DNA from: an uncultured Calditrichaceae bacterium
GTDB lineage: Bacteria > Calditrichota > Calditrichia > RBG-13-44-9
Assembly (NCBI GenBank): GCA_964624795.1
Contig: CAZUZS010000015.1
Location: 2,663 to 66,662, forward strand
Direction: 5' to 3'
DNA length: 64,000 nt
Every line of letters begins with the position of its first letter. Positions within the stretch are counted from its first letter, which is position 1. Positions 1-64,000 of the stretch are shown here, one piece after another. Both the position numbers and the translations under genes were made by a program. Under the pieces are notes generated by a model, which saw only the letters and a list, made by a program, of their open reading frames with translations, was not told the DNA's origin and made no database searches.

Positions 1-1453
1 TATTTCGCGCCTTCTCCGCCAAATCGTTGAGCTCGGCGGCAAGCTCGATGATATTTTTCTTGTCCACATCCCGAACCACCGGCACCAATAAACCTCGGTC
101 GGTGTCCACCGCTACGCCAATATTGTAATATTTCTTATAGATCACCTCGCTGTTTTCCATATCCACGCTGGCATTAAACTGCGGAAATGCCTTTAGCGCT
201 GCACTGATAATTTTCAGCAGCACAGCGGTCACGGTCAATTTGCCGCCGGCTGCTTCCGCCTTCTTGCCATATTGTTTTCGTAATTTCTCCAGCTCCGTGA
301 TGTCCGCCTTATCGTGCTGTGTAACATGAGGGATAGTCGCCCAGGCATAACTGAGGTGTTTGGCGGTTTTTGACCGAACACTGCTCATCGGCTTTCTTTC
401 CACCTCACCCCACTTGCTGAAGTCAGGGAGCGATTCGGCTTCCACACCTTTCAGAATCCCAATTGATGCAGACCTCTGACGATTGATTCGCTTGGAGTGA
501 CTTTTCACATCTTCGATGGAAATCCGGCCGTAAGGCCCGCTTCCGGAAACCTGGTTGATGTCAATTCCAATCTCTCGGGCAAACCGGCGCACAGAAGGCG
601 CAGCGGGCGCTGCCTCTCCGGCTATCTCGGGCTTGCCTATTGTAGCGGAAGACGCTGCTGTAGCCGGTTCTGCCGGTTTCCTTTCCACTGGTTCTTTTCC
701 AGAGCGCGGCGCAGGTTTCTGCCCTTTTTCTTCTTCCTTTGTAGGTTCCCCTCCAGGAGTTTCTCCTTCTGCCTTGGGCGCCGGCTCCTCACCGCCTCCT
801 TCTTCGGTAATCGCCAGCACCAGAACAGATTGGCCGACCTTTGCCGTATCCCCTTCTTTCACCAGGATTTTCTTTACCGTGCCGCTCATCTCCGAAGGGA
901 CTTCCAGCACTGCTTTGTCCGTTTCCAATTCCAGCAGCGCCTGATCCTTTTCTACGGAATCTCCTTTGGAAACAAGGATTTTGGCTACGGTTCCGCTTTC
1001 TATATTCTCACCCAATTCCGGGATAATGAACTCGACTTCCCTGCTTTTTTGCGGTGCGGAGGCATTTTTCTTCTGCAAAGAAGGTTCCGTTTGCTCCTTT
1101 TTCCCAGCTTCTTTTTGCGTTTTGTCACCTTCTTTTGCAGTGATCATCTCTTCAGGTTCTTGCCGGGCTTCCGCTTCGACCTGTTCGGCAGGAGTTTCAT
1201 CTACCGGTTGCGCATCAGAATCCTCAAACATCACAATAGTCTGGCCTACTTTTACTTCGTCACCCTCCGAGACCAGCACATTTTTCACTATACCGCTGGA
1301 ATCCGATGGTACTTCGAGCACTGCTTTATCCGTTTCCAGTTCCACCAACGGCTGTTCTTTTTGGATTTTATCTCCTTCAGAAACCAGAACTTTGGCAACA
1401 GTCCCCGAATCGATATTTTCTCCCAGTTCCGGTAATTTGAATTCCGACGCCAT
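1..1453 (-). CDS. aceF: Dihydrolipoamide acetyltransferase (PDH E2), 3'-truncated by the window edge
   Basis: Minus-strand translation from ATG at 1453 gives two tandem lipoyl domains (ETDKAVLEVPS x2), an E3-binding domain and the start of the catalytic domain. An AAGGA SD lies upstream. The ORF runs off the window start. The plus-strand ORFs 497..1508 are antisense artefacts of this gene. Confidence 0.85.
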   Translation of the reverse strand, partial: MASEFKLPELGENIDSGTVAKVLVSEGDKIQKEQPLVELETDKAVLEVPSDSSGIVKNVLVSEGDEVKVGQTIVMFEDSDAQPVDETPAEQVEAEARQEPEEMITAKEGDKTQKEAGKKEQTEPSLQKKNASAPQKSREVEFIIPELGENIESGTVAKILVSKGDSVEKDQALLELETDKAVLEVPSEMSGTVKKILVKEGDTAKVGQSVLVLAITEEGGGEEPAPKAEGETPGGEPTKEEEKGQKPAPRSGKEPVERKPAEPATAASSATIGKPEIAGEAAPAAPSVRRFAREIGIDINQVSGSGPYGRISIEDVKSHSKRINRQRSASIGILKGVEAESLPDFSKWGEVERKPMSSVRSKTAKHLSYAWATIPHVTQHDKADITELEKLRKQYGKKAEAAGGKLTVTAVLLKIISAALKAFPQFNASVDMENSEVIYKKYYNIGVAVDTDRGLLVPVVRDVDKKNIIELAAELNDLAEKARN

Positions 1454-1567
1454 GATGTTTTCCTTTATCTCAAGAATCCACTTTTCAATAAACTTTTGGG
1501 AATCGTGAATATCTCCCTGACCTGACAAGAAGAAATCAGACCTCAATTCCGCCTGAAATGGCCCTGC

Positions 1568-4252
1568 TCAACTTACTAACGGATCAGCCTTCTCCGGATT
1601 TATATCCAGATCCTTTATCGCTTTCTTCACAATTTCCATTTTGATTTTTCCATCCCGGCCCAGCGCATAAAGCGCTGCCAACGTGATATAGCGTTCATCC
1701 ACTTCAAAAAAATCACGCAGGTGATGCCGGCCGTCGCTCCTGCCAAATCCATCGGTCCCCAGGGAAACCAGCGGCCCGGGAATCCATTTTGAGATCGATT
1801 CGGGAAGCACCTTCAGATAATCCGAGGCAGCGACAAAGACCCCCTCCGCATCTTTAAAAGCCTGGCTGACATAGGGAATCTGCTGTTTTTTATCCGGATG
1901 AAACATATTCCAGCGCTCCACAGTCATCGCATCGCGGTACAATTCTTTGTAGCTGGTAACGCTCCATACAGTAGCGGCAACATCATATTTCTCTTCCAGT
2001 ATTTTTTGCGCTTCCAGAGCCTTGTTGAGTATGGAGCCGTTCCCCAGCAGTTGGGCGTGCACCTTGGCATTCTTCTTACCCGAATTCCTGAATTTGTATA
2101 ATCCCTTGATAATACCATCTTTTATACCCTTGGGCATGGGCGGTTGCGGATAAGGTTCGTTCATGATGGTAATATAGTAAAATCCCGGTTTCTGCTCTTC
2201 ATACATCTCACGAATTCCTTCGCGTATGATAACAGCCAGCTCAAACGCAAACGCCGGATCATACGCCTTCAATGTGGGGTACGGATATGCCAGGGCGTGA
2301 CTGTTCCCATCCTGGTGCTGCAGCCCTTCGCCGGCCAGGGTTGTGCGCCCGGACGTACCGCCGATCATAAAACCGCGGGCCCGCATATCGCCGGCTGCCC
2401 AAACCAGGTCCCCGATCCGCTGCAAACCGAACATGGAGTAGAACACAAAAAACGGGATGGTGTTAACTCCGTGGGTGGAATAGGCGGTTCCGGCGGCAAC
2501 AAATGAAGACATGGAGCCGGCCTCGGTTATTCCCTCTTCCAGTATCTGGCCGTCCTTTGCTTCTTTGTAATAAAGCAGACTCTCTTTATCCACCGGCTCA
2601 TACAACTGGCCCACATGGGAATAAATGCCTATCTCACGGAATAGCGCCTCCATCCCGAAGGTCCTTGCTTCGTCCGGAATTATGGGCACGATCAGCCTGC
2701 CGAACTCTTTGTCCCGCAACAGCTTGGCCAGCAATCTTCCGAAAACCATGGTAGTGGCAACTTCGCGGTCTTCACTGCCACCGTAGAATTCTTTGAAGAG
2801 CTCCTCCGACGGTGTTTTCAGCGGAGCCGATTTCATGCGGCGGGTGGGCATGTAACCGCCCAACTGTTTTCGCCGCTCATGCAGATATTGCATTTCGGGA
2901 GAATCCGGGTCTGGTTTATAGAAAGGTATGGTGTCCACATCCTCATCCGAAATCGGAATGCCGAAACGTGAGCGGAATTCCCGTAGTTCCTGTTCGTTCA
3001 GCTTTTTCTGCTGATGCGTCACGTTCTTGCCTTCCCCGGCTTCTCCCAAGCCGTAGCCTTTCACGGTTCTGGCAAGCACCACCGTGGGAGATCCTTTGTG
3101 TTCCGCTGCCGCCTTGAACGCCGCGTAAACTTTTTCCGGGTCATGGCCGCCAAGTCGCAATTTCTCCAACTGCTCATCGGACAGGTGCTCTACCATCTTC
3201 AACAAGCGAGGGTCCTTTCCGAAGAAATGTTTACGGATATAAGCGCCGCCGCGCACAATGTAGCTCTGGTACTCGCCATCTACCACTTCACCCATTCGCT
3301 GGACAAGAACGCCATCTTTATCGCGCGCCAGCAGATCATCCCAATCGTTTCCCCAGATCACCTTTATGACATTCCACCCCGCACCCCGGAAGACCGTTTC
3401 CAGCTCCTGAATAATTTTGCCGTTGCCGCGAACCGGTCCATCCAGCCGCTGCAGGTTGCAGTTGATCACAAAGATCAGGTTGTCCAGCCGCTCGCGTGCC
3501 GCCAGCGCAATGGCGCCAAGCGCCTCCGGCTCATCTGTTTCGCCGTCGCCCAAAAACGCCCAGATTTTGTCATGTGATGTCTTTTTCAAACCACGATCTT
3601 CCAGGTAACGGTTGAAGCGCGCCTGGTAGATCGCCATAATGGGGCCAAGACCCATGGAGACGGTTGCGAACTGCCAGAAATCCGGCTTCAACCACGGATG
3701 CGGATAGGATGGAAGGCCGCCGCCCGGGTGGACTTCATGGCGATAATTCTTCAATTCCTCCACCGAAATACGGCCTTCCAGGAACGCACGCGCGTAATTT
3801 CCCGGCGAGGCGTGGCCCTGAAAAAACACCTGGTCGCCGCTGAAATCATCCTGCGGGGCGCGGAAAAAGTGATTAAATCCTACCTCATAAAGCGTAGCTA
3901 CCGATGCGTAAGTCGAGATATGGCCTCCGATGCCGCTCTCCACGCGATTCGCCCGAACCACCATCGCCATGGCATTCCAGCGGATGATGCTTTTGATCCG
4001 TCGCTCAATCTCCCGGCTCCCCGGAAAGGTGGGCTGTTCATCCGCAGGTATGGTATTGATATATGGCGTATTAGCAGTAAACGGCAACTTTATGCCTGCC
4101 TCATAACTCCGCATTTGCAGTTCGCGGAGCAACTCTTTCACACGCTCCGGGCCGCCGTGTTGAATGACATAATCCAAGGATTCCAGCCACTCGCGAGTTT
4201 CAATCTGCTCCTCAGTAAGGCCATCATTTTCAAGCAAGGCTCTATCGCTCAT
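1568..4252 (-). CDS. aceE: Pyruvate dehydrogenase E1 component (homodimeric type)
   Basis: 894 aa, typical AceE length and N-terminus. It sits between lpd and aceF. ATG at 4252 has an AAGGGA SD. Confidence 0.95.
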   Translation of the reverse strand: MSDRALLENDGLTEEQIETREWLESLDYVIQHGGPERVKELLRELQMRSYEAGIKLPFTANTPYINTIPADEQPTFPGSREIERRIKSIIRWNAMAMVVRANRVESGIGGHISTYASVATLYEVGFNHFFRAPQDDFSGDQVFFQGHASPGNYARAFLEGRISVEELKNYRHEVHPGGGLPSYPHPWLKPDFWQFATVSMGLGPIMAIYQARFNRYLEDRGLKKTSHDKIWAFLGDGETDEPEALGAIALAARERLDNLIFVINCNLQRLDGPVRGNGKIIQELETVFRGAGWNVIKVIWGNDWDDLLARDKDGVLVQRMGEVVDGEYQSYIVRGGAYIRKHFFGKDPRLLKMVEHLSDEQLEKLRLGGHDPEKVYAAFKAAAEHKGSPTVVLARTVKGYGLGEAGEGKNVTHQQKKLNEQELREFRSRFGIPISDEDVDTIPFYKPDPDSPEMQYLHERRKQLGGYMPTRRMKSAPLKTPSEELFKEFYGGSEDREVATTMVFGRLLAKLLRDKEFGRLIVPIIPDEARTFGMEALFREIGIYSHVGQLYEPVDKESLLYYKEAKDGQILEEGITEAGSMSSFVAAGTAYSTHGVNTIPFFVFYSMFGLQRIGDLVWAAGDMRARGFMIGGTSGRTTLAGEGLQHQDGNSHALAYPYPTLKAYDPAFAFELAVIIREGIREMYEEQKPGFYYITIMNEPYPQPPMPKGIKDGIIKGLYKFRNSGKKNAKVHAQLLGNGSILNKALEAQKILEEKYDVAATVWSVTSYKELYRDAMTVERWNMFHPDKKQQIPYVSQAFKDAEGVFVAASDYLKVLPESISKWIPGPLVSLGTDGFGRSDGRHHLRDFFEVDERYITLAALYALGRDGKIKMEIVKKAIKDLDINPEKADPLVS

Positions 4253-4447
4253 CAGGTATATCCCTTATTTTATATTTGAATTGATAATCTTATTTGATTA
4301 GAATATTCATTGCCAGACTTGTCGAGATAAATCATGAAAACTCTTTTTCCGTTCAGCATTCCGCGTTATTCTTGAAAACAGCAATTTTTTTGACTTTAAG
4401 CGCCGATTGTGAAGAACAGATGAAGCTGGCAACCGGTTTCGCGGTGG

Positions 4448-4482
4448 GGAATTTAAAAGGCCGTGCCGGAAAAAGGAACGGC
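4448..4482 (-). terminator. Intrinsic terminator downstream of lpd
   Basis: Hairpin GGCCGT-13 nt loop-ACGGCC, followed on the minus strand by UUUUAAAUU. It lies ~85 nt after the lpd stop. Confidence 0.45.
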
Positions 4483-4567
4483 CAGTAGAATGAAAATTCA
4501 ATTCAAATCCAGGTCTGCCGCCCACAAATGCACCAACTCCTGTTTCCTGCAGATTCTGCAATTCCCG

Positions 4568-5974
4568 TTAAATATGAATTGCCTCTCCGATCGCATCGCC
4601 GGCCGCTTCCATCACCGCTTCGCTCAGCGTAGGGTGGGCGTGAACAGTCTGCTGCAGCTCGATATTAGTTGTTTCCAGGGTCTTTGCAATTCCCAGTTCC
4701 GCGATCATTTCGGTTGCTTCAGAACCGAGTATGTGGGCGCCAAGTAATTCGCCATATTTGGCATCGAAAATCAGTTTGACCATGCCATCCGTTTCGCCTA
4801 TGGCGCGCGCCTTCCCGCTCGCCCTGAAAGGAAATTTACCAATCTTCAATTCATAACCGGCTTCCCTGGCTTTCTCTTCGGTAAGGCCGATACTGGCGAC
4901 CTGCGGCTGGCAGTAGGTGCAGCCCGGAATATTCTCGTAATTCATTGGATGCGGGTGATTGCCGAGAATATGATCGACTGCGATTATTCCTTCATGGGAC
5001 GCCACATGCGCCAGCCACGGCGCGCCAATCACATCGCCAATGGCGTAAACATTCGAAACATTGGTTTCATAAAACTCATTGACCTTGATAAAGCTTTTTT
5101 CCGGCTGGATCCCAATCTTCCCTAAATCCAGGTCTTCCACATTTCCTTGCACCCCGATAGCAACCAGTGCAAGATCGCCTTCCAGATCGGTAGTCTTGCC
5201 TTTGCTGCTGACGCTCACACGGACACCCGTTTTGCTCTTTTCCAGTTTTTCGACGCGGGAATTGGTGTACAGTTTTATTCCCTGTTTCTTAAACGACCGT
5301 TCCAATTGGGCGGCTATTTCAGCATCCTCAACCGGAAGAATATGGGGCAGCATCTCGATCAGATGAACCTCGGTTCCGAAGGAATTATAAAGATAGGCAT
5401 ATTCAACGCCAATTGCGCCGGCGCCGATAATCAGCATCTTTGCCGGAGGCGCAGCCAGCAGCATGGCCTCTTTGGAGGTGATTATCTTTTTCCTGTCGAA
5501 TTCCACACCGGGAAACGACCGCGGCCGGCCGCCGGTGGCAATAATGATCGTTGCCGCGGAGACTTTTCTGACCTCCTTGCCAGACTTGTCGGTGACTGAT
5601 ACAGTATTCTTGTCCACAAATTTGCCGGAGCCGGCAATGTGCTCAATCTTATTTTTTTTGAACAAATATTCCACGCCCCGCGAATTCTGGTCCGCAACAT
5701 CCCGGCTGCGTTGGATGATCTTTTTAAAATCAAATGAGTAGTCTTTTATCTCAAACCCGAACTCCGCAGCACGCTTGAAATAGTGCATCAGTTCCGCGTT
5801 CTTGAGCAAGGCCTTGGAGGGGATGCAACCCCAGTTAAGGCAGATGCCGCCAAGCGCATCTCTTTCCACAACCGCAGTTTTCATTCCTTTCTGTGCAGCC
5901 CGGATTGCCGCTACATAGCCGCCAGGGCCACCGCCAATTACCAACAGATCATAATCAAACGAATTCGATACCAT
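4568..5974 (-). CDS. lpdA: Dihydrolipoyl dehydrogenase (E3)
   Basis: Contains the FAD-binding GGGPGGYVAA motif and the redox-active CLNWGCIPSK motif. I prefer the second ATG at 5974 because it has a strong GGAAGGTGAGG SD; the track ORF starts at 5989. Confidence 0.9.
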   Translation of the reverse strand: MVSNSFDYDLLVIGGGPGGYVAAIRAAQKGMKTAVVERDALGGICLNWGCIPSKALLKNAELMHYFKRAAEFGFEIKDYSFDFKKIIQRSRDVADQNSRGVEYLFKKNKIEHIAGSGKFVDKNTVSVTDKSGKEVRKVSAATIIIATGGRPRSFPGVEFDRKKIITSKEAMLLAAPPAKMLIIGAGAIGVEYAYLYNSFGTEVHLIEMLPHILPVEDAEIAAQLERSFKKQGIKLYTNSRVEKLEKSKTGVRVSVSSKGKTTDLEGDLALVAIGVQGNVEDLDLGKIGIQPEKSFIKVNEFYETNVSNVYAIGDVIGAPWLAHVASHEGIIAVDHILGNHPHPMNYENIPGCTYCQPQVASIGLTEEKAREAGYELKIGKFPFRASGKARAIGETDGMVKLIFDAKYGELLGAHILGSEATEMIAELGIAKTLETTNIELQQTVHAHPTLSEAVMEAAGDAIGEAIHI

Positions 5975-6014
5975 CCTCACCTTCCTCATATTTATTTTCA
6001 GATCTTCATTTAAA

Positions 6015-6413
6015 TCATAGTGTACTCAGTGGCTGCCTGCCCCTGAAACCGGCATCAATCGGATGCCAGTACCGTATGGTCTCCTCCCCCAACTTGAAGC
6101 ACAGATAGACTTCCTCGCCATTTTTCCGGATGTGTGGGAAATCCACTAGCCCCTCCTGAAGCCCCCTCACCAGGATTCCGGCCTTGTCAAGCACCCGGAG
6201 CATATTAATCAGTCGGGGAATCTCCGGCGGAGCTTCTCCATTTCCATTCGCCCCTATTCCACCAAAATACTTGTGACTATAGATATTGTGGCCGGTAGAA
6301 TCCAAATATTTGGCCAGCCGCGCGATCTCTGAAATCATCGAAGCGTGATGATGCAATGACTCAATTGCTCCGGCAATTGAAAAATGTAATTCATGGAAAT
6401 AGTCATGACTCAT
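6015..6413 (-). CDS. Conserved hypothetical protein (possibly DUF2203-like)
   Basis: 132-aa ORF with a 4-nt overlap (ATGA) with the upstream gene. It ends in the motif [15 protein letters not shown]. The family assignment is uncertain. Confidence 0.55.
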
Positions 6414-7264
6414 TGGTAATACTCTTCAACAAGTTTCAGCAATTTATCGATTTCCGTAATCCTTTGAGGCTCATCCTTGTAGGATGAATAAACCAGGTGA
6501 ATATTTCTCATCATACGGAGAAGAATCTGGTAGTCCGGGCAGCCGCTGAGAATCTCCGACGGATTTGCGGTGTTTGCTTTACCGAGATACGACAAGCACT
6601 CTTCCCGGCTGTAAATTTTGCCGCGGTAAAACGGATCGAAAAAGATTTCATCGGTGCCGTCGTCAAATTTCAGAATGAAATGAGCCGGCAACGGTACCCC
6701 GGCTAACGGTATCTGCAATCGCCTGGAGATAAACATATACAACAGGGACAGTGTAATGGGTATGCCCTTTTTTGTCTCCAGCACGCGGTCCAGAAAACTG
6801 TTGTCCGGGTTGTAATAATCGGTGGTGTTGGCCCGGAAGCCATATTTTTCAAAAATAAAGAGATTAATATGATCGATGAATGCCAATGGATGCCCGGAGA
6901 TAGGCAATTGACTGCCAATCTCCTCCGCCATGGAATCAAGCTGATGGACAATTACCGGAATATCGATTTCGGCATTGTTCCAGTAGGAGATCAATAAAAC
7001 AGATTTTTCAAGATCAATATCTTCCAGGCTGGAATGGAAGAGTTGACGGAAAGCAGCGGTAACAAGATCAAAATGGAGGTCTTGCAGCAGATTATCCAGA
7101 ATCGGGCGGGCCTCTGTCTCAGTCTGAAGTTGGTAAAAAGGACGTTTATGAATGATCTCCAGGCTGTTAGCCAGTATATTTTCCCGCAGGATTTCTTGGA
7201 TTTGCGGACTATTGTCGTCCAGCAGCCGGAGTAGATGCTGAATCTTCATTTCGGTTTGGATCAC
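6410..7264 (-). CDS. Transglutaminase-like SirB1/YchA (UPF0162) family protein
   Basis: The motif [32 protein letters not shown] resembles the SirB1/YchA transglutaminase-like core. GTG start at 7264 with a GAGGGG SD; an alternative ATG lies at 7249. Confidence 0.7.
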
Positions 7265-7914
7265 AAAAACCCCTCAGGTTAAACCGATGCCAATTTAACA
7301 AAGAAATCCCCTATTCCCAAATTTTAATTGCGGGTAAGAACTTGCTTAACAACAAGTAAAGTGTTTTTGGAAGGATATTAGACAGTGATGGTATAGGAAA
7401 ATGCATGATTATAAGATTTCACTGGCGGAGGGATAGCCCTGCGATTCTGTCTCGGTCCTGCGGATTCCCAACCTGATTCTCAACCCAAAAGGATTTGCCT
7501 ATGTTGGAATCCATCCGATGCCTCTTCCCTTTCTCCTATCAAAAGAAAAGAAAGGAGAAAAATTCAAACGGAATATTATCACGGATTTTGGGGGGAAATG
7601 GTTTGAAGTTGACTACAAAATACTGCAAACCGGCAAATCTAAAACCGCACGCCGGTGGAAGCTCTTCCCCATCGGCCTTTCACCGCCACACCACCGACAT
7701 TAACAAAACCGGAGAGTTCAAGGAATCCATCCGGCTTTCCCAAACGGAGGTGACAGCCGGCAACGCGCCATGGTTTCGGCAAACAGTGAGATAAATTTTA
7801 AGTGCCGGCCGCCGCTGTTTCCCATCCCGCCGAGCACGGCAAGATGGGATTAACTTCATGTTCGCTTGAAACCGGGTAAAATTAATTGAAATGGCATTTC
7901 ACCCGGCCGCATTG

Positions 7915-9090
7915 CTAATCGATCTGCTTGCGCAGGAAAGTCGGAATATCGAAATCGTCCAACGGTAATTTAGGCTCTTTGTTCTCGTCCTTCTCACCCG
8001 GCTTTTTCATCGAAATTGCTTTGGGAGCGGATAGGGTTTTCTCGTTCTGCCGCCAGAAAGTCGGAACATCCCGGTTTACCTTGCCGCGCGCTGCTTCCAG
8101 CCCGCCTCCGATATTTGCTCCAAACCGGCTTTCCGCGTCGAAGCCGGTGGCAATAACAGTGACAAAAATGGAGTCCTGCAAGCTTTCGTCGATTACGGCG
8201 CCGAAGATGATATTGGCCTTATCCCCTGCTTCCTCATAAATAATAGTGGTCGCTTCGCTGATTTCGTGCAGCGTCATCTGCGGTCCGCCGGTAATATTTA
8301 CCAGAACGCCCTGCGCGCCGCGAATTGAAACGCCTTCCAGCAGCGGGCTGCTTATCGCCTGCTGTGCAGCCTGAACCGCTTTTCCTTCGCCATTTGCGTA
8401 ACCGCTGCCCATGAGTGCGTGTCCCATTTCGGCCATTACGGTCTTAACATCCGCAAAATCCAGGTTGATGAGGCCCGGAATGGCAATCAGATCCGAGATT
8501 CCCTTGGTTGCGTGAAGCAGCACTTCATCCGCAATTTTGAATGCATCCAGCAGCGGCGTGGATTTATCCACCACGGAAAACAGCCGCTGATTGGGAATGA
8601 TGATGAGCGTGTCTACGGTCTTGCGCAGCTCGTCGATTCCCTGTTCGGCGCGCTGATTGCGTTTCATCCCCTCAAACTGGAACGGCTTGGTAACGATGCC
8701 AACTGTGAGTGCGCCCTGGTCTTTGGCAATTTCCGCAACGATAGGAGCAGCGCCGGTACCGGTACCGCCGCCCATTCCCGCCGTCACGAAGACCATGTCG
8801 GCACCCCCTACCGCTTCCATGACATCTTCCTTATCCTCTTCGATGGCACGGCGGCCGATTTCCGGATTGGCGCCTGCTCCCAATCCCTGGGTCAGCTTTT
8901 TACCAATCTGAATTTTGGTCTGGGCTTTGTTCTGCTCCAGCGCCTGTGCGTCGGTGTTAATGGAGATAAAATCCACTCCCTGCAGGTCCGCCTTGACCAT
9001 GGTATTTATGGCGTTCCCACCGGCACCTCCCACTCCAATTACCTTCATTCGAGCCTTCAATTCAAAGCTTTCATCCAGTAAAATGCTCAT
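7915..9090 (-). CDS. ftsZ: Cell division GTPase FtsZ
   Basis: Tubulin signature [21 protein letters not shown]-terminus, C-terminal DIPTFLR peptide. Confidence 0.97.
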
Positions 9091-9140
9091 AAAACCTCCT
9101 CTGTTAATTAGATTTGAGTTGCACTATATCCTTAAATTTC

Positions 9141-10373
9141 TTAGAAAAATCGTTTAAAGAAACTGCTGATGCTGTCACGTACATCTTCCCACAAATTGTC
9201 GCTTCTTTTGCGATGGAACGAAGATCCTTCATGGTAATCCCTTCCGTAAAGGGTGAGCCCGACGGCAGTTGCGTAAATCGGGCTGCGCACCGATTCGGTC
9301 AATCCGCCCAGGTATTTGGGAACGCCCAGCTTTACCGGCAATCCCCAGATTTTCTCGGCAAGATCTATTGTTCCGGGCAGCAAAGCACCGCCGCCGGTAA
9401 TCACTACCCCGGCCGCCATCAGGTTCATCAAATCTGATTTCTGCATCTCCTGCAGAGTCAAAGATAAAATTTCCTCCATGCGGGGTTGGATAATATCGAT
9501 GAGAACCGAACGCGAAATAACACGCGGCGCCCGACCGCCTACCCCCGGCACGGTGAGTGTTTCGTTTTTCTTGGCCAGCGATGAAAATGTCAAGCCGTGA
9601 TCAATCTTTATGGTCTCCGCCTGCTCCACCGGGGTGCGCAAACCGATAGCAATATCGTTAGTTACATTCTGTCCGCCCAATGCCACCACTGATGTGTGCC
9701 GGATGTGGCCCTCGAAAAACATCGCGATGTCTGTTGTGCCGCCGCCCAGATCTACCAGAACAACCCCCAGCCGGCGCTCATCGTCATCCAGCACCGCCAG
9801 GCTGCTGGCCAGCGGCTCCAGCACAATTTCTTCCACCTGGTAGCCGGCCCGCTCAACGCTCTTTACAATATTTTGGGCGGATGTCACCGCCGCGGTGACG
9901 ACATGTACCTCCACTTCAAGCCTGACACCGGAAAGCCCCACTGGTTCCGGAATCCCGTCCTGATCATCCACGATAAATTCCTGCGGAATTACATGGATGA
10001 TCTCGCGGTCGATGGGAAGTGCCAGCGCCTTAGCCGCGCTGATGGCCCGGTCTACGTCGCTTTGCGTAATTTCGTGATCGTCCCTTGCCACGCCAACCAC
10101 GCCTTTGCTGTTCAGACTGCGGATGTGGTCGCCTGCGATTCCCACGTAAACACTGTCCACCGTCGTCCCAGCCATGCTTTCCGCCTCATGCAGCGCCTGC
10201 TGAATCGACTGAACGGTCTGGTCGATGTTTACCACCACGCCTTTCCGCAGGCCGTAAGACGGCGCGCTTCCTATGCCCACCACATTTAACCGGCCGTCCA
10301 GATCTTCCTTGACGATCACCGCGCATACTTTGGTTGTGCCAATGTCTAATCCTGTTAGAACTCTACTTTCCAT
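9141..10373 (-). CDS. ftsA: Cell division protein FtsA
   Basis: Actin-fold ATPase motifs (GLDIGTTKVCAVI, DLGGGTTD). It lies immediately upstream of ftsZ. Confidence 0.95.
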   Translation of the reverse strand: MESRVLTGLDIGTTKVCAVIVKEDLDGRLNVVGIGSAPSYGLRKGVVVNIDQTVQSIQQALHEAESMAGTTVDSVYVGIAGDHIRSLNSKGVVGVARDDHEITQSDVDRAISAAKALALPIDREIIHVIPQEFIVDDQDGIPEPVGLSGVRLEVEVHVVTAAVTSAQNIVKSVERAGYQVEEIVLEPLASSLAVLDDDERRLGVVLVDLGGGTTDIAMFFEGHIRHTSVVALGGQNVTNDIAIGLRTPVEQAETIKIDHGLTFSSLAKKNETLTVPGVGGRAPRVISRSVLIDIIQPRMEEILSLTLQEMQKSDLMNLMAAGVVITGGGALLPGTIDLAEKIWGLPVKLGVPKYLGGLTESVRSPIYATAVGLTLYGRDYHEGSSFHRKRSDNLWEDVRDSISSFFKRFF

Positions 10374-10383
10374 AAAATCCTGC

Positions 10384-11184
10384 CTAACTTTTCCTGGTAA
10401 CGATGACGCGATCCGAAAATGTCAGATCAATTTTTTTAATTTGATCCAGTTTATTGAGAATCGGCGTGCTGTTTATCAGCTCGCTCAGTTTATAAATTCT
10501 CTCGTACGGCGAACTCTCACCGATTTCCACAATTGCCCCACCGCGAATCAGAAAAAGTGTGGGAGGCGTCCTGGAATCGATATGAACCTCAGAAATATAG
10601 TTGAACAAACCTTCGTCCACTTCATCGATGGTCCGGATCAGTCCCAGCGCCTGGAACAGCGGATCGCGATTTTGGAGCAGCCTGCTAACCGACAAACCGG
10701 TAATGAGCGGCAGATTTTCCAGCGACATCGCCGGCTTTTTCAACAGAATTTTGCCGAAACGGTCGATCATGTAAACCTTGCTGTCGATCAGGTACGCCAC
10801 CGGCGTTCTTTCCTGCACGGTAATGATGAGCGTGGACGGAAGCGAACGGCTGACGCTTACTCCCTGCAGGTAGGGATTTTGCAGAATCCGCTTCACCACC
10901 GAGTCGGTCGGAACCCGGTAAAGCCGCACACCCGCCTCAATTTTGGCCAGGTTCAGAATATCATTTTTCTCAACCCATCGGTTCCCTTCCACCCGAACCT
11001 CTTTCAGTGTGAACATCTGGCTTTTGGTGACCAGGTAGTTCGCAAAGCGGTAAAATCCAAAACCCACGCCAACAAGTATGATTATGGCCAAAATGAATGC
11101 CGGAGATGGAAACGGTGCTTTTTCCCGCGCCGAACGATCCGCCAACCGGTACTGGCGCGTCATTTGTGGTCGCCTGCTATTCAT
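10384..11184 (-). CDS. ftsQ: Cell division protein FtsQ (POTRA domain)
   Basis: Single N-terminal TM segment followed by POTRA-like and FtsQ domains. It sits between murB and ftsA in the dcw cluster. Confidence 0.8.
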   Translation of the reverse strand: MNSRRPQMTRQYRLADRSAREKAPFPSPAFILAIIILVGVGFGFYRFANYLVTKSQMFTLKEVRVEGNRWVEKNDILNLAKIEAGVRLYRVPTDSVVKRILQNPYLQGVSVSRSLPSTLIITVQERTPVAYLIDSKVYMIDRFGKILLKKPAMSLENLPLITGLSVSRLLQNRDPLFQALGLIRTIDEVDEGLFNYISEVHIDSRTPPTLFLIRGGAIVEIGESSPYERIYKLSELINSTPILNKLDQIKKIDLTFSDRVIVTRKS

Positions 11185-12130
11185 GCGGTCCCCGAACTCT
11201 TTTCATTTCTTCGGTGCTAAATCCCAACAATTTCACCTCCAGCTCCAGCCATACGCCGAACCGGCGGTAAACTTCGTACTGAACATCTCCAATTAATCTA
11301 TAAATGTCGGCGGCCTTGGCGCCGTCGTAATTGACAATAAAATTTGCGTGCTTGGTAGATACCATGGCGCCGCCAACCCGCATCCCTTTGCACCCTGCCT
11401 TTTCGATCAACACTCCCGCGTAATTCCCCGGCGGCCGTTTGAAAACGCTGCCGCACGATCCGTATTCCAAGGGCTGTTTGGAGGCCCGCCGTTCCAGGTA
11501 ATTCTGCCTGGCCCTCTCAAGATCGGTTTTAGAACCGTCCAGCATCTGCAATTTGCAGCCCACCAAAGTTTTGTTCTGTAAATTTATCGCTCTGCGATAT
11601 CCAAAGCCCGCCTGCTCCCCGCGGATGGTGACAGAATCCCCGGACCGCATCAGTGCGTCAATGTGCACTACCCGGTCCCCGATTTCCCCCACAAATGCAC
11701 CTGCGTTCATATGCAGTGCACCTCCCACTGTTCCGGGAATGCCGGACATAAAATCCAGGCCGGCAAGATTATTTTCCTCGCAGTAACCGACCAACGCCGA
11801 GACCAGCGCACCGCTGCCAGCGTAGACCTCATATCCCTGGTGCGTGATTTCAGAACAGCAGCGATCCAGGCGAATCACAACCATTTGAACGCCGCTATCG
11901 TGGACCAGGAGATTGGAACCGCTGCCCAGGATGAAGAACGGAATATTTTCCCCGCTGCACTCTGCAACTAAGCGCTGCAGATCCTGCCGGGTGGCGGGAC
12001 TGCAGAGTGCTGCCGCCGGCCCACCCACATGGTAGGTAGTGTAATCGCGGAGCGGTTCATTTAGCTTTACCTGTCCGGGAAATCGTTCCGGCAGGCGTTC
12101 CGCAAAATTATGGACCCGAGGTTTTTCCAT
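11177..12130 (-). CDS. murB: UDP-N-acetylenolpyruvoylglucosamine reductase
   Basis: FAD-binding MurB N-terminus (LRDYTTYHVGGPAAAL) and MurB C-terminal domain. Confidence 0.93.
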   Translation of the reverse strand: MEKPRVHNFAERLPERFPGQVKLNEPLRDYTTYHVGGPAAALCSPATRQDLQRLVAECSGENIPFFILGSGSNLLVHDSGVQMVVIRLDRCCSEITHQGYEVYAGSGALVSALVGYCEENNLAGLDFMSGIPGTVGGALHMNAGAFVGEIGDRVVHIDALMRSGDSVTIRGEQAGFGYRRAINLQNKTLVGCKLQMLDGSKTDLERARQNYLERRASKQPLEYGSCGSVFKRPPGNYAGVLIEKAGCKGMRVGGAMVSTKHANFIVNYDGAKAADIYRLIGDVQYEVYRRFGVWLELEVKLLGFSTEEMKRVRGPHE

Positions 12131-12133
12131 ATC

Positions 12134-13564
12134 TCAGCGCTTGTTATTTGTTGCGGCCTTCTTTTCCGCATTTGAATTCCCTGATTTCCGGTTCAGCATT
12201 TCCGCCAGGGCCTGGCTGCATTTCCACACATCGCCGGCGCCAATGGTGATGACCATATCTCCCGGCTGAAGCAGGGGGAGAACATATTCAGGCAATTTAT
12301 TCTTGTCCGGCACGAAATGAACTTCGCGATGACCGAGTGCCTGCGCAGTATCGGCAATCAGCTTGCCATCCACACCCGGAATCGGTTTTTCCCTGGCCGG
12401 GTAAACTTCCGTAACCACCAGCACATCCACCTGGAAAAAGGCGCGGGCAAATTCACGGTAAAAATCACGCGTGCGGGAATACAGGTGCGGCTGGAATACG
12501 GCTACAATTCTGCGCTGCGGCCATCCGCTGCGCGCGCCGTTCAGGGTGGCGGCAATTTCGGTCGGGTGATGGGCATAATCGTCCACCACCACGATGTCGT
12601 CAAAAGTCCCCTTTATCTCAAAGCGGCGATCGACGCCACTGAAATCTTCCAGCCCGGCTTTGATCTTTTCAAATGGAATATCCAGTTCCAGACCAACACC
12701 AATAGCTGCCAGGGCATTCAGCACATTATGTTCACCGGGAATTTTGAGCTGCAACCGGCCCAGCTTGTATTTCATATAGGTCACATCGAAAGAAACGCCG
12801 CTGCCGCCGAATTTGACGGCACTGGCCTGGATATCAGCCTGTTTGTTGAACCCAAATGTGGTGATGCTGCGCTGAATTCCGCTGAAAATTTCCTGCACGC
12901 CCGGGTTGTCCAGGCAGACGATCACCCTGCCGTAAAAAGGAACCTTATTGGCAAATTCCACAAAGGAATTCTTCAGGTCCTCCAGGTTTTCGTAACAATC
13001 CAGGTGGTCGGATTCCACATTGGTGATGACTGCAATGGTGGGAATGAGTTTGAGAAATGATTTATCAAACTCATCCGCTTCCGCCACCAGGAACTCGCTG
13101 TCCCCCAACTTGGCATTTGTCTTCAAAGAACGCACTTTGCCGCCGATGATGAGCGTGGGATCGAGCTTGCCTTCGGTGAGCACCGCGCCGGTGAGCGAAG
13201 TGGTCGTCGTCTTGCCGTGCGTTCCGGCAATCGCAATGCCGAATTTCAGGCGCATCAGCTCGGCTAACATTTCAGCCCGCTTTATTACCGGAATTTTGCG
13301 TTTGATTGCTTCCTGCACTTCCGGGTTGTCGGTGGTAACTGCCGAAGAGTAAACCAGCACGTCCGCATCCTTTAGATGCTCGGCGGAATGTCCTTCCGAA
13401 ATCCGGGCGCCAATTTGGGCCAGGTGTGATGTAACATCGGACAGCGAACGATCGGAGCCGGAGACGGAATATCCCAGGTTGATCAGGACTTCCGCAATTC
13501 CGCTCATGCCAATCCCGCCAATGCCGACGAAATGAATATTTTTAATTTTTCCAAGCCGAATCAT
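12134..13564 (-). CDS. murC: UDP-N-acetylmuramate--L-alanine ligase
   Basis: Mur ligase with GIGGIGMSGIA N-terminus and GTHGKTTTT P-loop. Confidence 0.95.
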   Translation of the reverse strand: MIRLGKIKNIHFVGIGGIGMSGIAEVLINLGYSVSGSDRSLSDVTSHLAQIGARISEGHSAEHLKDADVLVYSSAVTTDNPEVQEAIKRKIPVIKRAEMLAELMRLKFGIAIAGTHGKTTTTSLTGAVLTEGKLDPTLIIGGKVRSLKTNAKLGDSEFLVAEADEFDKSFLKLIPTIAVITNVESDHLDCYENLEDLKNSFVEFANKVPFYGRVIVCLDNPGVQEIFSGIQRSITTFGFNKQADIQASAVKFGGSGVSFDVTYMKYKLGRLQLKIPGEHNVLNALAAIGVGLELDIPFEKIKAGLEDFSGVDRRFEIKGTFDDIVVVDDYAHHPTEIAATLNGARSGWPQRRIVAVFQPHLYSRTRDFYREFARAFFQVDVLVVTEVYPAREKPIPGVDGKLIADTAQALGHREVHFVPDKNKLPEYVLPLLQPGDMVITIGAGDVWKCSQALAEMLNRKSGNSNAEKKAATNNKR

Positions 13565-13565
13565 T

Positions 13566-14696
13566 TTACACTTTCTTCATGATTTCAATAATTTTTCCGG
13601 CAATGGCTGCCGCAGCACCAGGCCGCTGAAGGGAATCCCATGCCACGGTCATCTTTTCCCGTTGCTGATCATTAGTCAGCAGCGCTTCAATCGCTTCCTG
13701 CAGCCTGAGATGGAATTGTGAGTCTTCATTTACCAGGAGTGCTGCACCCGCTTCCGCGATAGTCCGCGCATTGTGCTCCTGGTGGTTAGCAGCGGCATAC
13801 GGGTATGGCACCAGCACCACCGGCTTCCGGGCCAATGCCAGCTCCGCCAGCGTAATGGCGCCCGCCCGGCTGACAATTATGTCCGCTGCCGAATAAGCCA
13901 TCCCCATCGACTCGATGTAGTCGAGAACCCGCACATCGGGATGGCTTGCCACAGGCATATTTCGGATTGCCGGGTAATTTTTATTCCCCGCCTGCCACAG
14001 AAACTGTACCGCATATTTTTCGGACAGCATCTCAGCCAGGTCTGCAATTGCGTTATTAATGGACTGCGCTCCCTGGCTTCCGCCAAAGACAAAAACGACC
14101 GGTCTGGCGGGATCGAGATCCCATTTGGCACAAGCTTCCTTTTTTTCGACAAGCTGCAACGATTTCCGCACCGGGTTTCCGGTGACCAGTAGTTCGGCTT
14201 TCACCTCCCGGAAATGTTCTTTCACAACGGAATACGGCAGACAAATCACGCCGGCGTACCTGGCCAGCAAGCGCGTGGTCACACCGGGATAGCTATCCTG
14301 TTCCTGAATAAGCGTGGGAATCCCCATTTTCGCCGCCAGGTAAACCACCGGGCCGCTTACATAGCCGCCGGTCCCAACCACAACTCCCGGCTTGAATCGA
14401 TGCAATATCAGCCAACTCTGCAGCAGGCTGACCACCACCTTAATCGGAAAAAGCAGGTTCCTTAACGAAACGGATCGCTGAAATCCGGAGATCCAGATTT
14501 TCTTGAACGGCGTTCCAGTGCCGGGCAGGATTTCATTTTCCAGCCCGCGATAGCCGCCTACATATAAGAATTCAAAATTTCCCATACTCTTCAACATTTC
14601 GATAGTTGCCAGCGCCGGGTAAATGTGCCCCCCGGTCCCGCCGCCGGCGAATAGAATTTTTGCCTCGTGATTACCCATCCAGATACCGCAATCCAC
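13566..14696 (-). CDS. murG: UDP-GlcNAc:undecaprenyl-PP-MurNAc-pentapeptide GlcNAc transferase
   Basis: GGGTGGHIYPALA glycosyltransferase motif. The true start is probably the internal ATG near 14678, which removes most of the 26-nt overlap with ftsW. Confidence 0.93.
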   Translation of the reverse strand: MDCGIWMGNHEAKILFAGGGTGGHIYPALATIEMLKSMGNFEFLYVGGYRGLENEILPGTGTPFKKIWISGFQRSVSLRNLLFPIKVVVSLLQSWLILHRFKPGVVVGTGGYVSGPVVYLAAKMGIPTLIQEQDSYPGVTTRLLARYAGVICLPYSVVKEHFREVKAELLVTGNPVRKSLQLVEKKEACAKWDLDPARPVVFVFGGSQGAQSINNAIADLAEMLSEKYAVQFLWQAGNKNYPAIRNMPVASHPDVRVLDYIESMGMAYSAADIIVSRAGAITLAELALARKPVVLVPYPYAAANHQEHNARTIAEAGAALLVNEDSQFHLRLQEAIEALLTNDQQREKMTVAWDSLQRPGAAAAIAGKIIEIMKKV

Positions 14697-15825
14697 GGTT
14701 TTCCCGATTGTATCGTGCGCGTTTTGCGAACTGGTAATTATTTTCTCCCGATTTCGAATTCACCTTGCCGGAAATATTTAACAGGAGGCCCACCGCCAGG
14801 CTCGATGAAAGCATTGAGCTTCCGCCGTAGCTGATGAAAGGCAGTGGCAGTCCGGTTGGCGGCGCCAGGTGCGCAGCGACCATAATATTGATCAACGCGT
14901 AGAATATAATGTTCGCTGTGAGACCAAAAGCCAGGTACCGGGTAAATTTGTCGGTTGCCCGGTTGGTTAAATAAATTCCACGCCACATCAGGATAAAGAA
15001 CATTGCCATGATAAATAATGTGCCAATTAAGCCCCACTCTTCACCGATGATGGCAAATATGAAATCGGTGTGGGCCTCCGGCAGAAAAAAGAGTTTTTGC
15101 GAGCTTTGGGCAAATCCAACGCCGGTTACGCCACCGGATCCCAGGCTGATGAGCGACTGAATGATTTGGTACCCCTTTCCTAACATATCCTGTTCGGGAT
15201 GGAGGAAACCCACTATTCGGTCAAACTTATAGACTGAGAATTTAATTAATAAAGCGGCGGCAGGCATCATCATAAAAAAACTATACGCGAAATAGCGAAC
15301 CGGAATTGGAGATATGAATAACACCGCCAATCCAACGATGGTGAGCATAAAGGCCGAGCTGAAATCCGGTTCGACAACAATAAGCCCCGCCAGCAGCACG
15401 ATATAGAAAAGGTGCGGGAGGAAACCGCCCTTAAAGCTCTTAAGATATTCCTCTTTACGGCTAAGCGAATCCGCAAAGAAGAGGATAAGGGAAAACCTCG
15501 CAATGTCGCTGACCTGAATGTGAAGCGGACCGAGAATAATCCAGCGGCCGGAATGTTTTACAATCAGGTATGTTAAAAGCACGACGCTTAAGACGATGAA
15601 TCCCATCGAAACCTTCTGCAGCTTCTGATATGGGAACTTATAGGCCAGCAGCATAACCACCAGGCCCAGAAATACCCACAGGAGCTGACGTTTGAGAAAA
15701 TAGAGGTGATCCTGACGGAATCTGTCAGCATAGAACGCGCTGGCGCTGTACACCATAATAATCCCTATAGCCATCAGGCCAATGACGGTAAAAAATATCC
15801 AGCGGTCCAACTGATTTTCATTCAT
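14671..15825 (-). CDS. ftsW: Peptidoglycan glycosyltransferase FtsW (SEDS family)
   Basis: Polytopic membrane protein of FtsW/RodA length, in the canonical dcw position. 4-nt overlap with murD. Confidence 0.92.
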   Translation of the reverse strand: MNENQLDRWIFFTVIGLMAIGIIMVYSASAFYADRFRQDHLYFLKRQLLWVFLGLVVMLLAYKFPYQKLQKVSMGFIVLSVVLLTYLIVKHSGRWIILGPLHIQVSDIARFSLILFFADSLSRKEEYLKSFKGGFLPHLFYIVLLAGLIVVEPDFSSAFMLTIVGLAVLFISPIPVRYFAYSFFMMMPAAALLIKFSVYKFDRIVGFLHPEQDMLGKGYQIIQSLISLGSGGVTGVGFAQSSQKLFFLPEAHTDFIFAIIGEEWGLIGTLFIMAMFFILMWRGIYLTNRATDKFTRYLAFGLTANIIFYALINIMVAAHLAPPTGLPLPFISYGGSSMLSSSLAVGLLLNISGKVNSKSGENNYQFAKRARYNRENRGLRYLDG

Positions 15826-17201
15826 GATGCCAGTCCCTCCACAATCTTCTTGAATTGGCGACCGCGATCTTCGTAATCCCGGAACATGTCAAAACTCGAA
15901 CACGCCGGGGAAAGCAGAATTACCATTCCCGGCTCCGCCTGCTTCCTGGCTAAAGAGACCGCTTCGGCCAGGTCAGCAACCTCAAACAGTGCGACAGCAC
16001 TTTCCCAGGATTTCCTCATGCGTTTGGCGGCCTGCCCGATGAGTATCGCCATTTTGACTTTTTCTTTCAGCAAATTACCGATCTTTGAAAAATCGCCGCC
16101 TTTGTCCTTCCCACCGGCGATGAGAACAATTTTTTCATCGAAGCTCTGCAAAGCAAAAGCGAGCGAATCGACAGTGGTCGCTTTGGAATCATTTACATAA
16201 GTCACGCCGTCCAATTCGCGCACGATTTCCAGCCGGTGTTCGATTCCCGGAAAACGAGCGATTTCTTCGGAAATCTGATCCGCCTGAATATTATTGAGTC
16301 TTCCCAGCAGAGCTGCTACCATCATGTTGTAGCGATTGTGCGGCCCGCGCAATTGATATTCGGGCAGTGAAATCCGCTCAAGCTGCCCGCCAATGCGGAT
16401 GCCGATCTGTTCATTTTCCCAGAAAGCACCTTCCTGGTCGTGCGGCTGCAGACTGAAAACCATCTTCTTTGGCCGACAGGATTTCAGGTGTTCCACAAGA
16501 TATAGGTCGTCTTTATTGTAAATTATCGTATCGTCAGAAGTCATATTTTTCAGAACATTCAGCTTGGCCTGCGCATATGATTCAAAATCCGGGTAGCGGT
16601 CCAGATGGTTGGCGGTAAGATTCATGATAACCGCAACGGCAGGGTGAAAACCGTGGATGGTCTCCAATTGAAAGCTGCTGATTTCCAGCAAGGCGACACC
16701 CTGCGGCGTTGAAGCGGAAACGTATTCGGCGAATGGCTGCCCGATATTCCCCGCAACGATGGTGTGCGGAATTCCTCTTTTCAAAATTTCGCCGCTGAGA
16801 GTAGTGGTTGTCGTTTTCCCATTCGAGCCGGTTACGGCAATAATTGGTGAACGGCAGAACCAGGAGGCCACCTCGATTTCCCCGGTGATGGGAATGCCTT
16901 TGGCGGAAGCCTTTTCCAGGACCGGAATGGAGAGTGGCAAACCGGGGCTTATACAAATTAAATCCGAATCCAGAACCTGGGCGCCGTGGCCTCCCGTTTC
17001 TACCCGGACGCCTGCCTTTTGCAGCTCCGGCAAAGGCAATTGGAGCTGCGCGGCAGATTTTACATCACTCAATAAAACAGATGCGCCGGAATTCGCCAAC
17101 AAGGTGGAAACCGCAATCCCGCTGCGCGCTGCACCCAGCACGGCTACCCGCGCCCCACGCAGTTGGTCGACATTTTTGGCTGCATCATTGTAAATCTTCA
17201 T
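15822..17201 (-). CDS. murD: UDP-N-acetylmuramoylalanine--D-glutamate ligase
   Basis: Mur ligase with VTGSNGKTTTT P-loop, in the canonical dcw position. Confidence 0.93.
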   Translation of the reverse strand: MKIYNDAAKNVDQLRGARVAVLGAARSGIAVSTLLANSGASVLLSDVKSAAQLQLPLPELQKAGVRVETGGHGAQVLDSDLICISPGLPLSIPVLEKASAKGIPITGEIEVASWFCRSPIIAVTGSNGKTTTTTLSGEILKRGIPHTIVAGNIGQPFAEYVSASTPQGVALLEISSFQLETIHGFHPAVAVIMNLTANHLDRYPDFESYAQAKLNVLKNMTSDDTIIYNKDDLYLVEHLKSCRPKKMVFSLQPHDQEGAFWENEQIGIRIGGQLERISLPEYQLRGPHNRYNMMVAALLGRLNNIQADQISEEIARFPGIEHRLEIVRELDGVTYVNDSKATTVDSLAFALQSFDEKIVLIAGGKDKGGDFSKIGNLLKEKVKMAILIGQAAKRMRKSWESAVALFEVADLAEAVSLARKQAEPGMVILLSPACSSFDMFRDYEDRGRQFKKIVEGLAS

Positions 17202-17222
17202 CTTATCGCCACGTCCCTCGCA

Positions 17223-17282
17223 TCAGGAAACCAGGATCACCTGTTTCCTTTTAATCTTGATCTTGAGCTTGATTTTCATCAT
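17223..17282 (-). CDS. Possible 19-aa upstream ORF (MMKIKLKIKIKRKQVILVS) in the mraY-murD gap
   Basis: ATGATG is preceded by AAAGGAGGT with a 6-nt spacer. The stop lies 21 nt upstream of the murD ATG. It sits in an atypical 195-nt intergenic gap. Confidence 0.2.
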   Translation of the reverse strand: MMKIKLKIKIKRKQVILVS

Positions 17283-17396
17283 CCTCTACCTCCTTTTTTT
17301 GTTTGCGGAAGATGACTTTATGCCCATAACATTCGAGTTTTTATTAAATTCCGGCAACCCGATTTTTTCCACGTTATTGTTTTCCTTCATCCCGAA

Positions 17397-18508
17397 TTAG
17401 CGCACCTTGAAAGTCGTCAGGGTGAGCAGCGCCAGCAGGATCCCGATGATCCACAGCCGGGTTACCACTTTGGATTCGTGCCACCCTTTCAATTCGAAGT
17501 GGTGGTGCAGCGGGGCCATCTTAAACACCCGCCGGCCTGTTCCATATTTTTTGCGGGTGTACTTAAAATAACTTGTCTGGATAATCACCGACAGCGCTTC
17601 GGCAACAAAAACACCGCCGATCAGGACCAGCAGGAATTCTTTTTTGATCAGAACTGCCAGTGTGCCCAGCGTGCTGCCCAGCGCCAAAGCGCCGGTATCG
17701 CCCATAAAAATTTCCGCCGGGTAGGCGTTGTACCACAAAAAGCCCATTGCCGCACCAAAAACCGCCAGGCAATAAACCGTCAGCTCCCCGGAACCGGGCA
17801 GGTATATGATATTCAAATAATCGCTGAATTTGATATTTCCGGTGATGTAGCTCATGGCTGCAAACGCCAGCATGGAAATTGCCATTAATCCCGTGGCCAG
17901 ACCATCCAGCCCGTCTGTCAAATTTACCGCATTGGAAGTGCCGGTAATCACCAGGATAACGACCGGGATGTAGAGCCAGCCGAAGTCAATTTCCAGATTC
18001 TTGAAAAACGGCAGGCTGGTATTAGAATTGATCCCCTGGATGATAAGGTGGTGGTTGAAATAGATCATGGCACCGATGAACAGCCCCAATCCTACCTGGC
18101 CGACCAGCTTGTAGCGTCCGACCAGTCCTTTTTTGATTTTCTTGATCGTTTTCAGATAATCGTCAAGAAAACCGACAATTCCCATCCACAGCGTGGAAAT
18201 GAAAATAAGCTGAATATAGAAATTGGTTATCCTGGCCCACAACAAGACGCCCAGAATTACGCCGGCAAGGATGATGATTCCGCCCATGGTCGGGGTGCCG
18301 GCCTTTTGAAGATGGCTTTGCGGGCCGTCGCTCCGGATCTCCTCTCCGATCTGTTTCTGGCGCAGCAGATGCAGAATTTTGGGTCCGATAAACAGGCTGA
18401 ACAGCAGCGCCGTAACAGCCGCCAGCGCTGCACGCACCGTGATGTAGCGGAAGAGGTTGAATCCGAAAAAGATATCCTTAAACTGGTACAGGAAATCTCC
18501 TAACACAG
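17397..18508 (-). CDS. mraY: Phospho-N-acetylmuramoyl-pentapeptide transferase
   Basis: MraY membrane protein. I chose the GTG start at 18508 (VLGDFLYQF...), which abuts the murF stop at 18509. The track ORF extends the N-terminus implausibly to 414 aa. Confidence 0.92.
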
Positions 18509-19897
18509 CTACCCCCGTATGCCTAAATATGTGAACACATTTTCCATTGCCATCCCTCTGGATCCTTTGACTAAAACTACGTCTCCATCCCGAATCGCTG
18601 CGGCGAGCGCATCCGCCAGAGATTTGTAATCCACAAACCATTCGGTCTGCGCCGGGTTTCCATTACCTGTCCTCAGAGTTTCATCGATAATCCGGCATAG
18701 CTGCCCCATGCTGAACACAAAATCCACCGGGTTCTGTTTCAGATACTCACCGATTTTATGATGTTCCTGTTCACCCAAATCCCCCAGTTCCAGCATATCG
18801 CCCAGAACCAGGAAACGGCGCCCTTTGCTTTGCGCAGGAAGCGAGCGCAGAAAATCGATAGCAGCAATGAGCGATTCCGGGTTTGAATTGTAAGCATCAT
18901 TAATAAAAAGGATATTTTTGCTATGGAGCATTTCCATTCGCTGGTGAACCGGTGGAACAGACTCCAGGCCTTCCTTAACCTGATCGGGCGAAATCCCCAG
19001 ATCAAGTCCAATCGCCGCCGCAAGAAGTCCGTTCATCAAATGATGCTTACCGGGAATCGGCAAGAGAATTTCCGGGCCATCGTTAACCCGGAATCGCACG
19101 CTGCCAGAACCATCCATCCCTGAAAACAGGCCGTGGTAATCCACGCCCTCACTCAACCCAATTTTTTTTATGGTCACTCCCTCGCGCCGGTACCGCCGCA
19201 GGAGGGGATCGTCTTCATTTATATAAATTGTGCCATCTTTCGAAACGCCATCCAGCAATGATCTTTTCTCACGGTAAATAGCCTCTTTCGAGCCAAAATA
19301 TCCGATGTGACCGCTGCCGATATTGGTGACTACTCCGTGAGTTGGCGACACGATTTCGGTCAGCCGGGCAATTTCTCCAGGATGATTAGTGCCCAGCTCA
19401 AACACCCCCGCTTCAGTGTTGTGCATGATGTGAAACAAGCTGAGCGGAACACCGACAAAATTGTTTTTGTTGCCCTCGGTTTTAACCACCCGGTATTTGG
19501 TTCTCAAGACAGAAGCCAGCAGTTCCTTGGCAGTTGTCTTCCCGGCCGAACCGGTAAGTCCGATCACCGGAATGGAAAATTGCCTGCGGTACCAGGCGGC
19601 CAACTGCATCAGGAAATCTGTGGATTCGCGAACAAAAAGAACAGGAATCCCAGTTTCATTTTCGGACAATTCATGTCCTTCTTGCACAACTGTGGCCACT
19701 GCACCTTTCTCATAAGCAGACGCAATAAACCGATAACCGTCGAAATTCTCTCCTCGCAAAGCGATAAAAATTTCTCCCGGCCTGATAGTACGGGAATCGA
19801 TGGATACACCGCTAACGGAAAGACCGCCGTTCAGGTTCTCCATTCTCCCGTTTACACCTGCTTCGTGCAAAAATTTGTCAAATTCGAACTTTTCCAT
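18509..19897 (-). CDS. murF: UDP-MurNAc-tripeptide--D-alanyl-D-alanine ligase
   Basis: Mur ligase with GLTGSAGKTT P-loop, in the canonical dcw position. Confidence 0.93.
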   Translation of the reverse strand: MEKFEFDKFLHEAGVNGRMENLNGGLSVSGVSIDSRTIRPGEIFIALRGENFDGYRFIASAYEKGAVATVVQEGHELSENETGIPVLFVRESTDFLMQLAAWYRRQFSIPVIGLTGSAGKTTAKELLASVLRTKYRVVKTEGNKNNFVGVPLSLFHIMHNTEAGVFELGTNHPGEIARLTEIVSPTHGVVTNIGSGHIGYFGSKEAIYREKRSLLDGVSKDGTIYINEDDPLLRRYRREGVTIKKIGLSEGVDYHGLFSGMDGSGSVRFRVNDGPEILLPIPGKHHLMNGLLAAAIGLDLGISPDQVKEGLESVPPVHQRMEMLHSKNILFINDAYNSNPESLIAAIDFLRSLPAQSKGRRFLVLGDMLELGDLGEQEHHKIGEYLKQNPVDFVFSMGQLCRIIDETLRTGNGNPAQTEWFVDYKSLADALAAAIRDGDVVLVKGSRGMAMENVFTYLGIRG

Positions 19898-19949
19898 CTA
19901 CACTATGGCTGCCTAAAATTTTCAAACTAAAGAATTGCACGGCCCGCGA

Positions 19950-21413
19950 TTAGTTCCAGGCTTTTTCTTTTATATATTCTTCGATCACTTGATGATCGTC
20001 AAATGGAAATTTTTGACCGGCGATTTCCTGGTAAGTCTCGTGTCCCTTGCCCGCCACCAGCACCGCATCCCGCTTTGCCGCACGCGCCAGGGCAGAGCGG
20101 ATTGCTTCCCGGCGGTCAGGAATGACCGTTACTTTTTTCTGATCGTAAATGCCCCGGCCGATTTCGGCAATAATCTCTTCCGGTTCCTCGGAACGGGGAT
20201 TATCGTTGGTGAGAATAATGATATCGGCGAAATCATCTGCTGCCTTCCCCATTTGGGGGCGCTTCCCGCGGTCGCGATCGCCGCCGGCACCGAACACCAC
20301 AATCAGATTTTCCGGGCGGGTATCCCAGATCGCCTTCAAAATGTTTCGCAAACCCTCCGGTGTGTGGGCGTAATCGACATAAATAGTGACACCAAATGAT
20401 GTTGAATAATATTCGCATCTTCCCGGAATGCGTTTCATTTCGCGGATTCCCTCCGCTATGAAATTCGATTGCAGACCCAGGCTCACGGCAGTCGTAACTG
20501 CTGCCAATATGTTGTAAATATTGAAATCGCCCAAAAGCGGCGTTTCCACCCGAACCTCTCCTTCGGGAGTTGCCAGCAGTATCTGCATGCCATCTTTTTT
20601 TACCTGGTGCGAGATATGCCGCACAGTTGCTTCATCCTTATCCATGGAAAAAGTAAAAACTTCACCTTCGGTAATTTTCCGAATTCTTTGACTGTATGGA
20701 TCATCCCAATTGAGCACAACTTTTTGGTTTTCGGTCAGATTCCTGAACATCCTGCTCTTCGCATGAAAATAATCTTCCATGGTTTTATGGAAATCCAGGT
20801 GGTCCCGGCCCAGGTTTGTAAATACATTAGCGACAAACGGGACGCCATCCACCCGGTGCAAGGAAAGGGCGTGCGAAGATACTTCCATTACCGTACTTTT
20901 CAGCGAAGATCGCACCATTAGGTCGAACATTCTGAACAGATCGAGGGATTCGGGAGTGGTGCGCTCCGCCGGCTCCCACCGCTTGCCATCAAATGATTCG
21001 ATGGTAGTCACCAGCCCCGGTTTCCAATGTGCCTGATTCAGAATGGAATGCACCAGATAAGCGGTGGTGGTCTTTCCGGTGGTTCCGGTGATGCCAACGA
21101 TTTTCAATTTCTCTTCCGGGTTATTGAAAAAAACACGGGCAATCTGCGCCATTGCTTTCCTGGTATCCTTGACACGAACAACCGTCGAATCCAGAAGTTC
21201 TATCTCTTTTTCCACAAAGAAAACTCTCGCACCCCGTTCGTAAGCCTGAGGAATAAAGTCATGGCCATCGCTGGTAAATCCCCGGACGGCGATAAACGCC
21301 TGGTCCGGTCCGGCGAGCCGGGAATTGTATTGAATATCCGGCACAAAACGGTTGGTTTCGCCGCGGACGCCGATTTTGTCGATCCGGTCCAAAATTTTCT
21401 GCAAGGTCATCAT
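19950..21413 (-). CDS. murE: UDP-MurNAc-L-Ala-D-Glu--2,6-diaminopimelate ligase
   Basis: Mur ligase with GITGTTGKTTT P-loop and a DNPR motif near the C-terminus (m-DAP-type specificity). Confidence 0.93.
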   Translation of the reverse strand: MMTLQKILDRIDKIGVRGETNRFVPDIQYNSRLAGPDQAFIAVRGFTSDGHDFIPQAYERGARVFFVEKEIELLDSTVVRVKDTRKAMAQIARVFFNNPEEKLKIVGITGTTGKTTTAYLVHSILNQAHWKPGLVTTIESFDGKRWEPAERTTPESLDLFRMFDLMVRSSLKSTVMEVSSHALSLHRVDGVPFVANVFTNLGRDHLDFHKTMEDYFHAKSRMFRNLTENQKVVLNWDDPYSQRIRKITEGEVFTFSMDKDEATVRHISHQVKKDGMQILLATPEGEVRVETPLLGDFNIYNILAAVTTAVSLGLQSNFIAEGIREMKRIPGRCEYYSTSFGVTIYVDYAHTPEGLRNILKAIWDTRPENLIVVFGAGGDRDRGKRPQMGKAADDFADIIILTNDNPRSEEPEEIIAEIGRGIYDQKKVTVIPDRREAIRSALARAAKRDAVLVAGKGHETYQEIAGQKFPFDDHQVIEEYIKEKAWN

Positions 21414-23539
21414 GACGGATTACACACCAGTTTTACGGCTTTGTTCATGTCAATTTTTGTTCCCGCGCTGGGATATTGGGTAACCACAATTCCGTGCCCT
21501 TCGATAGACGGCACTAGGCTGTAGTTCGATAGCACATCGAGCGCTTCTTTCAAAGAAAGCCCTTTTAATGACGGCATCTGAAAGTTCTTGCCAGGCACCG
21601 AGCTGTCCACATAAAGCCTTACTTTTTCGATCTTGCCTTCTTTTAGAATCTCCTCCTGCCTGTAAACATAATCTCCTTTTCCTTTCACATCCACGGCAAC
21701 TCCCCGGTCTTCCAGTTTCCGAACCGCTTCTTCCACCCTGGTCATTTCAACACGGGGAATTGAGTTATCGATTTGCGATTCCGGTAGCGACTCAGACCGG
21801 GCGAGAACCGATGATTCAACCGACGCAATGCTCATGATGCGACGCGCCATTTTCCGGAAAGCGGGGGCCGCCACCAGTCCGCCATAATAAGGGCCTTTAG
21901 GCTGCCGAACCATTACCAGCAAGACAAATTGAGGATCTTCCGCCGGAAAGTAGCCAACAAATGAAGCCAGGTGCTTGCTTCGGTCGTATTTGCCGCTGTT
22001 GGCATCGTAGATCTGGGCGGTACCGGTTTTGCCGGCGATGGTTAGTCCATCCAGCATGGCCAGACTCCCGGTGCCTTCCTGTACTACGCCGCACAGCACC
22101 CCATTGATTAATTGGGTGGTTTCCGGCGAAATAACTTGCCGGATGACGCTTTTGTGATTTTCTTTCAACCATCGGCCGTTTGTTCCCTGCACTTGCTTCA
22201 TCATGTAGGGAGTCAGCAGCGTTCCGCCATTGGCGATTGCCGCATACGCATTAACGAGCTGAAGCGGGGTTACGCCAATTTCATAACCGATGCTCATAAA
22301 GAGCGGCGTGATTTTGGAAAAGGAACTCGGCTCATGCAGGATGCCGGCGCTCTCCCCCGGGAGGTCGACCCCGGTGACCATCCCGAAGCCAAAATTACGT
22401 ACATAGCGGTAGAGCAAATCGCTCTTCACCTGCTGGGCAACTTTCATGGTGCCGATATTGCTCGAATTCTCAATCACTTTGCGAAGGGTCAGCCAGCCGT
22501 ATTTTTTATGATCCATAATGCTCTGGTTGTAAACATTATATCTGCCGTTCTCGCAGAAAAAAATATCTTTGTCCAGGTCCAGATGCAAATTTTCGAGCGC
22601 GGCCGAGAGCACAACAATCTTGAAGGTCGATCCCGGCTCGAAAACATCGACCACTGCCCTGTTTTTGCGGGAAAAGCCCGAAAACCGACCCGGTGAATTC
22701 GGATCGAATTGCGGGTAGTTTGCCAGTCCCAGCAATTCGCCGGTGTGAGGATTCATCAAAATCGCCACGCCTTCCTCTGCTTTGTTATCCTCCACGGCGT
22801 TTTTCAACTCGTCTTCCAGAATCACCTGGTAGTCCATATCCAGAGTCAACATCACATCATACCCATTTACCGGATCTTCACCGGTAAAATCAAGGTCGAG
22901 TAATTGTTTACCCAGCGCATCTCTCTGAAAAATCTTCCAGCCCGGTTTTCCGCGCAGGTATGCATCATACTGGTATTCAATGCCGCCCATGGGTTCATTA
23001 TCAACATTGCAAAAACCAATGACATGAGCGCCGGCCCCCTGGTACGGATAAGAGCGCAGGAACTTTTTTTCCAGCGATAACCCGGGGTCATTGATCTTTG
23101 TCAGGATTTCCCCTTTTTCGGCTTGTACACGATGGGCAATATATGCGAAATCCGGATTCCTTTTGATATCGCGCAAAATGGTGCCGGTTGGTATTCCGAG
23201 ATCATGACTTAGCTGGCTCGCGAGCTTTTGGCGATTCTTTGTTTTATCTCCTTTCACTGCAACCGAATACTGAATGATATCCTTCGCCAGCACCCGGCCC
23301 TGCCGGTCAAAAATGGTTCCCCGCTGCGCCGCAATCGTCTTTTTGCTGTTCCGGTTCCTGCGGGCGAGCTCCTCATAATAATCATGATCCACCACCTGCA
23401 GGATTACCAGTTTAACTCCAATGAGACCAAAAATACAAAAACCTGCAAAGGCCATGAAAATCAGGCGGAAGTTAATCTTCCCCGGCCTGCCATCTCTCTG
23501 GGGCCTGTTATCTCTGTATTTCACGGTCTTTTTCCTCAT
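21410..23539 (-). CDS. ftsI: Penicillin-binding protein FtsI/PBP3 with two C-terminal PASTA domains
   Basis: N-terminal TM segment, PBP dimerisation domain, transpeptidase motifs (STFK, SxN, KTG) and two ~65-aa C-terminal repeats resembling PASTA domains. Confidence 0.92.
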   Translation of the reverse strand: MRKKTVKYRDNRPQRDGRPGKINFRLIFMAFAGFCIFGLIGVKLVILQVVDHDYYEELARRNRNSKKTIAAQRGTIFDRQGRVLAKDIIQYSVAVKGDKTKNRQKLASQLSHDLGIPTGTILRDIKRNPDFAYIAHRVQAEKGEILTKINDPGLSLEKKFLRSYPYQGAGAHVIGFCNVDNEPMGGIEYQYDAYLRGKPGWKIFQRDALGKQLLDLDFTGEDPVNGYDVMLTLDMDYQVILEDELKNAVEDNKAEEGVAILMNPHTGELLGLANYPQFDPNSPGRFSGFSRKNRAVVDVFEPGSTFKIVVLSAALENLHLDLDKDIFFCENGRYNVYNQSIMDHKKYGWLTLRKVIENSSNIGTMKVAQQVKSDLLYRYVRNFGFGMVTGVDLPGESAGILHEPSSFSKITPLFMSIGYEIGVTPLQLVNAYAAIANGGTLLTPYMMKQVQGTNGRWLKENHKSVIRQVISPETTQLINGVLCGVVQEGTGSLAMLDGLTIAGKTGTAQIYDANSGKYDRSKHLASFVGYFPAEDPQFVLLVMVRQPKGPYYGGLVAAPAFRKMARRIMSIASVESSVLARSESLPESQIDNSIPRVEMTRVEEAVRKLEDRGVAVDVKGKGDYVYRQEEILKEGKIEKVRLYVDSSVPGKNFQMPSLKGLSLKEALDVLSNYSLVPSIEGHGIVVTQYPSAGTKIDMNKAVKLVCNPS

Positions 23540-23891
23540 ATTGTTGTACTTTTCTCAAATCCATGGAAAGCTTATTCGGCTTTTCAACCGGATTGATCAT
23601 GCGCAATTTGTTTGTGGCAATCGCGGGCACGCTTCGCACCAATTCGTTCTTAAATTTTTCCAATTGATTATTTTCCGAGGTCAATTCCAGGATTTCTGAC
23701 CGCAGTTGATCCGTTTTCGCCAGGTATGTTCTGATTTCCACGCTTTTCCACTGGTACAAAATAAAGAAAACGGTCACCATGAGAATGCTGACAAAGATAA
23801 TGGTTGCACCGAAAAGGTTGCTGGCAACATTCTTTGCCTGCATCTTGACATGGTATGCCGTCTTTTTACGGGATTTTCGCTGAACCGCCAT
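23508..23891 (-). CDS. ftsL: Cell division protein FtsL-like (single TM segment plus coiled coil)
   Basis: The internal ATG at 23891 gives MAVQRKSRKK..., and its start overlaps the rsmH stop as TAATG. Basic N-terminus, one TM helix, heptad-rich C-terminus. The track ORF is an upstream extension. Confidence 0.7.
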   Translation of the reverse strand: MAVQRKSRKKTAYHVKMQAKNVASNLFGATIIFVSILMVTVFFILYQWKSVEIRTYLAKTDQLRSEILELTSENNQLEKFKNELVRSVPAIATNKLRMINPVEKPNKLSMDLRKVQQYEEKDREIQR

Positions 23892-24841
23892 TATCTTATT
23901 CCCTGGTATGGTACTATTTTCATTGCTGCCCGCAGCCGTGCACTGCGCGCCCGTGGATTCATCTCGATTTCCGCAGGCGAGGGCTGGATAGCTTTGCGCG
24001 TGATCACCTTCATTTCGGAGACTTTGCTGCAAACACATTGCGGAAATTCGGGCGGACAAATACAATCCCGTTCTTTCTCACGAAAAAAGTCCTTCACTAT
24101 TTTCGCCTCCAGCGAATGATATGCAATGACTACCATATTGCCGTTTTCGTCAAGGCACTCAAATGCTTTTTCAAGGGCACTCCGCAGCCTGTTCAGCTCA
24201 TCATTCACTTCAATTCGGATGGCTTGAAAAATTCGCGCCAGCGATTTATTCAGAAATTTGCCGCTGACCATTTTTGCGATCACGGCGGTCAGTTGCGCCG
24301 TGCTCCTAAACGGCTCGGAGTGTCGTGCTTCAACAATTACCCTGGCAATTCTTCCGGAAAACCGTTCTTCACCATATTCACGAAATATCTGTTCCAGTCT
24401 CTCACGTGGGTACTCATTTACCACATCCGCTGCCGTAAGCCTCTGGCTGGTATGAAAGCGCATATCCAAAGGCCCATCCTTTTGAAAAGAAAAACCGCGC
24501 TCATCCGTATCCACGTGATGGGAGGAGATTCCAAGATCGAACAAAAAACCGTTTGCCGGCAACAAATTTTCCTCAACCAGCACTGCATCTAACTGATCAT
24601 AAAAGATTTGCCTGATGATTTTGTTCGGATAGCTCTCCAGCCGGTGCCGGGCGAATTGGACAGCTTCCGGATCCGCATCCAGACAAACCAGCATTCCATT
24701 TTTGTTAATCCTGTTCAGGATCTCCGCCGAGTGGCCTCCTCCTCCGGTAGTGCAATCAACGTAGATTCCATCCGGCTTTTCCACCAGGTAGTCTATTGAG
24801 GCAGTAAGCAGTACCGGTATATGATAGAGTGGTTTCTCCAT
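23891..24841 (-). CDS. rsmH: 16S rRNA (cytosine1402-N4)-methyltransferase
   Basis: SAM-methyltransferase motifs (VDCTTGGGGHS). It occupies the mraW position after mraZ. Confidence 0.95.
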   Translation of the reverse strand: MEKPLYHIPVLLTASIDYLVEKPDGIYVDCTTGGGGHSAEILNRINKNGMLVCLDADPEAVQFARHRLESYPNKIIRQIFYDQLDAVLVEENLLPANGFLFDLGISSHHVDTDERGFSFQKDGPLDMRFHTSQRLTAADVVNEYPRERLEQIFREYGEERFSGRIARVIVEARHSEPFRSTAQLTAVIAKMVSGKFLNKSLARIFQAIRIEVNDELNRLRSALEKAFECLDENGNMVVIAYHSLEAKIVKDFFREKERDCICPPEFPQCVCSKVSEMKVITRKAIQPSPAEIEMNPRARSARLRAAMKIVPYQGIR

Positions 24842-24856
24842 GTGCCCCCACTCATC

Positions 24857-25303
24857 TTAAAAATCAACATATTTAGAATATTCACTGAGCTTGGGTTCCG
24901 AGCTTGCGAAGTAGTCTGAAAGGCTGCCGGGACTCCAGAGCCCAAGCCGTTTGCCAGTGCCCACCATCACAACTTCCTTTTGGAGATTGGCATATTTTAT
25001 CAACTCGGCCGGAATGTTGATACGGCCTTGTTTATCAACCGTCTGAGGAGAAGCGTGAGAATTCATCCACAGGCTCAAGAAAAAATTTGCCTCCCCATCC
25101 TTTACTTCGCGATTCAGTTCCTGCTCCTTTTCTGCCCAAACCTTGATGGGAAACATAGCGATGTAAGGTTTCGTGCCGCGGGTCAGCATGAATTTCTGCT
25201 CCCCATCCTCCAATTTGGCGATCATTTCACGAACTTTTGCCGGAACGTTTATACGCCCCTTTGCATCCAAAACCAATGTATAACTGCCCCAATATCCTTC
25301 CAT
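24857..25303 (-). CDS. mraZ: Transcriptional regulator MraZ
   Basis: Two MraZ repeats (GRINVPAKVR and GRINIPAELI). I chose the ATG at 25303 (MEGYWGSY...). The track begins at an upstream GTG. Confidence 0.9.
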   Translation of the reverse strand: MEGYWGSYTLVLDAKGRINVPAKVREMIAKLEDGEQKFMLTRGTKPYIAMFPIKVWAEKEQELNREVKDGEANFFLSLWMNSHASPQTVDKQGRINIPAELIKYANLQKEVVMVGTGKRLGLWSPGSLSDYFASSEPKLSEYSKYVDF

Positions 25304-25714
25304 CGCCTGCCGTTCTCGTAAAATTTCTGTAACTTTGATGGAAAACGTGCTACTTTGAACCACCCGCACCCATATTTTAACAAATTTTTTCGTAAAAGCA
25401 AGAAATAACTTTCATTTTTCAAAAAAAGTGAGGAGGGATACTTTGGCGAAAATACGCATCGAGAATGACTAAATTAGCAGGCGAAATCAAAGCCCGACAG
25501 GCAGCTTTGTCTGCAAGACTACAAACCTCTTTTCATTGGATCTGTTCAAAGCCTTTTGTCCATATGTTGTTCGAACTCTCATTTCACGACTAACCTCAAG
25601 ATATCGAAATATCATTCAATTATACCACAGGCTCTAATTCCAAAATAAATTTCGTATTCAGATGTGTTCTCTCAATTCTTTTCCCGGCGGCGCTATTACA
25701 CTCAGGCGATTATC

Positions 25715-26788
25715 TTAGATAATATACATTGCGTCACCATAACTGAAAAAGCGGTATTTTTGCCGAACGGCTTCTTCATAGGCCTTTTTCATCAAATTCA
25801 GATTACTGAATGCGGCAACCATCATCAGCAGTGTCGAGCCTGGGAGATGAAAATTGGTCAGCATGTGATCGACGCTTTTAAAATCATACGGCGGGAAGAT
25901 AAATTTTTCGGTCCAGCCTCTTGCCGGGCGAATAAAACCGTGTTGATCGGTGATTGTTTCAAGCACCCGTACGCTGGTGGTGCCAATCGCGATAACCGCT
26001 CCTCCGCGTTGGCGCGTATCGTTTACCAGGCGCGCGCCTTCGGTTTCCACCTCATAATATTCCGATTCCATTTTATGCCGGCTCACATCCTCGACCTGCA
26101 CCGGGCGGAAAGTACCAAGCCCAACATGCAATGTGACTTTGGCAAGCTGTGCTCCATTCAGCTCAATTCGCCGTAAAAGCGTGCTGGTAAAGTGCAGGCC
26201 GGCAGTTGGCGCAGCAACCGCACCGGGCTTTTCGGCATATACGGTCTGGTAGAGTTCCTTGTCAATTTGTTCCGGTTCCCGCTTGATGTACGGCGGCAGC
26301 GGGGTTTGCCCAATCTTTTCCAGCACCTGGAATAAATTCCCATTTGCATTGAACTCGATAATCCTGCCGCCGGACAATGTGTTATCGATGATGTCGCCGG
26401 ACAAATCCTTGTGAAAAACAATCTTGTTTCCAATCCGTACCCGGCGGGCCGGCTTTACCAGTACCTCCCAGGTTTTTCCCTCCAGATTGCGAAGTAAGAA
26501 TATCTCCACCCTGGCACCGGTCTTATCTTTTTTTCCTATAAGACGGGCTGGAAAAACCCGTGTATCATTTAAGACAAGGCAATCATTTGGAGTGATGTAT
26601 TCCACTATATCTGAAAAGCGTCGATGCGCGATTTCACCCGTTTCCCTGTTCACAACCATTAACCGGCACGAGGCGCGATCCTCCAGAGGGTACTGGGCAA
26701 TGAGATCCGCCGGAAGGTCATAATGAAAGTCACTCAGCTTGTGCTTGATCCCATCCACGGAATCAAAATAATTTTTCCTGGATTCCAT
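25715..26788 (-). CDS. queA: S-adenosylmethionine:tRNA ribosyltransferase-isomerase
   Basis: QueA N-terminus [18 protein letters not shown]. Its start overlaps the ruvB 3' end by 26 nt. Confidence 0.9.
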
Positions 26789-27785
26789 AATTTTTCATAC
26801 TATAATTAAAGTGATCGTATGCTAGTTTTGTGGCAACTCTCCCGCGCGGCGTCCGTTTTATGAACCCCTCCTGTATCAAAAACGGTTCATAGACTTCTTC
26901 AATGGTCTCGCTCTCTTCACCCACCGCAACCGCAATGGTACCCAAACCGACGGGGCCGCCGTTATATTTCTCAATAATAGTCCTGATAATGCGCTTATCC
27001 ATTTCATCCAGACCTTTTTCATCTACTTCCAACATCTTGAGGCTTTGATCTGCGACCTCTTCTGTAATTTTACCGTCGGCACGAACTTGCGCAAAATCGC
27101 GGGTGCGCCGGAGCAAGCGGTTAGCGATTCGGGGTGTTCCCCTGGCCCGACGGGCTATCTCAAGCGCCCCCGCATCATCAATTTCGATATTCAAAATTTT
27201 CGCAGACCGTTTAACGATTTTCTCCAAATCCGCCGGTTGATAATAGTCGAGCCTGGCGACTACACCAAACCGAGCGCGCATGGGCGATGTCAGCAATCCG
27301 GCGCGAGTGGTGGCGCCAATGAGCGTAAAAAGCGGTAGCTTGATCTGAATGCTGCGCGCGTTTGGACCCCGGTCTATCACAATGTCCAAAGTAAAATCTT
27401 CCATGGCAGAATAAAGATATTCTTCCACTACGTTGTTCAGGCGGTGGACCTCATCGATAAATAGAACATCTTTATCTTTAAGGTTTGTCAATACGCCGGC
27501 CAGGTCGCCCGCTTTGTCGAGAACCGGTCCGGAAGTGGTTCTGATATTGACTGAAAGTTCGTTGGCAATAATGTAAGCAAGGGTAGTTTTCCCGAGTCCC
27601 GGCGGTCCATAGAGCAGCACATGATCCAGAGCATCCCCCCGCTGCCGGGCAGCTTCAATGTAAATCTTCAGATTTTCAATAACCTTCGGTTGGCCGACAA
27701 AATCGTTAAAACTGTGCGGGCGCAAGGATACATCGAATTCCTGCTCATCGCTCAACGGCCGGGGATCTATAATTTCTCTATCCAT
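26763..27785 (-). CDS. ruvB: Holliday junction branch migration ATPase RuvB
   Basis: AAA+ motifs ([17 protein letters not shown]) and RuvB C-terminal winged helix. Confidence 0.97.
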
Positions 27786-27789
27786 TCTT

Positions 27790-28392
27790 TCAGACTTCCT
27801 TCAACGCCAGTTTGATCAAATCTTCCAGCGGCAAACCGTCGGGACTCTTGCGGAGAACTTTTTCGACCGCCCTTCTTGCATCAAACTGCCTGTAGCCCAG
27901 TGTGGTCATAGCCAAAATCGCCTCATCAATAGTATTTCGAACCGGAGTTGAATATCCGGAAAAATCTGCCATTTTTTCCATCTCTGATTCAATTTCGACT
28001 TTTTCTTTTAACTCCAGGATTACACGCTGGGCGGTTTTTTTTCCCACACCCGGCGTTTTGGTCAGGAGTTGGTAGTCCCCCACCGCGATGGCCTGAACGA
28101 GATCCCGGACGGTGAGTCCGGAAAGGATCGTGAGCGCTAATCGCGGCCCGATTCCGCTCACACCAATGAGCTGCCGGAACATCCGGCGTTCTTCCTCATC
28201 CCCAAAGCCATATAACTGCAGCGCGTCCTCCCGAACATGCAGATATGTGAGCATTGTCGCTGAATTTCCTTCGTCTGCCAATTTTTGATAGGTGTTGATG
28301 CTGATAAAAAGACCTATTCCGATTCCATGACAATTAACAACGCAGAAGGTCGGTGATTTCTGCAAAATCTGTCCGGACACCTGTTCAATCAT
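27790..28392 (-). CDS. ruvA: Holliday junction DNA helicase RuvA
   Basis: Start chosen at MIEQVSGQI... (ATG at 28392). HhH motifs ([23 protein letters not shown]). Confidence 0.9.
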
Positions 28393-28553
28393 TATTGGTT
28401 TACCATCTCTCTGCCAAGCTTGCCTGTTTAGCTCACAATATAAAGGATTTAATTCCGAAAGCAACCAGAGGTTGTAATTTTATGTTTTTTCCAGCAGGAA
28501 GTGTATGACAACAAATTTCATCAAGTTCAAATCCGAGCGGAAAATGCAATAAA

Positions 28554-29048
28554 TTAAACACCCTGCATTATCTGTTTTGACTTCAGGCGATGAAAATGAC
28601 AGAGCGCAACAGCCAGGGCGTCGGCTGCATCATCGGGCTGCGGTGGTGAATCCAGCTTCAGCAGATTTTTCACCATGGCCTGAACCTGAATTTTGGAAGC
28701 AGCTCCGAATCCAACAATCGACATTTTAATTTCACGGGGAGAATATTCGGAAACCTCGATCCGGTTTTGGGCAACTGCCAGCATCGCCACCGCTCTGGCA
28801 TGTCCCATTATTATTGCGGTTTTTTTGTTTTGGTGATAGTAAATATTTTCTATTGCACAAAAATCCGGGTGAAATTGCTGGATCACCTTCTCTATCTTTT
28901 GATGAATTGCCAACAGCTTGTCCGAAAATGATGCTGAGTGCGCTACCCGAACTCCTCCAAAAGTAAGGCAACTCAGACCGTCTTCTTCAACTTCAACCAC
29001 TCCGTATCCCGTGCTGCTCAACCCCGGATCGATCCCTAAAATTCTCAA
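28554..29048 (-). CDS. ruvC: Crossover junction endodeoxyribonuclease RuvC
   Basis: RNase-H-fold N-terminus MRILGIDPGL and conserved acidic residues. Confidence 0.93.
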   Translation of the reverse strand: MRILGIDPGLSSTGYGVVEVEEDGLSCLTFGGVRVAHSASFSDKLLAIHQKIEKVIQQFHPDFCAIENIYYHQNKKTAIIMGHARAVAMLAVAQNRIEVSEYSPREIKMSIVGFGAASKIQVQAMVKNLLKLDSPPQPDDAADALAVALCHFHRLKSKQIMQGV

Positions 29049-29063
29049 TCAGACATACCTGTT

Positions 29064-29810
29064 TTATTGCATTTGTTCCATAATCTTTTCATCGATATCA
29101 AAATTGGCAAAAACATCCTGAACATCATCACTGTCCTCCAGGGCATCTACCAATTTGAGCATTTGTTCAGCCTGCTTTCCTTCCAGCTTGATCAGATTTT
29201 GAGGTACCATGGTAATTTCGGCATTATCAATGGTAATTCCTTGTTCTTCCAGAACTGATCTTACTTTATACAGATCTTCGAATTGTGTGTAAATTTCGAA
29301 AAATTCGTCTTCTACTTTCAGATCGTCGGCACCAGCATCAATCGCGGTAAGCAGCAACTCTTCTTCATCATAATTTTCGCTGGGGACCCGAACCAATCCT
29401 TTTTTCTCGAATACCCAACTGACACTTCCGGATTCTCCAAGATTTCCGCCATATTTGCTCAACAGATGCCGGATCTCTGAGACAGTGCGATTCCGGTTAT
29501 CGGTGGTAGCAGTGATGTATATTGCAACCCCACCCGGACCGTACCCTTCAAACGAGAGTTCTTCATAGACCACACCGGGAAGCTCGCCGGTTCCTTTTAA
29601 TATGGCATTTTCGATATTCTTGGCCGGCATATTGGCAGCCTTGGCATTCTGTACCGCAGTGCGCAGCCGCGGATTCGCCTCAAGATCGCCTCCGCCTTCG
29701 CGGGCGGCTATGGTAATTTCCTTGATGAACTTGGTGAATATTTTGCCACGCTGTGCATCCTGCCGTTCCTTACGGAAACGAATGTTTGCCCATTTTGAAT
29801 GACCAGACAT
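29064..29810 (-). CDS. yebC: YebC/PmpR family DNA-binding regulator
   Basis: N-terminus MSGHSKWANI. Conserved synteny with ruvC. Confidence 0.93.
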   Translation of the reverse strand: MSGHSKWANIRFRKERQDAQRGKIFTKFIKEITIAAREGGGDLEANPRLRTAVQNAKAANMPAKNIENAILKGTGELPGVVYEELSFEGYGPGGVAIYITATTDNRNRTVSEIRHLLSKYGGNLGESGSVSWVFEKKGLVRVPSENYDEEELLLTAIDAGADDLKVEDEFFEIYTQFEDLYKVRSVLEEQGITIDNAEITMVPQNLIKLEGKQAEQMLKLVDALEDSDDVQDVFANFDIDEKIMEQMQ

Positions 29811-29843
29811 ATTTTCCTCCAGACAAAGGTGTATGTTAGATTT

Positions 29844-30404
29844 TTAATATTTCACATTCGGGGGGATTGCATTTGTTGAATCGCCGGGAGCAGAACTTTG
29901 AGGATTGCTCCACACTTTCGCCTTCACAATCCAGGCCTTGGGGTATCCCCGGGTTCGAACAATTTCCCGGACTTTTTCCGCCGCTTCGCGATCCTGAAAA
30001 TCTCCCAATCTTACTTTATAATAAGGAGAATCGAATTCCAGATAGAAATTCACGTTTAAATCGCCGAACCGCTCCATTGCAATTTGTTTTGCGCGGTTTG
30101 CGGATTCGATTTCTTTGGTAGAAATAATTTGAATTCGGAATCCGTCTACCAGCCGGTTTTCGATCTCTGCCGGCGGTTGCTCTTTCGGCATTTGAATTGA
30201 TTGGGAAGATTTTGGCTCCTCTTTGGTCTTATCAAAATTAAGGTCCGCATCATTTAGTGTTAACGGATCAAAGGATTCATTCATTTTTTCGGTTTTTTCT
30301 GCCGGCAGCTCCGGTTTTTTCTCCTTCTTGGAGCCGGCACAGCTTCCCAATAACAGCATCAACAGACTTACACAAATTATTTTAATTACAGTTTTCAGCA
30401 TCAA
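29844..30404 (-). CDS. SPOR-domain lipoprotein
   Basis: Lipobox LLLGSC, a low-complexity linker, then a C-terminal SPOR-like peptidoglycan-binding repeat (FRIQIISTKE...YKVRLGDFQDREAA). Confidence 0.75.
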   Translation of the reverse strand: MMLKTVIKIICVSLLMLLLGSCAGSKKEKKPELPAEKTEKMNESFDPLTLNDADLNFDKTKEEPKSSQSIQMPKEQPPAEIENRLVDGFRIQIISTKEIESANRAKQIAMERFGDLNVNFYLEFDSPYYKVRLGDFQDREAAEKVREIVRTRGYPKAWIVKAKVWSNPQSSAPGDSTNAIPPNVKY

Positions 30405-30768
30405 ATATCCTTTATCAGGCTATAATTTTTGAGAAATTAAAATAAATTCACAGGTATTTCAAGGGAAATATTTTTAGTGGCAGGTGGTACAAATAGTCAA
30501 CATATTTTATATTTGACATATCCGGTAGCAACCCGGCAATTCGTCCGCAGGCAAAGCATGGGATTGTTTGCGCAGAAGCATTTGGGGCCAACGTCATTGC
30601 TTCGTGTGGAAATGGAATCCTGGAATGACAGAAAAATGGGATGGTTCGGCCATAATCAATGCCACATTTTCCCCCTCACCACCAAAAAAAAGTTGCCTCG
30701 GCCGAATATTCGCCATAGCTTTGATGCCGTAAGAGCGAATCAGGTATTTAATTAGAGGATTCTTAATA

Positions 30769-31941
30769 ATGCATTCAGTTTACCTCGACCACTGCGCAAC
30801 AACTCCGCAAGATCCGAAGGTGACGGAGGCGATGATGCCCTATTTCTCAGAAATGTGCGGAAATCCCTCAAGCCTTCATCATTTCGGGAATGAAGCCCGC
30901 GCGGCAGTGGAACGGGCACGCAAGACAATAGCCCATTCAATACACGCAAGGGAAAATGAGATATATTTTGTCAGCAGCGGCACTGAGGCCGACAACCTGG
31001 CCCTAAAAGGAATTGCATACGTAAACCGAAAAAACGGAAACCATATTATCACCAGCCGGGCAGAACACAGCGCGGTTTTAGAGAGTTGCCGGGCATTAGA
31101 AAATGAAGGCTTTGAGGTCACATACCTGGATGTTGACAAAAATGCGCAAGTTGACCCGGATGACATTCGCCAGGCAATTTCGAAAGACACCATTCTGGTC
31201 TCCATCATGCACGCGAACAACGAGGTTGGTACCGTAAACAATATTCAGCAAATTGGTAAAATTGCGCGTAACGGCGGATGCTATTTTCATACTGATGCGG
31301 TCCAAAGTTTCGGGAAAGCGCCGATCGATGTGGAAAAATCCCAGATCGATCTTCTTTCCATATCGGGGCACAAGATTCATGGTCCAAAAGGTGTTGGTGC
31401 ACTCTACATCAGGCAGGGTGTGCAGTTGGCAAAGCTCATGCATGGTGGCAGACACGAAAGGAACAAGCGTGCCGGTTCCGAAAATGTGCCGGGAATAGTC
31501 GGCCTCGGGAAAGCCGCCACACTATGTATGGAAAATCATGCAGAAGAGTCGCAGCGCATTGGCGAACTAAGAGATTATTTTCAGGATGAGTTGATTACCC
31601 GCTTCAGCGGAATTCACATAAATGGACATCCGGAACAAAGATTATATCACCACCTGAGTGTCTCATTCGAAGGATGTGAGGCGGATGCGCTTCTCCTCAG
31701 CCTGGATATGGAGGGTATTGCAGCCTCCGCCGGTGCCGCGTGTTCTTCGGGATCGTTGCAGCCTTCCCATGTTTTGAAGGCCATGCGATTGACCAACCAG
31801 CTTGTTTATTCCACCCTGCGGTTTAGCTTGGGAAGATGGAATACCAGGGAAGAGATAGATTTTGTGCTGGAGAAACTGGATAAAATCGTCCCCCGATTGC
31901 GCCAGATTTCGCATTTCAGCACAGGGCGCAAAAGTGCCTGA
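30769..31941 (+). CDS. nifS: Cysteine desulfurase (NifS/IscS class)
   Basis: PLP-dependent class V aminotransferase fold with the SGHKIHGPKG lysine motif and the active-site-loop AGAACSSG cysteine. Confidence 0.93.
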   Translation: MHSVYLDHCATTPQDPKVTEAMMPYFSEMCGNPSSLHHFGNEARAAVERARKTIAHSIHARENEIYFVSSGTEADNLALKGIAYVNRKNGNHIITSRAEHSAVLESCRALENEGFEVTYLDVDKNAQVDPDDIRQAISKDTILVSIMHANNEVGTVNNIQQIGKIARNGGCYFHTDAVQSFGKAPIDVEKSQIDLLSISGHKIHGPKGVGALYIRQGVQLAKLMHGGRHERNKRAGSENVPGIVGLGKAATLCMENHAEESQRIGELRDYFQDELITRFSGIHINGHPEQRLYHHLSVSFEGCEADALLLSLDMEGIAASAGAACSSGSLQPSHVLKAMRLTNQLVYSTLRFSLGRWNTREEIDFVLEKLDKIVPRLRQISHFSTGRKSA

Positions 31942-31976
31942 TTGGCGGGGAGTGATTTATACTCCGATCCGCTCGG

Positions 31977-32318
31977 CTATAATATTTCATCGATTCGGGA
32001 AGCGGGCCGCGCCAAGACTGCCTTTCCGCGGCTCTCAACAATCGGCCGCTGCAAAAGTTTGGGATGTTCGGCCGCTATCCTCGCAAACTCTTCGATGCTC
32101 AGGTTCCTGTCTTTTAATCCAAGTTCCTTATACTCTTTCTCATTCTTGCGAATAAAATTTTCAAGTGGTTCTCCGCTTAATTTTATCACCCGGGCCAATT
32201 CCGTGGGATCGAATCCGTCTTTTGTGTAATCAATTATCTCCGGCTGAATATTTTTATCCTGCAAGTACTGTAATCCTTCCCGGCTTTTCCGACAACGGGG
32301 ATTATGCCAAATTTTCAT
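31977..32318 (-). CDS. ArsC/Spx-family thioredoxin-fold protein (YffB-like)
   Basis: N-terminal MKIWHNPRCRKSR with a single Cys in the CxxS/R context. Confidence 0.8.
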   Translation of the reverse strand: MKIWHNPRCRKSREGLQYLQDKNIQPEIIDYTKDGFDPTELARVIKLSGEPLENFIRKNEKEYKELGLKDRNLSIEEFARIAAEHPKLLQRPIVESRGKAVLARPASRIDEIL

Positions 32319-32635
32319 TTCTCATTCCTCCTTTGGTTTTGCACCTACAATATTAAATAGCGCGAGACATTCCGGCAATTTGCATTTTTTTTATTCCTCG
32401 AACTTCGAAGAAAACGGCAGGTCGCTGCGCTTTACCTTCAAAGCTGGCAGGTCCAACGGACAGTCATAAGCCCGTAATATTTGGAAAATTTGCTCTATTT
32501 TTGGGGTTTTCAATATCCGTTCTCTGGTACCTGAATAAATAAATTTTCTATAAAAAGAATCTATTCGGCTCCGGAACTATTTGATATTTCATCATAATGC
32601 ATTAAATTAAAGAGAAAATCGAGAGGAAATCGAAA

Positions 32636-33406
32636 ATGTCCTCCGAGATTAGAATCAAGTTTTTAGGCACTGGCAGCATTTTAGCGGAACCGCAGAGATC
32701 CTGCACCTCTTTAGTTATAGAGACCGCAAAGGAAAAAATATTGGTCGATGCGGGTCCCGGCACCTTGCACCGGCTGAGAGATATTAATATTGCACCACAC
32801 AATTTGACATACATTTTCATCACCCACTTTCATCCCGATCATGTGTCGGACTTGATTCCGATTCTGTTTGCAATTCGCAACACACATTTCGAGCAGCCGG
32901 TACCAGCATTGCGAGTGTGGGGACCAAGAGGATTTATCAATTTTTTACACAGCATGGAAATGGCCTACGGAAGGTGGCTGCACGGCAATGACGAATCTTT
33001 CAAATTTTATGAGCTGAAACGTCGATTGCTGGATTTTTCCGGATTCCGGCTGATCTGGGGAAAAGTAATTCACAAAAACGAAAGTGTCGGCTACCGATTT
33101 GAATTTAACCGGACAGTCATTACCATATCCGGTGACACCGGCTACTGCTCGGAATTGACCCGCCTGTGCCGCGATGCGGATCTGGCCATTCTGGAATGCT
33201 CATTCCCGGACGAGCTGGCCGTGGAAGGGCACCTTTCCCCCAGCCTGGCGGCAAAAATTGCCAATGATGCTAATGCAAAGAAATTGGTGCTGACCCACTT
33301 CTATCCCGGAACAGTAGACAGTGATCCGATCAGTACCGCTGAGAAGTTTTTTGAAGGTCCTATCGACTTAGCCGAAGACCTAAAGGAATATGTTCTTGCG
33401 CCATGA
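32636..33406 (+). CDS. MBL-fold metallo-hydrolase (RNase Z/BN-like)
   Basis: HxHxDH metal-binding motif (THFHPDHVSD) in a 256-aa beta-lactamase fold. Confidence 0.85.
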   Translation: MSSEIRIKFLGTGSILAEPQRSCTSLVIETAKEKILVDAGPGTLHRLRDINIAPHNLTYIFITHFHPDHVSDLIPILFAIRNTHFEQPVPALRVWGPRGFINFLHSMEMAYGRWLHGNDESFKFYELKRRLLDFSGFRLIWGKVIHKNESVGYRFEFNRTVITISGDTGYCSELTRLCRDADLAILECSFPDELAVEGHLSPSLAAKIANDANAKKLVLTHFYPGTVDSDPISTAEKFFEGPIDLAEDLKEYVLAP

Positions 33407-33649
33407 GCTAATCCGGTTTAGGTCTGGCTCCACGGCAAGCCGGTGTCCGGGGAGGCTTCCGTTACCGCTATGCCCATTTGGGAGAAACCGCAAGATAAAA
33501 ACAACTTGATTCATAAAGTCCGGTACTTTATGTTGTGCGTAATTATATATTGGCCTTAGCTTTTTTTCTAAGGAGTGCACAATACAGGGAGTTCTTATGC
33601 GATGCGCGGGACCGTTTGAAAAACTTATAATACGCAGAGAATATTAAGT

Positions 33650-34420
33650 TTGAAATTTCCAATTGTTTTTGCACATAGAGGGGCAAATAATTTTGCTCCG
33701 GAAAATTCCCTTTCGGCTTTTCAGAAGGCAATCGAGCTGGGTTGCGAGGGAATCGAGCTGGATGCCCGGTTCACCGCCGATGGGGATGTAGTCGTCTTCC
33801 ACGACCGGCACACATTTAGGATGACCGGTCATCGCGGTAGTATTCAACGAATGTCAACCGCTCAAATCAGGAATTTGCATCTGTTCGGATCGACCTCAAC
33901 ACCGGAAAAAATCCCCCTGTTGCAGGAGGTTCTGGAAATCGCAGGACGCGGAATGTTCATTAACATCGATGTCAAAAAAGAGAGCCTTGCCAAGAACGGT
34001 TTCGAGGAAAAGATACTGGCAATTCTGAAGGAATTCGGTTTCCGGGAAAACATTATTATTTCTTCCTTCAATCCGTTTGTGCTAAAAAAGATTACTTTTC
34101 TCCAGCCGGATTTGCACCTTGGATATATTTTCAGAAACCGCTCCAGTTTGCTGATGCTTAACGGGCAGCCCATAAAATCGCTCCATGCCCGGTATCGCCT
34201 TCTGAGCGCCCAATATATGACTAGTCTTCGAGAGCGCGGCGGACAAGTATACGGCTGGACGGTTGATGACGAACCGGCGATGCTCGATCTTATCATGAAG
34301 GAGGTCGATGGGATCATCACAAACCGGCCGGAGATTTTCATGGAGTTAAAGAATAAGATAACGGGTTGGGATAAACAAAAACTGGCGAATGTGGAAGTTG
34401 AGGAGGACGTAAACAGGTGA
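33650..34420 (+). CDS. Glycerophosphodiester phosphodiesterase
   Basis: GDPD motifs HRGANNFAPENS and ELDARFTADGDVVVFHD. Apparent TTG start. Confidence 0.85.
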   Translation: MKFPIVFAHRGANNFAPENSLSAFQKAIELGCEGIELDARFTADGDVVVFHDRHTFRMTGHRGSIQRMSTAQIRNLHLFGSTSTPEKIPLLQEVLEIAGRGMFINIDVKKESLAKNGFEEKILAILKEFGFRENIIISSFNPFVLKKITFLQPDLHLGYIFRNRSSLLMLNGQPIKSLHARYRLLSAQYMTSLRERGGQVYGWTVDDEPAMLDLIMKEVDGIITNRPEIFMELKNKITGWDKQKLANVEVEEDVNR

Positions 34421-34572
34421 CTTGGCGCAGATTTTTAATGATCATCGTGAGCTGGCGAATTTCTCATAACATAGAATTCCTCCTTTCGGCTGACAGATCG
34501 TTCTTTCGAACGTGAAAAACCCGGTGCGATCCAAGATAATGTCCCATAAAAAGATGTGACGGCGATTGGCAA

Positions 34573-34776
34573 ATGATTCTCATCAATGAAAATAGTTGTG
34601 ATTTATGCGGAACCTGCGTTGCGGTTTGTCCTGAAAATGTTATCGCGATGAGTTCCACCAGATTGAAAATCGATCATGAGAACTGCACTCTGTGCAACAA
34701 ATGCGTATGGGTTTGCCCGGTGAAGGCGCTGGAGCTCGCTGTCCCAAAGGGCGAAACGCAACCGGAGTTAGCTTGA
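34573..34776 (+). CDS. 2x[4Fe-4S] ferredoxin
   Basis: Two CxxCxxCxxxCP motifs in 67 aa. Confidence 0.8.
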   Translation: MILINENSCDLCGTCVAVCPENVIAMSSTRLKIDHENCTLCNKCVWVCPVKALELAVPKGETQPELA

Positions 34777-34891
34777 GATAATTATTGTCCGCAGTGCGAT
34801 GTTTGCAGAAAATCGCAGTTTTTCGATTTCTTCCCACCTTAAAACCCGGCTCAGGGTTGGATTCTATTAAAAAAATGCCGTATCTTTTCTC

Positions 34892-35848
34892 ATGAAAGCA
34901 TTTGCGGAACGGATTAAGGAGCATGCATATCAGCTTGGTTTCGATCAGGCTGGAATCACCGGCTCGGAGCCGCTGACAGAAGCCCATCAAAATCTCATGT
35001 CCTATTTGAACGAGAATCGCCACGGAACCATGGAATGGTTGGCAACAACGGCGACTCAAAGAGCCAACCCAGCCGCATTTTATCCCGACACCCGTTCCAT
35101 CCTCATGGTAGCGCATAATTACTATCGGGAGCGCGAAGAAATCTTTATGCCCATTGCATCCGGCACGATATCTCTCTATGCCCGTGGAAGAGATTATCAC
35201 CGCGTCATCCGGAAAAAGCTGAAATCACTTCTCTCATGGATACAGGAGCAGAAACCGGAAGCCAGCGGTCGCGTTTTTGTCGATTCCTTCCCTATCATGG
35301 AAAAGCCGCTGGCGGTCCGTGCCGGTCTCGGCTGGATAGCCAAAAACACCACATTGATCATGAAAACAAAAGGATCTTATTTTTTTCTGGGTGGGATTCT
35401 CCTGAACATCCAGCTTCCTCCCGATGAACCATTCACGCAAGAGTTTTGCGGTGAATGCAGCCGCTGCCAGCAGGCTTGCCCTACCGGTGCGATTACCGGG
35501 CCTTTCCGCCTGGATTCGCGCCGATGCATTTCATACCTCACAATCGAGCACACGGGGGTAATCGACGAAGCAATCAGTGAAAAAACCGGCAATCATATTT
35601 TTGGATGCGACATCTGCCAGGCGGTTTGTCCCTGGAACCAGCGCTTTGCCAAAAGCGCCTCCGAACCTGATTATTCAAGTCGCTTTAGCGAAACCGATTT
35701 ACTTCTGAACCGGTTGGCAAGCTTGACGAAAGAAGAGTTCGAGGCCATGTTTGAGGGAACGCCTGTGCGGCGGGCGGGCTACAAGAGGTTCATGAGAAAT
35801 GTGGAAACCGCCAGGGAAAATATGCCGGAAACTGACGAGCAAAAATAA
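34892..35848 (+). CDS. queG: tRNA epoxyqueuosine(34) reductase
   Basis: QueG-like N-terminus and two 4Fe-4S Cys clusters (CGECSRCQQACP, CDICQAVCPWN). Confidence 0.88.
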   Translation: MKAFAERIKEHAYQLGFDQAGITGSEPLTEAHQNLMSYLNENRHGTMEWLATTATQRANPAAFYPDTRSILMVAHNYYREREEIFMPIASGTISLYARGRDYHRVIRKKLKSLLSWIQEQKPEASGRVFVDSFPIMEKPLAVRAGLGWIAKNTTLIMKTKGSYFFLGGILLNIQLPPDEPFTQEFCGECSRCQQACPTGAITGPFRLDSRRCISYLTIEHTGVIDEAISEKTGNHIFGCDICQAVCPWNQRFAKSASEPDYSSRFSETDLLLNRLASLTKEEFEAMFEGTPVRRAGYKRFMRNVETARENMPETDEQK

Positions 35849-36016
35849 GGCAAACCAGGAAAGCCTATTTTGTTGATGCTGCATTCTCGAATGAAACATT
35901 GCTTACACTTTCGACAAGGTTGAACTTTCGGCGGATAAAAATATTTAATTTAATGAATTTTATGGTTCCTTTATGTAAGTTTCAAAATGTGATTTAGCAG
36001 CGGGAGCTTTTTCAAT

Positions 36017-37954
36017 ATGGAAGAGAAAAAATTTGAGATCCTGACGCAAATTGAATCTCCGGATGATCTGAAAAATTTGAGCCATGTTGAGCTTAAACAA
36101 CTGGCCGGGGAAATCCGGGGTTACCTGGTAAATATTTTGCCCGCAACCGACAGCCACCTGGCTTCCAGCCTGGGAGTGGTGGAACTAACTGTTGCCCTGC
36201 ACTATATTTTTCAAACGCCCAGGGATCTGCTTATCTGGGATGTCGGCCACCAATCGTATGTTCATAAATTACTTACCGGCCGCCGTGAAGCACTGGAAAA
36301 CATTCGCCGGCCGGGAGGGATCAGCGGTTTTCCGGTACGGGACGAGAGCGTGTATGACAATTTTGGCACCGGGCACGCCAGCACATCCATCTCCGCTGCG
36401 CTGGGGCTTGCCGCGGCGCGCGACCTGAAGGGCGAAAAACACAAGGTCGTAGCGGTCATTGGGGACGGTTCGCTCTCCGGCGGCATGGCTTATGAAGGCC
36501 TGAATAATGCCGGGCAGTCCGGGAAAAATCTGCTGGTGGTGCTGAATGACAACACCATTTCCATTTCGCGTACTGTCGGCGGCATAGCCAACTACCTGAA
36601 CATGATCATTACCAATCCATATTATGAAAAGGTAAAAAGTGAAGTCTGGGATTTCACGGCAAAAATCCCGCCTCTGACCGAAAAGATCCGTAGCCTGGCC
36701 CGCCGGACGCAGGACAGTATCAAGACCTTCATTCTGCCCGGTCTGTTTTTTGAGGACCTGGGACTGCGTTATTTTGGTCCCATTAATGGTCACGATATGG
36801 AAGAGTTGCTTCATATTCTGGGGCGCATCAAGGACCTGCGGGGACCGGTTCTGCTGCATGTGTTAACCAAGAAAGGAAAAGGTTCTTCCGCGGCAGAGAA
36901 ACGTCCTGCCTGGACACGGGGATTCAACGCTCTCACACGAGAACCAACTGGAGAAGAAGAAAGGGAAGGGATTGCGTATTCAGAGGTTTTCGGAAAAACC
37001 GTAACGCAGTTGGCGGAAAAAAGCGACCGCCTGTGCGCCGTAACGCCTGCGATGGGTGAAGAGACCGGTTTAAACGACTTCAGAGAAAAATTTCCGGAAC
37101 GGCTGTTTGATGTGGGGATTGCGGAGGAACATGCTGTCACATTTGCAGCAGGTCTCGCTGCCGGCGGCAACCGTCCGGTGGTTTCGCTTTATTCTACTTT
37201 TCTCCAGCGCGCTTTCGACCAGATGATTCACGATGTTTCGTTGCAGCGATTGCCGGTGATCTTTGCCATAGATCGTGCCGGTCTGGTCGGCGAAGACGGT
37301 CCAACCCATCATGGCATCTTTGATTTATCATATATGAATCCTATCCCCAATCTCATCATCTCCGCGCCAAAGGACGGACAGGAGCTTCGAAACCTGCTTT
37401 ACACTGCATTGATGCAGGATCGCGAAGCGTTTGCCATTCGTTACCCGCATCTTCCCACGCCGGACGATGTGGATTTAGCCGGCAAATTCAGGGAAATCGG
37501 CATCGGAGAATGGGAGATCGTCAACTCCGGCGAGAGAATCGCGATCCTGGCAGTGGGCAGCATGGTTGCGGAGAGTCTTCGGGCGCTGGAAATCCTGAAA
37601 TTGCATGGCATCAATCCAACCATCGTGAACTGTCGTTTCGTAAAACCACTTGATGAAAAATTGCTGCACCGGCTGGCGCACGATTACAAACATATTTACA
37701 CCGTGGAAGAGAATGTGCTGGAAGGCGGATTCGGGCAAAAGATCGCAGACTTTCTTCAGAAGCACGGCTACCCGGATCATATTTATCTGCAAACGAAGGG
37801 AATTCCCGATAAATTTGTGGAACACGGCAGCCGGGATTACCTTCTCGATCTGGTTGGCCTGTCTTCTCAAAAGTTGGCAGAATGGATTCTGGAAGCCGAA
37901 CACATCGAGATTGATCAGGATCTCTTCGCCCAAAAAAACCAGGTTCAAAAGTAG
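36017..37954 (+). CDS. dxs: 1-deoxy-D-xylulose-5-phosphate synthase
   Basis: 645 aa. TPP-binding motif GDGSLSGGMAYEGLNNAG, transketolase-like domains, conserved N-terminus. Confidence 0.97.
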   Translation: MEEKKFEILTQIESPDDLKNLSHVELKQLAGEIRGYLVNILPATDSHLASSLGVVELTVALHYIFQTPRDLLIWDVGHQSYVHKLLTGRREALENIRRPGGISGFPVRDESVYDNFGTGHASTSISAALGLAAARDLKGEKHKVVAVIGDGSLSGGMAYEGLNNAGQSGKNLLVVLNDNTISISRTVGGIANYLNMIITNPYYEKVKSEVWDFTAKIPPLTEKIRSLARRTQDSIKTFILPGLFFEDLGLRYFGPINGHDMEELLHILGRIKDLRGPVLLHVLTKKGKGSSAAEKRPAWTRGFNALTREPTGEEEREGIAYSEVFGKTVTQLAEKSDRLCAVTPAMGEETGLNDFREKFPERLFDVGIAEEHAVTFAAGLAAGGNRPVVSLYSTFLQRAFDQMIHDVSLQRLPVIFAIDRAGLVGEDGPTHHGIFDLSYMNPIPNLIISAPKDGQELRNLLYTALMQDREAFAIRYPHLPTPDDVDLAGKFREIGIGEWEIVNSGERIAILAVGSMVAESLRALEILKLHGINPTIVNCRFVKPLDEKLLHRLAHDYKHIYTVEENVLEGGFGQKIADFLQKHGYPDHIYLQTKGIPDKFVEHGSRDYLLDLVGLSSQKLAEWILEAEHIEIDQDLFAQKNQVQK

Positions 37955-38064
37955 GCTCGGATTCCGATTTTATGAAATCGGCAGCGCTCGGTCCGCAACG
38001 AATTTGCGCCACAATTTCCTGCGTTTTGTTTTTCCGGGATGAGATCTTTTATCAGGAAATAATT

Positions 38065-39993
38065 CTACACCGCATTCAATTGCGATCCTGCAATCCGCAC
38101 ATCTCCCTGGCGTAACGTTATTTTGCTATTATCGAGGTAGGTCAACAGCGGTATCGCAAATTTGCGGGTGGTGCCGGTCAAATCCTTGAATTGCGTTACG
38201 GTCAGCTCGGACGCCTGCCGGAAATGTTCCCGGATAATGCTCACGATCCGGCGAATAACATCTCCGTGAAAAAACAGCTTCTCCTCGACCAAGATCAAGC
38301 TACCTTGTTCCCTCAAAATATTCACCAGCTCTTTGAATTCTTTTTCCGCCAGACCACTATCGTTCAACGCCTCGGCGTAGGTTGGCGGATTGAAATCCGC
38401 TTTTTTATAAAGTTGCTCTATTTTTTCCATTTTCTCCTGCAAGGGTTGCGACAGCCCCGATTGGAATTCGCCGGAAGCGATGGCTTCGCCGGTTTGCTTC
38501 AGGTTTCCATTCTTAAGGCCGTAAGTTACCGCCAACTGGATAAGCTCGTCCGGGTAGCGTCGCCCGATCCGGCTGCTTAACTCCTTCGGGCGCATGCCCG
38601 GCCGGCCGGGGAACTGTGTGTGGTATCTCTGTAAAACCCGCTGCCCCAGTGCCAGAACCATTTCCAACTGTTTCCCGGAATAATAATATTGATCCCCTCC
38701 TTTTGCCAGACGGAAAAGCTCCTGCTTGTTCTGCAAGTCATGGATTATCGCGTCTATTTCATGAATTTCCAGGCCAACCTTTACCTGCAATTCCCGCGGC
38801 GAGTACGGACGAATCTCAGCGACCGAGAAAATTGCGGCTACTCTCGTCTTCCCATCGCTGCTCTCAAGCCCTTCCAGGGATTCCTTGAATTCCTCAAGAT
38901 ATTTTTTGCGGTATTTGGGCGGATTGGTGTTGAGCACCACCCCGCCTCCCAGAGTCACCTGGGGCGAATACTGACGGATGATGAAACGGTCCCTGAATGA
39001 AGCATAAACCGGCTCCTCCAGCCGGAATTGAACAAACCCGGATTCACCGGGCGCGATGACTTTGGATTCCGGAATTATTATGCGGGCAAACACTTCCCTG
39101 GTGTGAACGTGCACACGGAGCCGCATCTGGTTTTGAATAGGGGCAGGAGAATCCGGCAAAACATTCAGCCTGGCATTAAAAAGCACGACAGGATCGTAAA
39201 AGCCGGGCAATGTGATCACCTGGCCGCGATGCAGTTGTTCCATCTCGACGCCGGCTAAATTCAGGGCGGCCCGGAAGCCGGGTTTCACGGATTCGACTTT
39301 GTGATCGTGGCTGTGCAATCCCCTCACCCTGGCCTGAAGCTTCTGCGGCAGAATTTCAACCGCCTGCCCGGAATTGATACTGCCCGAGAGGACGCTGCCC
39401 GTAATCACTGTTCCGAATCCCGGCTTGGTGAACACGCGATCCACCGGCAGCCGAAAAATTCCGTCGTCGGTTCTGGGCTTTATATTTTCCAGATTGCGGG
39501 CAAGCTCTTTCCGGATTTCCTCAATACCCTCCCCGGTCACAGCGGAAGCCTTCAAAACCGGCGCATCCTTGAAAGCAGTTCGGCTCAAAATATCACGGAC
39601 CTCTTCTTCGACCAAAAGCAGCCACTCTTCCTCTACCAGGTCAGTTTTGGTAACGATAAAAATCCCGTTTTCTATACCCAGCAGATTGATGATATCAAGA
39701 TGTTCACGGGTTTGCGGCATTACGCCGTCATCGGCTGCCACCACGAACAGCACCAGGTCGATGGTGCTGACGCCAGCCACCATGTTTTTCACCAGCCGCT
39801 CGTGTCCGGGCACATCGATGATGGTGACATTCTCGCTCAGGTGAGCGAACCCAAGATCGATAGTGATTCCGCGTTCCTGCTCCTCCCGCAGCCGGTCGGT
39901 GTTAATCCCGGTGAGCGCCTGTACCAGCGCCGTTTTGCCGTGGTCTATATGACCGGCCATGCCGATTACAAAGTGTCTGTTTGGGTCTGCCAT
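38065..39993 (-). CDS. selB: Selenocysteine-specific elongation factor SelB
   Basis: EF-Tu-like GTPase N-terminus ([14 protein letters not shown]), 642 aa, C-terminal winged-helix extensions. Adjacent to selA. Confidence 0.95.
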
Positions 39994-40069
39994 TTTTATT
40001 CGATTTCAGCTTTCATTTAATTTCGTGGATCAAGACGCAAGCAGCAGGAGATTCGCCGCTCCCTGTTTA

Positions 40070-41464
40070 TCATTCTTTATCAAAAAGCCGCACGATCTTT
40101 TCAGCAATCATGCTGATCTCATCTTCCCGCACGGTGCGAAGATTGATCATAAATTTGTCATTTTCGATGTAGCATGCTACCGCCGGATCTCCCATTCGCA
40201 GCTTTTTGGCAAACTGCATTAGACCCATCGTTTGGGGCACAATGCCGACTGCGGCCGACGGAATTTTTTCCAGCGGCAGGGCACCGGAACCCATTTGCGA
40301 ATAGGCATCCTCGACTTCAGCAGCCAGCGGAAGATTTTTTAGTTTGCCGATCAGCACCTGGCCACGCCTCTTTAACTCATCCACGGTGACTGTCAACATA
40401 GCCGCCACCGGTAGCTTCTTCGGCAGCTTTGCAGGATTCAGATAGAAGCGCAGGGTCGCATCCAGCAGCGCGTAGGTCAGTTTATCGCAGCGCAGCGCCC
40501 GCAGGAGGTGATTCTTTTTTATCTCTCGCATGAATTCTTTTTTTCCGATGATAATACCAGCCTGCGGCCCACCCAGGATTTTGTCGCCGCTAAACGTAAT
40601 AATATCCGCGCCAGCCTCAATCAGGTCGCGCGCTACCGGCTCGTGCGGATGCCCCCAGTTTGCCAAATCCTCGATGACCCCACTGCCCATATCGTAAATC
40701 AGCGGCATGTCGTGTTTCTTAGCTAATCCTGCCAATTGCTCGACAGGGACGGAATCGGTAAAACCGAGTACGCGGTAGTTGCTGGTATGAACCTTCAGAA
40801 TGGCACCGGTGCGATCATTGATTGCATCTTCATAATCCTGAAGATGGGTTTTGTTTGTGGTCCCGACTTCCACCATTTTAGCTCGGCTGATTTTCATCAC
40901 TTCCGGCATCCGGAACGACCCGCCAATTTCCACCAATTCTCCGCGCGAAACCGGCACTTCTTTCCGGCTGCACAAACTGTTCAGCGCAATCAAAACCGCG
41001 GCGGCATTGTTATTGACCACTTCCACTGCCTCGGCGCCGGTAATGAGACAGAGAATTTCCTCTATGGCATCGGTGCGCCTGCCGCGTTTTCCGGTTTCCA
41101 GGTTGAATTCCAGGTTGCAGTAATTCTGCAGTATTTCTTCAAGATGCAACGCTGCGGCGGGAGCGATCGGCGCTCTCCCCAGGTTGGTGTGCAAAATGAT
41201 CCCGGTTCCGTTTATCACTCGTTTCAGCCGGTGGGCGGCAAGCCTTTCAATCCGGGACTTTACCTGCCGCACTATTTTCTCCTTGATTGCAGCACGGTCG
41301 GCAATTTTCATTTTTGCCCCGGCCTCGAGCTCGGATCGAACTTTTTCAATGGTTTCCTGCACAACGGATTTTAGATAGCGGAAATCAATTTGAATCTCCG
41401 CCAAAGAAGGTTCCTGCAAGACCTCCTGCACCGAAGGAATATTTCGCAGCGGGATTTCAGACAT
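40070..41464 (-). CDS. selA: L-seryl-tRNA(Sec) selenium transferase
   Basis: Start chosen at MSEIPLRNIPSV... (ATG at 41464). It overlaps the upstream stop by 8 nt (ATGTCTGA). PLP-dependent fold with SGDKILGGPQAG lysine region. Confidence 0.92.
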   Translation of the reverse strand: MSEIPLRNIPSVQEVLQEPSLAEIQIDFRYLKSVVQETIEKVRSELEAGAKMKIADRAAIKEKIVRQVKSRIERLAAHRLKRVINGTGIILHTNLGRAPIAPAAALHLEEILQNYCNLEFNLETGKRGRRTDAIEEILCLITGAEAVEVVNNNAAAVLIALNSLCSRKEVPVSRGELVEIGGSFRMPEVMKISRAKMVEVGTTNKTHLQDYEDAINDRTGAILKVHTSNYRVLGFTDSVPVEQLAGLAKKHDMPLIYDMGSGVIEDLANWGHPHEPVARDLIEAGADIITFSGDKILGGPQAGIIIGKKEFMREIKKNHLLRALRCDKLTYALLDATLRFYLNPAKLPKKLPVAAMLTVTVDELKRRGQVLIGKLKNLPLAAEVEDAYSQMGSGALPLEKIPSAAVGIVPQTMGLMQFAKKLRMGDPAVACYIENDKFMINLRTVREDEISMIAEKIVRLFDKE

Positions 41465-42767
41465 TTGGCTGGTTCTCGGGCGATTCATTCTCCGTTGTCT
41501 GCAGTTTTTCGACACGAACTTTGAGGATACGGTTCCGGTTGATTTTTTCAACCACAAATCTATAATTGTTGTATTTGATTTCCTCCTTCTCCTTGGGCAA
41601 CGACCCCAAAATACTGAGGATGAAACCGCTGATGGTCTCCACCCCTTCTTCGGACGGCAGGTCGAGGTCCAGCTCATCGTTCACCTCTTCCAGCGACATC
41701 CGGCCGTCGATCTGGAAAGCGCCTCCTTCCAGTTTCTTGAATAGCGGCGATTCCTTATCATACTCATCCTGGATTTCCCCGACAATCTCTTCGATAATAT
41801 CTTCCAAAGTGACAATACCGGAAATCCCGCCGTACTCATCCACCACCAGCGCCATGTGGATGTGCTCGGCCTGGAACTCCCGAAGAAGCTCATCGATCTT
41901 TTTCTGTTCGGGAACGAAATACGCAGGGCGCGCCAGCTTTTCCAACTCAATCCGTTCGTTCCTTTTTTTGTAGAGATAAGGAAGCAAATCCTTTACATAG
42001 AGAATTCCGATGATGTTATCAATTTTATCTTTGAATACGGGAATCCGCGAATGCAGTTTGGTTTTCACCAGCCGCATCAACTGGGCAAGGGTTGTCGTAG
42101 TATCCACAATAATCATGTCCGTTCGCGGTACCATGATTTCCCTCACGGTGGTATCCCCAAACTCAAAAATGCTGTGGATCATCTCCCTCTCATCTTTCAG
42201 CAGGCTGCCCTGCTCCTCACCTACCTCCGCCAGAGTCTTTAGTTCTTCTTCGGTGAGCATTGTCTTTTCATCCCGGAAGCCGGAGCGGGATTGCAGGAAA
42301 CGGGTGAAGCTGGCAATAGAATAGGAGATAGGGTAAAGCAAGAAGAAGATAAATGTCAGCGGCAGAGACGCCCGGATCGAGAAATTTTCCGAATTCCGCA
42401 CCGCTATGACTTTTGGCAGAATTTCGCTCAAAACCAGGATGACGAATGTAACGACAAACACATCGATCAGGATAATCACATTTTGATTGACACCAACGAA
42501 ATTTGTTAATCGGGATGTTAAAAGAGCGGCGATTGATGCTATGGTGATATTCACCATTGTATTTCCCAGCACAATTGTGATCAATAGCTGGCGGGGCCAC
42601 GACATCAGCTTGGTGATGCGCTGGTCGGAGGTTCGTGTCGAATTTTTAAAGGTTTCGAGCTGGGCGGGAGTAAGTGAAAAATATGCCGTTTCCGAACCGG
42701 AGAAAAAAGCAGAAAGTGTAAGAAGAACGATGAAGATGAGCAGATAAATAGCTATTTCAAGTATCAA
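41457..42767 (-). CDS. CNNM/CorB-type transporter (DUF21 TM domain, tandem CBS, CorC_HlyC)
   Basis: Four N-terminal TM helices with FFSGSETA, CBS pairs, and a C-terminal transporter-associated domain. This is the YbeX/CorC position downstream of ybeY, but with a membrane domain. Confidence 0.88.
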   Translation of the reverse strand: MILEIAIYLLIFIVLLTLSAFFSGSETAYFSLTPAQLETFKNSTRTSDQRITKLMSWPRQLLITIVLGNTMVNITIASIAALLTSRLTNFVGVNQNVIILIDVFVVTFVILVLSEILPKVIAVRNSENFSIRASLPLTFIFFLLYPISYSIASFTRFLQSRSGFRDEKTMLTEEELKTLAEVGEEQGSLLKDEREMIHSIFEFGDTTVREIMVPRTDMIIVDTTTTLAQLMRLVKTKLHSRIPVFKDKIDNIIGILYVKDLLPYLYKKRNERIELEKLARPAYFVPEQKKIDELLREFQAEHIHMALVVDEYGGISGIVTLEDIIEEIVGEIQDEYDKESPLFKKLEGGAFQIDGRMSLEEVNDELDLDLPSEEGVETISGFILSILGSLPKEKEEIKYNNYRFVVEKINRNRILKVRVEKLQTTENESPENQPNV

Positions 42768-42994
42768 TTTAAAGTAACTTACCTCGTAATAATTGTACTC
42801 AGTTATTTAGGGTATGAAATATAAATTTTTATTCAATGGAAATCCAACTTTTTTCAATTGAGTGGAAGCGGTTGCGAATCGGCGTAGGGCAGGGAAATAT
42901 TCCGGGAAAATATTCGCCGATAAGGTGCCAGCCAATTTTTGATTTTCGCTTCATTTTCAGCAATGTGTCGATTCTTTGGGAAAAATGAGCACGC

Positions 42995-43429
42995 TCAGCC
43001 GGCCCAATATTTTTTTAGCAGCTCATTCTCCAGACGATGCATCTTTTCCCGTTCCGCTTCGGTTGCATCGTCGTAGCCTTCCAAATGAAGCAGTCCGTGG
43101 AAAATCAGCCGAGCAATCTCGTTTGTCACCGGGACGCCGTACTGCCTGGCCTGTATTTTTGCCCTATCGAAACTGATGTAGATTTCTGCTTCTATTTCTC
43201 CGCCGGGATTCAAATTGAATGTCATGACGTCGGTGTAGCTGCTATCGTTCAGATATTTGGAGTGCAATTTTCGAAGATATTCGTCATCGACCAGGATCAC
43301 GCTCAATTCATTTACCGCCAGGCGTCGCTCAACCAGCACGCGATCAATAACCGGCTTATACTGCTTAAGGGATATTTCATTCCCAGGGAGATCATTGTGC
43401 AGGTGTATGTTCGCTCTCTTTCTTGTCAT
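42995..43429 (-). CDS. ybeY: rRNA maturation endoribonuclease YbeY
   Basis: Zinc motif HGLLHLEGYD. Start chosen at ATG 43429 (MTRKRANIHLHN...). The track ORF reads through from the upstream gene's 3' region. Confidence 0.88.
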   Translation of the reverse strand: MTRKRANIHLHNDLPGNEISLKQYKPVIDRVLVERRLAVNELSVILVDDEYLRKLHSKYLNDSSYTDVMTFNLNPGGEIEAEIYISFDRAKIQARQYGVPVTNEIARLIFHGLLHLEGYDDATEAEREKMHRLENELLKKYWAG

Positions 43430-45851
43430 CTTTATCTTTCTCCACGCCGCCGGAAGCCTGCTTTTCCCTGCCGGACGCCTCATCGGCAGATGCCGGAGAT
43501 TTCGCACCGCCCTTTCTGCTCTTTTGCGGCGTAATTTTTCCCTCTGCCTCTTGTTTTTCAGAACCGGACTGACGGCCTTTCTCACCTTTGGGCTCACTTC
43601 CCGGGTACTCAATCCGGAGGTGGTGAATGCCCATTAAAATAGGAATAAATGCCTGTTTGATCTCATTCAATTCGCGCAACGTCACATCGCATTCATCCAG
43701 TTGTCCCTCCTGAAATCGCTTTTCAATAAGGTCTTCCACCAGGGAGCTGATCCGTTGAAGGTTGGGATTGGGAAGCGCGCGGGAAGCAGCTTCCACAGCG
43801 TCGGCCAGCATCGAGATGGCGGTTTCCTTGGACTGCGGTTTTGGCCCCGGATACCTGAAATCATTCTCATTGATGTCTTTGGGGTCCATGGTCTCGGTGG
43901 CCTTATGATAAAAATAGGCCATCAGGTTGGTTCCGTGATGTTCCGGAATGAACTGTTTTACTGCGCGCGGCAGTCCATACTCATCAGCCAGTTCAAGACC
44001 GGCTTTTACATGCTTGGCAAGAATCAGCGAACTCATGGTGGGCGTCAATTTTTCGTGCTTGTTCATCGCCCCGGCTTGATTTTCGACAAAATATTCGGCG
44101 CGCTGCATTTTCCCGACATCGTGGTAATAACAGCCTACCCGCGCCAGCAGTGAGTTTGCGCCAATCGCCTTCGCCGCCGCCTCCGCCAGATTTCCCACGA
44201 TTATGCTGTGGTGGAAGGTACCCGGCGCTTCTACCGACAGCCGTTTCAACAGCGGATGGTTCAGATCTGACAATTCCAGCAGCGTAATATCGGTCGATAC
44301 ATCGAACAGCTTCTCAAAAATGCCGATCAGCAAAAAAACCGCCGTGGGAACCAGGATGGCATTGGGTAGCATGTAGAAGCCCAGGTTTTGCAGCATGGAA
44401 GAGAAAGAGTCGTAGTGAATGAAACCGTAACTAAAACTAAGTATGCTGTACCCAATTAGAATGTAAAGAATCGCACGAAACATCTGCCCCCGGTTGCGGA
44501 TCTTCTGGACTGAAAGTAATGCGATGGTGCCAACCACCAGCGTAACCAGCGCCAGGTAGAAATTATTGCCCTGCGCAGCACCCAGTACAAAACTGATGAC
44601 AACTGTGCCCAGAAATGCTACCGGGGCATCCAGCAGCATGGATAGCAGCATAGGGCCCAGTGTGACGGGAATACTCAGGAAATTCCATTTCAAAACACCA
44701 TCGATCAGCATTGCCAAAAGAAATTGAATTATGAGTATGGTGGTGATAAGGCCGAGCATTTTGTTATCGGCAAAAAATCCGGGACGGTAATAATAGACAT
44801 AAATGCCAAATATGAAGATTATTAAAAGTGCAAAAATATATTCCCCGACATAAAAGAGGAAGTGATGCCAGCCGCGTTGCAGACCGCTTCGTTCCTTTAA
44901 CGCCTCAGCTAACGACTGCAATTTCAGGTAGATATCCTCTGTAATAATTTCGTGGCTATCAACAATCCGTTCATCCTTATGCACAAAGCCGCTGGTTGTC
45001 GGTACTTCGTGAATCGCTTTATCTTTGCGGGTGGTGGTGATTTCCTGGTTATATATAAGATCGGGGGTAAGAAAAGCCGACACTATCATCGGCGCCAATT
45101 GAACCTCTGCAGAGGTTGCAGGATATTTCCTGCTGAGGATGTCGGAAATCGTTTTTTTTGCCTCCTGCAAGTCCATCACCTGGTCTACATCTGTTTCCTC
45201 TTCCACGCCATTTCGGATTATGATCAACTTTTTCTCTTCGATCCTGTCTTTAGGAACATTAATTATGCCGCTACTATACACCCTGGAAAATGCATCCGTA
45301 AGGTTTTTATGGAATAGACTCAGTTGTTTGGTCCGGTACAATTCGAATAGCTGATTCACATTCTCAAAAGTTAAGCTCACATTATATTTAACAAATATCT
45401 GTTGAATCAGGCTGTCCACCTTCGCCTCCCGCGGCAACTTATCCTTCTCAAGGTTCTGCGTTTTCACATCCCGCATAATTTTCCCAAAGAAGACAGTCAG
45501 TTCCTCGAACAACTTCTTCAATTTTAGATCCTGCACTTCCACAGCGTTAGACTGGTGGTCGTACACCGGGGGAACACTCAGCCGGGCCTGTTCTCTCTCC
45601 CGGGCCAGTACATCTTTGGATTTGATAATCGGAAAGGTAAATGGTGCAATAATCTCGCTGCGGGCGATACTGCCCACTGTGAGATTGCTGTATTCAAAAG
45701 GACGCTCACTTGGCAGCATGACGACGATAACCAGCACCAAAATAACACCAAGGATAGTTTTTGCCAGCACGTCATCCAGCGGTTTACCCAGAAATGTTTT
45801 CTTGTTCAGGTAATCGTTAACCTCTTTTCGGATCACAGAAAATTTCTTCAT
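43392..45851 (-). CDS. 7TM-receptor-like membrane protein with intracellular HD phosphohydrolase domain (PgpH/YqfF family)
   Basis: Extracellular N-domain, seven TM helices, and a C-terminal HD/HDIG domain (HHSIIVGNLAE...HDVGK). Lys/Glu-rich tail. Start chosen at MKKFSV (ATG 45851, GAAGGT SD). Confidence 0.85.
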   Translation of the reverse strand: MKKFSVIRKEVNDYLNKKTFLGKPLDDVLAKTILGVILVLVIVVMLPSERPFEYSNLTVGSIARSEIIAPFTFPIIKSKDVLAREREQARLSVPPVYDHQSNAVEVQDLKLKKLFEELTVFFGKIMRDVKTQNLEKDKLPREAKVDSLIQQIFVKYNVSLTFENVNQLFELYRTKQLSLFHKNLTDAFSRVYSSGIINVPKDRIEEKKLIIIRNGVEEETDVDQVMDLQEAKKTISDILSRKYPATSAEVQLAPMIVSAFLTPDLIYNQEITTTRKDKAIHEVPTTSGFVHKDERIVDSHEIITEDIYLKLQSLAEALKERSGLQRGWHHFLFYVGEYIFALLIIFIFGIYVYYYRPGFFADNKMLGLITTILIIQFLLAMLIDGVLKWNFLSIPVTLGPMLLSMLLDAPVAFLGTVVISFVLGAAQGNNFYLALVTLVVGTIALLSVQKIRNRGQMFRAILYILIGYSILSFSYGFIHYDSFSSMLQNLGFYMLPNAILVPTAVFLLIGIFEKLFDVSTDITLLELSDLNHPLLKRLSVEAPGTFHHSIIVGNLAEAAAKAIGANSLLARVGCYYHDVGKMQRAEYFVENQAGAMNKHEKLTPTMSSLILAKHVKAGLELADEYGLPRAVKQFIPEHHGTNLMAYFYHKATETMDPKDINENDFRYPGPKPQSKETAISMLADAVEAASRALPNPNLQRISSLVEDLIEKRFQEGQLDECDVTLRELNEIKQAFIPILMGIHHLRIEYPGSEPKGEKGRQSGSEKQEAEGKITPQKSRKGGAKSPASADEASGREKQASGGVEKDKDDKKESEHTPAQ

Positions 45852-46219
45852 TCGGTTACCTTCGTTTCCTTCATGGTTTTCAACCGGTAATATAATTAAA
45901 AAACGGCAGATATGGAAAATTATCTTAAAAGTGCAAAGCCTACCTGATCTCCGTAATTTCCGGGACCGGATCATCTGTTATAAGATCTAAAAATTACACT
46001 TCAGGGTAAATTGGGACAGGCCCCAAAGGCGACGACGCCTGCCGGATGGGCCGGCTTCACGGCCCGGATGACCTCGCTCTGTTATTTGTCAGCCACATCT
46101 CCGGCCTCCATACCGAAACCGGGAGAAGAGGTCACAAGCATTACTGCAGTGACGGGGATACTGCGGTTGTTGCCTGCTCCTTTCATGAAAGGCAACTTTG
46201 CCGAATGTCCAAGATTATC

Positions 46220-46249
46220 TTGACACTTTTCCAACTTTGTCATTATATT
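46220..46249 (+). promoter_or_regulatory. Sigma70-type promoter for the acyl-CoA ligase gene
   Basis: TTGACA-18 nt-TATATT, about 28 nt upstream of the ATG at 46277. Confidence 0.45.
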
Positions 46250-46276
46250 CAACTTAAGAAAATTGATGGAGGAGAT

Positions 46277-48079
46277 ATGAATTACCCCAATATCGGTACC
46301 ATGTTCAAAACGGTTTGTGAAAAGTATCCGGAGAAAGATGTGATGATGTACAAAGCGGGGGAAAAGTACCATTCAGTAGCATTCAAGGAAATCCAGAAAA
46401 GGGCCGCGAATTTAAGCGGGGGATTAAAAACACTGGGTGTGGAGAAAGGCGACCGGGTTCTTTTGCTCTCCGAGAACCGGGTTGAATGGGCCTTGTCGGA
46501 CTATGCTATTCTGACTCTGGGGGCGGTTACAGTTCCGATTTACCCGACTCTGCTGCCTTCGCACATCAAGTATATTATTAACAACTCCGAAGGAAAAATC
46601 ATCATTGTTTCAAACCAGGAACAACTGGAAAAAATTCGGGAAATTCGAAAGGAACTCCCAAAGCTCAAAAACATTATTTCAATCGAAGGAGAAACGGGGG
46701 AAGATGTAATCTCATTTCAGGATATCCTGAAGGAGGGTGAAAGCTATCTCGGAAAAAATCCGACCTTTATCGATGATGCGCTGAGCGGGATCAGCCGGGA
46801 TGATATGGCAAGTGTTATCTATACCTCAGGAACGACCGGTGTCCCCAAGGGAGCAATGCTGACTCACGGCAATTTTTTATCGAATGTGGAAGGCTCGCGG
46901 CAAGTGATTGAGGTTACTGATCAGGATTTATTTCTTTCGTTCCTTCCGCTCTCTCATGTTTTCGAGAGAATGGCAGGCCACTTTTTGGCATTCTTTTGTG
47001 GGGCAACAATTGCCTACGCAGAAAGCATCGATACTGTGGCGGCAAACCTGCAGGAAGTGCATCCGACAATAATGACCAGTGTTCCGCGTTTTTTCGAAAA
47101 AGTGTATGCGCGGGTGCTGGAGTCGCTGGAAGAAGGATCGGCAGTGAAACGAAAAATATTTTTCTGGGCAATCGAAGTGGGCAAGAAAGCCATTCTGTAC
47201 AAGCAGAAAAACATGCCGCTGTCCGGTATGCTGAAGGTGCGCTACAAAATTGCCGATAAACTGGTTTACTCTAAATTGAAAGAAAGAGTCGGCGGAAGAA
47301 TTCGTCTTTTTATTTCCGGAGGCGCTCCACTATCCCGGGAGATCAATGAATTTTTCAATTCTGCCGGTCTCGTTCTGCTTGAAGGCTACGGGCTTACCGA
47401 ATCTTCCCCGGTAATCACGGTAAACCGGGTAGAGAGCTTTAAATTCGGATCCGCCGGTTTGCCAATCTCCAATGTGGAAGTAAAAATTGCCGAAGATGGG
47501 GAAATTCTCACCCGCGGGCCTCATGTAATGAAAGGCTACTTTAAAGATGAAGAGGCTACCAAAGAGGCCATCGATAATGACAACTGGCTTCATACCGGCG
47601 ATATGGGGTATTTCGACAAAGACGGTTTTCTGTTTATCAACGACCGCAAAAAGAACATCATCGTCACTTCCGGCGGGAAGAATGTAGCGCCTCAGGCAAT
47701 CGAAAATCTGCTCATCACCTCCCGTTACATCGATCAGGCGGTGGTTGTGGGCGACAAGCGAAAATACTGCTCGGCATTCATCGTACCGGACATGGAAAAG
47801 CTAAAATCCTACGCACAAAAGAACAAGATAGAGTACCGGGATGAAGATGACCTCCTCACAAATGACCAGATCCAAAATCTGATGCGTGAGGAGATCGATT
47901 ACGTTTCGGTCGATTTGGCAAGTTATGAAACAATAAAAAAATTCAAACTGCTGAAGGAGCCGTTCACCATCGAGAGCAACGAGCTGACGCCCACTCAAAA
48001 AGTGAAACGCAACGTAGTGGAACAGAAATACAAAGCGCTCATCGATGAAATGTATCCCGATGATGAGCACAATTCCTGA
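46277..48079 (+). CDS. fadD: Long-chain fatty-acid--CoA ligase (AMP-binding)
   Basis: AMP-binding motifs (IYTSGTTGVPKG, GYGLTE, TGDMGYFD). Start chosen at MNYPNIG with a GGAGGAG SD. The track ORF is extended upstream. Confidence 0.9.
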   Translation: MNYPNIGTMFKTVCEKYPEKDVMMYKAGEKYHSVAFKEIQKRAANLSGGLKTLGVEKGDRVLLLSENRVEWALSDYAILTLGAVTVPIYPTLLPSHIKYIINNSEGKIIIVSNQEQLEKIREIRKELPKLKNIISIEGETGEDVISFQDILKEGESYLGKNPTFIDDALSGISRDDMASVIYTSGTTGVPKGAMLTHGNFLSNVEGSRQVIEVTDQDLFLSFLPLSHVFERMAGHFLAFFCGATIAYAESIDTVAANLQEVHPTIMTSVPRFFEKVYARVLESLEEGSAVKRKIFFWAIEVGKKAILYKQKNMPLSGMLKVRYKIADKLVYSKLKERVGGRIRLFISGGAPLSREINEFFNSAGLVLLEGYGLTESSPVITVNRVESFKFGSAGLPISNVEVKIAEDGEILTRGPHVMKGYFKDEEATKEAIDNDNWLHTGDMGYFDKDGFLFINDRKKNIIVTSGGKNVAPQAIENLLITSRYIDQAVVVGDKRKYCSAFIVPDMEKLKSYAQKNKIEYRDEDDLLTNDQIQNLMREEIDYVSVDLASYETIKKFKLLKEPFTIESNELTPTQKVKRNVVEQKYKALIDEMYPDDEHNS

Positions 48080-48084
48080 ATTAG

Positions 48085-48624
48085 ATGGGTAAACTCAGAA
48101 CATATCCTCCGGTGAAGATTTTTGTGGCCGTGACGTACGCGCAGCAGATTTCGCCGGAGGAAGTTTTTGCCGGGCTTGAACATCTCCTGTCGCCGGTAGA
48201 TAGCAGGAGCGGGATTTTCGCATTCTCGGAATTCACGGATTACTATTTCCCAGAAATGGGTGCAGAGCTGAAAAAGCAGGTCATCGCATTCCGGGATTTG
48301 CTGCCGGCGGAAAACCTGCCGGATATCAAGATCTCGACAAATATTCTCGAAACCCAATTTGCCGGCGAGAACGGCAGGAGGGCGAATATCGATCCCGGCT
48401 ACATCTGCGCGGCAAAAGTGGTTCTGGCAACAACCAAGGATTACGATCACCGGCTCTACCTGGGCCGCGGCATCTTTGGCGATGTGCACCTGCGTTTTCG
48501 GGGAGGACACTTTGGTCCCAACGACTGGACTTACCCCGATTACCGGCAGCCGGAAATCATCCGCTTTTTTGAGGAGCTTCGTGGAGCTTATATGAACCAA
48601 TTGAAGGATTATCCTGTTGGATAA
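48085..48624 (+). CDS. DUF4416-like conserved hypothetical protein
   Basis: 179-aa ORF starting 5 nt after the fadD stop. The family assignment is from memory of DUF4416-type sequences and is uncertain. Confidence 0.65.
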   Translation: MGKLRTYPPVKIFVAVTYAQQISPEEVFAGLEHLLSPVDSRSGIFAFSEFTDYYFPEMGAELKKQVIAFRDLLPAENLPDIKISTNILETQFAGENGRRANIDPGYICAAKVVLATTKDYDHRLYLGRGIFGDVHLRFRGGHFGPNDWTYPDYRQPEIIRFFEELRGAYMNQLKDYPVG

Positions 48625-48727
48625 ATTAATTCAGATACAGCAATCGGCGACTTGCCTGGTGGTGCCTGCAATTGCGGCGGTTTTAAAACAGGAATTTTTA
48701 ATCATCTAAATTTTTAGAGTAGAAGGC

Positions 48728-49735
48728 ATGGAAAAAAAAGTTACCTATCGTGACGCGGGTGTGGATATCGAGAAAGCGGAGAGATCACTTTCCGGTCTGA
48801 AGAAATTGATCGGTGAAACGCACAATGACAGAGTTCTGAAAAATATCGGCGCTTTCGGCGGATTTTATGAATTCCCGGCAAACGAATATGAACGTCCCGT
48901 GCTGATTGCCAGCACCGACGGGGTGGGCACCAAATTGAAAGTGGCCATGATGATGGACCTCCATTCCACAGTCGGGCAGGATCTCGTCAACCACTGTATC
49001 AACGATATTGCGGTATGCGGCGCTACTCCCCTGTTTTTCCTGGACTATTTTGCCTGCGGCAGCCTGCAGGAAGATGTGTACAGGCAAATCATAGAAGGTT
49101 TCGCAACCGCCTGCAAGGCAGCCGGGCTGCCGCTGATCGGCGGTGAAACTGCGGAAATGCCGGATCTCTATTCCGGAAGCGAATATGACCTTGCCGGCAC
49201 AATTGTCGGTGTGGTTGAAAAAGACAAGATTATAGATGGAAGCCGGATAAAGGAGGGTGATGTTCTTATCGGCGTATCTTCCAACGGACTCCACACCAAC
49301 GGCTACTCGCTGGCGCGGAAGGTGCTTTTCCCGAAATACAAACCGGTCGATTACATCGAGGAGATCGGAAATGTACTGGGAGATGAGCTTCTCAAAATTC
49401 ATCTGAATTATTATCCCATAATCGATGAGCTGACCCGGATTTTCGAGGTGCGGGGAATAGCGCACATCACCGGTGGTGGCCTGTTCAAAAATACCGTCCG
49501 GGTCGTGCCTGACGGGCTCGAACCCGAGTTTGATTGGAGAAGCTGGCCGGTGCCTGCCATCTTTCAGTTTATCCGGCGCACGGGAAACGTGCCGGAAGAG
49601 GACATGCGGCAGACCTTTAACATGGGAATCGGGCTGGTGCTGGTGGTCGACCAAAATATGCAGGCCAATATTTTAAGCTATGCAAAAAAGTTTAAGCAGG
49701 AGTTTTATTCAATTGGGGAAATTATTAAAATCTGA
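48728..49735 (+). CDS. purM: Phosphoribosylformylglycinamidine cyclo-ligase (AIR synthetase)
   Basis: PurM N-domain motif DAGVDI and the C-domain, 335 aa. Confidence 0.95.
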   Translation: MEKKVTYRDAGVDIEKAERSLSGLKKLIGETHNDRVLKNIGAFGGFYEFPANEYERPVLIASTDGVGTKLKVAMMMDLHSTVGQDLVNHCINDIAVCGATPLFFLDYFACGSLQEDVYRQIIEGFATACKAAGLPLIGGETAEMPDLYSGSEYDLAGTIVGVVEKDKIIDGSRIKEGDVLIGVSSNGLHTNGYSLARKVLFPKYKPVDYIEEIGNVLGDELLKIHLNYYPIIDELTRIFEVRGIAHITGGGLFKNTVRVVPDGLEPEFDWRSWPVPAIFQFIRRTGNVPEEDMRQTFNMGIGLVLVVDQNMQANILSYAKKFKQEFYSIGEIIKI

Positions 49736-49873
49736 AACTTGATTCACCCAAATTCAGTATTTTCCGAAAGCCTGGATGGTCCCTTTGAATTTGAAAACAA
49801 TCTTAAAATAAACCTCCGAACATGCTGCCGGGGAAGCACAAATACAAATTCTCCATCAGGGAAGGAAACGAAA

Positions 49874-50911
49874 ATGGCGGAAATTCGGTTTCGAAAAGAG
49901 CGGGTTACCGCGAGAATTCGTAATCCATTGCACAATTTTGAATTGACAGAAGATCATATTGAGATACGCTTCGATCCGTTGCTGGGAAACACCACGCGAA
50001 TCGCCGGTCCTAAGGGCCTGGATAAAATCCCGGAAGAAGATCCGCTGCAGGAGTTCGTGGCAAACGCCAAACCATGTTTTTTCTGCGCCGGCCGGGTGGA
50101 GAACCAAACGCCGAAGATGCCGCATGGAATAAATCCCGAGGGAAGGATTGAAATTGGTGAAGCACTGCTCTTTCCGAATCTTTCCGGTTTCGCGCGCTAC
50201 AGCGGGGTCTGCATCTTTTCCAAAGAACACTTTATTTATCTGAACGCGTTCAGCGAAGGACAGATTCTGAATGCTTTAAAAGCCTGCCGACAATATCTTC
50301 AACAATGCGCGAAATTCGATAACGAAATCCTTTATGCCAGCGTGAACGGAAATTACCTGCTTCCGGCGGGCAGCAGCATTCTGCACCCTCACCTGCAGCC
50401 CATCCTCGACCCCTATCCCACCAATCATCAGCGGCTGCTGCTGGAACACAGCGAACAGTATTTTCAGAATTATCGCTCGAACTTCTGGACGGACTTAAAG
50501 GCACAGGAAGAACCAGGACCGCGTTCCCTGTTCAAATCCGCGCACACCTTTTTCTTCACGCCGTTCGCACCGGTAGGATTTAACGAAATCGATGCCGTCA
50601 TCGGAAACGGTGAACCATTCCCGGAGTTGGATGACCAAGTTCTGCAGGAATTATCATCGGGAATAAAAAAGATTTTCTCGTTTTACCACAGCCGGAACCG
50701 GAACAGTTTTAACCTGGCGATTTTCTCGCCGCCGGTTTCTCCGGACAGAAGAAGATCTCAGATGCCATGCATTTTAAAAATCTGCACCCGCCCTGCTCTT
50801 GCCCCGTATTACCGTAACGATGTGACTTTTTTTGAGAAACTTCATGCCGAATCGATGATCGACTGTACGCCGGAGCAAGTAGCGCAGGATTTTCGAAATC
50901 AGATGAGTTAG
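49874..50911 (+). CDS. GalT-like HIT-superfamily nucleotidyltransferase (galactose-1-phosphate uridylyltransferase family)
   Basis: CFFCAG Cys pair and HPHLQ (compare GalT HPHGQ). Start chosen at MAEIRF with an AGGAAACGAAA SD. Confidence 0.72.
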   Translation: MAEIRFRKERVTARIRNPLHNFELTEDHIEIRFDPLLGNTTRIAGPKGLDKIPEEDPLQEFVANAKPCFFCAGRVENQTPKMPHGINPEGRIEIGEALLFPNLSGFARYSGVCIFSKEHFIYLNAFSEGQILNALKACRQYLQQCAKFDNEILYASVNGNYLLPAGSSILHPHLQPILDPYPTNHQRLLLEHSEQYFQNYRSNFWTDLKAQEEPGPRSLFKSAHTFFFTPFAPVGFNEIDAVIGNGEPFPELDDQVLQELSSGIKKIFSFYHSRNRNSFNLAIFSPPVSPDRRRSQMPCILKICTRPALAPYYRNDVTFFEKLHAESMIDCTPEQVAQDFRNQMS

Positions 50912-50930
50912 CATTCCCCCAAAAAATAGA

Positions 50931-50954
50931 AAAGCCCCGAATCTGCGGGGCTTT
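50931..50954. terminator. Bidirectional intrinsic terminator
   Basis: Perfect 9-bp stem AAAGCCCCG/CGGGGCUUU with a 6-nt loop. It is flanked by an A-run on one side and U-rich sequence on the other. It terminates the GalT-like gene (+) and tRNA-Glu (-). Confidence 0.7.
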
Positions 50955-50960
50955 CATTTG

Positions 50961-51033
50961 TAGCGCGTACGGGAGTCGAACCCGTGTTACCGACGTGAGA
51001 GGCCGGCGTCCTGGACCACTAGACGAACGCGCC
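50961..51033 (-). tRNA. tRNA-Glu (anticodon CUC)
   Basis: Minus-strand cloverleaf GGCGCGTTCGTCTAGTGGTCCAGGACGCCGGCCTCTCACGTCGGTAACACGGGTTCGACTCCCGTACGCGCTA. It aligns position-by-position with E. coli tRNA-Glu. The anticodon loop is CUCUCAC. No encoded CCA. Confidence 0.88.
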
Positions 51034-51203
51034 GGATATTGTTTTGGCCTTGCTGCCTTCAAAAACCGGGGCAAATATAACCACGTCTATATTTGAAATC
51101 AACTTCAAATGAAGATTAGCGGGTAAGTCCGGCCCAATCCGACTATCGCATCAAGTTTATTCCGCCGGGAATGTGCAGAAATAATACAAAATCCAACAAG
51201 AGC

Positions 51204-51326
51204 TCAGTAGTATTTCTTTCTTATTTTCTTGATCCGGTTATAGTCGATAAAACCTACCGCCAGATTGAAAACCACAAAAAGTGTAACAATAATAAGGAAT
51301 GGAAAGAACAAACTGCTGAAAGACAT
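51204..51326 (-). CDS. Putative 40-aa small membrane protein (MSFSSLFFPFLIIVTLFVVFNLAVGFIDYNRIKKIRKKYY)
   Basis: ATG is preceded by GGAGG at an 8-nt spacing. One predicted TM helix plus a basic C-terminus. Not in the ORF track because it is shorter than 60 aa. Confidence 0.35.
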   Translation of the reverse strand: MSFSSLFFPFLIIVTLFVVFNLAVGFIDYNRIKKIRKKYY

Positions 51327-51552
51327 TCTTAAAACCTCCGTGTCAGGTAAAGCATAAATCCGTACATACACATCAATCTTACTATCTTAAGGCCAACAGC
51401 GTGCCAATTTTCTGAAGAGGCATGAAAATATAGGAGCATCCAGCAATTAGTCGTTGCTGAGGGAACTATTGATTATCAAATCCAGAATCTGATGTATTTC
51501 ACAGCGGGGAGATTAAAGAAAATAGAGGGTGTTTTGTCTGTCAAAAAAAGAG

Positions 51553-51626
51553 CACGCCCGGAGGGACTCGAACCCCCAACCCTCAGATCCGAAGTCTGAT
51601 GCTCTATCCAATTGAGCTACGGGCGC
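51553..51626 (-). tRNA. tRNA-Arg (anticodon UCG)
   Basis: GCGCCCGTAGCTCAATTGGATAGAGCATCAGACTTCGGATCTGAGGGTTGGGGGTTCGAGTCCCTCCGGGCGTG. Anticodon loop CUUCGGA. Perfect anticodon and T stems. Confidence 0.9.
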
Positions 51627-51631
51627 GAAAG

Positions 51632-51715
51632 TGCGCGGGGAGGGACTCGAACCCTCACGGGATTTCTCCCACCAGATCCTAAGTCTGGCGCGTCTGCCAA
51701 TTCCGCCATCCGCGC
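51632..51715 (-). tRNA. tRNA-Leu (anticodon UAG)
   Basis: 84 nt with a long variable arm. Anticodon loop CUUAGGA. It lies 5 nt upstream of tRNA-Arg, so the two are probably co-transcribed. Confidence 0.9.
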
Positions 51716-51726
51716 TTTGCGGCGAA

Positions 51727-51754
51727 AATATAGACGATGTTCCGTGAAAGCGCA
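51727..51754 (-). promoter_or_regulatory. Candidate promoter for the tRNA-Leu/tRNA-Arg transcript
   Basis: TTGCGC-16 nt-TATATT, with the -10 box 11 nt upstream of the tRNA-Leu 5' end. It lies in the short gap between the upstream gene's stop and tRNA-Leu. Confidence 0.4.
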
Positions 51755-51764
51755 ACCATTTTTC

Positions 51765-52247
51765 TCAGGAACTCAACAGCAAATCGCCCCAGCATTTTTT
51801 CCAGACCTGCAGCAGACTCTCCCGCTCCTCCGGGTTCCAGAACATCAGGCGGCTGCGCTCGGCCAGGTACATGCCGTTCTCGGCAATATAATCCGCCATT
51901 TGCTCCGTCCATTCCGGACTGGTGGCAAGCGCAATCACCACCGCCGCCCTTTTCTCCAGCTCCGGCAGCAGCTCGGTAACCCGCGGGGAAGACTGCCATT
52001 CGCTATACGCTTCGCGATTAGCGAGAAAGACAGCGCTTTTAACATGCGGCAGGACATGTTCCATCAGCACGTCGCTTACCTGCTGGCCGTCATTCAGTTT
52101 ATAAACCAGGATAACAACATCCGGATTGACCTCCATCCGAAAAACCGGAATTTCCAGATCGGTAATGGGAATGAAAGGAAGCGCCTCCGCCAGCTTGCCA
52201 AAAAGACCGTCCGTTTGCTCAACAACCAGCGTTTCTAAAATTTGCAT
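51765..52247 (-). CDS. Hypothetical 160-aa protein, third gene of the DUF4388/GTPase operon
   Basis: Its start lies 3 nt after the upstream gene's stop. I recognise no motif in it. It could be an MglB/Roadblock-like or other regulatory partner. Confidence 0.65.
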   Translation of the reverse strand: MQILETLVVEQTDGLFGKLAEALPFIPITDLEIPVFRMEVNPDVVILVYKLNDGQQVSDVLMEHVLPHVKSAVFLANREAYSEWQSSPRVTELLPELEKRAAVVIALATSPEWTEQMADYIAENGMYLAERSRLMFWNPEERESLLQVWKKCWGDLLLSS

Positions 52248-52250
52248 AGA

Positions 52251-53381
52251 CTATTGTTCCCTGAGATATTTGGATATGGACTGGATTGCACCCGGATTTA
52301 TTTTTGCGGGCTGGTGTATCAGCTCCGGCTTTGCGATATCCATTTTTACCGGCGGCGGCAAAGTGGGCTCTTCTATTTCTTCAGTTTTTTTTTCTTTTTT
52401 GAAAAAACTGCCAAACGAGTTGAATAGCCGTCCCAATCCTTTTTTCTCCGCTTTCTGTTTTTCGAGCAGCTCGAAATCCTGGCGGCGAACCAGCATTTTT
52501 CCCTCGACCAAACTCAATGCGTTTTTTAATATCTCCTGATTATCCTCATTCATCGAAATCATCAGGTCGGAAAGCGTTTCTCCCTCCTGGCACAGGTCGA
52601 GAATCTGCGCCTGAATTTCATTCTGCGGCGGCTCCGGCGATTCGACGGAGATATACTCTTCCTGAAGATTGGGGAGAGATTGAAAATATTTTTCCTGTTC
52701 TCCGAGCTGCTGAACCAGCTCTACCAATAGCTCCTCGTTGCTCAGTTCCAGGCTGTCTGCCAGGTCCACACGCGTAAATTGCACATGAAAATTTGCCTTG
52801 CTCAGGTTTACGAGCTTTGAGAGCGCGTGAAAAGTATCGAGGTTGCGGAAAGAAGCCCGGATGACCTTTCCGCCACGGAAATACACTTGGCCCAGGTGAT
52901 CGCGGTACGAGATGGAAAGAATGGCGTCCTTGTGGCTGGTCTCCACCATCTGTATCAGGTCGATCAGGCTGAATTCATCCAGGTTGCCCTGCCAGTGCTG
53001 TCCCTGCATTGCGTTCGACTCGTCGTCTATCGCGTGCGACAGTTTATTCAGGTGAATGAAAAACTCCTCCCGCGGCAGGGGGATTGTAATAATGTCCGCA
53101 ATGGGCAACTGCAGGACGGCTGAAAAATCCTCATTTTTATGAACCACCGGAATCACCGGCAGATATGCCAATTCCTGCATATTGAGAACAGTGAGAACAT
53201 CGGCAACCACATCATGAGTTGCCGGCCACACCAAAATGAGATCGACGAATTCCTGCTTGCAGATTTCCACCAGCTCTTCCACGCTGGTCGCTTTGTGAAA
53301 CAAAAAATTGCGGCCCTTCAGGGTGGAAATGATCTCATCCTCATACTGGTTGTCTAAGAGGTAAATTAACAAATCGATCAT
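52251..53381 (-). CDS. REC-like (probable pseudo-receiver) plus DUF4388 domain protein
   Basis: N-terminal CheY-like fold with VDLILV but poor conservation of the other acidic-pocket positions. The central segment GNLDEFSLIDLIQMVETSHKDAILSISYRDHLGQVYFRGGKVIRASF matches the DUF4388 pattern. Low-complexity Glu/Lys/Pro-rich tail. Confidence 0.78.
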   Translation of the reverse strand: MIDLLIYLLDNQYEDEIISTLKGRNFLFHKATSVEELVEICKQEFVDLILVWPATHDVVADVLTVLNMQELAYLPVIPVVHKNEDFSAVLQLPIADIITIPLPREEFFIHLNKLSHAIDDESNAMQGQHWQGNLDEFSLIDLIQMVETSHKDAILSISYRDHLGQVYFRGGKVIRASFRNLDTFHALSKLVNLSKANFHVQFTRVDLADSLELSNEELLVELVQQLGEQEKYFQSLPNLQEEYISVESPEPPQNEIQAQILDLCQEGETLSDLMISMNEDNQEILKNALSLVEGKMLVRRQDFELLEKQKAEKKGLGRLFNSFGSFFKKEKKTEEIEEPTLPPPVKMDIAKPELIHQPAKINPGAIQSISKYLREQ

Positions 53382-53386
53382 TGCTT

Positions 53387-54865
53387 CTATTCCTCTTTCC
53401 GGGTTTCGATTGGCGTCGCCTGGTTCAAATGGTAAAACAGTTGTCTTACCTGGCGAAAGTCACCGGGATTAAGCGGGATTGTCTCGATTTCCGGAGGAAT
53501 TTCCAGATCGCGCCGTATCTGCATGGCCACCTGTTCCGGGTTTCCCTGAATCCTGGTTAAGGCAATAACCAGAGGAACCCGGTAATTGGAGATAAACTGC
53601 TGGATCAGGTATTTGGTATAATCATTTTTATCGGTTTGCGAACAGTCAACCAGGTAAAAACAGGCTAACATATTGGACGACAGTTTGCGCATCATCGGCT
53701 GGAAGTAGGAATCGATGGAGATTCCGAACACATTTAGCCGCAGATCGGAGGCCAATTGAATTCGCATAAAATCGACAGACTGTGCGGTCTTGATATCTTT
53801 GCTATTCTTGCCGGCCAATGTTTTGATGAGCTGCGATTTTCCGGAGGTCGGGTAGCCGAGAACAATCAGACGGCCCTCTTTCATACCCGGTTTAAAAAGC
53901 TTTTCCCGGATGAATTCAACATCTTCTTCCGCAAAGGCCTTGAGGCTCGATCCGTTCACTTCGGTATTGATAATGCCGGCCCGGTAGAGTCTGTCCAGCG
54001 TGCGTGTGGTTTTCAGGAATCCGTACGGCGAAGCTGAAAGTATTCTCCGGAATTCTTTTTCGTTCTGCACAAGCTCTGAAATCCTTCGATCGGCGTCCGG
54101 GAGGGCATCCTGGGAATCGGAATTATTTTTCTTGAAAACAGGGTTGGCCATTCCGAACTGCTGCAGGAAATCCATCAGGATTTTCGTCTCGAACGCAGCC
54201 TCTACCGCCAGCGCATAGGAGGAGACATTGCTGGTCGAAACTTCCCGCCGCTTGGTAAACGATTGCATCCGGAAGGTGCCCTTCTGATGCTGCAAAATGT
54301 CAAGCGCTGCGTCGATTCCCGCCTTGCCGGGGCACACCGCCTCCACAACTTCCCCCTGGAATGTCCTGATTTTTGCCTGCCAGTCATCGTCCAGGATTTT
54401 CAGAATAAAATTCTTTTTGTCATAAATACCGTTTAAGAGGATTTCACGAAGGTGAAACTCCTTCATGTTTCCACGTGTCACGTATTTTTCCACAAGCGGT
54501 TTCAATTCCCGCTGCCTGAAAATATGGATTCTTACCAAATGAACCAGGAAGGTGGCACCACCGGAGTTCCATTCGACCACCCTGGAAATCCCGGCCCGGT
54601 ACAACCGGAATCTCAGGTCAGGGTCGAGTTCTTCTCCATAAACAATTGTGAATTGCGATTCCAGGAAATCCAGTTCATCCGCTGAATTCTTAATCCATTC
54701 GTACCCAATCAGAACGGCGTCCGGCAGCTTTTTTTCGATGAGTTCGACTAATTGCGGCAGTTCGGACACCAATTCCACCTGGTAGCCGCGCGCCGCGGCA
54801 ATATCACTTATTTCTTTCGCTCGCTCTATATTTGCTTCAAACAGGTAAACAATGGATGCAGCCAT
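53387..54865 (-). CDS. REC-like / DUF4388 / MglA-like P-loop GTPase fusion protein
   Basis: N-terminal receiver-like domain, then a DUF4388-like segment (GNMKEFHLREILLNGIYDKKNFILKIL...FQGEVVEA), then a C-terminal small-GTPase-like domain. The GTPase domain has Walker A GYPTSGKS and LVDCSQ / PLVIAL blocks paralleling MglA. The G3 (DSYFQ instead of DxxGQ) and G4 motifs are degenerate. Confidence 0.78.
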   Translation of the reverse strand: MAASIVYLFEANIERAKEISDIAAARGYQVELVSELPQLVELIEKKLPDAVLIGYEWIKNSADELDFLESQFTIVYGEELDPDLRFRLYRAGISRVVEWNSGGATFLVHLVRIHIFRQRELKPLVEKYVTRGNMKEFHLREILLNGIYDKKNFILKILDDDWQAKIRTFQGEVVEAVCPGKAGIDAALDILQHQKGTFRMQSFTKRREVSTSNVSSYALAVEAAFETKILMDFLQQFGMANPVFKKNNSDSQDALPDADRRISELVQNEKEFRRILSASPYGFLKTTRTLDRLYRAGIINTEVNGSSLKAFAEEDVEFIREKLFKPGMKEGRLIVLGYPTSGKSQLIKTLAGKNSKDIKTAQSVDFMRIQLASDLRLNVFGISIDSYFQPMMRKLSSNMLACFYLVDCSQTDKNDYTKYLIQQFISNYRVPLVIALTRIQGNPEQVAMQIRRDLEIPPEIETIPLNPGDFRQVRQLFYHLNQATPIETRKEE

Positions 54866-55025
54866 ATTACTTTCTTCTTTTTCGATAAACCTATAGAAAT
54901 ATATAGTTTATTAATAGTCGAAGCAACCCGTTTTCATCACCGAACAATTTTTTCTCTAATCCTTCGCTTCCGCGATTCCCGGTGGCCGCCGGAAAATCAT
55001 GCACGATGCAATCCCAATTCTCATC

Positions 55026-55571
55026 TCAACTTTGCTTTATACCTGCCAAATACTGAAAGAGCATTTGGTAAATGACAATCCCAAAGGCGATGGTCACATT
55101 GAGCGACTGCTTGGAGCCGTACATCGGAATTTCGATGCTGGCGTCCGCCAGGCTCACAATTTCATCCTGAACGCCGAAAACTTCGTTCCCAACCACCAGG
55201 CATGACGGGAACCTGTAATCTACTTCGTGGAATGGCTTGCTCGCAGAAGTGTGCTCCAACACTACGATGTTTACGCCCTGCGATTTGAGATGCCGGACTT
55301 GTTCCACGCCGTCCTGTCGGTATTCCCACGGAACCGTCTCGACAGCGCCCAGCGCCGTCTTGTCGATCTCCCGCCGCGGTGGATACCCGGTGATTCCGGC
55401 AAGGTAGAGCCGGGACAATCGCACCGCGTCCGAAGTGCGGAAAATGGAGCCGACATTGTACAAGCTGCGCACATTGTCCAGCAGTGCCGAAATAGGAAAA
55501 CGCTCCGTGGTTTCCATTTCCTGCGGACTCATTCGCTGCGCGGTTATTTCTTCAAACGATAGCTTTCTCAT
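55026..55571 (-). CDS. TrmH/SpoU-family RNA 2'-O-methyltransferase
   Basis: SPOUT motifs (NVGSIFRTSDA, LVVGNEVFGV, IEIPMYGSKQSLNV). 4-nt overlap with rlmD upstream. Confidence 0.85.
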   Translation of the reverse strand: MRKLSFEEITAQRMSPQEMETTERFPISALLDNVRSLYNVGSIFRTSDAVRLSRLYLAGITGYPPRREIDKTALGAVETVPWEYRQDGVEQVRHLKSQGVNIVVLEHTSASKPFHEVDYRFPSCLVVGNEVFGVQDEIVSLADASIEIPMYGSKQSLNVTIAFGIVIYQMLFQYLAGIKQS

Positions 55572-56947
55572 ATTTTCTCAAGTTTCACAACCGATTCAAT
55601 GTGGTAAGTGTGCGGGAACATGTCCACCGGCTGCACTTCCAGGACCTTATAAAATGGCAGCATCGGTTTCAGATCGCGCGCCATTGTGGCCGGATTGCAG
55701 GAAACATACACAATTTTTTCCGGGCGGATGTCGACAATCGCTTTCACCACATCGGGATGCATTCCGGAACGCGGCGGATCACACACAATTACCTGCGGCA
55801 GCTCGCGGTTCTGCAAAATGTTTTGCCTAATATCGCCTGCCAGGAATTCGCAGTTACGGACTTTATTTCTCAGGCAATTTTGAAACGCATCGCGAACAGC
55901 GCTTTCCACCAGCTCGAAACCGACGACTTTTTGAGCCAGGTGCGAAAGGAAAAGGGCAATTGTACCGGTGCCGGAAAACAAGTCCCAGATTACCGCATGA
56001 TTCTCGCCCACATATTTTTGCACGATCGAATAAAGATTTTCCGCCTGCCGGGGATTGGTTTGAAAAAACGAATTCGCCGATATCTCGAACTCGAATTCTC
56101 CCAGTTTTTCCGTCAGGCTGTTATCCCCGGAAAGAAGGTATTCTTCTTCGCTGAATGCAATTTGCGCAAAACGACGATTCACGGCATTCACAACGCTCGC
56201 GACCTGCGGAAACTTCTCAACCAGTTGCTGCACGAATTCCCACAGTTGCTCCTGCGCCGGCAGGAAGGTGACCACGTTGACCATATAATTCCGCCGTGCG
56301 AACGATTTTCTTAAAACCAGGAAACGGAGCAATCCTTCGTGCGATTTCAGATCGAAAACCGGCAGACCGCTTCGTTCAAGAAATTGTTGAGAAAAATTCA
56401 GGATTTGATTCATGGTTTCATCCTGAAGCCAGCATTTTTCAATATGCATAACGCGGTCGAACGCGCCGGGGACATGAAAGCCGAGCGCAAATCCCTTTTC
56501 CAACTCCGGATTGCCCAGTTCTTCCGGGGTGAGCCAGCGGCTATGGGTAAAGGAAAATTCTGTTTTATTGCGGTATTCGAAAACAAGCGGCGAAGGAAGG
56601 GTGGGGTGAATCATTTCCGGCATGACGCCGGCAATGTGTTCCAGGCTCTCCAGTACCTGTTCCCGCTTAAAAAGGAGTTGCTGCTGGTAATCGAGATTCT
56701 GCCATTTGCAGCCTCCGCAATTCCCGAAATGCGCACACGGAGCGATCTGGCGCAGCGGAGATGGCTTGATGAGCCGGATCAGGCGCGCTTCCGCATAATT
56801 ACTTTTTATCTTGCGAATGCGAATTATAGCCTGATCGCCGGGAATGCCCTTTTCCACGAAGACCACACGATTTTCCAGCCGGGCCAGCCCCTTCCCTCCG
56901 AAAGCCAGCTTCTCTATCTCAACTTCAATTTCTTCCCGCTTCTTCAT
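55568..56947 (-). CDS. rlmD: 23S rRNA (uracil-C5)-methyltransferase RlmD/RumA-type
   Basis: N-terminal TRAM domain, a 4-Cys cluster (CAHFGNCGGCKWQ ... C), and a C-terminal SAM methyltransferase with the nucleophile motif (DPPRSG). Confidence 0.9.
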   Translation of the reverse strand: MKKREEIEVEIEKLAFGGKGLARLENRVVFVEKGIPGDQAIIRIRKIKSNYAEARLIRLIKPSPLRQIAPCAHFGNCGGCKWQNLDYQQQLLFKREQVLESLEHIAGVMPEMIHPTLPSPLVFEYRNKTEFSFTHSRWLTPEELGNPELEKGFALGFHVPGAFDRVMHIEKCWLQDETMNQILNFSQQFLERSGLPVFDLKSHEGLLRFLVLRKSFARRNYMVNVVTFLPAQEQLWEFVQQLVEKFPQVASVVNAVNRRFAQIAFSEEEYLLSGDNSLTEKLGEFEFEISANSFFQTNPRQAENLYSIVQKYVGENHAVIWDLFSGTGTIALFLSHLAQKVVGFELVESAVRDAFQNCLRNKVRNCEFLAGDIRQNILQNRELPQVIVCDPPRSGMHPDVVKAIVDIRPEKIVYVSCNPATMARDLKPMLPFYKVLEVQPVDMFPHTYHIESVVKLEKI

Positions 56948-57079
56948 CTGTTTTTGGCGGCAAGTTAAAAATCGCTCCTACCGGATGCAATTCAAAAAAA
57001 AGTGTTGGCGGGAATCCGGAAGCGGGCAAAGCTTTTATGTTGCATCGAGGGATATTATATGATAAACATTGCAATCTCT

Positions 57080-57121
57080 AAAAAATGGGAGAGCAAGCGT
57101 TTCCCGCTCTCCCATTTTTTG
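57080..57121 (-). terminator. Intrinsic terminator of trpB2 (bidirectional)
   Basis: AAAAA-AUGGGAGAGC-11 nt loop-GCUCUCCCAU-UUUUUU: a 10-bp perfect stem. It lies 9 nt downstream of the trpB2 stop. Confidence 0.8.
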
Positions 57122-57129
57122 ATCCCGAA

Positions 57130-58446
57130 TCAGACAGCTTCCTTCATCGTTTTATCCACCAGATTGCCGCCCAGGAAGGCTTCATAGGCAGACAGATCGA
57201 GCAATCCGTGACCAGACAGATTGAACACGATCGTTTTCTGCTTCCCCTCCTTCCTGGCAATTTCAGCCTGCTGAATCGCAGCCTGCACCGCGTGCGCCGA
57301 CTCCGGCGCCGGAACAATGCCTTCGGTTTGGGCAAACAGCACCGCACCATTAAAAATATCATGCTGTCCGATTGCCTGTGCCGAAATCAGGTTGTTAGCC
57401 AGGAGTGCGCTTACCAGCGGGGCCGCGCCGTGGTAACGCAATCCGCCGGCATGAATAGTCGGGGGAATAAAGCCGTGTCCCAGTGAATACATTTTCAGAA
57501 GCGGCGTAAGCCCGGCGGTGTCGCCGAAGTCGTATTCCATTTTACCCTGCGTCAGTGTCGGGCAAGATTCCGGCTCAACCGCGATGACATCAATATCGCG
57601 CCCGTTTATTTTATCACGCAAGAACGGGAAAGCCAAGCCTGAGAAATTGCTGCCGCCGCCGTGACAACCGATAATGACATCCGGGTAATCACCGGCCAGC
57701 TTGAACTGCTCCTGGGCCTCCTGGCCAATAATTGTCTGGTGCAGCAGCACGTGATTGAGCACGCTTCCCAGCGAATATTTGGAGTCCTCCCGCTGTACCG
57801 CCTCTTCAATCGCTTCCGAAATAGCAATTCCCAAGCTGCCGGGACAGTCGGGATCGTTCTGCAGGATTCTCCGTCCCGCTTCGGTGCGGTTGGAAGGCGA
57901 CGGGTAAATTTCTGCACCGTAGAGATTCATCATGGTTTTGCGGTGCGGTTTCTGCTCGTAGCTAACACGCACCATATAAACGGTACAATCCATCTTAAAA
58001 AGCTGGCAGGCATAAGCCAGGGAACTTCCCCACTGCCCCGCCCCGGTCTCGGTGACCAGCTTTTTGGTGCCATCGACCTTGTTGTAGTAAGCCTGGGAAA
58101 TTGCGGTATTTGGTTTGTGGCTGCCGGTTGGTGAAACTCCCTCGTATTTGTAATAGATTTTCGCCGGGGTTTTCAACGCCGCCTCCAGCCGTGTAGCGCG
58201 GATAAGCGGAGTTGGACGATAAATCGCATAAGCTTCGCGAACTGCATCCGGAATTGGAATCTCACGTTCGGAGCTCATCTCCTGTTCAATTAGCGACATG
58301 GGAAATATGGGCAGCATATCATCCGGGGAAATGGGCTGTTTTGTACCCGGGTGCAGGGGCGGATCCAGTTGAAAAGGTAAATCGGCCGCCAGATTGTAAT
58401 AATGGGTGGGAATCTGGTTTTGGGTGAGTAAAAATTGTCGTTCCAT
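57130..58446 (-). CDS. trpB: Tryptophan synthase beta-like protein (TrpB2-type, standalone)
   Basis: PLP lysine motif GSHKPN, about 50-aa N-terminal extension relative to TrpB1 ([13 protein letters not shown]), glycine-rich [11 protein letters not shown] loop. Start chosen at ATG 58446 with an AAGGAG SD. There is no trpA or other trp gene nearby. Confidence 0.88.
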
Positions 58447-58476
58447 GATATTCTCCTTATTTTTAGAACGGATTAG

Positions 58477-58510
58477 AAACAAAAAACCCGCTTCCGGAAT
58501 TGGCAGCGGG
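58477..58510 (-). terminator. Attenuator terminator in the trpB2 leader
   Basis: CCCGCU-GCCAAUUCCGGA-AGCGGG followed by UUUUUUGUUU. It lies between the leader-peptide stop and the trpB2 SD. The upstream segment GGCGGUGGG (58560-58568) can pair with the 5' arm (CCCGCUGCC) as an alternative antiterminator. Confidence 0.7.
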
Positions 58511-58536
58511 CTTATCTTAATTTATTTGAAATTAGA

Positions 58537-58623
58537 TTATTTGTCGAAAGCGTACCTTACCCACCGCCAAAAAAGATGGCGCCACCACCATGTAGAAGTT
58601 GTCCGGGTAAAGTTTAAAAACAT
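58537..58623 (-). CDS. Trp-rich leader peptide (MFLNFTRTTSTWWWRHLFWRWVRYAFDK), putative trpL-like attenuation peptide
   Basis: ATG is preceded by a GAGGA SD with a 6-nt spacer. The 28 codons include UGG UGG UGG plus two more UGG, so 5 of 28 residues are Trp. A TAA stop lies 27 nt before the terminator hairpin. Confidence 0.6.
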   Translation of the reverse strand: MFLNFTRTTSTWWWRHLFWRWVRYAFDK

Positions 58624-58647
58624 CCTGCGTCCTCAATAATTTTGACT

Positions 58648-58675
58648 AATATAGTGATAGAATGTTAAAATGCAA
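58648..58675 (-). promoter_or_regulatory. Candidate sigma70 promoter for the trp leader/trpB2 transcript
   Basis: TTGCAT-16 nt-TATATT, about 25 nt upstream of the leader ATG. Confidence 0.4.
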
Positions 58676-58810
58676 ATCATTTTTCCAATTTTTGAATCCC
58701 GCGAAGGGCAGGTCAGATTAACGGTTCACAGAAGTAAAAAAGTCTTGATTTATTTTATGATGATGTTTATCTTTGCCGTGCTTTTTGGGCTTTAGAGGTC
58801 TATGTGTTTA

Positions 58811-58902
58811 GGAGAGGTGGCCGAGCTGGCTGAAGGCGCTCGCCTGCTAAGTGAGTGTAGTGGCTAAAACCGCTACCGAGGGTTCGAATCCCTCCCTCTC
58901 CG
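58811..58902 (+). tRNA. tRNA-Ser (anticodon GCU)
   Basis: 92 nt with a long variable arm. Anticodon loop CUGCUAA. Acceptor GGAGAGG/CCUCUCC, T arm GAGGGUUCGAAUCCCUC. Confidence 0.9.
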
Positions 58903-58910
58903 CTAAAAAG

Positions 58911-58965
58911 TGGGAAGTCAGAAGTCGGATGCGAAAACAAATATGTCATTTCGACTTCCAACTTC
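58911..58965. repeat. Imperfect 15-bp inverted repeat between the two tRNA-Ser genes
   Basis: GGAAGTCAGAAGTCG ... CGACTTCCAACTTCC with a 24-nt loop. It shares the GGAAGT/ACTTCC motif with the downstream repeats. Confidence 0.4.
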
Positions 58966-58986
58966 CTACTTTCAGCTTAAAAATCA

Positions 58987-59070
58987 GGAGGGCTAGTCCT
59001 AATTGGTAAGGCGGCGGTCTTGAAAACCGCTGCGCGTAAGCGCTTGGGGGTTCGAGTCCCTCGCCCTCCG
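58987..59070 (+). tRNA. tRNA-Ser (anticodon UGA)
   Basis: Acceptor GGAGGGC/GCCCUCC, anticodon loop CUUGAAA, long variable arm UGCGCGUAAGCGC. This is not tRNA-Sec, which would have anticodon UCA. Confidence 0.88.
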
Positions 59071-59134
59071 CAAATCATTTCGTGGCAATCCTGCAGAATG
59101 TCATTTTTCTTTAGGAATATCTTTTAGGCAACTG

Positions 59135-59260
59135 GCGGTAATCTTGCTACGGAAGTGGTCACAATGTGAAAAACCGCTGCGCGTAAGCGCTTGGGGGTTT
59201 CCCATGAGGGATCACTTCCTGTGACGAGTCCTTCCTGCCCCTTAGGGGCGCCCTCCGCAA
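59135..59260 (+). pseudogene. Degenerate partial copy of tRNA-Ser(UGA) from anticodon to 3' end, with insertions (tRNA-derived fragment)
   Basis: TGAAAAACCGCTGCGCGTAAGCGCTTGGGGGTT and CGCCCTCCGCAAA are identical to the 3' portion of the upstream tRNA-Ser. Inserts of about 25, 26 and 17 nt interrupt the copy at the anticodon-loop, T-loop and acceptor-proximal positions. The inserted segments are mutually complementary (GGAAGTG/CACTTCC, GTCACA/TGTGAC). Confidence 0.4.
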
Positions 59261-59358
59261 ACACTATCTTGCAATTATACAAGGATTTAGAGACTTGCTT
59301 TAAGTCCTTGACTTGTGTACGGGAAAAGTGCCAAAACAGGCATTTTGAGGCGCGATTT

Positions 59359-59384
59359 GGGCACAGTTTGGGCACAGTTTGAGG
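59359..59384. repeat. Direct repeat, 2 x GGGCACAGTTT
   Basis: Perfect tandem 11-mer in non-coding sequence. Confidence 0.6.
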
Positions 59385-59444
59385 AAGCGGCAGATTCGGG
59401 CTTCGGGCTAATGTATCTGAATTTCGGATTTTTTATAATGCGCT

Positions 59445-59510
59445 CCCAACTTCTTACTTCTTACTTCCTACTTCTTACTTCCTACTACTTATTTCCTACT
59501 TCGTCTCACC
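59445..59510. repeat. Degenerate heptamer tandem array (CTTACTT / CCTACTT), about 8 units
   Basis: AACTTCTTACTTCTTACTTCCTACTTCTTACTTCCTACTACTTATTTCCTACTTCG. The motif is related to the ACTTCC repeats near the tRNA-Ser genes. Confidence 0.6.
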
Positions 59511-59547
59511 ACCCCGGATTTCTCTCACTACCTTTTCCATTATTCCT

Positions 59548-59712
59548 TTACTGAGGATATATCATAAAGAACACCTTTAGTGCAATACCTGCGGCAATGT
59601 AAGCGAGGAGAATTCCCAGCGCCCTGATAAACACCTTACGTTTATGCTGGAACATTATAAATGAAGCAACAGCCATACTAACGGATAAGATCAAATACAG
59701 GTATGCTAACAC
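59548..59712 (-). CDS. Putative small two-TM membrane protein (about 54 aa)
   Basis: GTG start is preceded by GGAGGTG with a 5-nt spacer. Two hydrophobic helices. The track's TTG start at 59733 is less likely. Confidence 0.3.
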   Translation of the reverse strand: MLAYLYLILSVSMAVASFIMFQHKRKVFIRALGILLAYIAAGIALKVFFMIYPQ

Positions 59713-59865
59713 GGAATCACCTCCATGTGACAATCTCTTTCAAATCTGATTTTCAAAATAATCAAACAGCTATTAATCCTTACCAGCAAAAATACAAACT
59801 AATTTAGCACCCTGCTAACACCGCTGTGTGATGCTAATCGTAATTTCTTAATATGAAATACAAAT

Positions 59866-59896
59866 AAAAAAGCCCCGACGAAATGTCAGGGCCTTG
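59866..59896 (-). terminator. Intrinsic terminator of the M3 peptidase gene
   Basis: GCCCUGAC-5 nt loop-GUCGGGGC (one mismatch) followed by UUUUU on the minus strand. It lies about 25 nt after the stop. Confidence 0.65.
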
Positions 59897-59921
59897 TAAA
59901 AGAGAAAAAATGTTTCTGAAT

Positions 59922-61982
59922 TTAGTCCGTCTGGGTACTCATCCATTGCTCAAAGGCATCGAATGAGAAATCCCTGCCCAGGAACTCTTTAACCATTGAA
60001 GCAGCATCTTTCGAGCCGCCCGGCTCGAGAATGAGCTTCCGGTATCGTGTAGCAACCGCAGAATTATTCATTCCCTCTTTCTGAAACACGCTGAAAAGAT
60101 CCTTGGCAATTACCTCGGACCACATATAGGTATAGTAAATCGCGGAATAGTTATCCAAATGACCAAATGACACATACATGTGGGTATCGTCTACATATTG
60201 GAAAGGTGTGTATTCAGCCTGCAATTTTTTCATCGTGGTCAGCGGATCGAATTTGGTGTAATCCTGATTATAGAAGTTCAGCGAGATGGCTGCGTAGAAC
60301 ATTTGCTGTTCGGTATTCAGCCCCAGGTCGAATTTGCGCGTGCGATTCATTTTGTTGATCAGGTCGTCAGGGATGACCTCTCCTGCTTCATTCCGGGCAA
60401 ACATTTTCAGGATAGCAGGATCCCATGCCCATTCCTGCAGCAGAATGGAAGGCGTTTCCACAAAATCCCATTCCGTCTTTATCCCGGAGATACCTACCCA
60501 TTGCTGGCGGCCGGCAAAAATATGGTGCAGCAGGTGCCCGAATTCATGGAAAAAAGTTTCCACCTGCTCATGCTCCATCAAACCGGGAGTTCCATCCCCT
60601 CCGGGAAAATTGCACACCAGTGCCGCTTCGGGAACTTGCCGGCCTTCAACGCCGGTAACCACCTGCGACATCATGGCATGTTTGTATTTATCTTTCCTGG
60701 GATGCATATCCAGGTAGAATCTTCCGATGAGCGTATCGCCGCTCCATATTTCATACGGCTCAACACTCTTGTCCCAAACCGGAACATCCGCCTTTTTATA
60801 ACTCACTTTGAAGAGGTGTCCGGTAATCTTGAACAGACCATCCCGAACCCGGTCGTAAGCAAAATACTGGCGAAGCGCCTGTGAATCGAAATCGTAATTT
60901 TCTTTTTTGACCAATTCGCCGATATATGTTTTTTGCCAGTCGCCAACTTCTTTGGCAGCAGGATTTTCGACCTGCAATCGCCGGAGCAGTTCGCGGTAAT
61001 CGGTGGCAGCGCTTTTTTCTGCTATTTCCGACACCCTTTTAATAAAATTACCGGCAGCCTCCGGATTTTTAATCATTTTGTCTTCGGTTACATAATATGC
61101 ATAATTTTTATAGCCCAGAATTTTGGCAAGCTCATACCGTTTTGCTAACATATCATGCAGAACGGTTTCATTTGCCGGATAGCCGCGATTCCGATATTTT
61201 TTGTACAGTTCGAAGCGCAGGGGATCGGACTTGGCATAAGCAATGAACGGAAAATAATCTGGGTAATCGGTGGTAATGGTGATTTTGCCGTCCGGTCCGG
61301 GTTGATGATTTTCAATGAAATCCTGTGGTAATCCCGCCAACTGATCTGGAGAATCCAGCTTGATGGAGCGGACATCCTCGCGGATATTCTTGCTGAAATC
61401 CTGCCCGATTTTCACCAGGTCTTCCTGCAGTTTCTGAATTTTTTCACGGGTGGCTGGGTCCTTATCAACACCCGATCTCCTGAAATCGCGCAGCGTTTTG
61501 CTGACATAGTACCGGGTAGTAGCATCTTCACCCGAGACATCCACGGCGGATATGGCATCGTAAACCGGTCGCGAGAGCTGCAATTCCGTCTCCAGTTTCG
61601 AGAATTCCTGCTCGTATTTTGCCGCTACTTCCCTTACGCCCGGATCGGGATGCACCGCCTGGTAGAGGCTGGTCAGGTTCAGGCGGCGGTCCAGAATAAT
61701 GTCCAAATCATTCATAGGTACCAGCACGGTGGCGATGGTTTTGGGTCCGCTGATCGCCTTTAGCGCTTCGAACGCTTGCCGCGCCTGGACCAAATCCTGT
61801 TCACAGGCGTTCTGGAAAGCTGTTGCCGCTTCACTTTTGGTTTGCGTACCGGTTTTGTCCCCGGCATCCTGCGCCATCGCCGCACTCAGAAAAATAAATA
61901 AAAAACTCAAAATCACAAGATTAGACTTCCACATCGAATCCATCCTCCATACATTGATCAGATTAATTGATTTAAAACTCAT
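59922..61982 (-). CDS. Secreted M3-family zinc metallo-oligopeptidase (Dcp/oligopeptidase A-like)
   Basis: HEFGHLLHH zinc motif, 686 aa, N-terminal signal peptide (LVILSFLFIFLSAAMA-QD). The true start may be an internal ATG (MDSMWKS or MWKS), up to 48 nt downstream of the track start. Confidence 0.9.
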   Translation of the reverse strand: MSFKSINLINVWRMDSMWKSNLVILSFLFIFLSAAMAQDAGDKTGTQTKSEAATAFQNACEQDLVQARQAFEALKAISGPKTIATVLVPMNDLDIILDRRLNLTSLYQAVHPDPGVREVAAKYEQEFSKLETELQLSRPVYDAISAVDVSGEDATTRYYVSKTLRDFRRSGVDKDPATREKIQKLQEDLVKIGQDFSKNIREDVRSIKLDSPDQLAGLPQDFIENHQPGPDGKITITTDYPDYFPFIAYAKSDPLRFELYKKYRNRGYPANETVLHDMLAKRYELAKILGYKNYAYYVTEDKMIKNPEAAGNFIKRVSEIAEKSAATDYRELLRRLQVENPAAKEVGDWQKTYIGELVKKENYDFDSQALRQYFAYDRVRDGLFKITGHLFKVSYKKADVPVWDKSVEPYEIWSGDTLIGRFYLDMHPRKDKYKHAMMSQVVTGVEGRQVPEAALVCNFPGGDGTPGLMEHEQVETFFHEFGHLLHHIFAGRQQWVGISGIKTEWDFVETPSILLQEWAWDPAILKMFARNEAGEVIPDDLINKMNRTRKFDLGLNTEQQMFYAAISLNFYNQDYTKFDPLTTMKKLQAEYTPFQYVDDTHMYVSFGHLDNYSAIYYTYMWSEVIAKDLFSVFQKEGMNNSAVATRYRKLILEPGGSKDAASMVKEFLGRDFSFDAFEQWMSTQTD

Positions 61983-62168
61983 AGCGGAGAAAATTACGGC
62001 AAAAATCCGCTTTTTGTTACCGCAAATTTAAATGTGGTCAAAGATGAGGGTCTAACGTCTATTCGCCAATTCAGGAAAAAATACGTTTGGTCAGCGAGAA
62101 GGATATTGTTTGCATGTGCTAAGAAACAACAAAATCGGGCACGAAGAGACGCTAAAAATCAATAATCC

Positions 62169-63137
62169 CTATTCTTCAATCGCTCCCTGTTTCAGCAGCC
62201 ATTTACAGCTCAATTCCACGAGTTGACGCGTCAGTTCCGGATTCCCCGGGTTCATATGCCCAGCGTCTAAATTAACAATGGTTTTTGGTTCGAGAACCAT
62301 CTCCTGAAGCTTTCGCCAACTACTTTCCGGAATTTGATTATCCTGCAAACCGTTGATGATTAGGAATTTTGGCTGCATGAAAGGTACATGTAACGCCGGT
62401 TCTGCCGGCCGGATGGCAGTTGCCGCTCCCCAGGCAACAATCCAGCGAGAAGCCGGCGACAGAAAACGAAGATTATTCTTTAATATTTCAAAAGCATTCA
62501 CGCCGCCGTAGGCAATGATACCCGGTCCCAAGTAAAATTTGTGTTCTAAGCATAAATGGTAAACAGCCGGCACAAAAAGAGCACCAAAACTGTATCCCGC
62601 CACGCTGACCCGTTCTTCATCCGCCCATGGCTGCCTGGCGGCCCAACCCGCCAGAGCCTCTACCTGGGCGGGCACCTTCAAAACCGATTCCCTGATAACC
62701 GGTAATTGGGTCAGCGGCGTTCCGTCATACCAGTACCTGGGACTGTATGGATATTCATACGCAATCACCGCGTTCCGCCCATGTTTTGTGATGTATTTCA
62801 AACTTTCCCTGCCAATCTCCAACCCACCTAAAACGATTAATACCGGCAAATCATGCTCAGTCAAATCCTTCGGCAAACTCACGGTCGCTCGCATCAATCC
62901 GACTTCCTTTCCGCAAAGTGACAGGTCGATATAGGTCCGGGTTTCGGCGGCAAGCTGAACAGAATACGCGCTATCCCGAACAACGGAAAGATCTGATGTA
63001 CCCCGCTCCAGTGCCGAAACCGGGTTTCTGATATACTGCCAACCGCACCACATCAAGACAACCAAAAGGAAGATAAAGATAAGAAGTAAAAAGGTTTTGA
63101 ACGCCTTTCTTAATATTCTTATCATGGGCTTCCCCAT
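62169..63137 (-). CDS. Membrane-anchored alpha/beta hydrolase
   Basis: N-terminal TM helix and GYSFGA nucleophile elbow (GxSxG). Confidence 0.8.
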   Translation of the reverse strand: MGKPMIRILRKAFKTFLLLIFIFLLVVLMWCGWQYIRNPVSALERGTSDLSVVRDSAYSVQLAAETRTYIDLSLCGKEVGLMRATVSLPKDLTEHDLPVLIVLGGLEIGRESLKYITKHGRNAVIAYEYPYSPRYWYDGTPLTQLPVIRESVLKVPAQVEALAGWAARQPWADEERVSVAGYSFGALFVPAVYHLCLEHKFYLGPGIIAYGGVNAFEILKNNLRFLSPASRWIVAWGAATAIRPAEPALHVPFMQPKFLIINGLQDNQIPESSWRKLQEMVLEPKTIVNLDAGHMNPGNPELTRQLVELSCKWLLKQGAIEE

Positions 63138-63326
63138 TTACAGTGGAATCTTGCCGCACCTCTGCACGAGACTCCTTTTTGCGTACTCACCCACATGATT
63201 TTAACGTATCTGGACTTGCTTTGCTCCGGTATTTCATTTTTTAAACCGCTTTGAAATTTCCCCCGCAGTTTCTAAGTTATGGTGTTTATTACGATTGTAA
63301 AGACAGCTTTTTAAAAGAGAAACCGA

Positions 63327-64000
63327 ATGATGATACCGTTGCGTTTGGACAGTTCTGTGGCTCACCTGGTTAATATTGCGGTTCTTGTAGAAGCGTTAAA
63401 AATCACTGGCATTGTGCTGGTAATGATGATCCTGGTGGATTTTGTAGATGTGCGCACCAGGGGAAAACTTCAGCAGTGGGTTTCTGGTCACAAAATACAG
63501 CAATATTTCACAACCAGCATTCTTGGGATTACGCCTGGCTGCACAGGTTCGTTCATGAACGTTTCGCTTTATATGCACGGATTTCTGACATTGGGTGCCA
63601 TTACCGGAAGCATGATTGCCACCAGCGGAGATGCGGCATTCGTCATGCTTGCCAAATTTCCCAAAGTCGCTATTCTCCTAAATCTGCTGCTGCTGCTGCT
63701 GGGAGTTGTCTTTGCGTACATCACCGATTTCCTGGTGAGAAAATTCAAGATCAAACACTGCAAGGAGTGCGGATTGCAGGTTTACCACCGGGATGAAAAT
63801 TCTGCCGGGCACTACTTCAAAGAACACATCTGGGGACATCTCATCAAGAAACACATCTGGCGCGTTTTTTTGTGGACTTTCGCAGCCCTGTTGATCATTC
63901 ATGTCGGGATGGAATATTTCAATCTTGAGGCGTTCGCAAAAGGTCATGCGGTGTTATTGCTGCTTAGCGCGGTTTTTCTGGGGCTTATTCCGGATGCGGC
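63327..64000 (+). CDS. Polytopic membrane protein, 3'-truncated (possible metal-exporter-like family)
   Basis: ATG ATG start. Hydrophobic segments, a TSGDAAF motif, and a cytoplasmic loop with CKECG and HxW repeats. The ORF is open to the window end. Confidence 0.55.
   Translation, partial: MMIPLRLDSSVAHLVNIAVLVEALKITGIVLVMMILVDFVDVRTRGKLQQWVSGHKIQQYFTTSILGITPGCTGSFMNVSLYMHGFLTLGAITGSMIATSGDAAFVMLAKFPKVAILLNLLLLLLGVVFAYITDFLVRKFKIKHCKECGLQVYHRDENSAGHYFKEHIWGHLIKKHIWRVFLWTFAALLIIHVGMEYFNLEAFAKGHAVLLLLSAVFLGLIPDA

Follow-up and report, generated by a model that had tools for sequence, protein, structure and literature searches.

The three closely spaced minus-strand genes considered here, which lie in a 64,000-nt stretch of DNA from an uncultured Calditrichaceae bacterium (hereafter the window), raise the question of whether they form one functional unit, and whether the receiver- and GTPase-like parts that they encode could still work as such. 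The open reading frames of the window (Table 1) are separated by spacers of 5 nt between gene 1 and gene 2 (TAG-AAGCA-ATG) and 3 nt between gene 2 and gene 3 (TAG-TCT-ATG), just as an earlier note on this DNA had described the unit, and purine-rich stretches are situated directly 5' of the ATGs of gene 2 and gene 3. Gene 1 is preceded by an AT-rich spacer, a possible promoter region for which no consensus sigma-70 match is reported; in several orthologous loci this spacer comprises only 30-85 nt, such that read-through from upstream methyltransferase genes is possible. Concerning the surroundings, pilus, motility or chemotaxis genes neither adjoin the module in the window nor recur in related loci, and the PADLOC anti-phage defence models gave no meaningful match to the module (the best being JetC with E 0.031 and 10 bits). 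Sensor kinase genes are found near some of the module loci, and in KSB1-type loci, as well as at locus L008, a gene for an NtrC-type sigma-54 activator is repeatedly found some 2 kb upstream.

The proteins currently carry the database labels 'DUF4388 domain-containing', 'response regulator', 'hypothetical' or 'SR-beta' (the last being the JGI annotation of some family members), and none of these four labels describes them. The gene 1 family comprises 204 representatives at E<=1e-10, and the module loci span Calditrichota (Calditrichia) and KSB1-type contigs, with differing neighbour genes. Among the loci with enough downstream DNA (at least 2.3 kb, n=46), the order gene 1, gene 2, gene 3 is kept in 45, which far exceeds chance and bears out the earlier view of a genuine three-gene unit. 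The intergenic spacers of the orthologous loci are usually short, and some gene pairs overlap by 4-8 nt. The three genes represent a module of signalling type that has not been described before and is conserved in bacteria of Calditrichota and KSB1.

Table 1. Position of the module and its parts in the window, with the basis of each assignment.
Feature	Position	Strand	Basis and remarks
Possible promoter region, AT-rich spacer of 160 nt	54866..55025	-	Sequence; 5' of gene 1
Gene 1, 492 aa	53387..54865	-	ORF; pseudo-receiver, PATAN, helical winged-helix-like domain and Arf-like G domain
Gene 1 aa 1-126, aspartate-less receiver (REC) fold	54488..54865	-	(beta-alpha)5 topology in AF2 model; CheY alignment
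Gene 1 aa 129-235, PATAN (DUF4388/PF14332)	54161..54481	-	Weak Pfam match, 17.2 bits; homology to gene 2 PATAN
Gene 1 aa 243-301, winged-helix-like domain of three helices and a strand	53963..54139	-	AF2 secondary structure; HMM-aligned with gene 2 orthologs
Gene 1 aa 313-480, Arf/Arl-like G domain with degenerate G3, G4 and G5	53426..53929	-	PDB sequence matches, Foldseek, motif census
Gene 1 aa 337-344, Walker A / G1 GYPTSGKS	53834..53857	-	Read directly from sequence
Gene 2, 376 aa	52251..53381	-	ORF; pseudo-receiver, PATAN, helical domain and tail (amphipathic helix, C-terminal helix)
Gene 2 aa 131-229, PATAN	52695..52991	-	Pfam PF14332, 55.7 bits
Gene 2 aa 316-329, LGRLFNSFGSFFKK, conserved amphipathic helix, possibly membrane-targeting	52395..52436	-	Hydrophobic moment; A5 alignment
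Gene 2 C-terminal helix motif, consensus I..EEI..I...L	52254..52304	-	Conserved in Calditrichia and KSB1-type orthologs
Gene 3, 160 aa	51765..52247	-	ORF; stand-alone P-loop-less G-domain paralog (pseudoGTPase)

The AF2 model of gene 1 (pLDDT 81) exhibits four domains, with a low pTM of 0.41 for the packing of these domains. The first of them is a receiver fold, and a receiver is also found in gene 2. Pfam Response_reg (PF00072) matches neither of the two window proteins; a search of the PDB with a profile of gene 2 orthologs (A5) yielded 224 receiver chains (E 2e-13), those of FrzS among them. In an alignment with CheY, whose numbering agrees with the alignment, the positions D12/D13/D57/T87/K109 are occupied by E/A/G/G/W in gene 1 and by D/N/W/V/I in gene 2, by which the pseudo-receivers proposed before for both genes are confirmed. 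The D57 position carries G, N, E or W in most of the sampled family members, and the three members with D at this aligned position (P0006, P0062, P0075) have neither the remaining residues of the acidic pocket nor T87 and K109. Both receivers of the window are homologous to receivers, yet do not qualify as functional phospho-receivers. That the proteins might be conventional two-component response regulators, phosphorylated by a nearby histidine kinase, is extremely improbable: although distant KSB1-type homologs of gene 1 reach 68-87 bits on Response_reg, T87, Y106 and K109 of CheY are retained in distant relatives, and sensor kinase genes occur near some loci, the phospho-acceptor Asp itself has given way to G (gene 1), W (gene 2) or Glu (KSB1-type proteins), and D13 is lost.

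The assignment of the following domain in both genes to DUF4388 holds good: the match of gene 2 lies well above the gathering cut-off of 25 bits, gene 1 alone falls below it and its relatives score 45-65 bits, and in the HMM comparison the homology of gene 1 with gene 2 extends through aa 129-303. A sequence profile search against the PDB revealed no match of the domain among solved structures. The further statement that DUF4388 is functionally uncharacterised has to be dropped, since the domain is identical with PATAN, which in the PatA-type regulators of cyanobacteria forms the protein-docking output and has PilB1 and PilC of the type IV pilus as binding partners (bioRxiv 10.1101/2021.06.11.447907). 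For the small helical domain after PATAN, aa 243-301 of gene 1, no Pfam match was found, and its topology alone would suggest the label winged-helix. If it were a DNA-binding winged helix, the module might act as a pair of transcription regulators, the G-like domains of which sense a ligand or a partner. The conservation of this three-helix and strand element in gene 2, the former prediction that PatA binds DNA (bioRxiv 10.1101/2021.06.11.447907) and the recurrent NtrC-type activator gene mentioned above would agree with such a role, which is nevertheless quite improbable: the helical region lacks Pfam or PDB sequence matches to DNA-binding families, DNA binding by PatA-type proteins has been argued against in the same publication, and the amphipathic helix of gene 2 suggests a location at the membrane rather than the nucleoid.

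The C-terminal domain of gene 1 is matched by Pfam Arf (PF00025) over aa 328-430 with 25.8 bits (gathering cut-off 22.3), which denotes relatedness to the Arf family, not Arf function. Its best PDB sequence matches are Arl3 and Arf6 (E 4e-5), and the 41 matches at E<=10 consist of Arf/Arl proteins and three weak P-loop-only matches to MnmE/TrmE; the best Foldseek matches are Arf1, Arl3, Arf6 and Sar1, with a target TM-score of up to 0.71. The motif census revealed neither G3 DxxG nor G4 NKxD nor a canonical G5 in this domain, and DxxG and NKxD are missing everywhere among the fused G domains of the family. When aligned with Arl3, G381, I384 and D385 of gene 1 are situated at the D, G and Q of the Arl3 G3 motif; in an alternative register, DSYFQ, Phe occupies the expected Gly position. 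The G4 region reads ALTRIQG, and conservation is lacking at the position aligned with the switch I threonine. A Ras-superfamily domain with intact P-loop and degenerate G3 and G4, as claimed in the earlier note, is thus present, whereas the parallel to MglA drawn there is replaced by one to Arf/Arl proteins: no MglA chain occurs among the 41 PDB matches or the Foldseek top 50, and the MglA-type G3 motif (Thr for Asp, TxxGQ) was not found in the census. Walker A is kept in 42 of the 144 family members (about 30% of the fused G domains), in 6/56 fused G domains of the loci set and in 8 of the 11 closest relatives. In the subclade of the window, K359, D385, F388 and Q389 show little or no variation, and the Walker A of the closest relatives together with D385, F388 and Q389 suggests real nucleotide binding, possibly also activity, in this subclade.

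Gene 3 is a second G-like domain. Its AF2 model (pLDDT 86, pTM 0.84) follows small GTPases in the order of its strands and helices, and a Foldseek search against the PDB yielded 609 matches at E<=1e-3, with Arf, Rab, Ras or Rho small GTPases making up 48 of the 50 best. The families of gene 3 and of the gene 1 G domain match each other reciprocally in HMM searches and align in hhalign with 98.9% over 148 columns (E 1.4e-17). None of the 44 gene 3 orthologs possesses Walker A, while E5, R37 and Y49 are conserved across both phyla. Judged by its sequence, gene 3 would fit a class i pseudoGTPase, i.e., a G fold without G motifs. The earlier guess of a Roadblock/MglB-like protein is contradicted by the predicted structure, the Foldseek matches and the paralogy, and a Roadblock/LC7 (MglB-type) partner is ruled out for gene 3. 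Very improbable, too, is the more general model of an MglA-type polarity GTPase fused to a scaffold and served by gene 3 as a Roadblock/MglB-type GAP or GEF, although the gene 1 G domain lies within the Ras superfamily and PATAN genes are sometimes encoded beside those of MglA and MglB, as already noted (PMC4316618): gene 3 is paralogous to that G domain and shares its fold, MglA and a TxxGQ-type G3 are missing as described above, and Pfam detected no Roadblock gene among the called genes of the loci examined.

The paralogy extends to the other parts of the module. Gene 1 and gene 2 are collinear over about 220 aa, and the gene 2 HMM matches long gene-1-type proteins with E-values of 1e-38 to 1e-54, in agreement with the earlier observation that gene 2 repeats the pseudo-receiver and DUF4388 module of gene 1. 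Two blocks can be distinguished, block A consisting of the aspartate-less receiver, PATAN and the small helical domain, and block B of the Arf-like G domain: gene 1 is A and B fused, gene 2 is A with the helix preceding B, and gene 3 is B alone. Since gene 3 is paralogous to the G domain of gene 1 and gene 2 to its N-terminal module, gene 1 equals gene 2 plus gene 3. The split point agrees, gene 3 beginning at strand 1 and gene 2 ending with a helix motif (L.K.ELL.IREKL in its KSB1-type version) that resembles the pre-G-domain helix of gene 1 (F..ED..FIR.KLF). Further upstream in the tail of gene 2, no other segment reaches the helical hydrophobic moment of aa 316-329 (0.72); in all Calditrichia orthologs the corresponding segment takes one of the ranks 1-5 by this measure, and the amphipathic helix, which is conserved in ortholog alignment A5, possibly binds the membrane.

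Judging from the residues present, both enzyme-derived parts, the receiver and the G domain, appear catalytically dead or nearly so, and docking between proteins, rather than phosphotransfer or GTP hydrolysis, is the probable mode of action of the module. A dimerisation-activated NTPase switch, with the gene 1 G domain of the Calditrichia subclade as a working switch, gene 3 as its dedicated regulator and the PATAN domains as effectors, seems unlikely. In such a switch, gene 3 would pair G-to-G with gene 1 and contribute a catalytic residue in trans (e.g., R37), comparable to a GAP or co-GTPase, which would be consistent with Walker A in the closest relatives, with the (nearly) invariant K359, D385, F388 and Q389, with the conservation of E5, R37 and Y49 of gene 3 in both phyla, and with the fact that gene 3 is always encoded with a G-domain protein. 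However, the module persists in most of the family without Walker A in either G-like domain, and its conserved function therefore cannot need nucleotide hydrolysis; moreover, even the window protein lacks Asp and Gly of G3 as well as NKxD of G4, and the switch I threonine position is unconserved.

The reading preferred here, with moderate confidence, is that pseudo-receivers and pseudoGTPases assemble into a pseudo-symmetric complex which acts as a scaffold or adaptor. The gene 2 and gene 3 proteins would bind each other and rebuild a unit like gene 1, which would pair with gene 1 itself, the contact being made either by the two G-like domains or by the two PATAN modules. The resulting pseudo-symmetric scaffold would dock on a partner machine through its PATAN domains, with the amphipathic helix of gene 2 as its membrane anchor. 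Neither phosphotransfer nor fast GTP hydrolysis would take part in this mechanism, and where the P-loop is retained, as in the lineage of the window, it might bind a nucleotide as a cofactor or as a slow conformational switch. All of these interactions are deduced from gene order, paralogy and Rosetta-stone logic. By analogy, the leading guess for the target would be the type IV pilus motor or a cell-pole factor, the sole ground being the binding of PilB and PilC by other PATAN domains. Possible rather than probable is a more specific version, a new bacterial polarity or positioning device, in which a membrane-anchored complex of the G domain and its P-loop-less paralog, carried on arms of dead receiver and PATAN, would gate or recruit a machine of the cell envelope, e.g., the type IV pilus motor, the G domain being nucleotide-binding in some lineages.

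Several known systems resemble the module in part. With the PatA-type regulators (PatA of Anabaena; PixG, PixE and PilG of Synechocystis; SgnC of Myxococcus) it shares PATAN (PF14332) and a receiver, but in the order receiver-PATAN instead of PATAN-receiver; in addition, its receiver lacks the phospho-acceptor, a G domain is fused or adjacent, the proteins form a paralogous pair, and chemotaxis-like or pilus genes do not adjoin it. The MglA/MglB/RomR-RomX system of Myxococcus xanthus likewise brings together receiver-domain proteins and a G protein of the Ras superfamily, and the Pro/Glu-rich linker of long gene 1 family members is reminiscent of the Pro-rich region of RomR. In contrast to that system, the G domain of the module is Arf/Arl-like, its partner is a P-loop-less G-domain paralog and not a Roadblock protein, and most family members are, by their motifs, predicted to be incapable of canonical nucleotide binding. 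The best matches in sequence and fold are the Arf/Arl/Sar GTPases and the prokaryotic non-MglA Ras-superfamily group 'Rup' (Wuichet and Sogaard-Andersen 2014), from which the module differs by the fusion of its G domain to a large N-terminal scaffold, by the lack of WDxGGQ, NKxD and SAK-type motifs, and by the loss of Walker A in most cases. A G fold without G motifs is also found in the pseudoGTPases AAGAB psGD, which belongs to class i (PMC12490416), and p190RhoGAP pG1/pG2, where it serves protein-protein interaction; unlike these eukaryotic proteins, to which it has no detectable sequence relation, gene 3 is bacterial and the operon partner of a paralogous G domain. Finally, FrzS of Myxococcus uses a receiver fold without phosphorylatable Asp as an interaction module, its partner domain being a coiled coil, whereas PATAN and a G domain are the partners here.

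PATAN and small Ras-like G proteins have so far been linked only by loose gene neighbourhood, and the mechanism of PATAN is known only from cyanobacterial phototaxis. The module family contains PATAN and a G domain in one polypeptide and the same parts again as separate genes, which by the Rosetta-stone argument suggests that both work as one physical unit. It constitutes a bacterial case of stacked pseudoenzymes, a dead receiver with a dead or half-dead GTPase, in an operon kept in Calditrichota and KSB1-type lineages, and with Walker A kept in some lineages and lost in most, it offers a natural series on what a G fold does without nucleotide. If the polarity or positioning device should prove true, the module would be a bacterial case of GTPase/pseudoGTPase pairing and the first physical link, by fusion, of PATAN with small G proteins.

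The three genes follow each other on the minus strand with spacers of 5 and 3 nt, as the earlier note had counted: the junction between gene 1 and gene 2 reads TAG-AAGCA-ATG and that between gene 2 and gene 3 TAG-TCT-ATG, with a purine-rich stretch immediately 5' of the ATG at both, and translational coupling of the three genes is plausible. As the tRNA-Leu gene starts 49 nt past the stop codon of gene 3, the operon may be co-transcribed with the tRNAs or end just ahead of them. A consensus scan for promoter-like and terminator-like sites yielded no excess over shuffled controls; a weak candidate GG-N10-GC element (sigma-54-like) upstream of gene 1 was spotted by eye. Genes for a SpoU-type methylase, a TRAM/U5 methyltransferase and a PALP enzyme are situated upstream of gene 1.

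Features of the window and of two related loci (L008 and L012)
Feature	Location	Strand	Remarks
Gene 1	53387-54865	minus	ORF, 492 aa
Gene 2	52251-53381	minus	ORF, 376 aa
Gene 3	51765-52247	minus	ORF, 160 aa
tRNA-Glu(CTC)	50960-51033	minus	downstream of gene 3
tRNA-Arg(TCG)	51552-51626	minus	downstream of gene 3
tRNA-Leu(TAG)	51631-51715	minus	downstream of gene 3
390-aa ORF	49739-50911	plus	adjoining purM; no Pfam match at E<=1e-3
860-aa 7TM receptor	43392-45974	minus	7TMR-HDED, 7TM-7TMR_HD, HD
NtrC-type gene	L008 6330-7703; L012 3623-5002	module strand	~2-3.5 kb upstream of gene-1-type gene

Concerning the wider surroundings, the 390-aa ORF contains an HPHLQ-type histidine motif that recalls GalT/HIT-like enzymes, and the 860-aa receptor combines seven transmembrane helices with one domain outside the cell and an HD hydrolase domain inside it. 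A long run of ORFs on the minus strand (around 7900-25400) resembles a dcw cluster from FtsZ/FtsA-like to MraW-like genes, assigned by eye from N-terminal sequences in the ORF list only; it fits a housekeeping neighbourhood.

In the AlphaFold2 model of gene 1 (pLDDT 81, pTM 0.41), a (beta-alpha)5 domain (aa 1-126) is followed by the PATAN (Pfam DUF4388) region (aa 129-235), a three-helix plus strand element (aa 243-301), and a G domain (aa 313-480); the individual domains are well modelled, their relative packing not being fixed at such a pTM. Pfam reports a weak DUF4388 match (aa 131-224, 17.2 bits) and an Arf match (aa 328-430, 25.8 bits; cut-off 22.3). The G domain had been likened to the polarity GTPase MglA; however, the PDB chains matched by sequence are almost all Arf/Arl (Arl3 and Arf6 at E about 4e-5), and no MglA chain is found among them up to E = 10. 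Foldseek against the PDB likewise retrieves Arf1, Arl3, Arf6, Sar1, and Arl1 (target TM-score up to 0.71), together with the response regulator PorX, a match probably due to the N-terminal domain. The reading of an intact Walker A motif beside degenerate G3 and G4 motifs holds: GYPTSGKS is present, NKxD is absent, and DxxG is absent in both possible registers, since G381, I384, and D385 correspond to D, G, and Q of the Arl3 motif WDxGGQ in the HMMER alignment, whereas in the register proposed before (DSYFQ) Phe takes the place of Gly.

An alignment to E. coli CheY, in which the residue numbering of CheY is consistent, gives E/A/G/G/V/W for gene 1 and D/N/W/V/I/I for gene 2 at D12/D13/D57/T87/Y106/K109. 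The phosphoacceptor position D57 is thus G and W, respectively, in line with the pseudo-receivers suspected at first reading. Distant KSB1-type homologs score 68-87 bits against Pfam Response_reg and keep T87, Y106, and K109, with Glu at D57 in all of them and D13 lost. The profile of the gene 2 family matches 224 receiver chains in the PDB, among them the FrzS pseudo-receiver, whereas its PATAN part has no PDB match. By these losses, scores, and matches, the N-terminal domains of gene 1 and gene 2 are true receiver homologs that are not phosphorylatable in the canonical way.

Gene 2 carries a clear DUF4388 match (aa 131-229, 55.7 bits, Pfam) and its first ~220 aa align collinearly with gene 1 (BLASTP E 0.007); in the HMM alignment the match extends across gene 1 aa 129-303, the helical domain included, so that gene 2 is indeed a paralog of the N-terminal module of gene 1, as had been proposed. 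Neither the helical domain of the two proteins nor the tail of gene 2 has a Pfam match. Within this tail, a conserved segment (aa 316-329, LGRLFNSFGSFFKK) exhibits the highest helical hydrophobic moment of the protein, and its equivalents rank 1-5 in all Calditrichia orthologs; it presumably resembles membrane-targeting helices of the MinD or FtsA type. In Calditrichia, the conserved motif of the C-terminal helix of gene 2 is I..EEI..I...L; KSB1 types have L.K.ELL.IREKL instead.

Sequence searches against Pfam, NCBIfam, and the PDB found no match for gene 3, whose fold was recognised only via structure prediction and family-level profiles. The model (from an 11-sequence alignment; pLDDT 86, pTM 0.84) has its strands and helices ordered as in a small GTPase. 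Foldseek against the PDB yields 609 matches at E <= 1e-3; small GTPases (Arf, Rab, Ras, or Rho) make up 48 of the best 50, at TM-scores of 0.45-0.66 and an identity of about 10%. This fold rules out the Roadblock/MglB-like protein that the earlier note had considered for gene 3. A Walker A motif is found in none of 44 orthologs. Homology to the G domain of gene 1 was detected only once KSB1-type sequences had joined the alignments: gene 3 from Calditrichia alone showed no homology to full-length gene 1 (hhalign 11%), whereas the gene 3 family and the gene 1 G-domain family align over 148 columns (hhalign probability 98.9%, E 1.4e-17). The gene 1 HMM finds KSB1-type gene 3 proteins (E 6e-10 and 2e-8, HMM positions 324-476), and the gene 3 HMM in turn finds the G domain of gene 1 proteins (aa 333-476).

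The helix preceding the G domain in gene 1 (F..ED..FIR.KLF) is similar to the C-terminal helix motif of gene 2, and the start of gene 3 coincides with strand 1 of the G-domain fold; hence, the operon holds one architecture twice, fused in gene 1 and split between gene 2 and gene 3. From the existence of a fused and a split copy, binding between the gene 2 and gene 3 proteins is predicted by Rosetta-stone logic.

Word-indexed protein searches gave 11 and 2 matches and understated the family size; an exhaustive profile search for the gene 1 family found 915 members at E <= 1e-3 among 50%-identity representatives, of which 204 pass E <= 1e-10 and 76 pass E <= 1e-30. A metagenome scan for relatives was run with KSB1-type sequences. 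Named members belong to Calditrichia, Calditrichaceae, Calditrichota, and candidate division KSB1. Long forms of 560-964 aa (family proteins P0080-P0160; family alignment A7) have the helical domain and the G domain set apart by a low-complexity linker that is rich in Pro and Glu and roughly 150-450 aa long. In the gene-order census, 61 loci contained a complete gene-1-type gene; 46 of these extend at least 2.3 kb downstream, and the order gene 1, gene 2, gene 3 is kept in 45 of them, which bears out the expected co-conservation. The sole exception (L040, 8001-16945) has an unrelated 577-aa ORF after the complete gene-1-type gene, as checked by tblastn.

A variant operon (L011, 7001-10214) consists of a gene-1-type gene (508 aa), a PATAN-only protein of 183 aa, a protein of 175-186 aa matching the gene 2 HMM (E 2e-16), and a gene 3 homolog of 151 aa; gene 2 appears to be split there, without a receiver domain. 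In several KSB1-type loci (L009, L034, L035, L042, L044, L049) 0.4-1.8 kb lie between gene 1 and gene 2, and in L009 an extra gene of 89 aa was called in this gap (10919-11188).

The neighbours differ among lineages: Calditrichia loci have methyltransferase genes upstream of the module, whereas KSB1-type loci carry a gene for a ~425-aa protein and one for an NtrC-type sigma-54 activator on that side, and CBS-PALP, Cys/Met-metabolism, Peptidase_MA_2, and LpxL genes downstream. The conserved unit is therefore the three genes themselves. The NtrC-type response regulator (REC, sigma-54 activator, HTH_8; ~460 aa) recurs on the strand of the module, at the same ~2-3.5 kb distance also in L015-L020, L026, L028, L029, L031, and others; KSB1-type loci have it, as does the sole Calditrichia locus without methyltransferase neighbours, and it may control transcription of the operon. 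The ~425-aa protein, without Pfam match, lies directly upstream of the gene-1-type gene on the same strand (L018, 6152-7429; homologs in 20 loci); it could be a fourth module component in KSB1-type loci and is absent from the window. In a group of 7 loci (e.g., L060 2651-4237, L069 3165-3575, L059 5113-6201), the region 2-4 kb upstream encodes a MotA/ExbB-like protein with Ig-like domains at its C-terminus, an ExbD-like protein, and a 362-aa protein; this adjacency may be mere shared synteny. All these neighbours, i.e., the lineage-specific housekeeping genes, the NtrC-type regulator, the ~425-aa protein, and MotA/ExbB-ExbD, are too weak a basis to assign a function, and defence-system models matched none of the module proteins.

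Among the fused G domains, 42 of 144 in the representative set but 6 of 56 in the loci set have a canonical Walker A motif, and nucleotide binding, judged from these residues, is not a conserved property of the fused G domains. At least 85% of the loci set keep Y416, Y419, L420, P431, and R451, which in the model sit in helix 3, just ahead of strand 5, and in helix 4, outside the G motifs. In the subclade of the window, 8 of the 11 closest members retain Walker A, and D385, F388, and Q389 are kept, so some nucleotide binding may persist there.

The analysis establishes the domain anatomy, the paralogy of both blocks, the loss of catalytic residues, and the strict gene linkage. As to mechanism, the gene 2 and gene 3 proteins would join into a gene-1-like unit, which might pair with gene 1 to form a pseudo-symmetric scaffold; the PATAN domains of this scaffold would dock onto a target, and the amphipathic helix of gene 2 could keep the complex at the membrane. 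The sole experimental knowledge on PATAN comes from Synechocystis, where the domain binds to PilB1 and PilC and suffices for output (bioRxiv 10.1101/2021.06.11.447907); mglA and mglB are sometimes neighbours of PATAN genes (PMC4316618). A pilus or polarity link of the present module is doubtful and stays an analogy, because no pilus gene, and no chemotaxis gene either, was found near the module in the neighbour census of related loci.

Receiver, PATAN, and Arf-like G domains, pseudo-receivers, and pseudoGTPases are all already known. What appears to be new, no description having been found in the openly readable literature searched, is the fusion of receiver and PATAN to a GTPase-type G domain, the duplicate of this architecture split over two genes, the G-domain partner that lacks a P-loop, and the conservation of the operon across Calditrichota and KSB1-type lineages.

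Follow-up and report, generated by a model that had tools for sequence, protein, structure and literature searches.

What switches on a solitary trpB2 gene, and what can its control tell about the task of the enzyme? Enzymes of the TrpB2 type are found widely, and their genes often lie apart from trp operons; indole salvage has been suggested as their function. They show a preference for O-phosphoserine in vitro, and their natural role is debated. Calditrichota, the phylum of the locus described here, is little studied. In PMC11917138, which cites Busch 2014 and Hettwer & Sterner 2002, TrpB2 enzymes are presented as O-phosphoserine-dependent tryptophan synthases with high affinity for indole. 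We analysed 64,000 nucleotides of contig CAZUZS010000015.1 from an uncultured Calditrichaceae bacterium; this whole stretch is referred to as the window. A preliminary description of its sequence had noticed a short, tryptophan-rich reading frame and a terminator in front of a trpB2 gene and had proposed attenuation. After comparison with related loci we consider it highly likely that the leader is a ribosome-mediated transcription attenuator, which senses charged tRNA-Trp and controls the monocistronic trpB2. The lone TrpB2 would then very probably be switched on only when tryptophan is scarce.

The locus and its signals

The gene downstream of the leader is a true TrpB2, as had been claimed. 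Its product scores 728.4 bits with NF009057 (cut-off 366) and 662.2 bits with TIGR01415 (cut-off 518.85), and it stays below the cut-off with the canonical trpB model TIGR00263 (155.7 against 392.45 bits). An identical (100%) protein is on record at NCBI. No other trp gene was found across the whole 64-kb window, so that the standalone nature of trpB2 stands as described, and no SbnI/SerK-like gene was found in the window either. The terminator expected 9 nt after the trpB2 stop codon is present as a 15-bp hairpin (Table 1); the A and U tracts at its flanks suggest that it may act in both directions.

Table 1. Features of the trpB2 locus, in order along the minus strand (positions are those of the window)
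Feature	Position	Strand	Description
Leader promoter (predicted)	58648..58676	-	-35 TTGCAT (58675-58670), 16-nt spacer, -10 TATATT (58653-58648)
Leader ORF SD, GAGGA	58630..58634	-	6 nt before ATG
Leader ORF	58537..58623	-	28 codons + TAA; peptide MFLNFTRTTSTWWWRHLFWRWVRYAFDK, 5 Trp
Segment 1	58605..58613	-	5' arm of 1:2 anti-antiterminator, ACUUUACCC; leader codons 4-7
Small hairpin holding Trp run	58576..58591	-	AUGGUG-GUGG-CGCCAU, then CUUUUUU; from terminator scan and folding prediction
Putative regulatory UGG run	58582..58590	-	3 Trp codons (codons 12-14); WW to WWWW aligned in 15/16 sequences
Segment 2	58554..58570	-	Antiterminator 5' arm UUGGCGGUGGGU (58570-58559), including Trp codons 19 and 21
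Intrinsic terminator hairpin (segments 3 + 4)	58484..58513	-	AAGCCCGCUgCC-AAUUCC-GGaAGCGGGUU
Terminator U-tract	58477..58486	-	U6 G U3; kept in all 16 aligned sequences
trpB2 CDS	57130..58446	-	438 aa; SD AAGGAG at 58458-58453; PALP domain
trpB2 terminator	57080..57120	-	AAAAAAUGGGAGAGC-loop-GCUCUCCCAUUUUUU; 15-bp hairpin with A and U flanks, beginning 9 nt past the TGA

The leader frame, its three consecutive Trp codons, its SD and its promoter all lie where the preliminary description had placed them. An A-rich tract precedes the promoter, which a promoter scan reads as TTTGCA-17-TATATT (9/12 matches). Transcription would start at about 58641, roughly 18 nt before the reading frame. In 15 relatives the leader ATG is preceded, at a similar distance of 12-53 nt, by a TTGnnn-N16-18-TAtatT element, and in the alignment nearly all relatives have SD-like purine-rich elements at most 12 nt before the leader start codon.

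Tryptophan makes up 0.70% of residues in the long ORFs of the window. Among its 844 small ORFs (15-60 aa) two contain WWW. A small frame with such a run is thus unremarkable by itself, and one could arise by chance; it is the comparison with relatives that decides.

The Trp run is held in a small hairpin, which we suggest as a possible pause element for RNA polymerase. The same 6-bp form occurs in one relative (L167) and a shorter one, GGUG..CACC, in two others (L083 and L174). A simple terminator scan picked this hairpin and missed the real terminator because of a G/A mismatch in the latter.

Mutually exclusive helices in the leader

The terminator itself is well supported. Its predicted energy of -16.7 kcal/mol compares with -8.2 +/- 2.2 kcal/mol for shuffled sequences (z -3.9), and one of 200 shuffles was as good. 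Minor corrections to the earlier reading concern its position: CCCGCU begins 26 nt, not 27 nt, after the leader stop codon, and the U-tract ends 18 nt, rather than about 20 nt, before the trpB2 SD. From the end of the U-tract to the trpB2 start codon there are 30 nt.

The competing antiterminator (2:3) had also been recognized, with its extent understated: the antiterminator arm of segment 2 can pair with GCCCGCUGCCAA (58511-58500) over 12 bp, three of them G-U, at a predicted energy of about -19 kcal/mol. Because the same stretch is the 5' arm of the terminator, the two structures exclude each other. A third helix was overlooked. Segment 1 can pair with GGGUAAGGU (58562-58554), which overlaps the antiterminator arm within segment 2, and this 1:2 anti-antiterminator is part of both the minimum free energy and the centroid structure of the full-length RNA. 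The architecture proposed before was therefore incomplete, and with the addition of helix 1:2 it is supported by conservation, covariation and spacing at the sequence level.

Conservation and covariation among relatives

Scans of GTDB genomes and metagenomes for TrpB2 returned, among the matches listed, proteins mostly of 60-66% identity and four close ones; further close Calditrichota relatives were added to the comparison individually. The leader unit, comprising an SD-preceded frame with Trp codons, a run of WW to WWWW and a terminator with CCCGCUG, is kept at 15 of 16 distinct Calditrichota trpB2 loci, with TrpB2 identities of 72-80%. The Trp-rich leader frame that was to be sought in the lineage is thus found there; peptides of relatives include MPSSFAHCSFYWWWCVNWRWVTYV, MFIQLTHDNFAWWWCLFWQWVRSIS and MNTYFTHINLNWWWWRITSGNGWSMVYMP. 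In the Trp frame, 15/16 sequences have an ATG-initiated ORF across the UGG run (the 16th uses GTG); the two other frames have one in 0/16 and 1/16. Two loci depart from the pattern. In one of the 15 with the unit (L173) the helices are kept, but the only Trp codons are two that stand apart. The Trp ORF is lost and the U-tract degraded in the closest relative (L163/L164, 80% TrpB2 identity), which scores about 30 bits with the covariance model.

All three helices covary. In the 16 sequences the terminator is paired in 93.8% of cells, and its pairs show compensatory changes from C-G to U-A and from A-U to G-C. The antiterminator is paired in 81.6% of cells, against 33-52% in controls with slid arms, and 6-7 of its pairs have changed on both sides. 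When the alignment was fitted to the other two helices only, the antiterminator still had 78.8% of cells paired (slid controls 34-52%). For helix 1:2 the value is 74.9% (slid controls 34-46%), with 7 doubly changed pairs; some members form it in a shifted register, for example UCAAAUUAC:GUAAUUUGA in L083. The double duty of the terminator 5' arm is visible in a single column. Where column 170 has changed from C to U (L165, L173 and L174), both of its partners have changed from G to A, column 187 in the terminator and column 99 in the antiterminator.

Spacing is conserved as well. Counted from the first base of the final Trp codon in the run, the antiterminator core starts 13-16 nt downstream in 14/16 sequences (16 nt in the window), a distance that would put it at the leading edge of a ribosome stalled there. 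Conserved and covarying in relatives, the unit is more than a chance arrangement. Since every prediction that could be examined at the level of sequence came out favourably, the earlier interpretation gains support.

Folding of the leader

According to folding calculations, the full-length free RNA forms helix 1:2 together with the terminator (mean probability of the terminator 0.89). If the RNA ends before segment 4 and a ribosome is placed on the final Trp codon in the run, the antiterminator forms with a probability of at least 0.96 in 15/16 sequences. Only this truncated fold switched most leaders. When segment 4 is included, the equilibrium fold with a modelled stalled ribosome still favours the terminator in 10/16 sequences, the window not being one of them. 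The proposed comparison of terminator and antiterminator energies hence bore out the switch for the truncated stalled RNA and failed to do so at equilibrium. Thermodynamics alone cannot demonstrate the switch in these models, and it would have to be kinetic, as in E. coli, which we assume here. In truncated RNA free of ribosomes, 2:3 often beats 1:2 thermodynamically (mean probability 0.69). The folding energy of the leader as a whole is unremarkable (z -0.87).

Proposed mechanism and alternative explanations

The sequence elements, their conservation, the covariation of three helices and the conserved spacing are observed; from them we infer stalling, kinetics, pausing and the response to tryptophan in vivo as follows. 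When Trp-tRNA is scarce, the ribosome would stall at the UGG-UGG-UGG run, between segments 1 and 2, and so block helix 1:2. Its leading edge would end just before segment 2, which would then be free to pair with segment 3 once that leaves the polymerase. With 2:3 formed there would be no terminator and the polymerase would continue into trpB2. With ample Trp-tRNA, the ribosome would pass segment 2 and reach the stop codon; segment 2 would at first lie under the ribosome and, once left behind, pair again with segment 1, segment 3 would pair with segment 4, and transcription would end at the U-tract. Formation of 1:2 and 3:4, and thus termination, would also be expected if the leader is not translated at all.

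The model has weak points. In the window, 20 nt separate the antiterminator core from the leader stop codon. A ribosome that has reached the stop would therefore leave segment 2 unmasked, unlike in E. coli, and termination would rely on fast re-formation of 1:2. Also, a stall at either of the two Trp codons inside segment 2 (the two UGG codons of the frame outside the run) would favour termination. On the other hand, the nature of the regulated gene, which by its profile scores makes tryptophan, agrees with the model, and so does the best Rfam match of the leader, which is the E. coli-type Trp_leader, even though it remains below threshold.

The unit could instead be mainly a gene for a small RNA or small protein that acts in trans, like rnTrpL and peTrpL of Sinorhizobium, with control of trpB2 being secondary. 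It has its own promoter and terminator, which would yield a separate RNA of about 165 nt, and trans-acting RNAs and peptides derived from attenuators are documented (reported in PMC6614838 and PMC7298713). However, the unit is always located directly upstream of trpB2, or of a serK-like gene followed by trpB2, and on the same strand. A covarying antiterminator would serve no purpose in a free-standing small RNA, conservation of the leader peptide is confined to parts where the sequence is constrained by RNA helices or Trp codons, and the covariance model found no second copy of the leader in the window. We regard a mainly trans-acting unit as unlikely; it is, moreover, compatible with attenuation in cis. 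If a protein or a tRNA, and not the ribosome, chose between terminator and antiterminator, the ORF would be incidental. T-box and TRAP systems, too, are built on alternative structures of this kind, and since translation of the leader ORF is a prediction, there is room for such a selector, be it TRAP-like, T-box-like or some RNA-binding protein not known so far. TRAP needs 9-11 (G/U)AG repeats that lie 2-3 nt apart and overlap the antiterminator; the leader (58641-58477) has one GAG and no UAG, and a TRAP-type trp leader was rejected on this ground. Membership in the T-box family (RF00230) was rejected too, as neither it nor, beyond Trp_leader, another riboswitch or leader family matched even at E <= 10. 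A model with protein alone would require none of the conserved SD, start codon, open Trp frame and spacing of 13-16 nt, and we find such a selector quite improbable.

TnaC offers a different precedent for a Trp-containing leader peptide upstream of a gene of tryptophan metabolism. There, the nascent peptide senses free tryptophan in the ribosome and high tryptophan induces the downstream gene. In TnaC systems termination is Rho-dependent, and a conserved W-x3-D-x7-P peptide runs up to the stop codon. Here we see an intrinsic terminator with a competing hairpin, the Trp run is the only motif that the peptides share, it lies at varying distances from the stop codon, and induction of a tryptophan synthase under tryptophan excess would be physiologically senseless. 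Such sensing is hardly credible at this locus. Finally, there might be no regulation at all, the frame being a chance ORF beside a terminator that is constitutive or leaky. The two WWW frames among 844, the inconspicuous z-score of the whole leader and the closest relative, which lacks the ORF, could all be taken in this sense. Against it stand the frame, the Trp run, three helices and the spacing, conserved in 15 lineages with compensatory substitutions, which makes pure chance very unlikely. Ribosome-mediated attenuation is the explanation we prefer.

Distant relatives and the role of TrpB2

Leaders with Trp runs and terminators occur before trpB2 in other phyla as well, for example in Melioribacter roseus and in a Flavobacteriales MAG (L050 and L060), and recognizable relatives of the present leader (42-60 bits with the covariance model) are found in Cytophagia-like and metagenomic lineages. 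At three distant loci (L077, L132 and L142) a related leader precedes a homologue of the serine kinase SbnI/SerK, which is followed by trpB2; among 176 loci such a gene was found only at these three.

We hypothesize, with our opinion evenly balanced, that there is an uncatalogued family of attenuators dedicated to TrpB2 across Calditrichota, with related leaders in the other lineages named above, and that TrpB2 is a module induced by shortage of Trp-tRNA. If this is true, TrpB2 makes tryptophan from scavenged indole and O-phosphoserine, and the kinase supplies O-phosphoserine where needed; its position between a related leader and trpB2 fits O-phosphoserine chemistry. A switch responding to tRNA-Trp charging before a monocistronic trpB2 would argue that the job of the enzyme in vivo is tryptophan supply under shortage, and would be the first regulatory evidence on its physiological role. 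The switch itself is not surprising. Its mechanism is a textbook one, and the preliminary description overstated the novelty in this respect. What the comparison adds is an extension of leader-peptide attenuation to Calditrichota with good covariation support, in a compact (~200 nt) and well-defined element that current Rfam models miss.

Comparison with known attenuators

At gathering scores, Rfam models matched only tRNAs and 5S rRNA in the window and in 20 related loci. Trp_leader (RF00513) reaches 25.7 bits with the leader of the window (E 0.0031 in a 321-nt search), below its gathering score of 41, and membership was rejected. Its alignment to the leader runs through the UGGUGG codons and the CCCGC...GCGGG-U terminator. 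We suggest that the leader belongs to a conserved family uncatalogued in Rfam whose mechanism is probably of the E. coli type.

Bacteroid-trp leaders combine a Trp-codon ORF with a terminator before trp genes, and are found within the wider FCB group, a relative of Calditrichota. The Bacteroid-trp RNA motif is presented in Weinberg et al. 2010 (PMC2864571) as a candidate cis-regulatory leader in Bacteroidetes. Membership in it (RF01692) was rejected: the window leader gave no match at E <= 10, and the related loci, including the Flavobacteriales one, gave none at the gathering score. Bacteroid-trp is therefore a different family in sequence and structure.

Our literature search found no published Trp leader before a gene of the TrpB2 class; the review of Merino, Jensen and Yanofsky (2008) may mention one. 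Trp attenuators with UGG-containing leader peptides and conserved complementary triples common to antiterminator and terminator were predicted in actinobacteria by comparative genomics (Seliverstov et al. 2005, PMC1262725), one of them in Corynebacterium diphtheriae, where it precedes a "trpB2A" operon. In Corynebacterium, however, "trpB2" is only a gene name, given to a second copy of trpB that shares a transcript with trpA; its product is not a demonstrated member of the TIGR01415 class, and we rejected this attenuator as a precedent. The actinobacterial attenuators also differ from the present leader in phylum and sequence.

Another attenuator to compare is trpL of Sinorhizobium meliloti, reported in PMC6614838 as a ribosome-dependent Trp attenuator before a single trpE(G) in a genome with scattered trp genes. 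It resembles the present leader in preceding a single trp gene. The gene is that of the first pathway enzyme in S. meliloti and of a salvage-type beta subunit here, and the trans functions of rnTrpL and peTrpL have been demonstrated in S. meliloti.

The leader also resembles trpL of the trp operon in E. coli and other enterobacteria. In both, a short ORF with its own SD contains tandem UGG codons, four segments form either 1:2 and 3:4 or 2:3, which exclude each other, an intrinsic terminator stands just before the first structural gene, and the downstream gene makes tryptophan. The two leaders also differ. The ORF has 28 codons here and 14 in E. coli; the Trp run sits in the loop that separates segments 1 and 2, whereas in E. 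coli the Trp codons are inside segment 1; and the antiterminator arm contains extra UGG codons. Further, the stop codon would be too distant for a ribosome there to mask segment 2, unlike in E. coli. Lastly, the regulated unit is trpEDCBA in E. coli and a single stand-alone trpB2 here, in a host of the phylum Calditrichota.

The trpB2 gene and its leader

Judged by profile scores, the regulated gene encodes an enzyme of the TrpB2 class. Its product reaches 728 bits against NF009057 (cut-off 366) and 662 bits against TIGR01415 (cut-off 519), and only 156 bits against the canonical trpB model TIGR00263 (cut-off 392). The gene had been described as stand-alone, and the Pfam scan, covering 44 of the 48 window ORFs of at least 110 aa, indeed revealed no second trp gene. 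TRAM/RumA-type methyltransferase and SpoU methylase genes lie 3' of trpB2. Elsewhere in the window the scan identified PDH E1, lpd, ftsZ/ftsA, the mur/dcw cluster, ruvABC, queA/queG, dxs, selA/selB, a selD-like protein and peptidase M3; six ORFs had no Pfam match. An ARAGORN search of the window gave no tRNA-Sec gene.

The trpB2 start is the SD-preceded ATG at 58446, in line with homologues. A mechanical ORF list starts the gene at TTG 58482 (57130-58482, minus strand) and runs through the attenuator U-tract; automatic annotation could bury the terminator in an over-extended coding sequence. Because both neighbouring tRNA-Ser genes point away from the leader, the terminator ends no upstream gene and belongs to the 5' leader. 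The same tRNA-Ser pair precedes the leader in five other loci (L083, L161, L162, L167 and L176), a case of conserved synteny which is probably unrelated to serine as a TrpB substrate.

Features of the trpB2 leader, its surroundings and related loci (L-numbers, trpB2 loci of other genomes)
Feature	Coordinates	Strand	Basis or remark
Leader region	58676-58477	minus	promoter, SD, ORF and terminator
Sigma-70-like promoter, TTGCAT-16 nt-TATATT	within 58676-58477	minus	sequence and promoter scan
Shine-Dalgarno GAGGA	6 nt 5' of leader ATG	minus	sequence
Leader ORF, 28 codons, product MFLNFTRTTSTWWWRHLFWRWVRYAFDK	58623-58537	minus	ORF translation
Helix 1:2, ACUUUACCC with GGGUAAGGU	58613-58605 (leader codons 4-7), 58562-58554	minus	full-length fold
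Hairpin AUGGUG-GUGG-CGCCAU of the Trp run, then CUUUUUU	58576-58591, to 58570	minus	flagged by terminator scan
Antiterminator 2:3, UUGGCGGUGGGU with GCCCGCUGCCAA, 12 bp	58570-58559, 58511-58500	minus	folding
Terminator 3:4, AAGCCCGCUgCC/GGaAGCGGGUU, then U6GU3	26 nt past leader stop codon	minus	folding
trpB2, 438 aa, SD AAGGAG	58446-57130	minus	profile scores
15-bp hairpin with A-run and U-run flanks	9 nt past trpB2 stop codon	minus	
tRNA-Ser (GCT and TGA anticodons), two genes	58811-58903, 58987-59071	plus	divergent from leader promoter
Selenocysteine machinery: selB, selA, AIR-synthase-family (selD-like) gene	38065-41677 (-), 48728-49735 (+)		
Residual hairpin AACCUGCUG...CAGCGGGUU	L163:2841-2972, L164:1810-1940		U-tract poor or degraded
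Leader with mutated Trp run	L173:2314-2477		
Leader distant from trpB2	L167:2817-3000		
trpB2 and convergent genes	L174:3856-6308		
Leader MKIEIKNIVTKSWWWNTSLPLF, then two tandem terminators	L050:150-330		independent-looking
Leader and ~290-aa ORF, then trpB2	L077:2925-3958, L132:1738-2791, L142:941-2001		

The Trp-codon ORF, its SD and its promoter were all found where the preliminary description had placed them. The intrinsic terminator proposed there holds as well: its hairpin has a folding energy of -16.7 kcal/mol, where dinucleotide shuffles give -8.2 +/- 2.2 (z -3.9). Its distance from the leader stop codon, given as 27 nt, is 26 nt, and the gap to the trpB2 SD, put at about 20 nt, is exactly 18 nt from the end of the U-tract. 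The proposed antiterminator exists, being the predicted structure if the terminator 3' arm is omitted from the fold, and is longer than had been claimed. The complete leader folds into the terminator plus a further helix, 1:2, which had escaped the preliminary description and whose second arm overlaps the antiterminator arm. These three helices complete the four-segment layout of a classical attenuator. The hairpin formed by the Trp run recurs in L167 and, in shorter forms, in L083 and L174; one may speculate that, with its CUUUUUU, it is a transcription pause site synchronising ribosome and polymerase.

Conservation and covariation

Three consecutive Trp codons occur in 2 of 844 small ORFs of the window and the folding energy of the whole leader is ordinary (z -0.87), so that the window alone is not beyond chance and conservation becomes the test. 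Two large scans gave, among the matches listed, mostly trpB2 loci at 60-66% identity; close loci were obtained through twelve exact-protein look-ups. The nearest non-identical TrpB2 relatives (75-80% identity) are named Calditrichaeota, Calditrichota or Calditrichia. The short ORF with tandem UGG codons, for which a search in the lineage had been suggested, is present as part of the whole unit in 15 of 16 distinct Calditrichota trpB2 loci, the window counted. Its parts are a purine-rich SD, an ORF 22-34 codons long with a run of 2-4 UGG, a G-rich segment mostly translated W-R/Q-W-V, an A/U-rich spacer and a terminator CCCG(C/U)UG...C(A/G)(G/A)CGGG with U-tract, mostly 15-30 nt 5' of the trpB2 SD. 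A promoter TTGnnn-N16-18-TAtatT with an A-rich upstream tract lies at a comparable distance 5' of each leader. In the Trp frame, 15/16 sequences have an ATG ORF across the UGG run, and the sixteenth has one starting with GTG; the two other frames have an ATG ORF there in 0/16 and 1/16.

In the closest relative (L163/L164, 80% TrpB2 identity) neither the Trp ORF nor segment 2 survives, and only a residual hairpin is left; this lineage carries a decayed attenuator. In L173 all helices are kept and the run is mutated to UGG-CGG-CAG, leaving two isolated Trp codons. About 180 nt, with a TTGACA-like hexamer, separate the U-tract from trpB2 in L167, which may thus possess another promoter that escapes attenuation. 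In L174, also from Calditrichota, trpB2 is convergent with genes of aromatic amino-acid metabolism, which encode a DAHP synthase/chorismate mutase fusion, prephenate dehydrogenase and an aminotransferase.

The covariation alignment that had been proposed as a check (A1; MAFFT, 16 sequences) placed all three helices above slid controls, with compensatory changes. Paired cells amount to 93.8% for the terminator (controls 36-55%; two pairs changed on both sides), 81.6% for the antiterminator (33-52%; six pairs) and 74.9% for helix 1:2 (34-46%; seven pairs), and the observed covariation score was matched by no shuffle, or by one at most. The strongest individual case is a coordinated change at three positions, seen in L165, L173 and L174: the C between G and U of CCCGCUG in the terminator 5' arm becomes U, and both its partners change from G to A, one in the terminator 3' arm and one in the antiterminator arm.

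A covariance model built from A1 and constrained by helices 1:2 and 3:4 only (R1) retrieves all family members at 74-132 bits and adds three distant matches, L142 (59.9 bits), L132 (47.2) and L077 (41.8). On the resulting 19-sequence alignment, in the fitting of which the antiterminator played no part, it is 78.8% paired against 34-52% in controls; one of its pairs, U-G or C-G in Calditrichota, is U-A where the terminator reads CCCACU.

Proposed mechanism

In 14 of 16 sequences the run's last Trp codon and the antiterminator core, counted from first base to first base, are 13-16 nt apart; nine of these show exactly 13 nt, and the window shows 16 nt. A ribosome covers about 12 nt past the first base of its A-site codon, as known from footprints and the mRNA entry channel; a stall anywhere in the run thus leaves segment 2 just exposed, and the ribosome, sitting between segments 1 and 2, prevents helix 1:2. 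The suggested folding comparison of terminator and antiterminator gave a divided answer. With a modelled stalled ribosome and RNA ending before segment 4, the antiterminator has a probability of at least 0.96 in 15/16 sequences; at full equilibrium the terminator is still favoured in most. We infer that the switch must be kinetic, as in E. coli. The free complete leader forms the terminator (mean P 0.89), and in free RNA lacking segment 3 the core of segment 2 is paired for the most part (mean P(unpaired) 0.22).

When charged Trp-tRNA is low, the ribosome would stall on codons 12-14 and block helix 1:2; helix 2:3 would form while segment 3 emerges, the terminator would be absent and trpB2 transcribed. 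When it is high, the ribosome would pass segment 2 and reach the stop codon. Segment 2, first under the ribosome, would then be recaptured by segment 1, helix 3:4 would form and transcription would end at 58477-58486. Since the window stop codon lies 20 nt past segment 2, termination would depend on 1:2 re-forming behind the ribosome, which fits the compensatory conservation of this helix.

All sequence-level defining features of ribosome-mediated trp attenuation having been found, we consider the preliminary interpretation, a Trp attenuator controlling trpB2, very probably correct. Control of the switch by a protein or tRNA is improbable, as it leaves the conserved SD, frame and spacing unexplained, and the leader has neither a T-box match nor TRAP-type repeats. 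Even less likely is a TnaC-like sensor of free tryptophan, which is at odds with the intrinsic terminator, the competing helix and the absence of a conserved peptide motif. Just as little credit is due to a chance ORF devoid of regulation, given the conservation. The unit may also act in trans, as a small RNA or peptide, although such a role would come on top of cis control.

Leaders outside Calditrichota

A leader ORF with a Trp run and a terminator also precedes trpB2 in a Melioribacter roseus MAG (L050), a Flavobacteriales MAG (L060, which the L144 leader resembles) and several other MAGs; of the distant trpB2 loci among the matches listed, roughly 150, most have no such combination. In L050 the UGG run (GGUGGAA), as read from the sequence, can pair with UUCCAC of the next segment, and CUUCCACU with AGUGGAAG within the first terminator, a layout nearer to the E. 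coli arrangement.

The R1-type leaders of L077 (a Cytophagia MAG), L132 and L142, with WWWW run, CCCACU terminator and AGUGGG antiterminator, lie about 1 kb 5' of trpB2. The intervening ~290-aa ORF has no Pfam match in these three loci. It aligns full length with the O-phospho-L-serine synthase SbnI (NCBIfam E 5e-17 to 4e-23; PDB 6nr6 and 5ujd, E about 1e-10) and with the archaeal ADP-dependent serine kinase SerK (E 7e-9 to 6e-11), all under curated cut-offs, so that it can be called a homologue, though no confirmed equivalent, of these enzymes. The arrangement points to an operon under Trp attenuation in which the gene for a serine-kinase homologue stands ahead of trpB2. Such an operon is chemically coherent, as SbnI and SerK phosphorylate free serine (PMC12704722; PMC5120207), both making O-phospho-L-serine, and O-phosphoserine is described as a substrate used by TrpB2 enzymes (Busch et al. 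2014, as cited in PMC11917138).

Comparison with known systems

The leader scores 25.7 bits against RF00513 (Trp_leader; gathering score 41), and neither RF01692 (Bacteroid-trp) nor T-box matches at E <= 10. Nothing attained a gathering score in 20 related loci. By these searches the leader is uncatalogued, belonging to none of the curated RNA families. A literature search of incomplete coverage found no published Trp-leader control of a TrpB2-class gene. By functional class it is, on sequence-level features, a classical leader-peptide Trp attenuator. The regulatory codons of E. coli trpL lie within segment 1, whereas those of the window leader lie in the loop of 1:2. Unlike trpL, it also carries two extra UGG codons inside segment 2, a stop codon 20 nt beyond that segment, and the Trp-run hairpin with its speculative pause role. 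The leader adds a new, uncatalogued example to a type of switch that is already very well known, and its main value lies in the evidence it offers on the cellular role of TrpB2.
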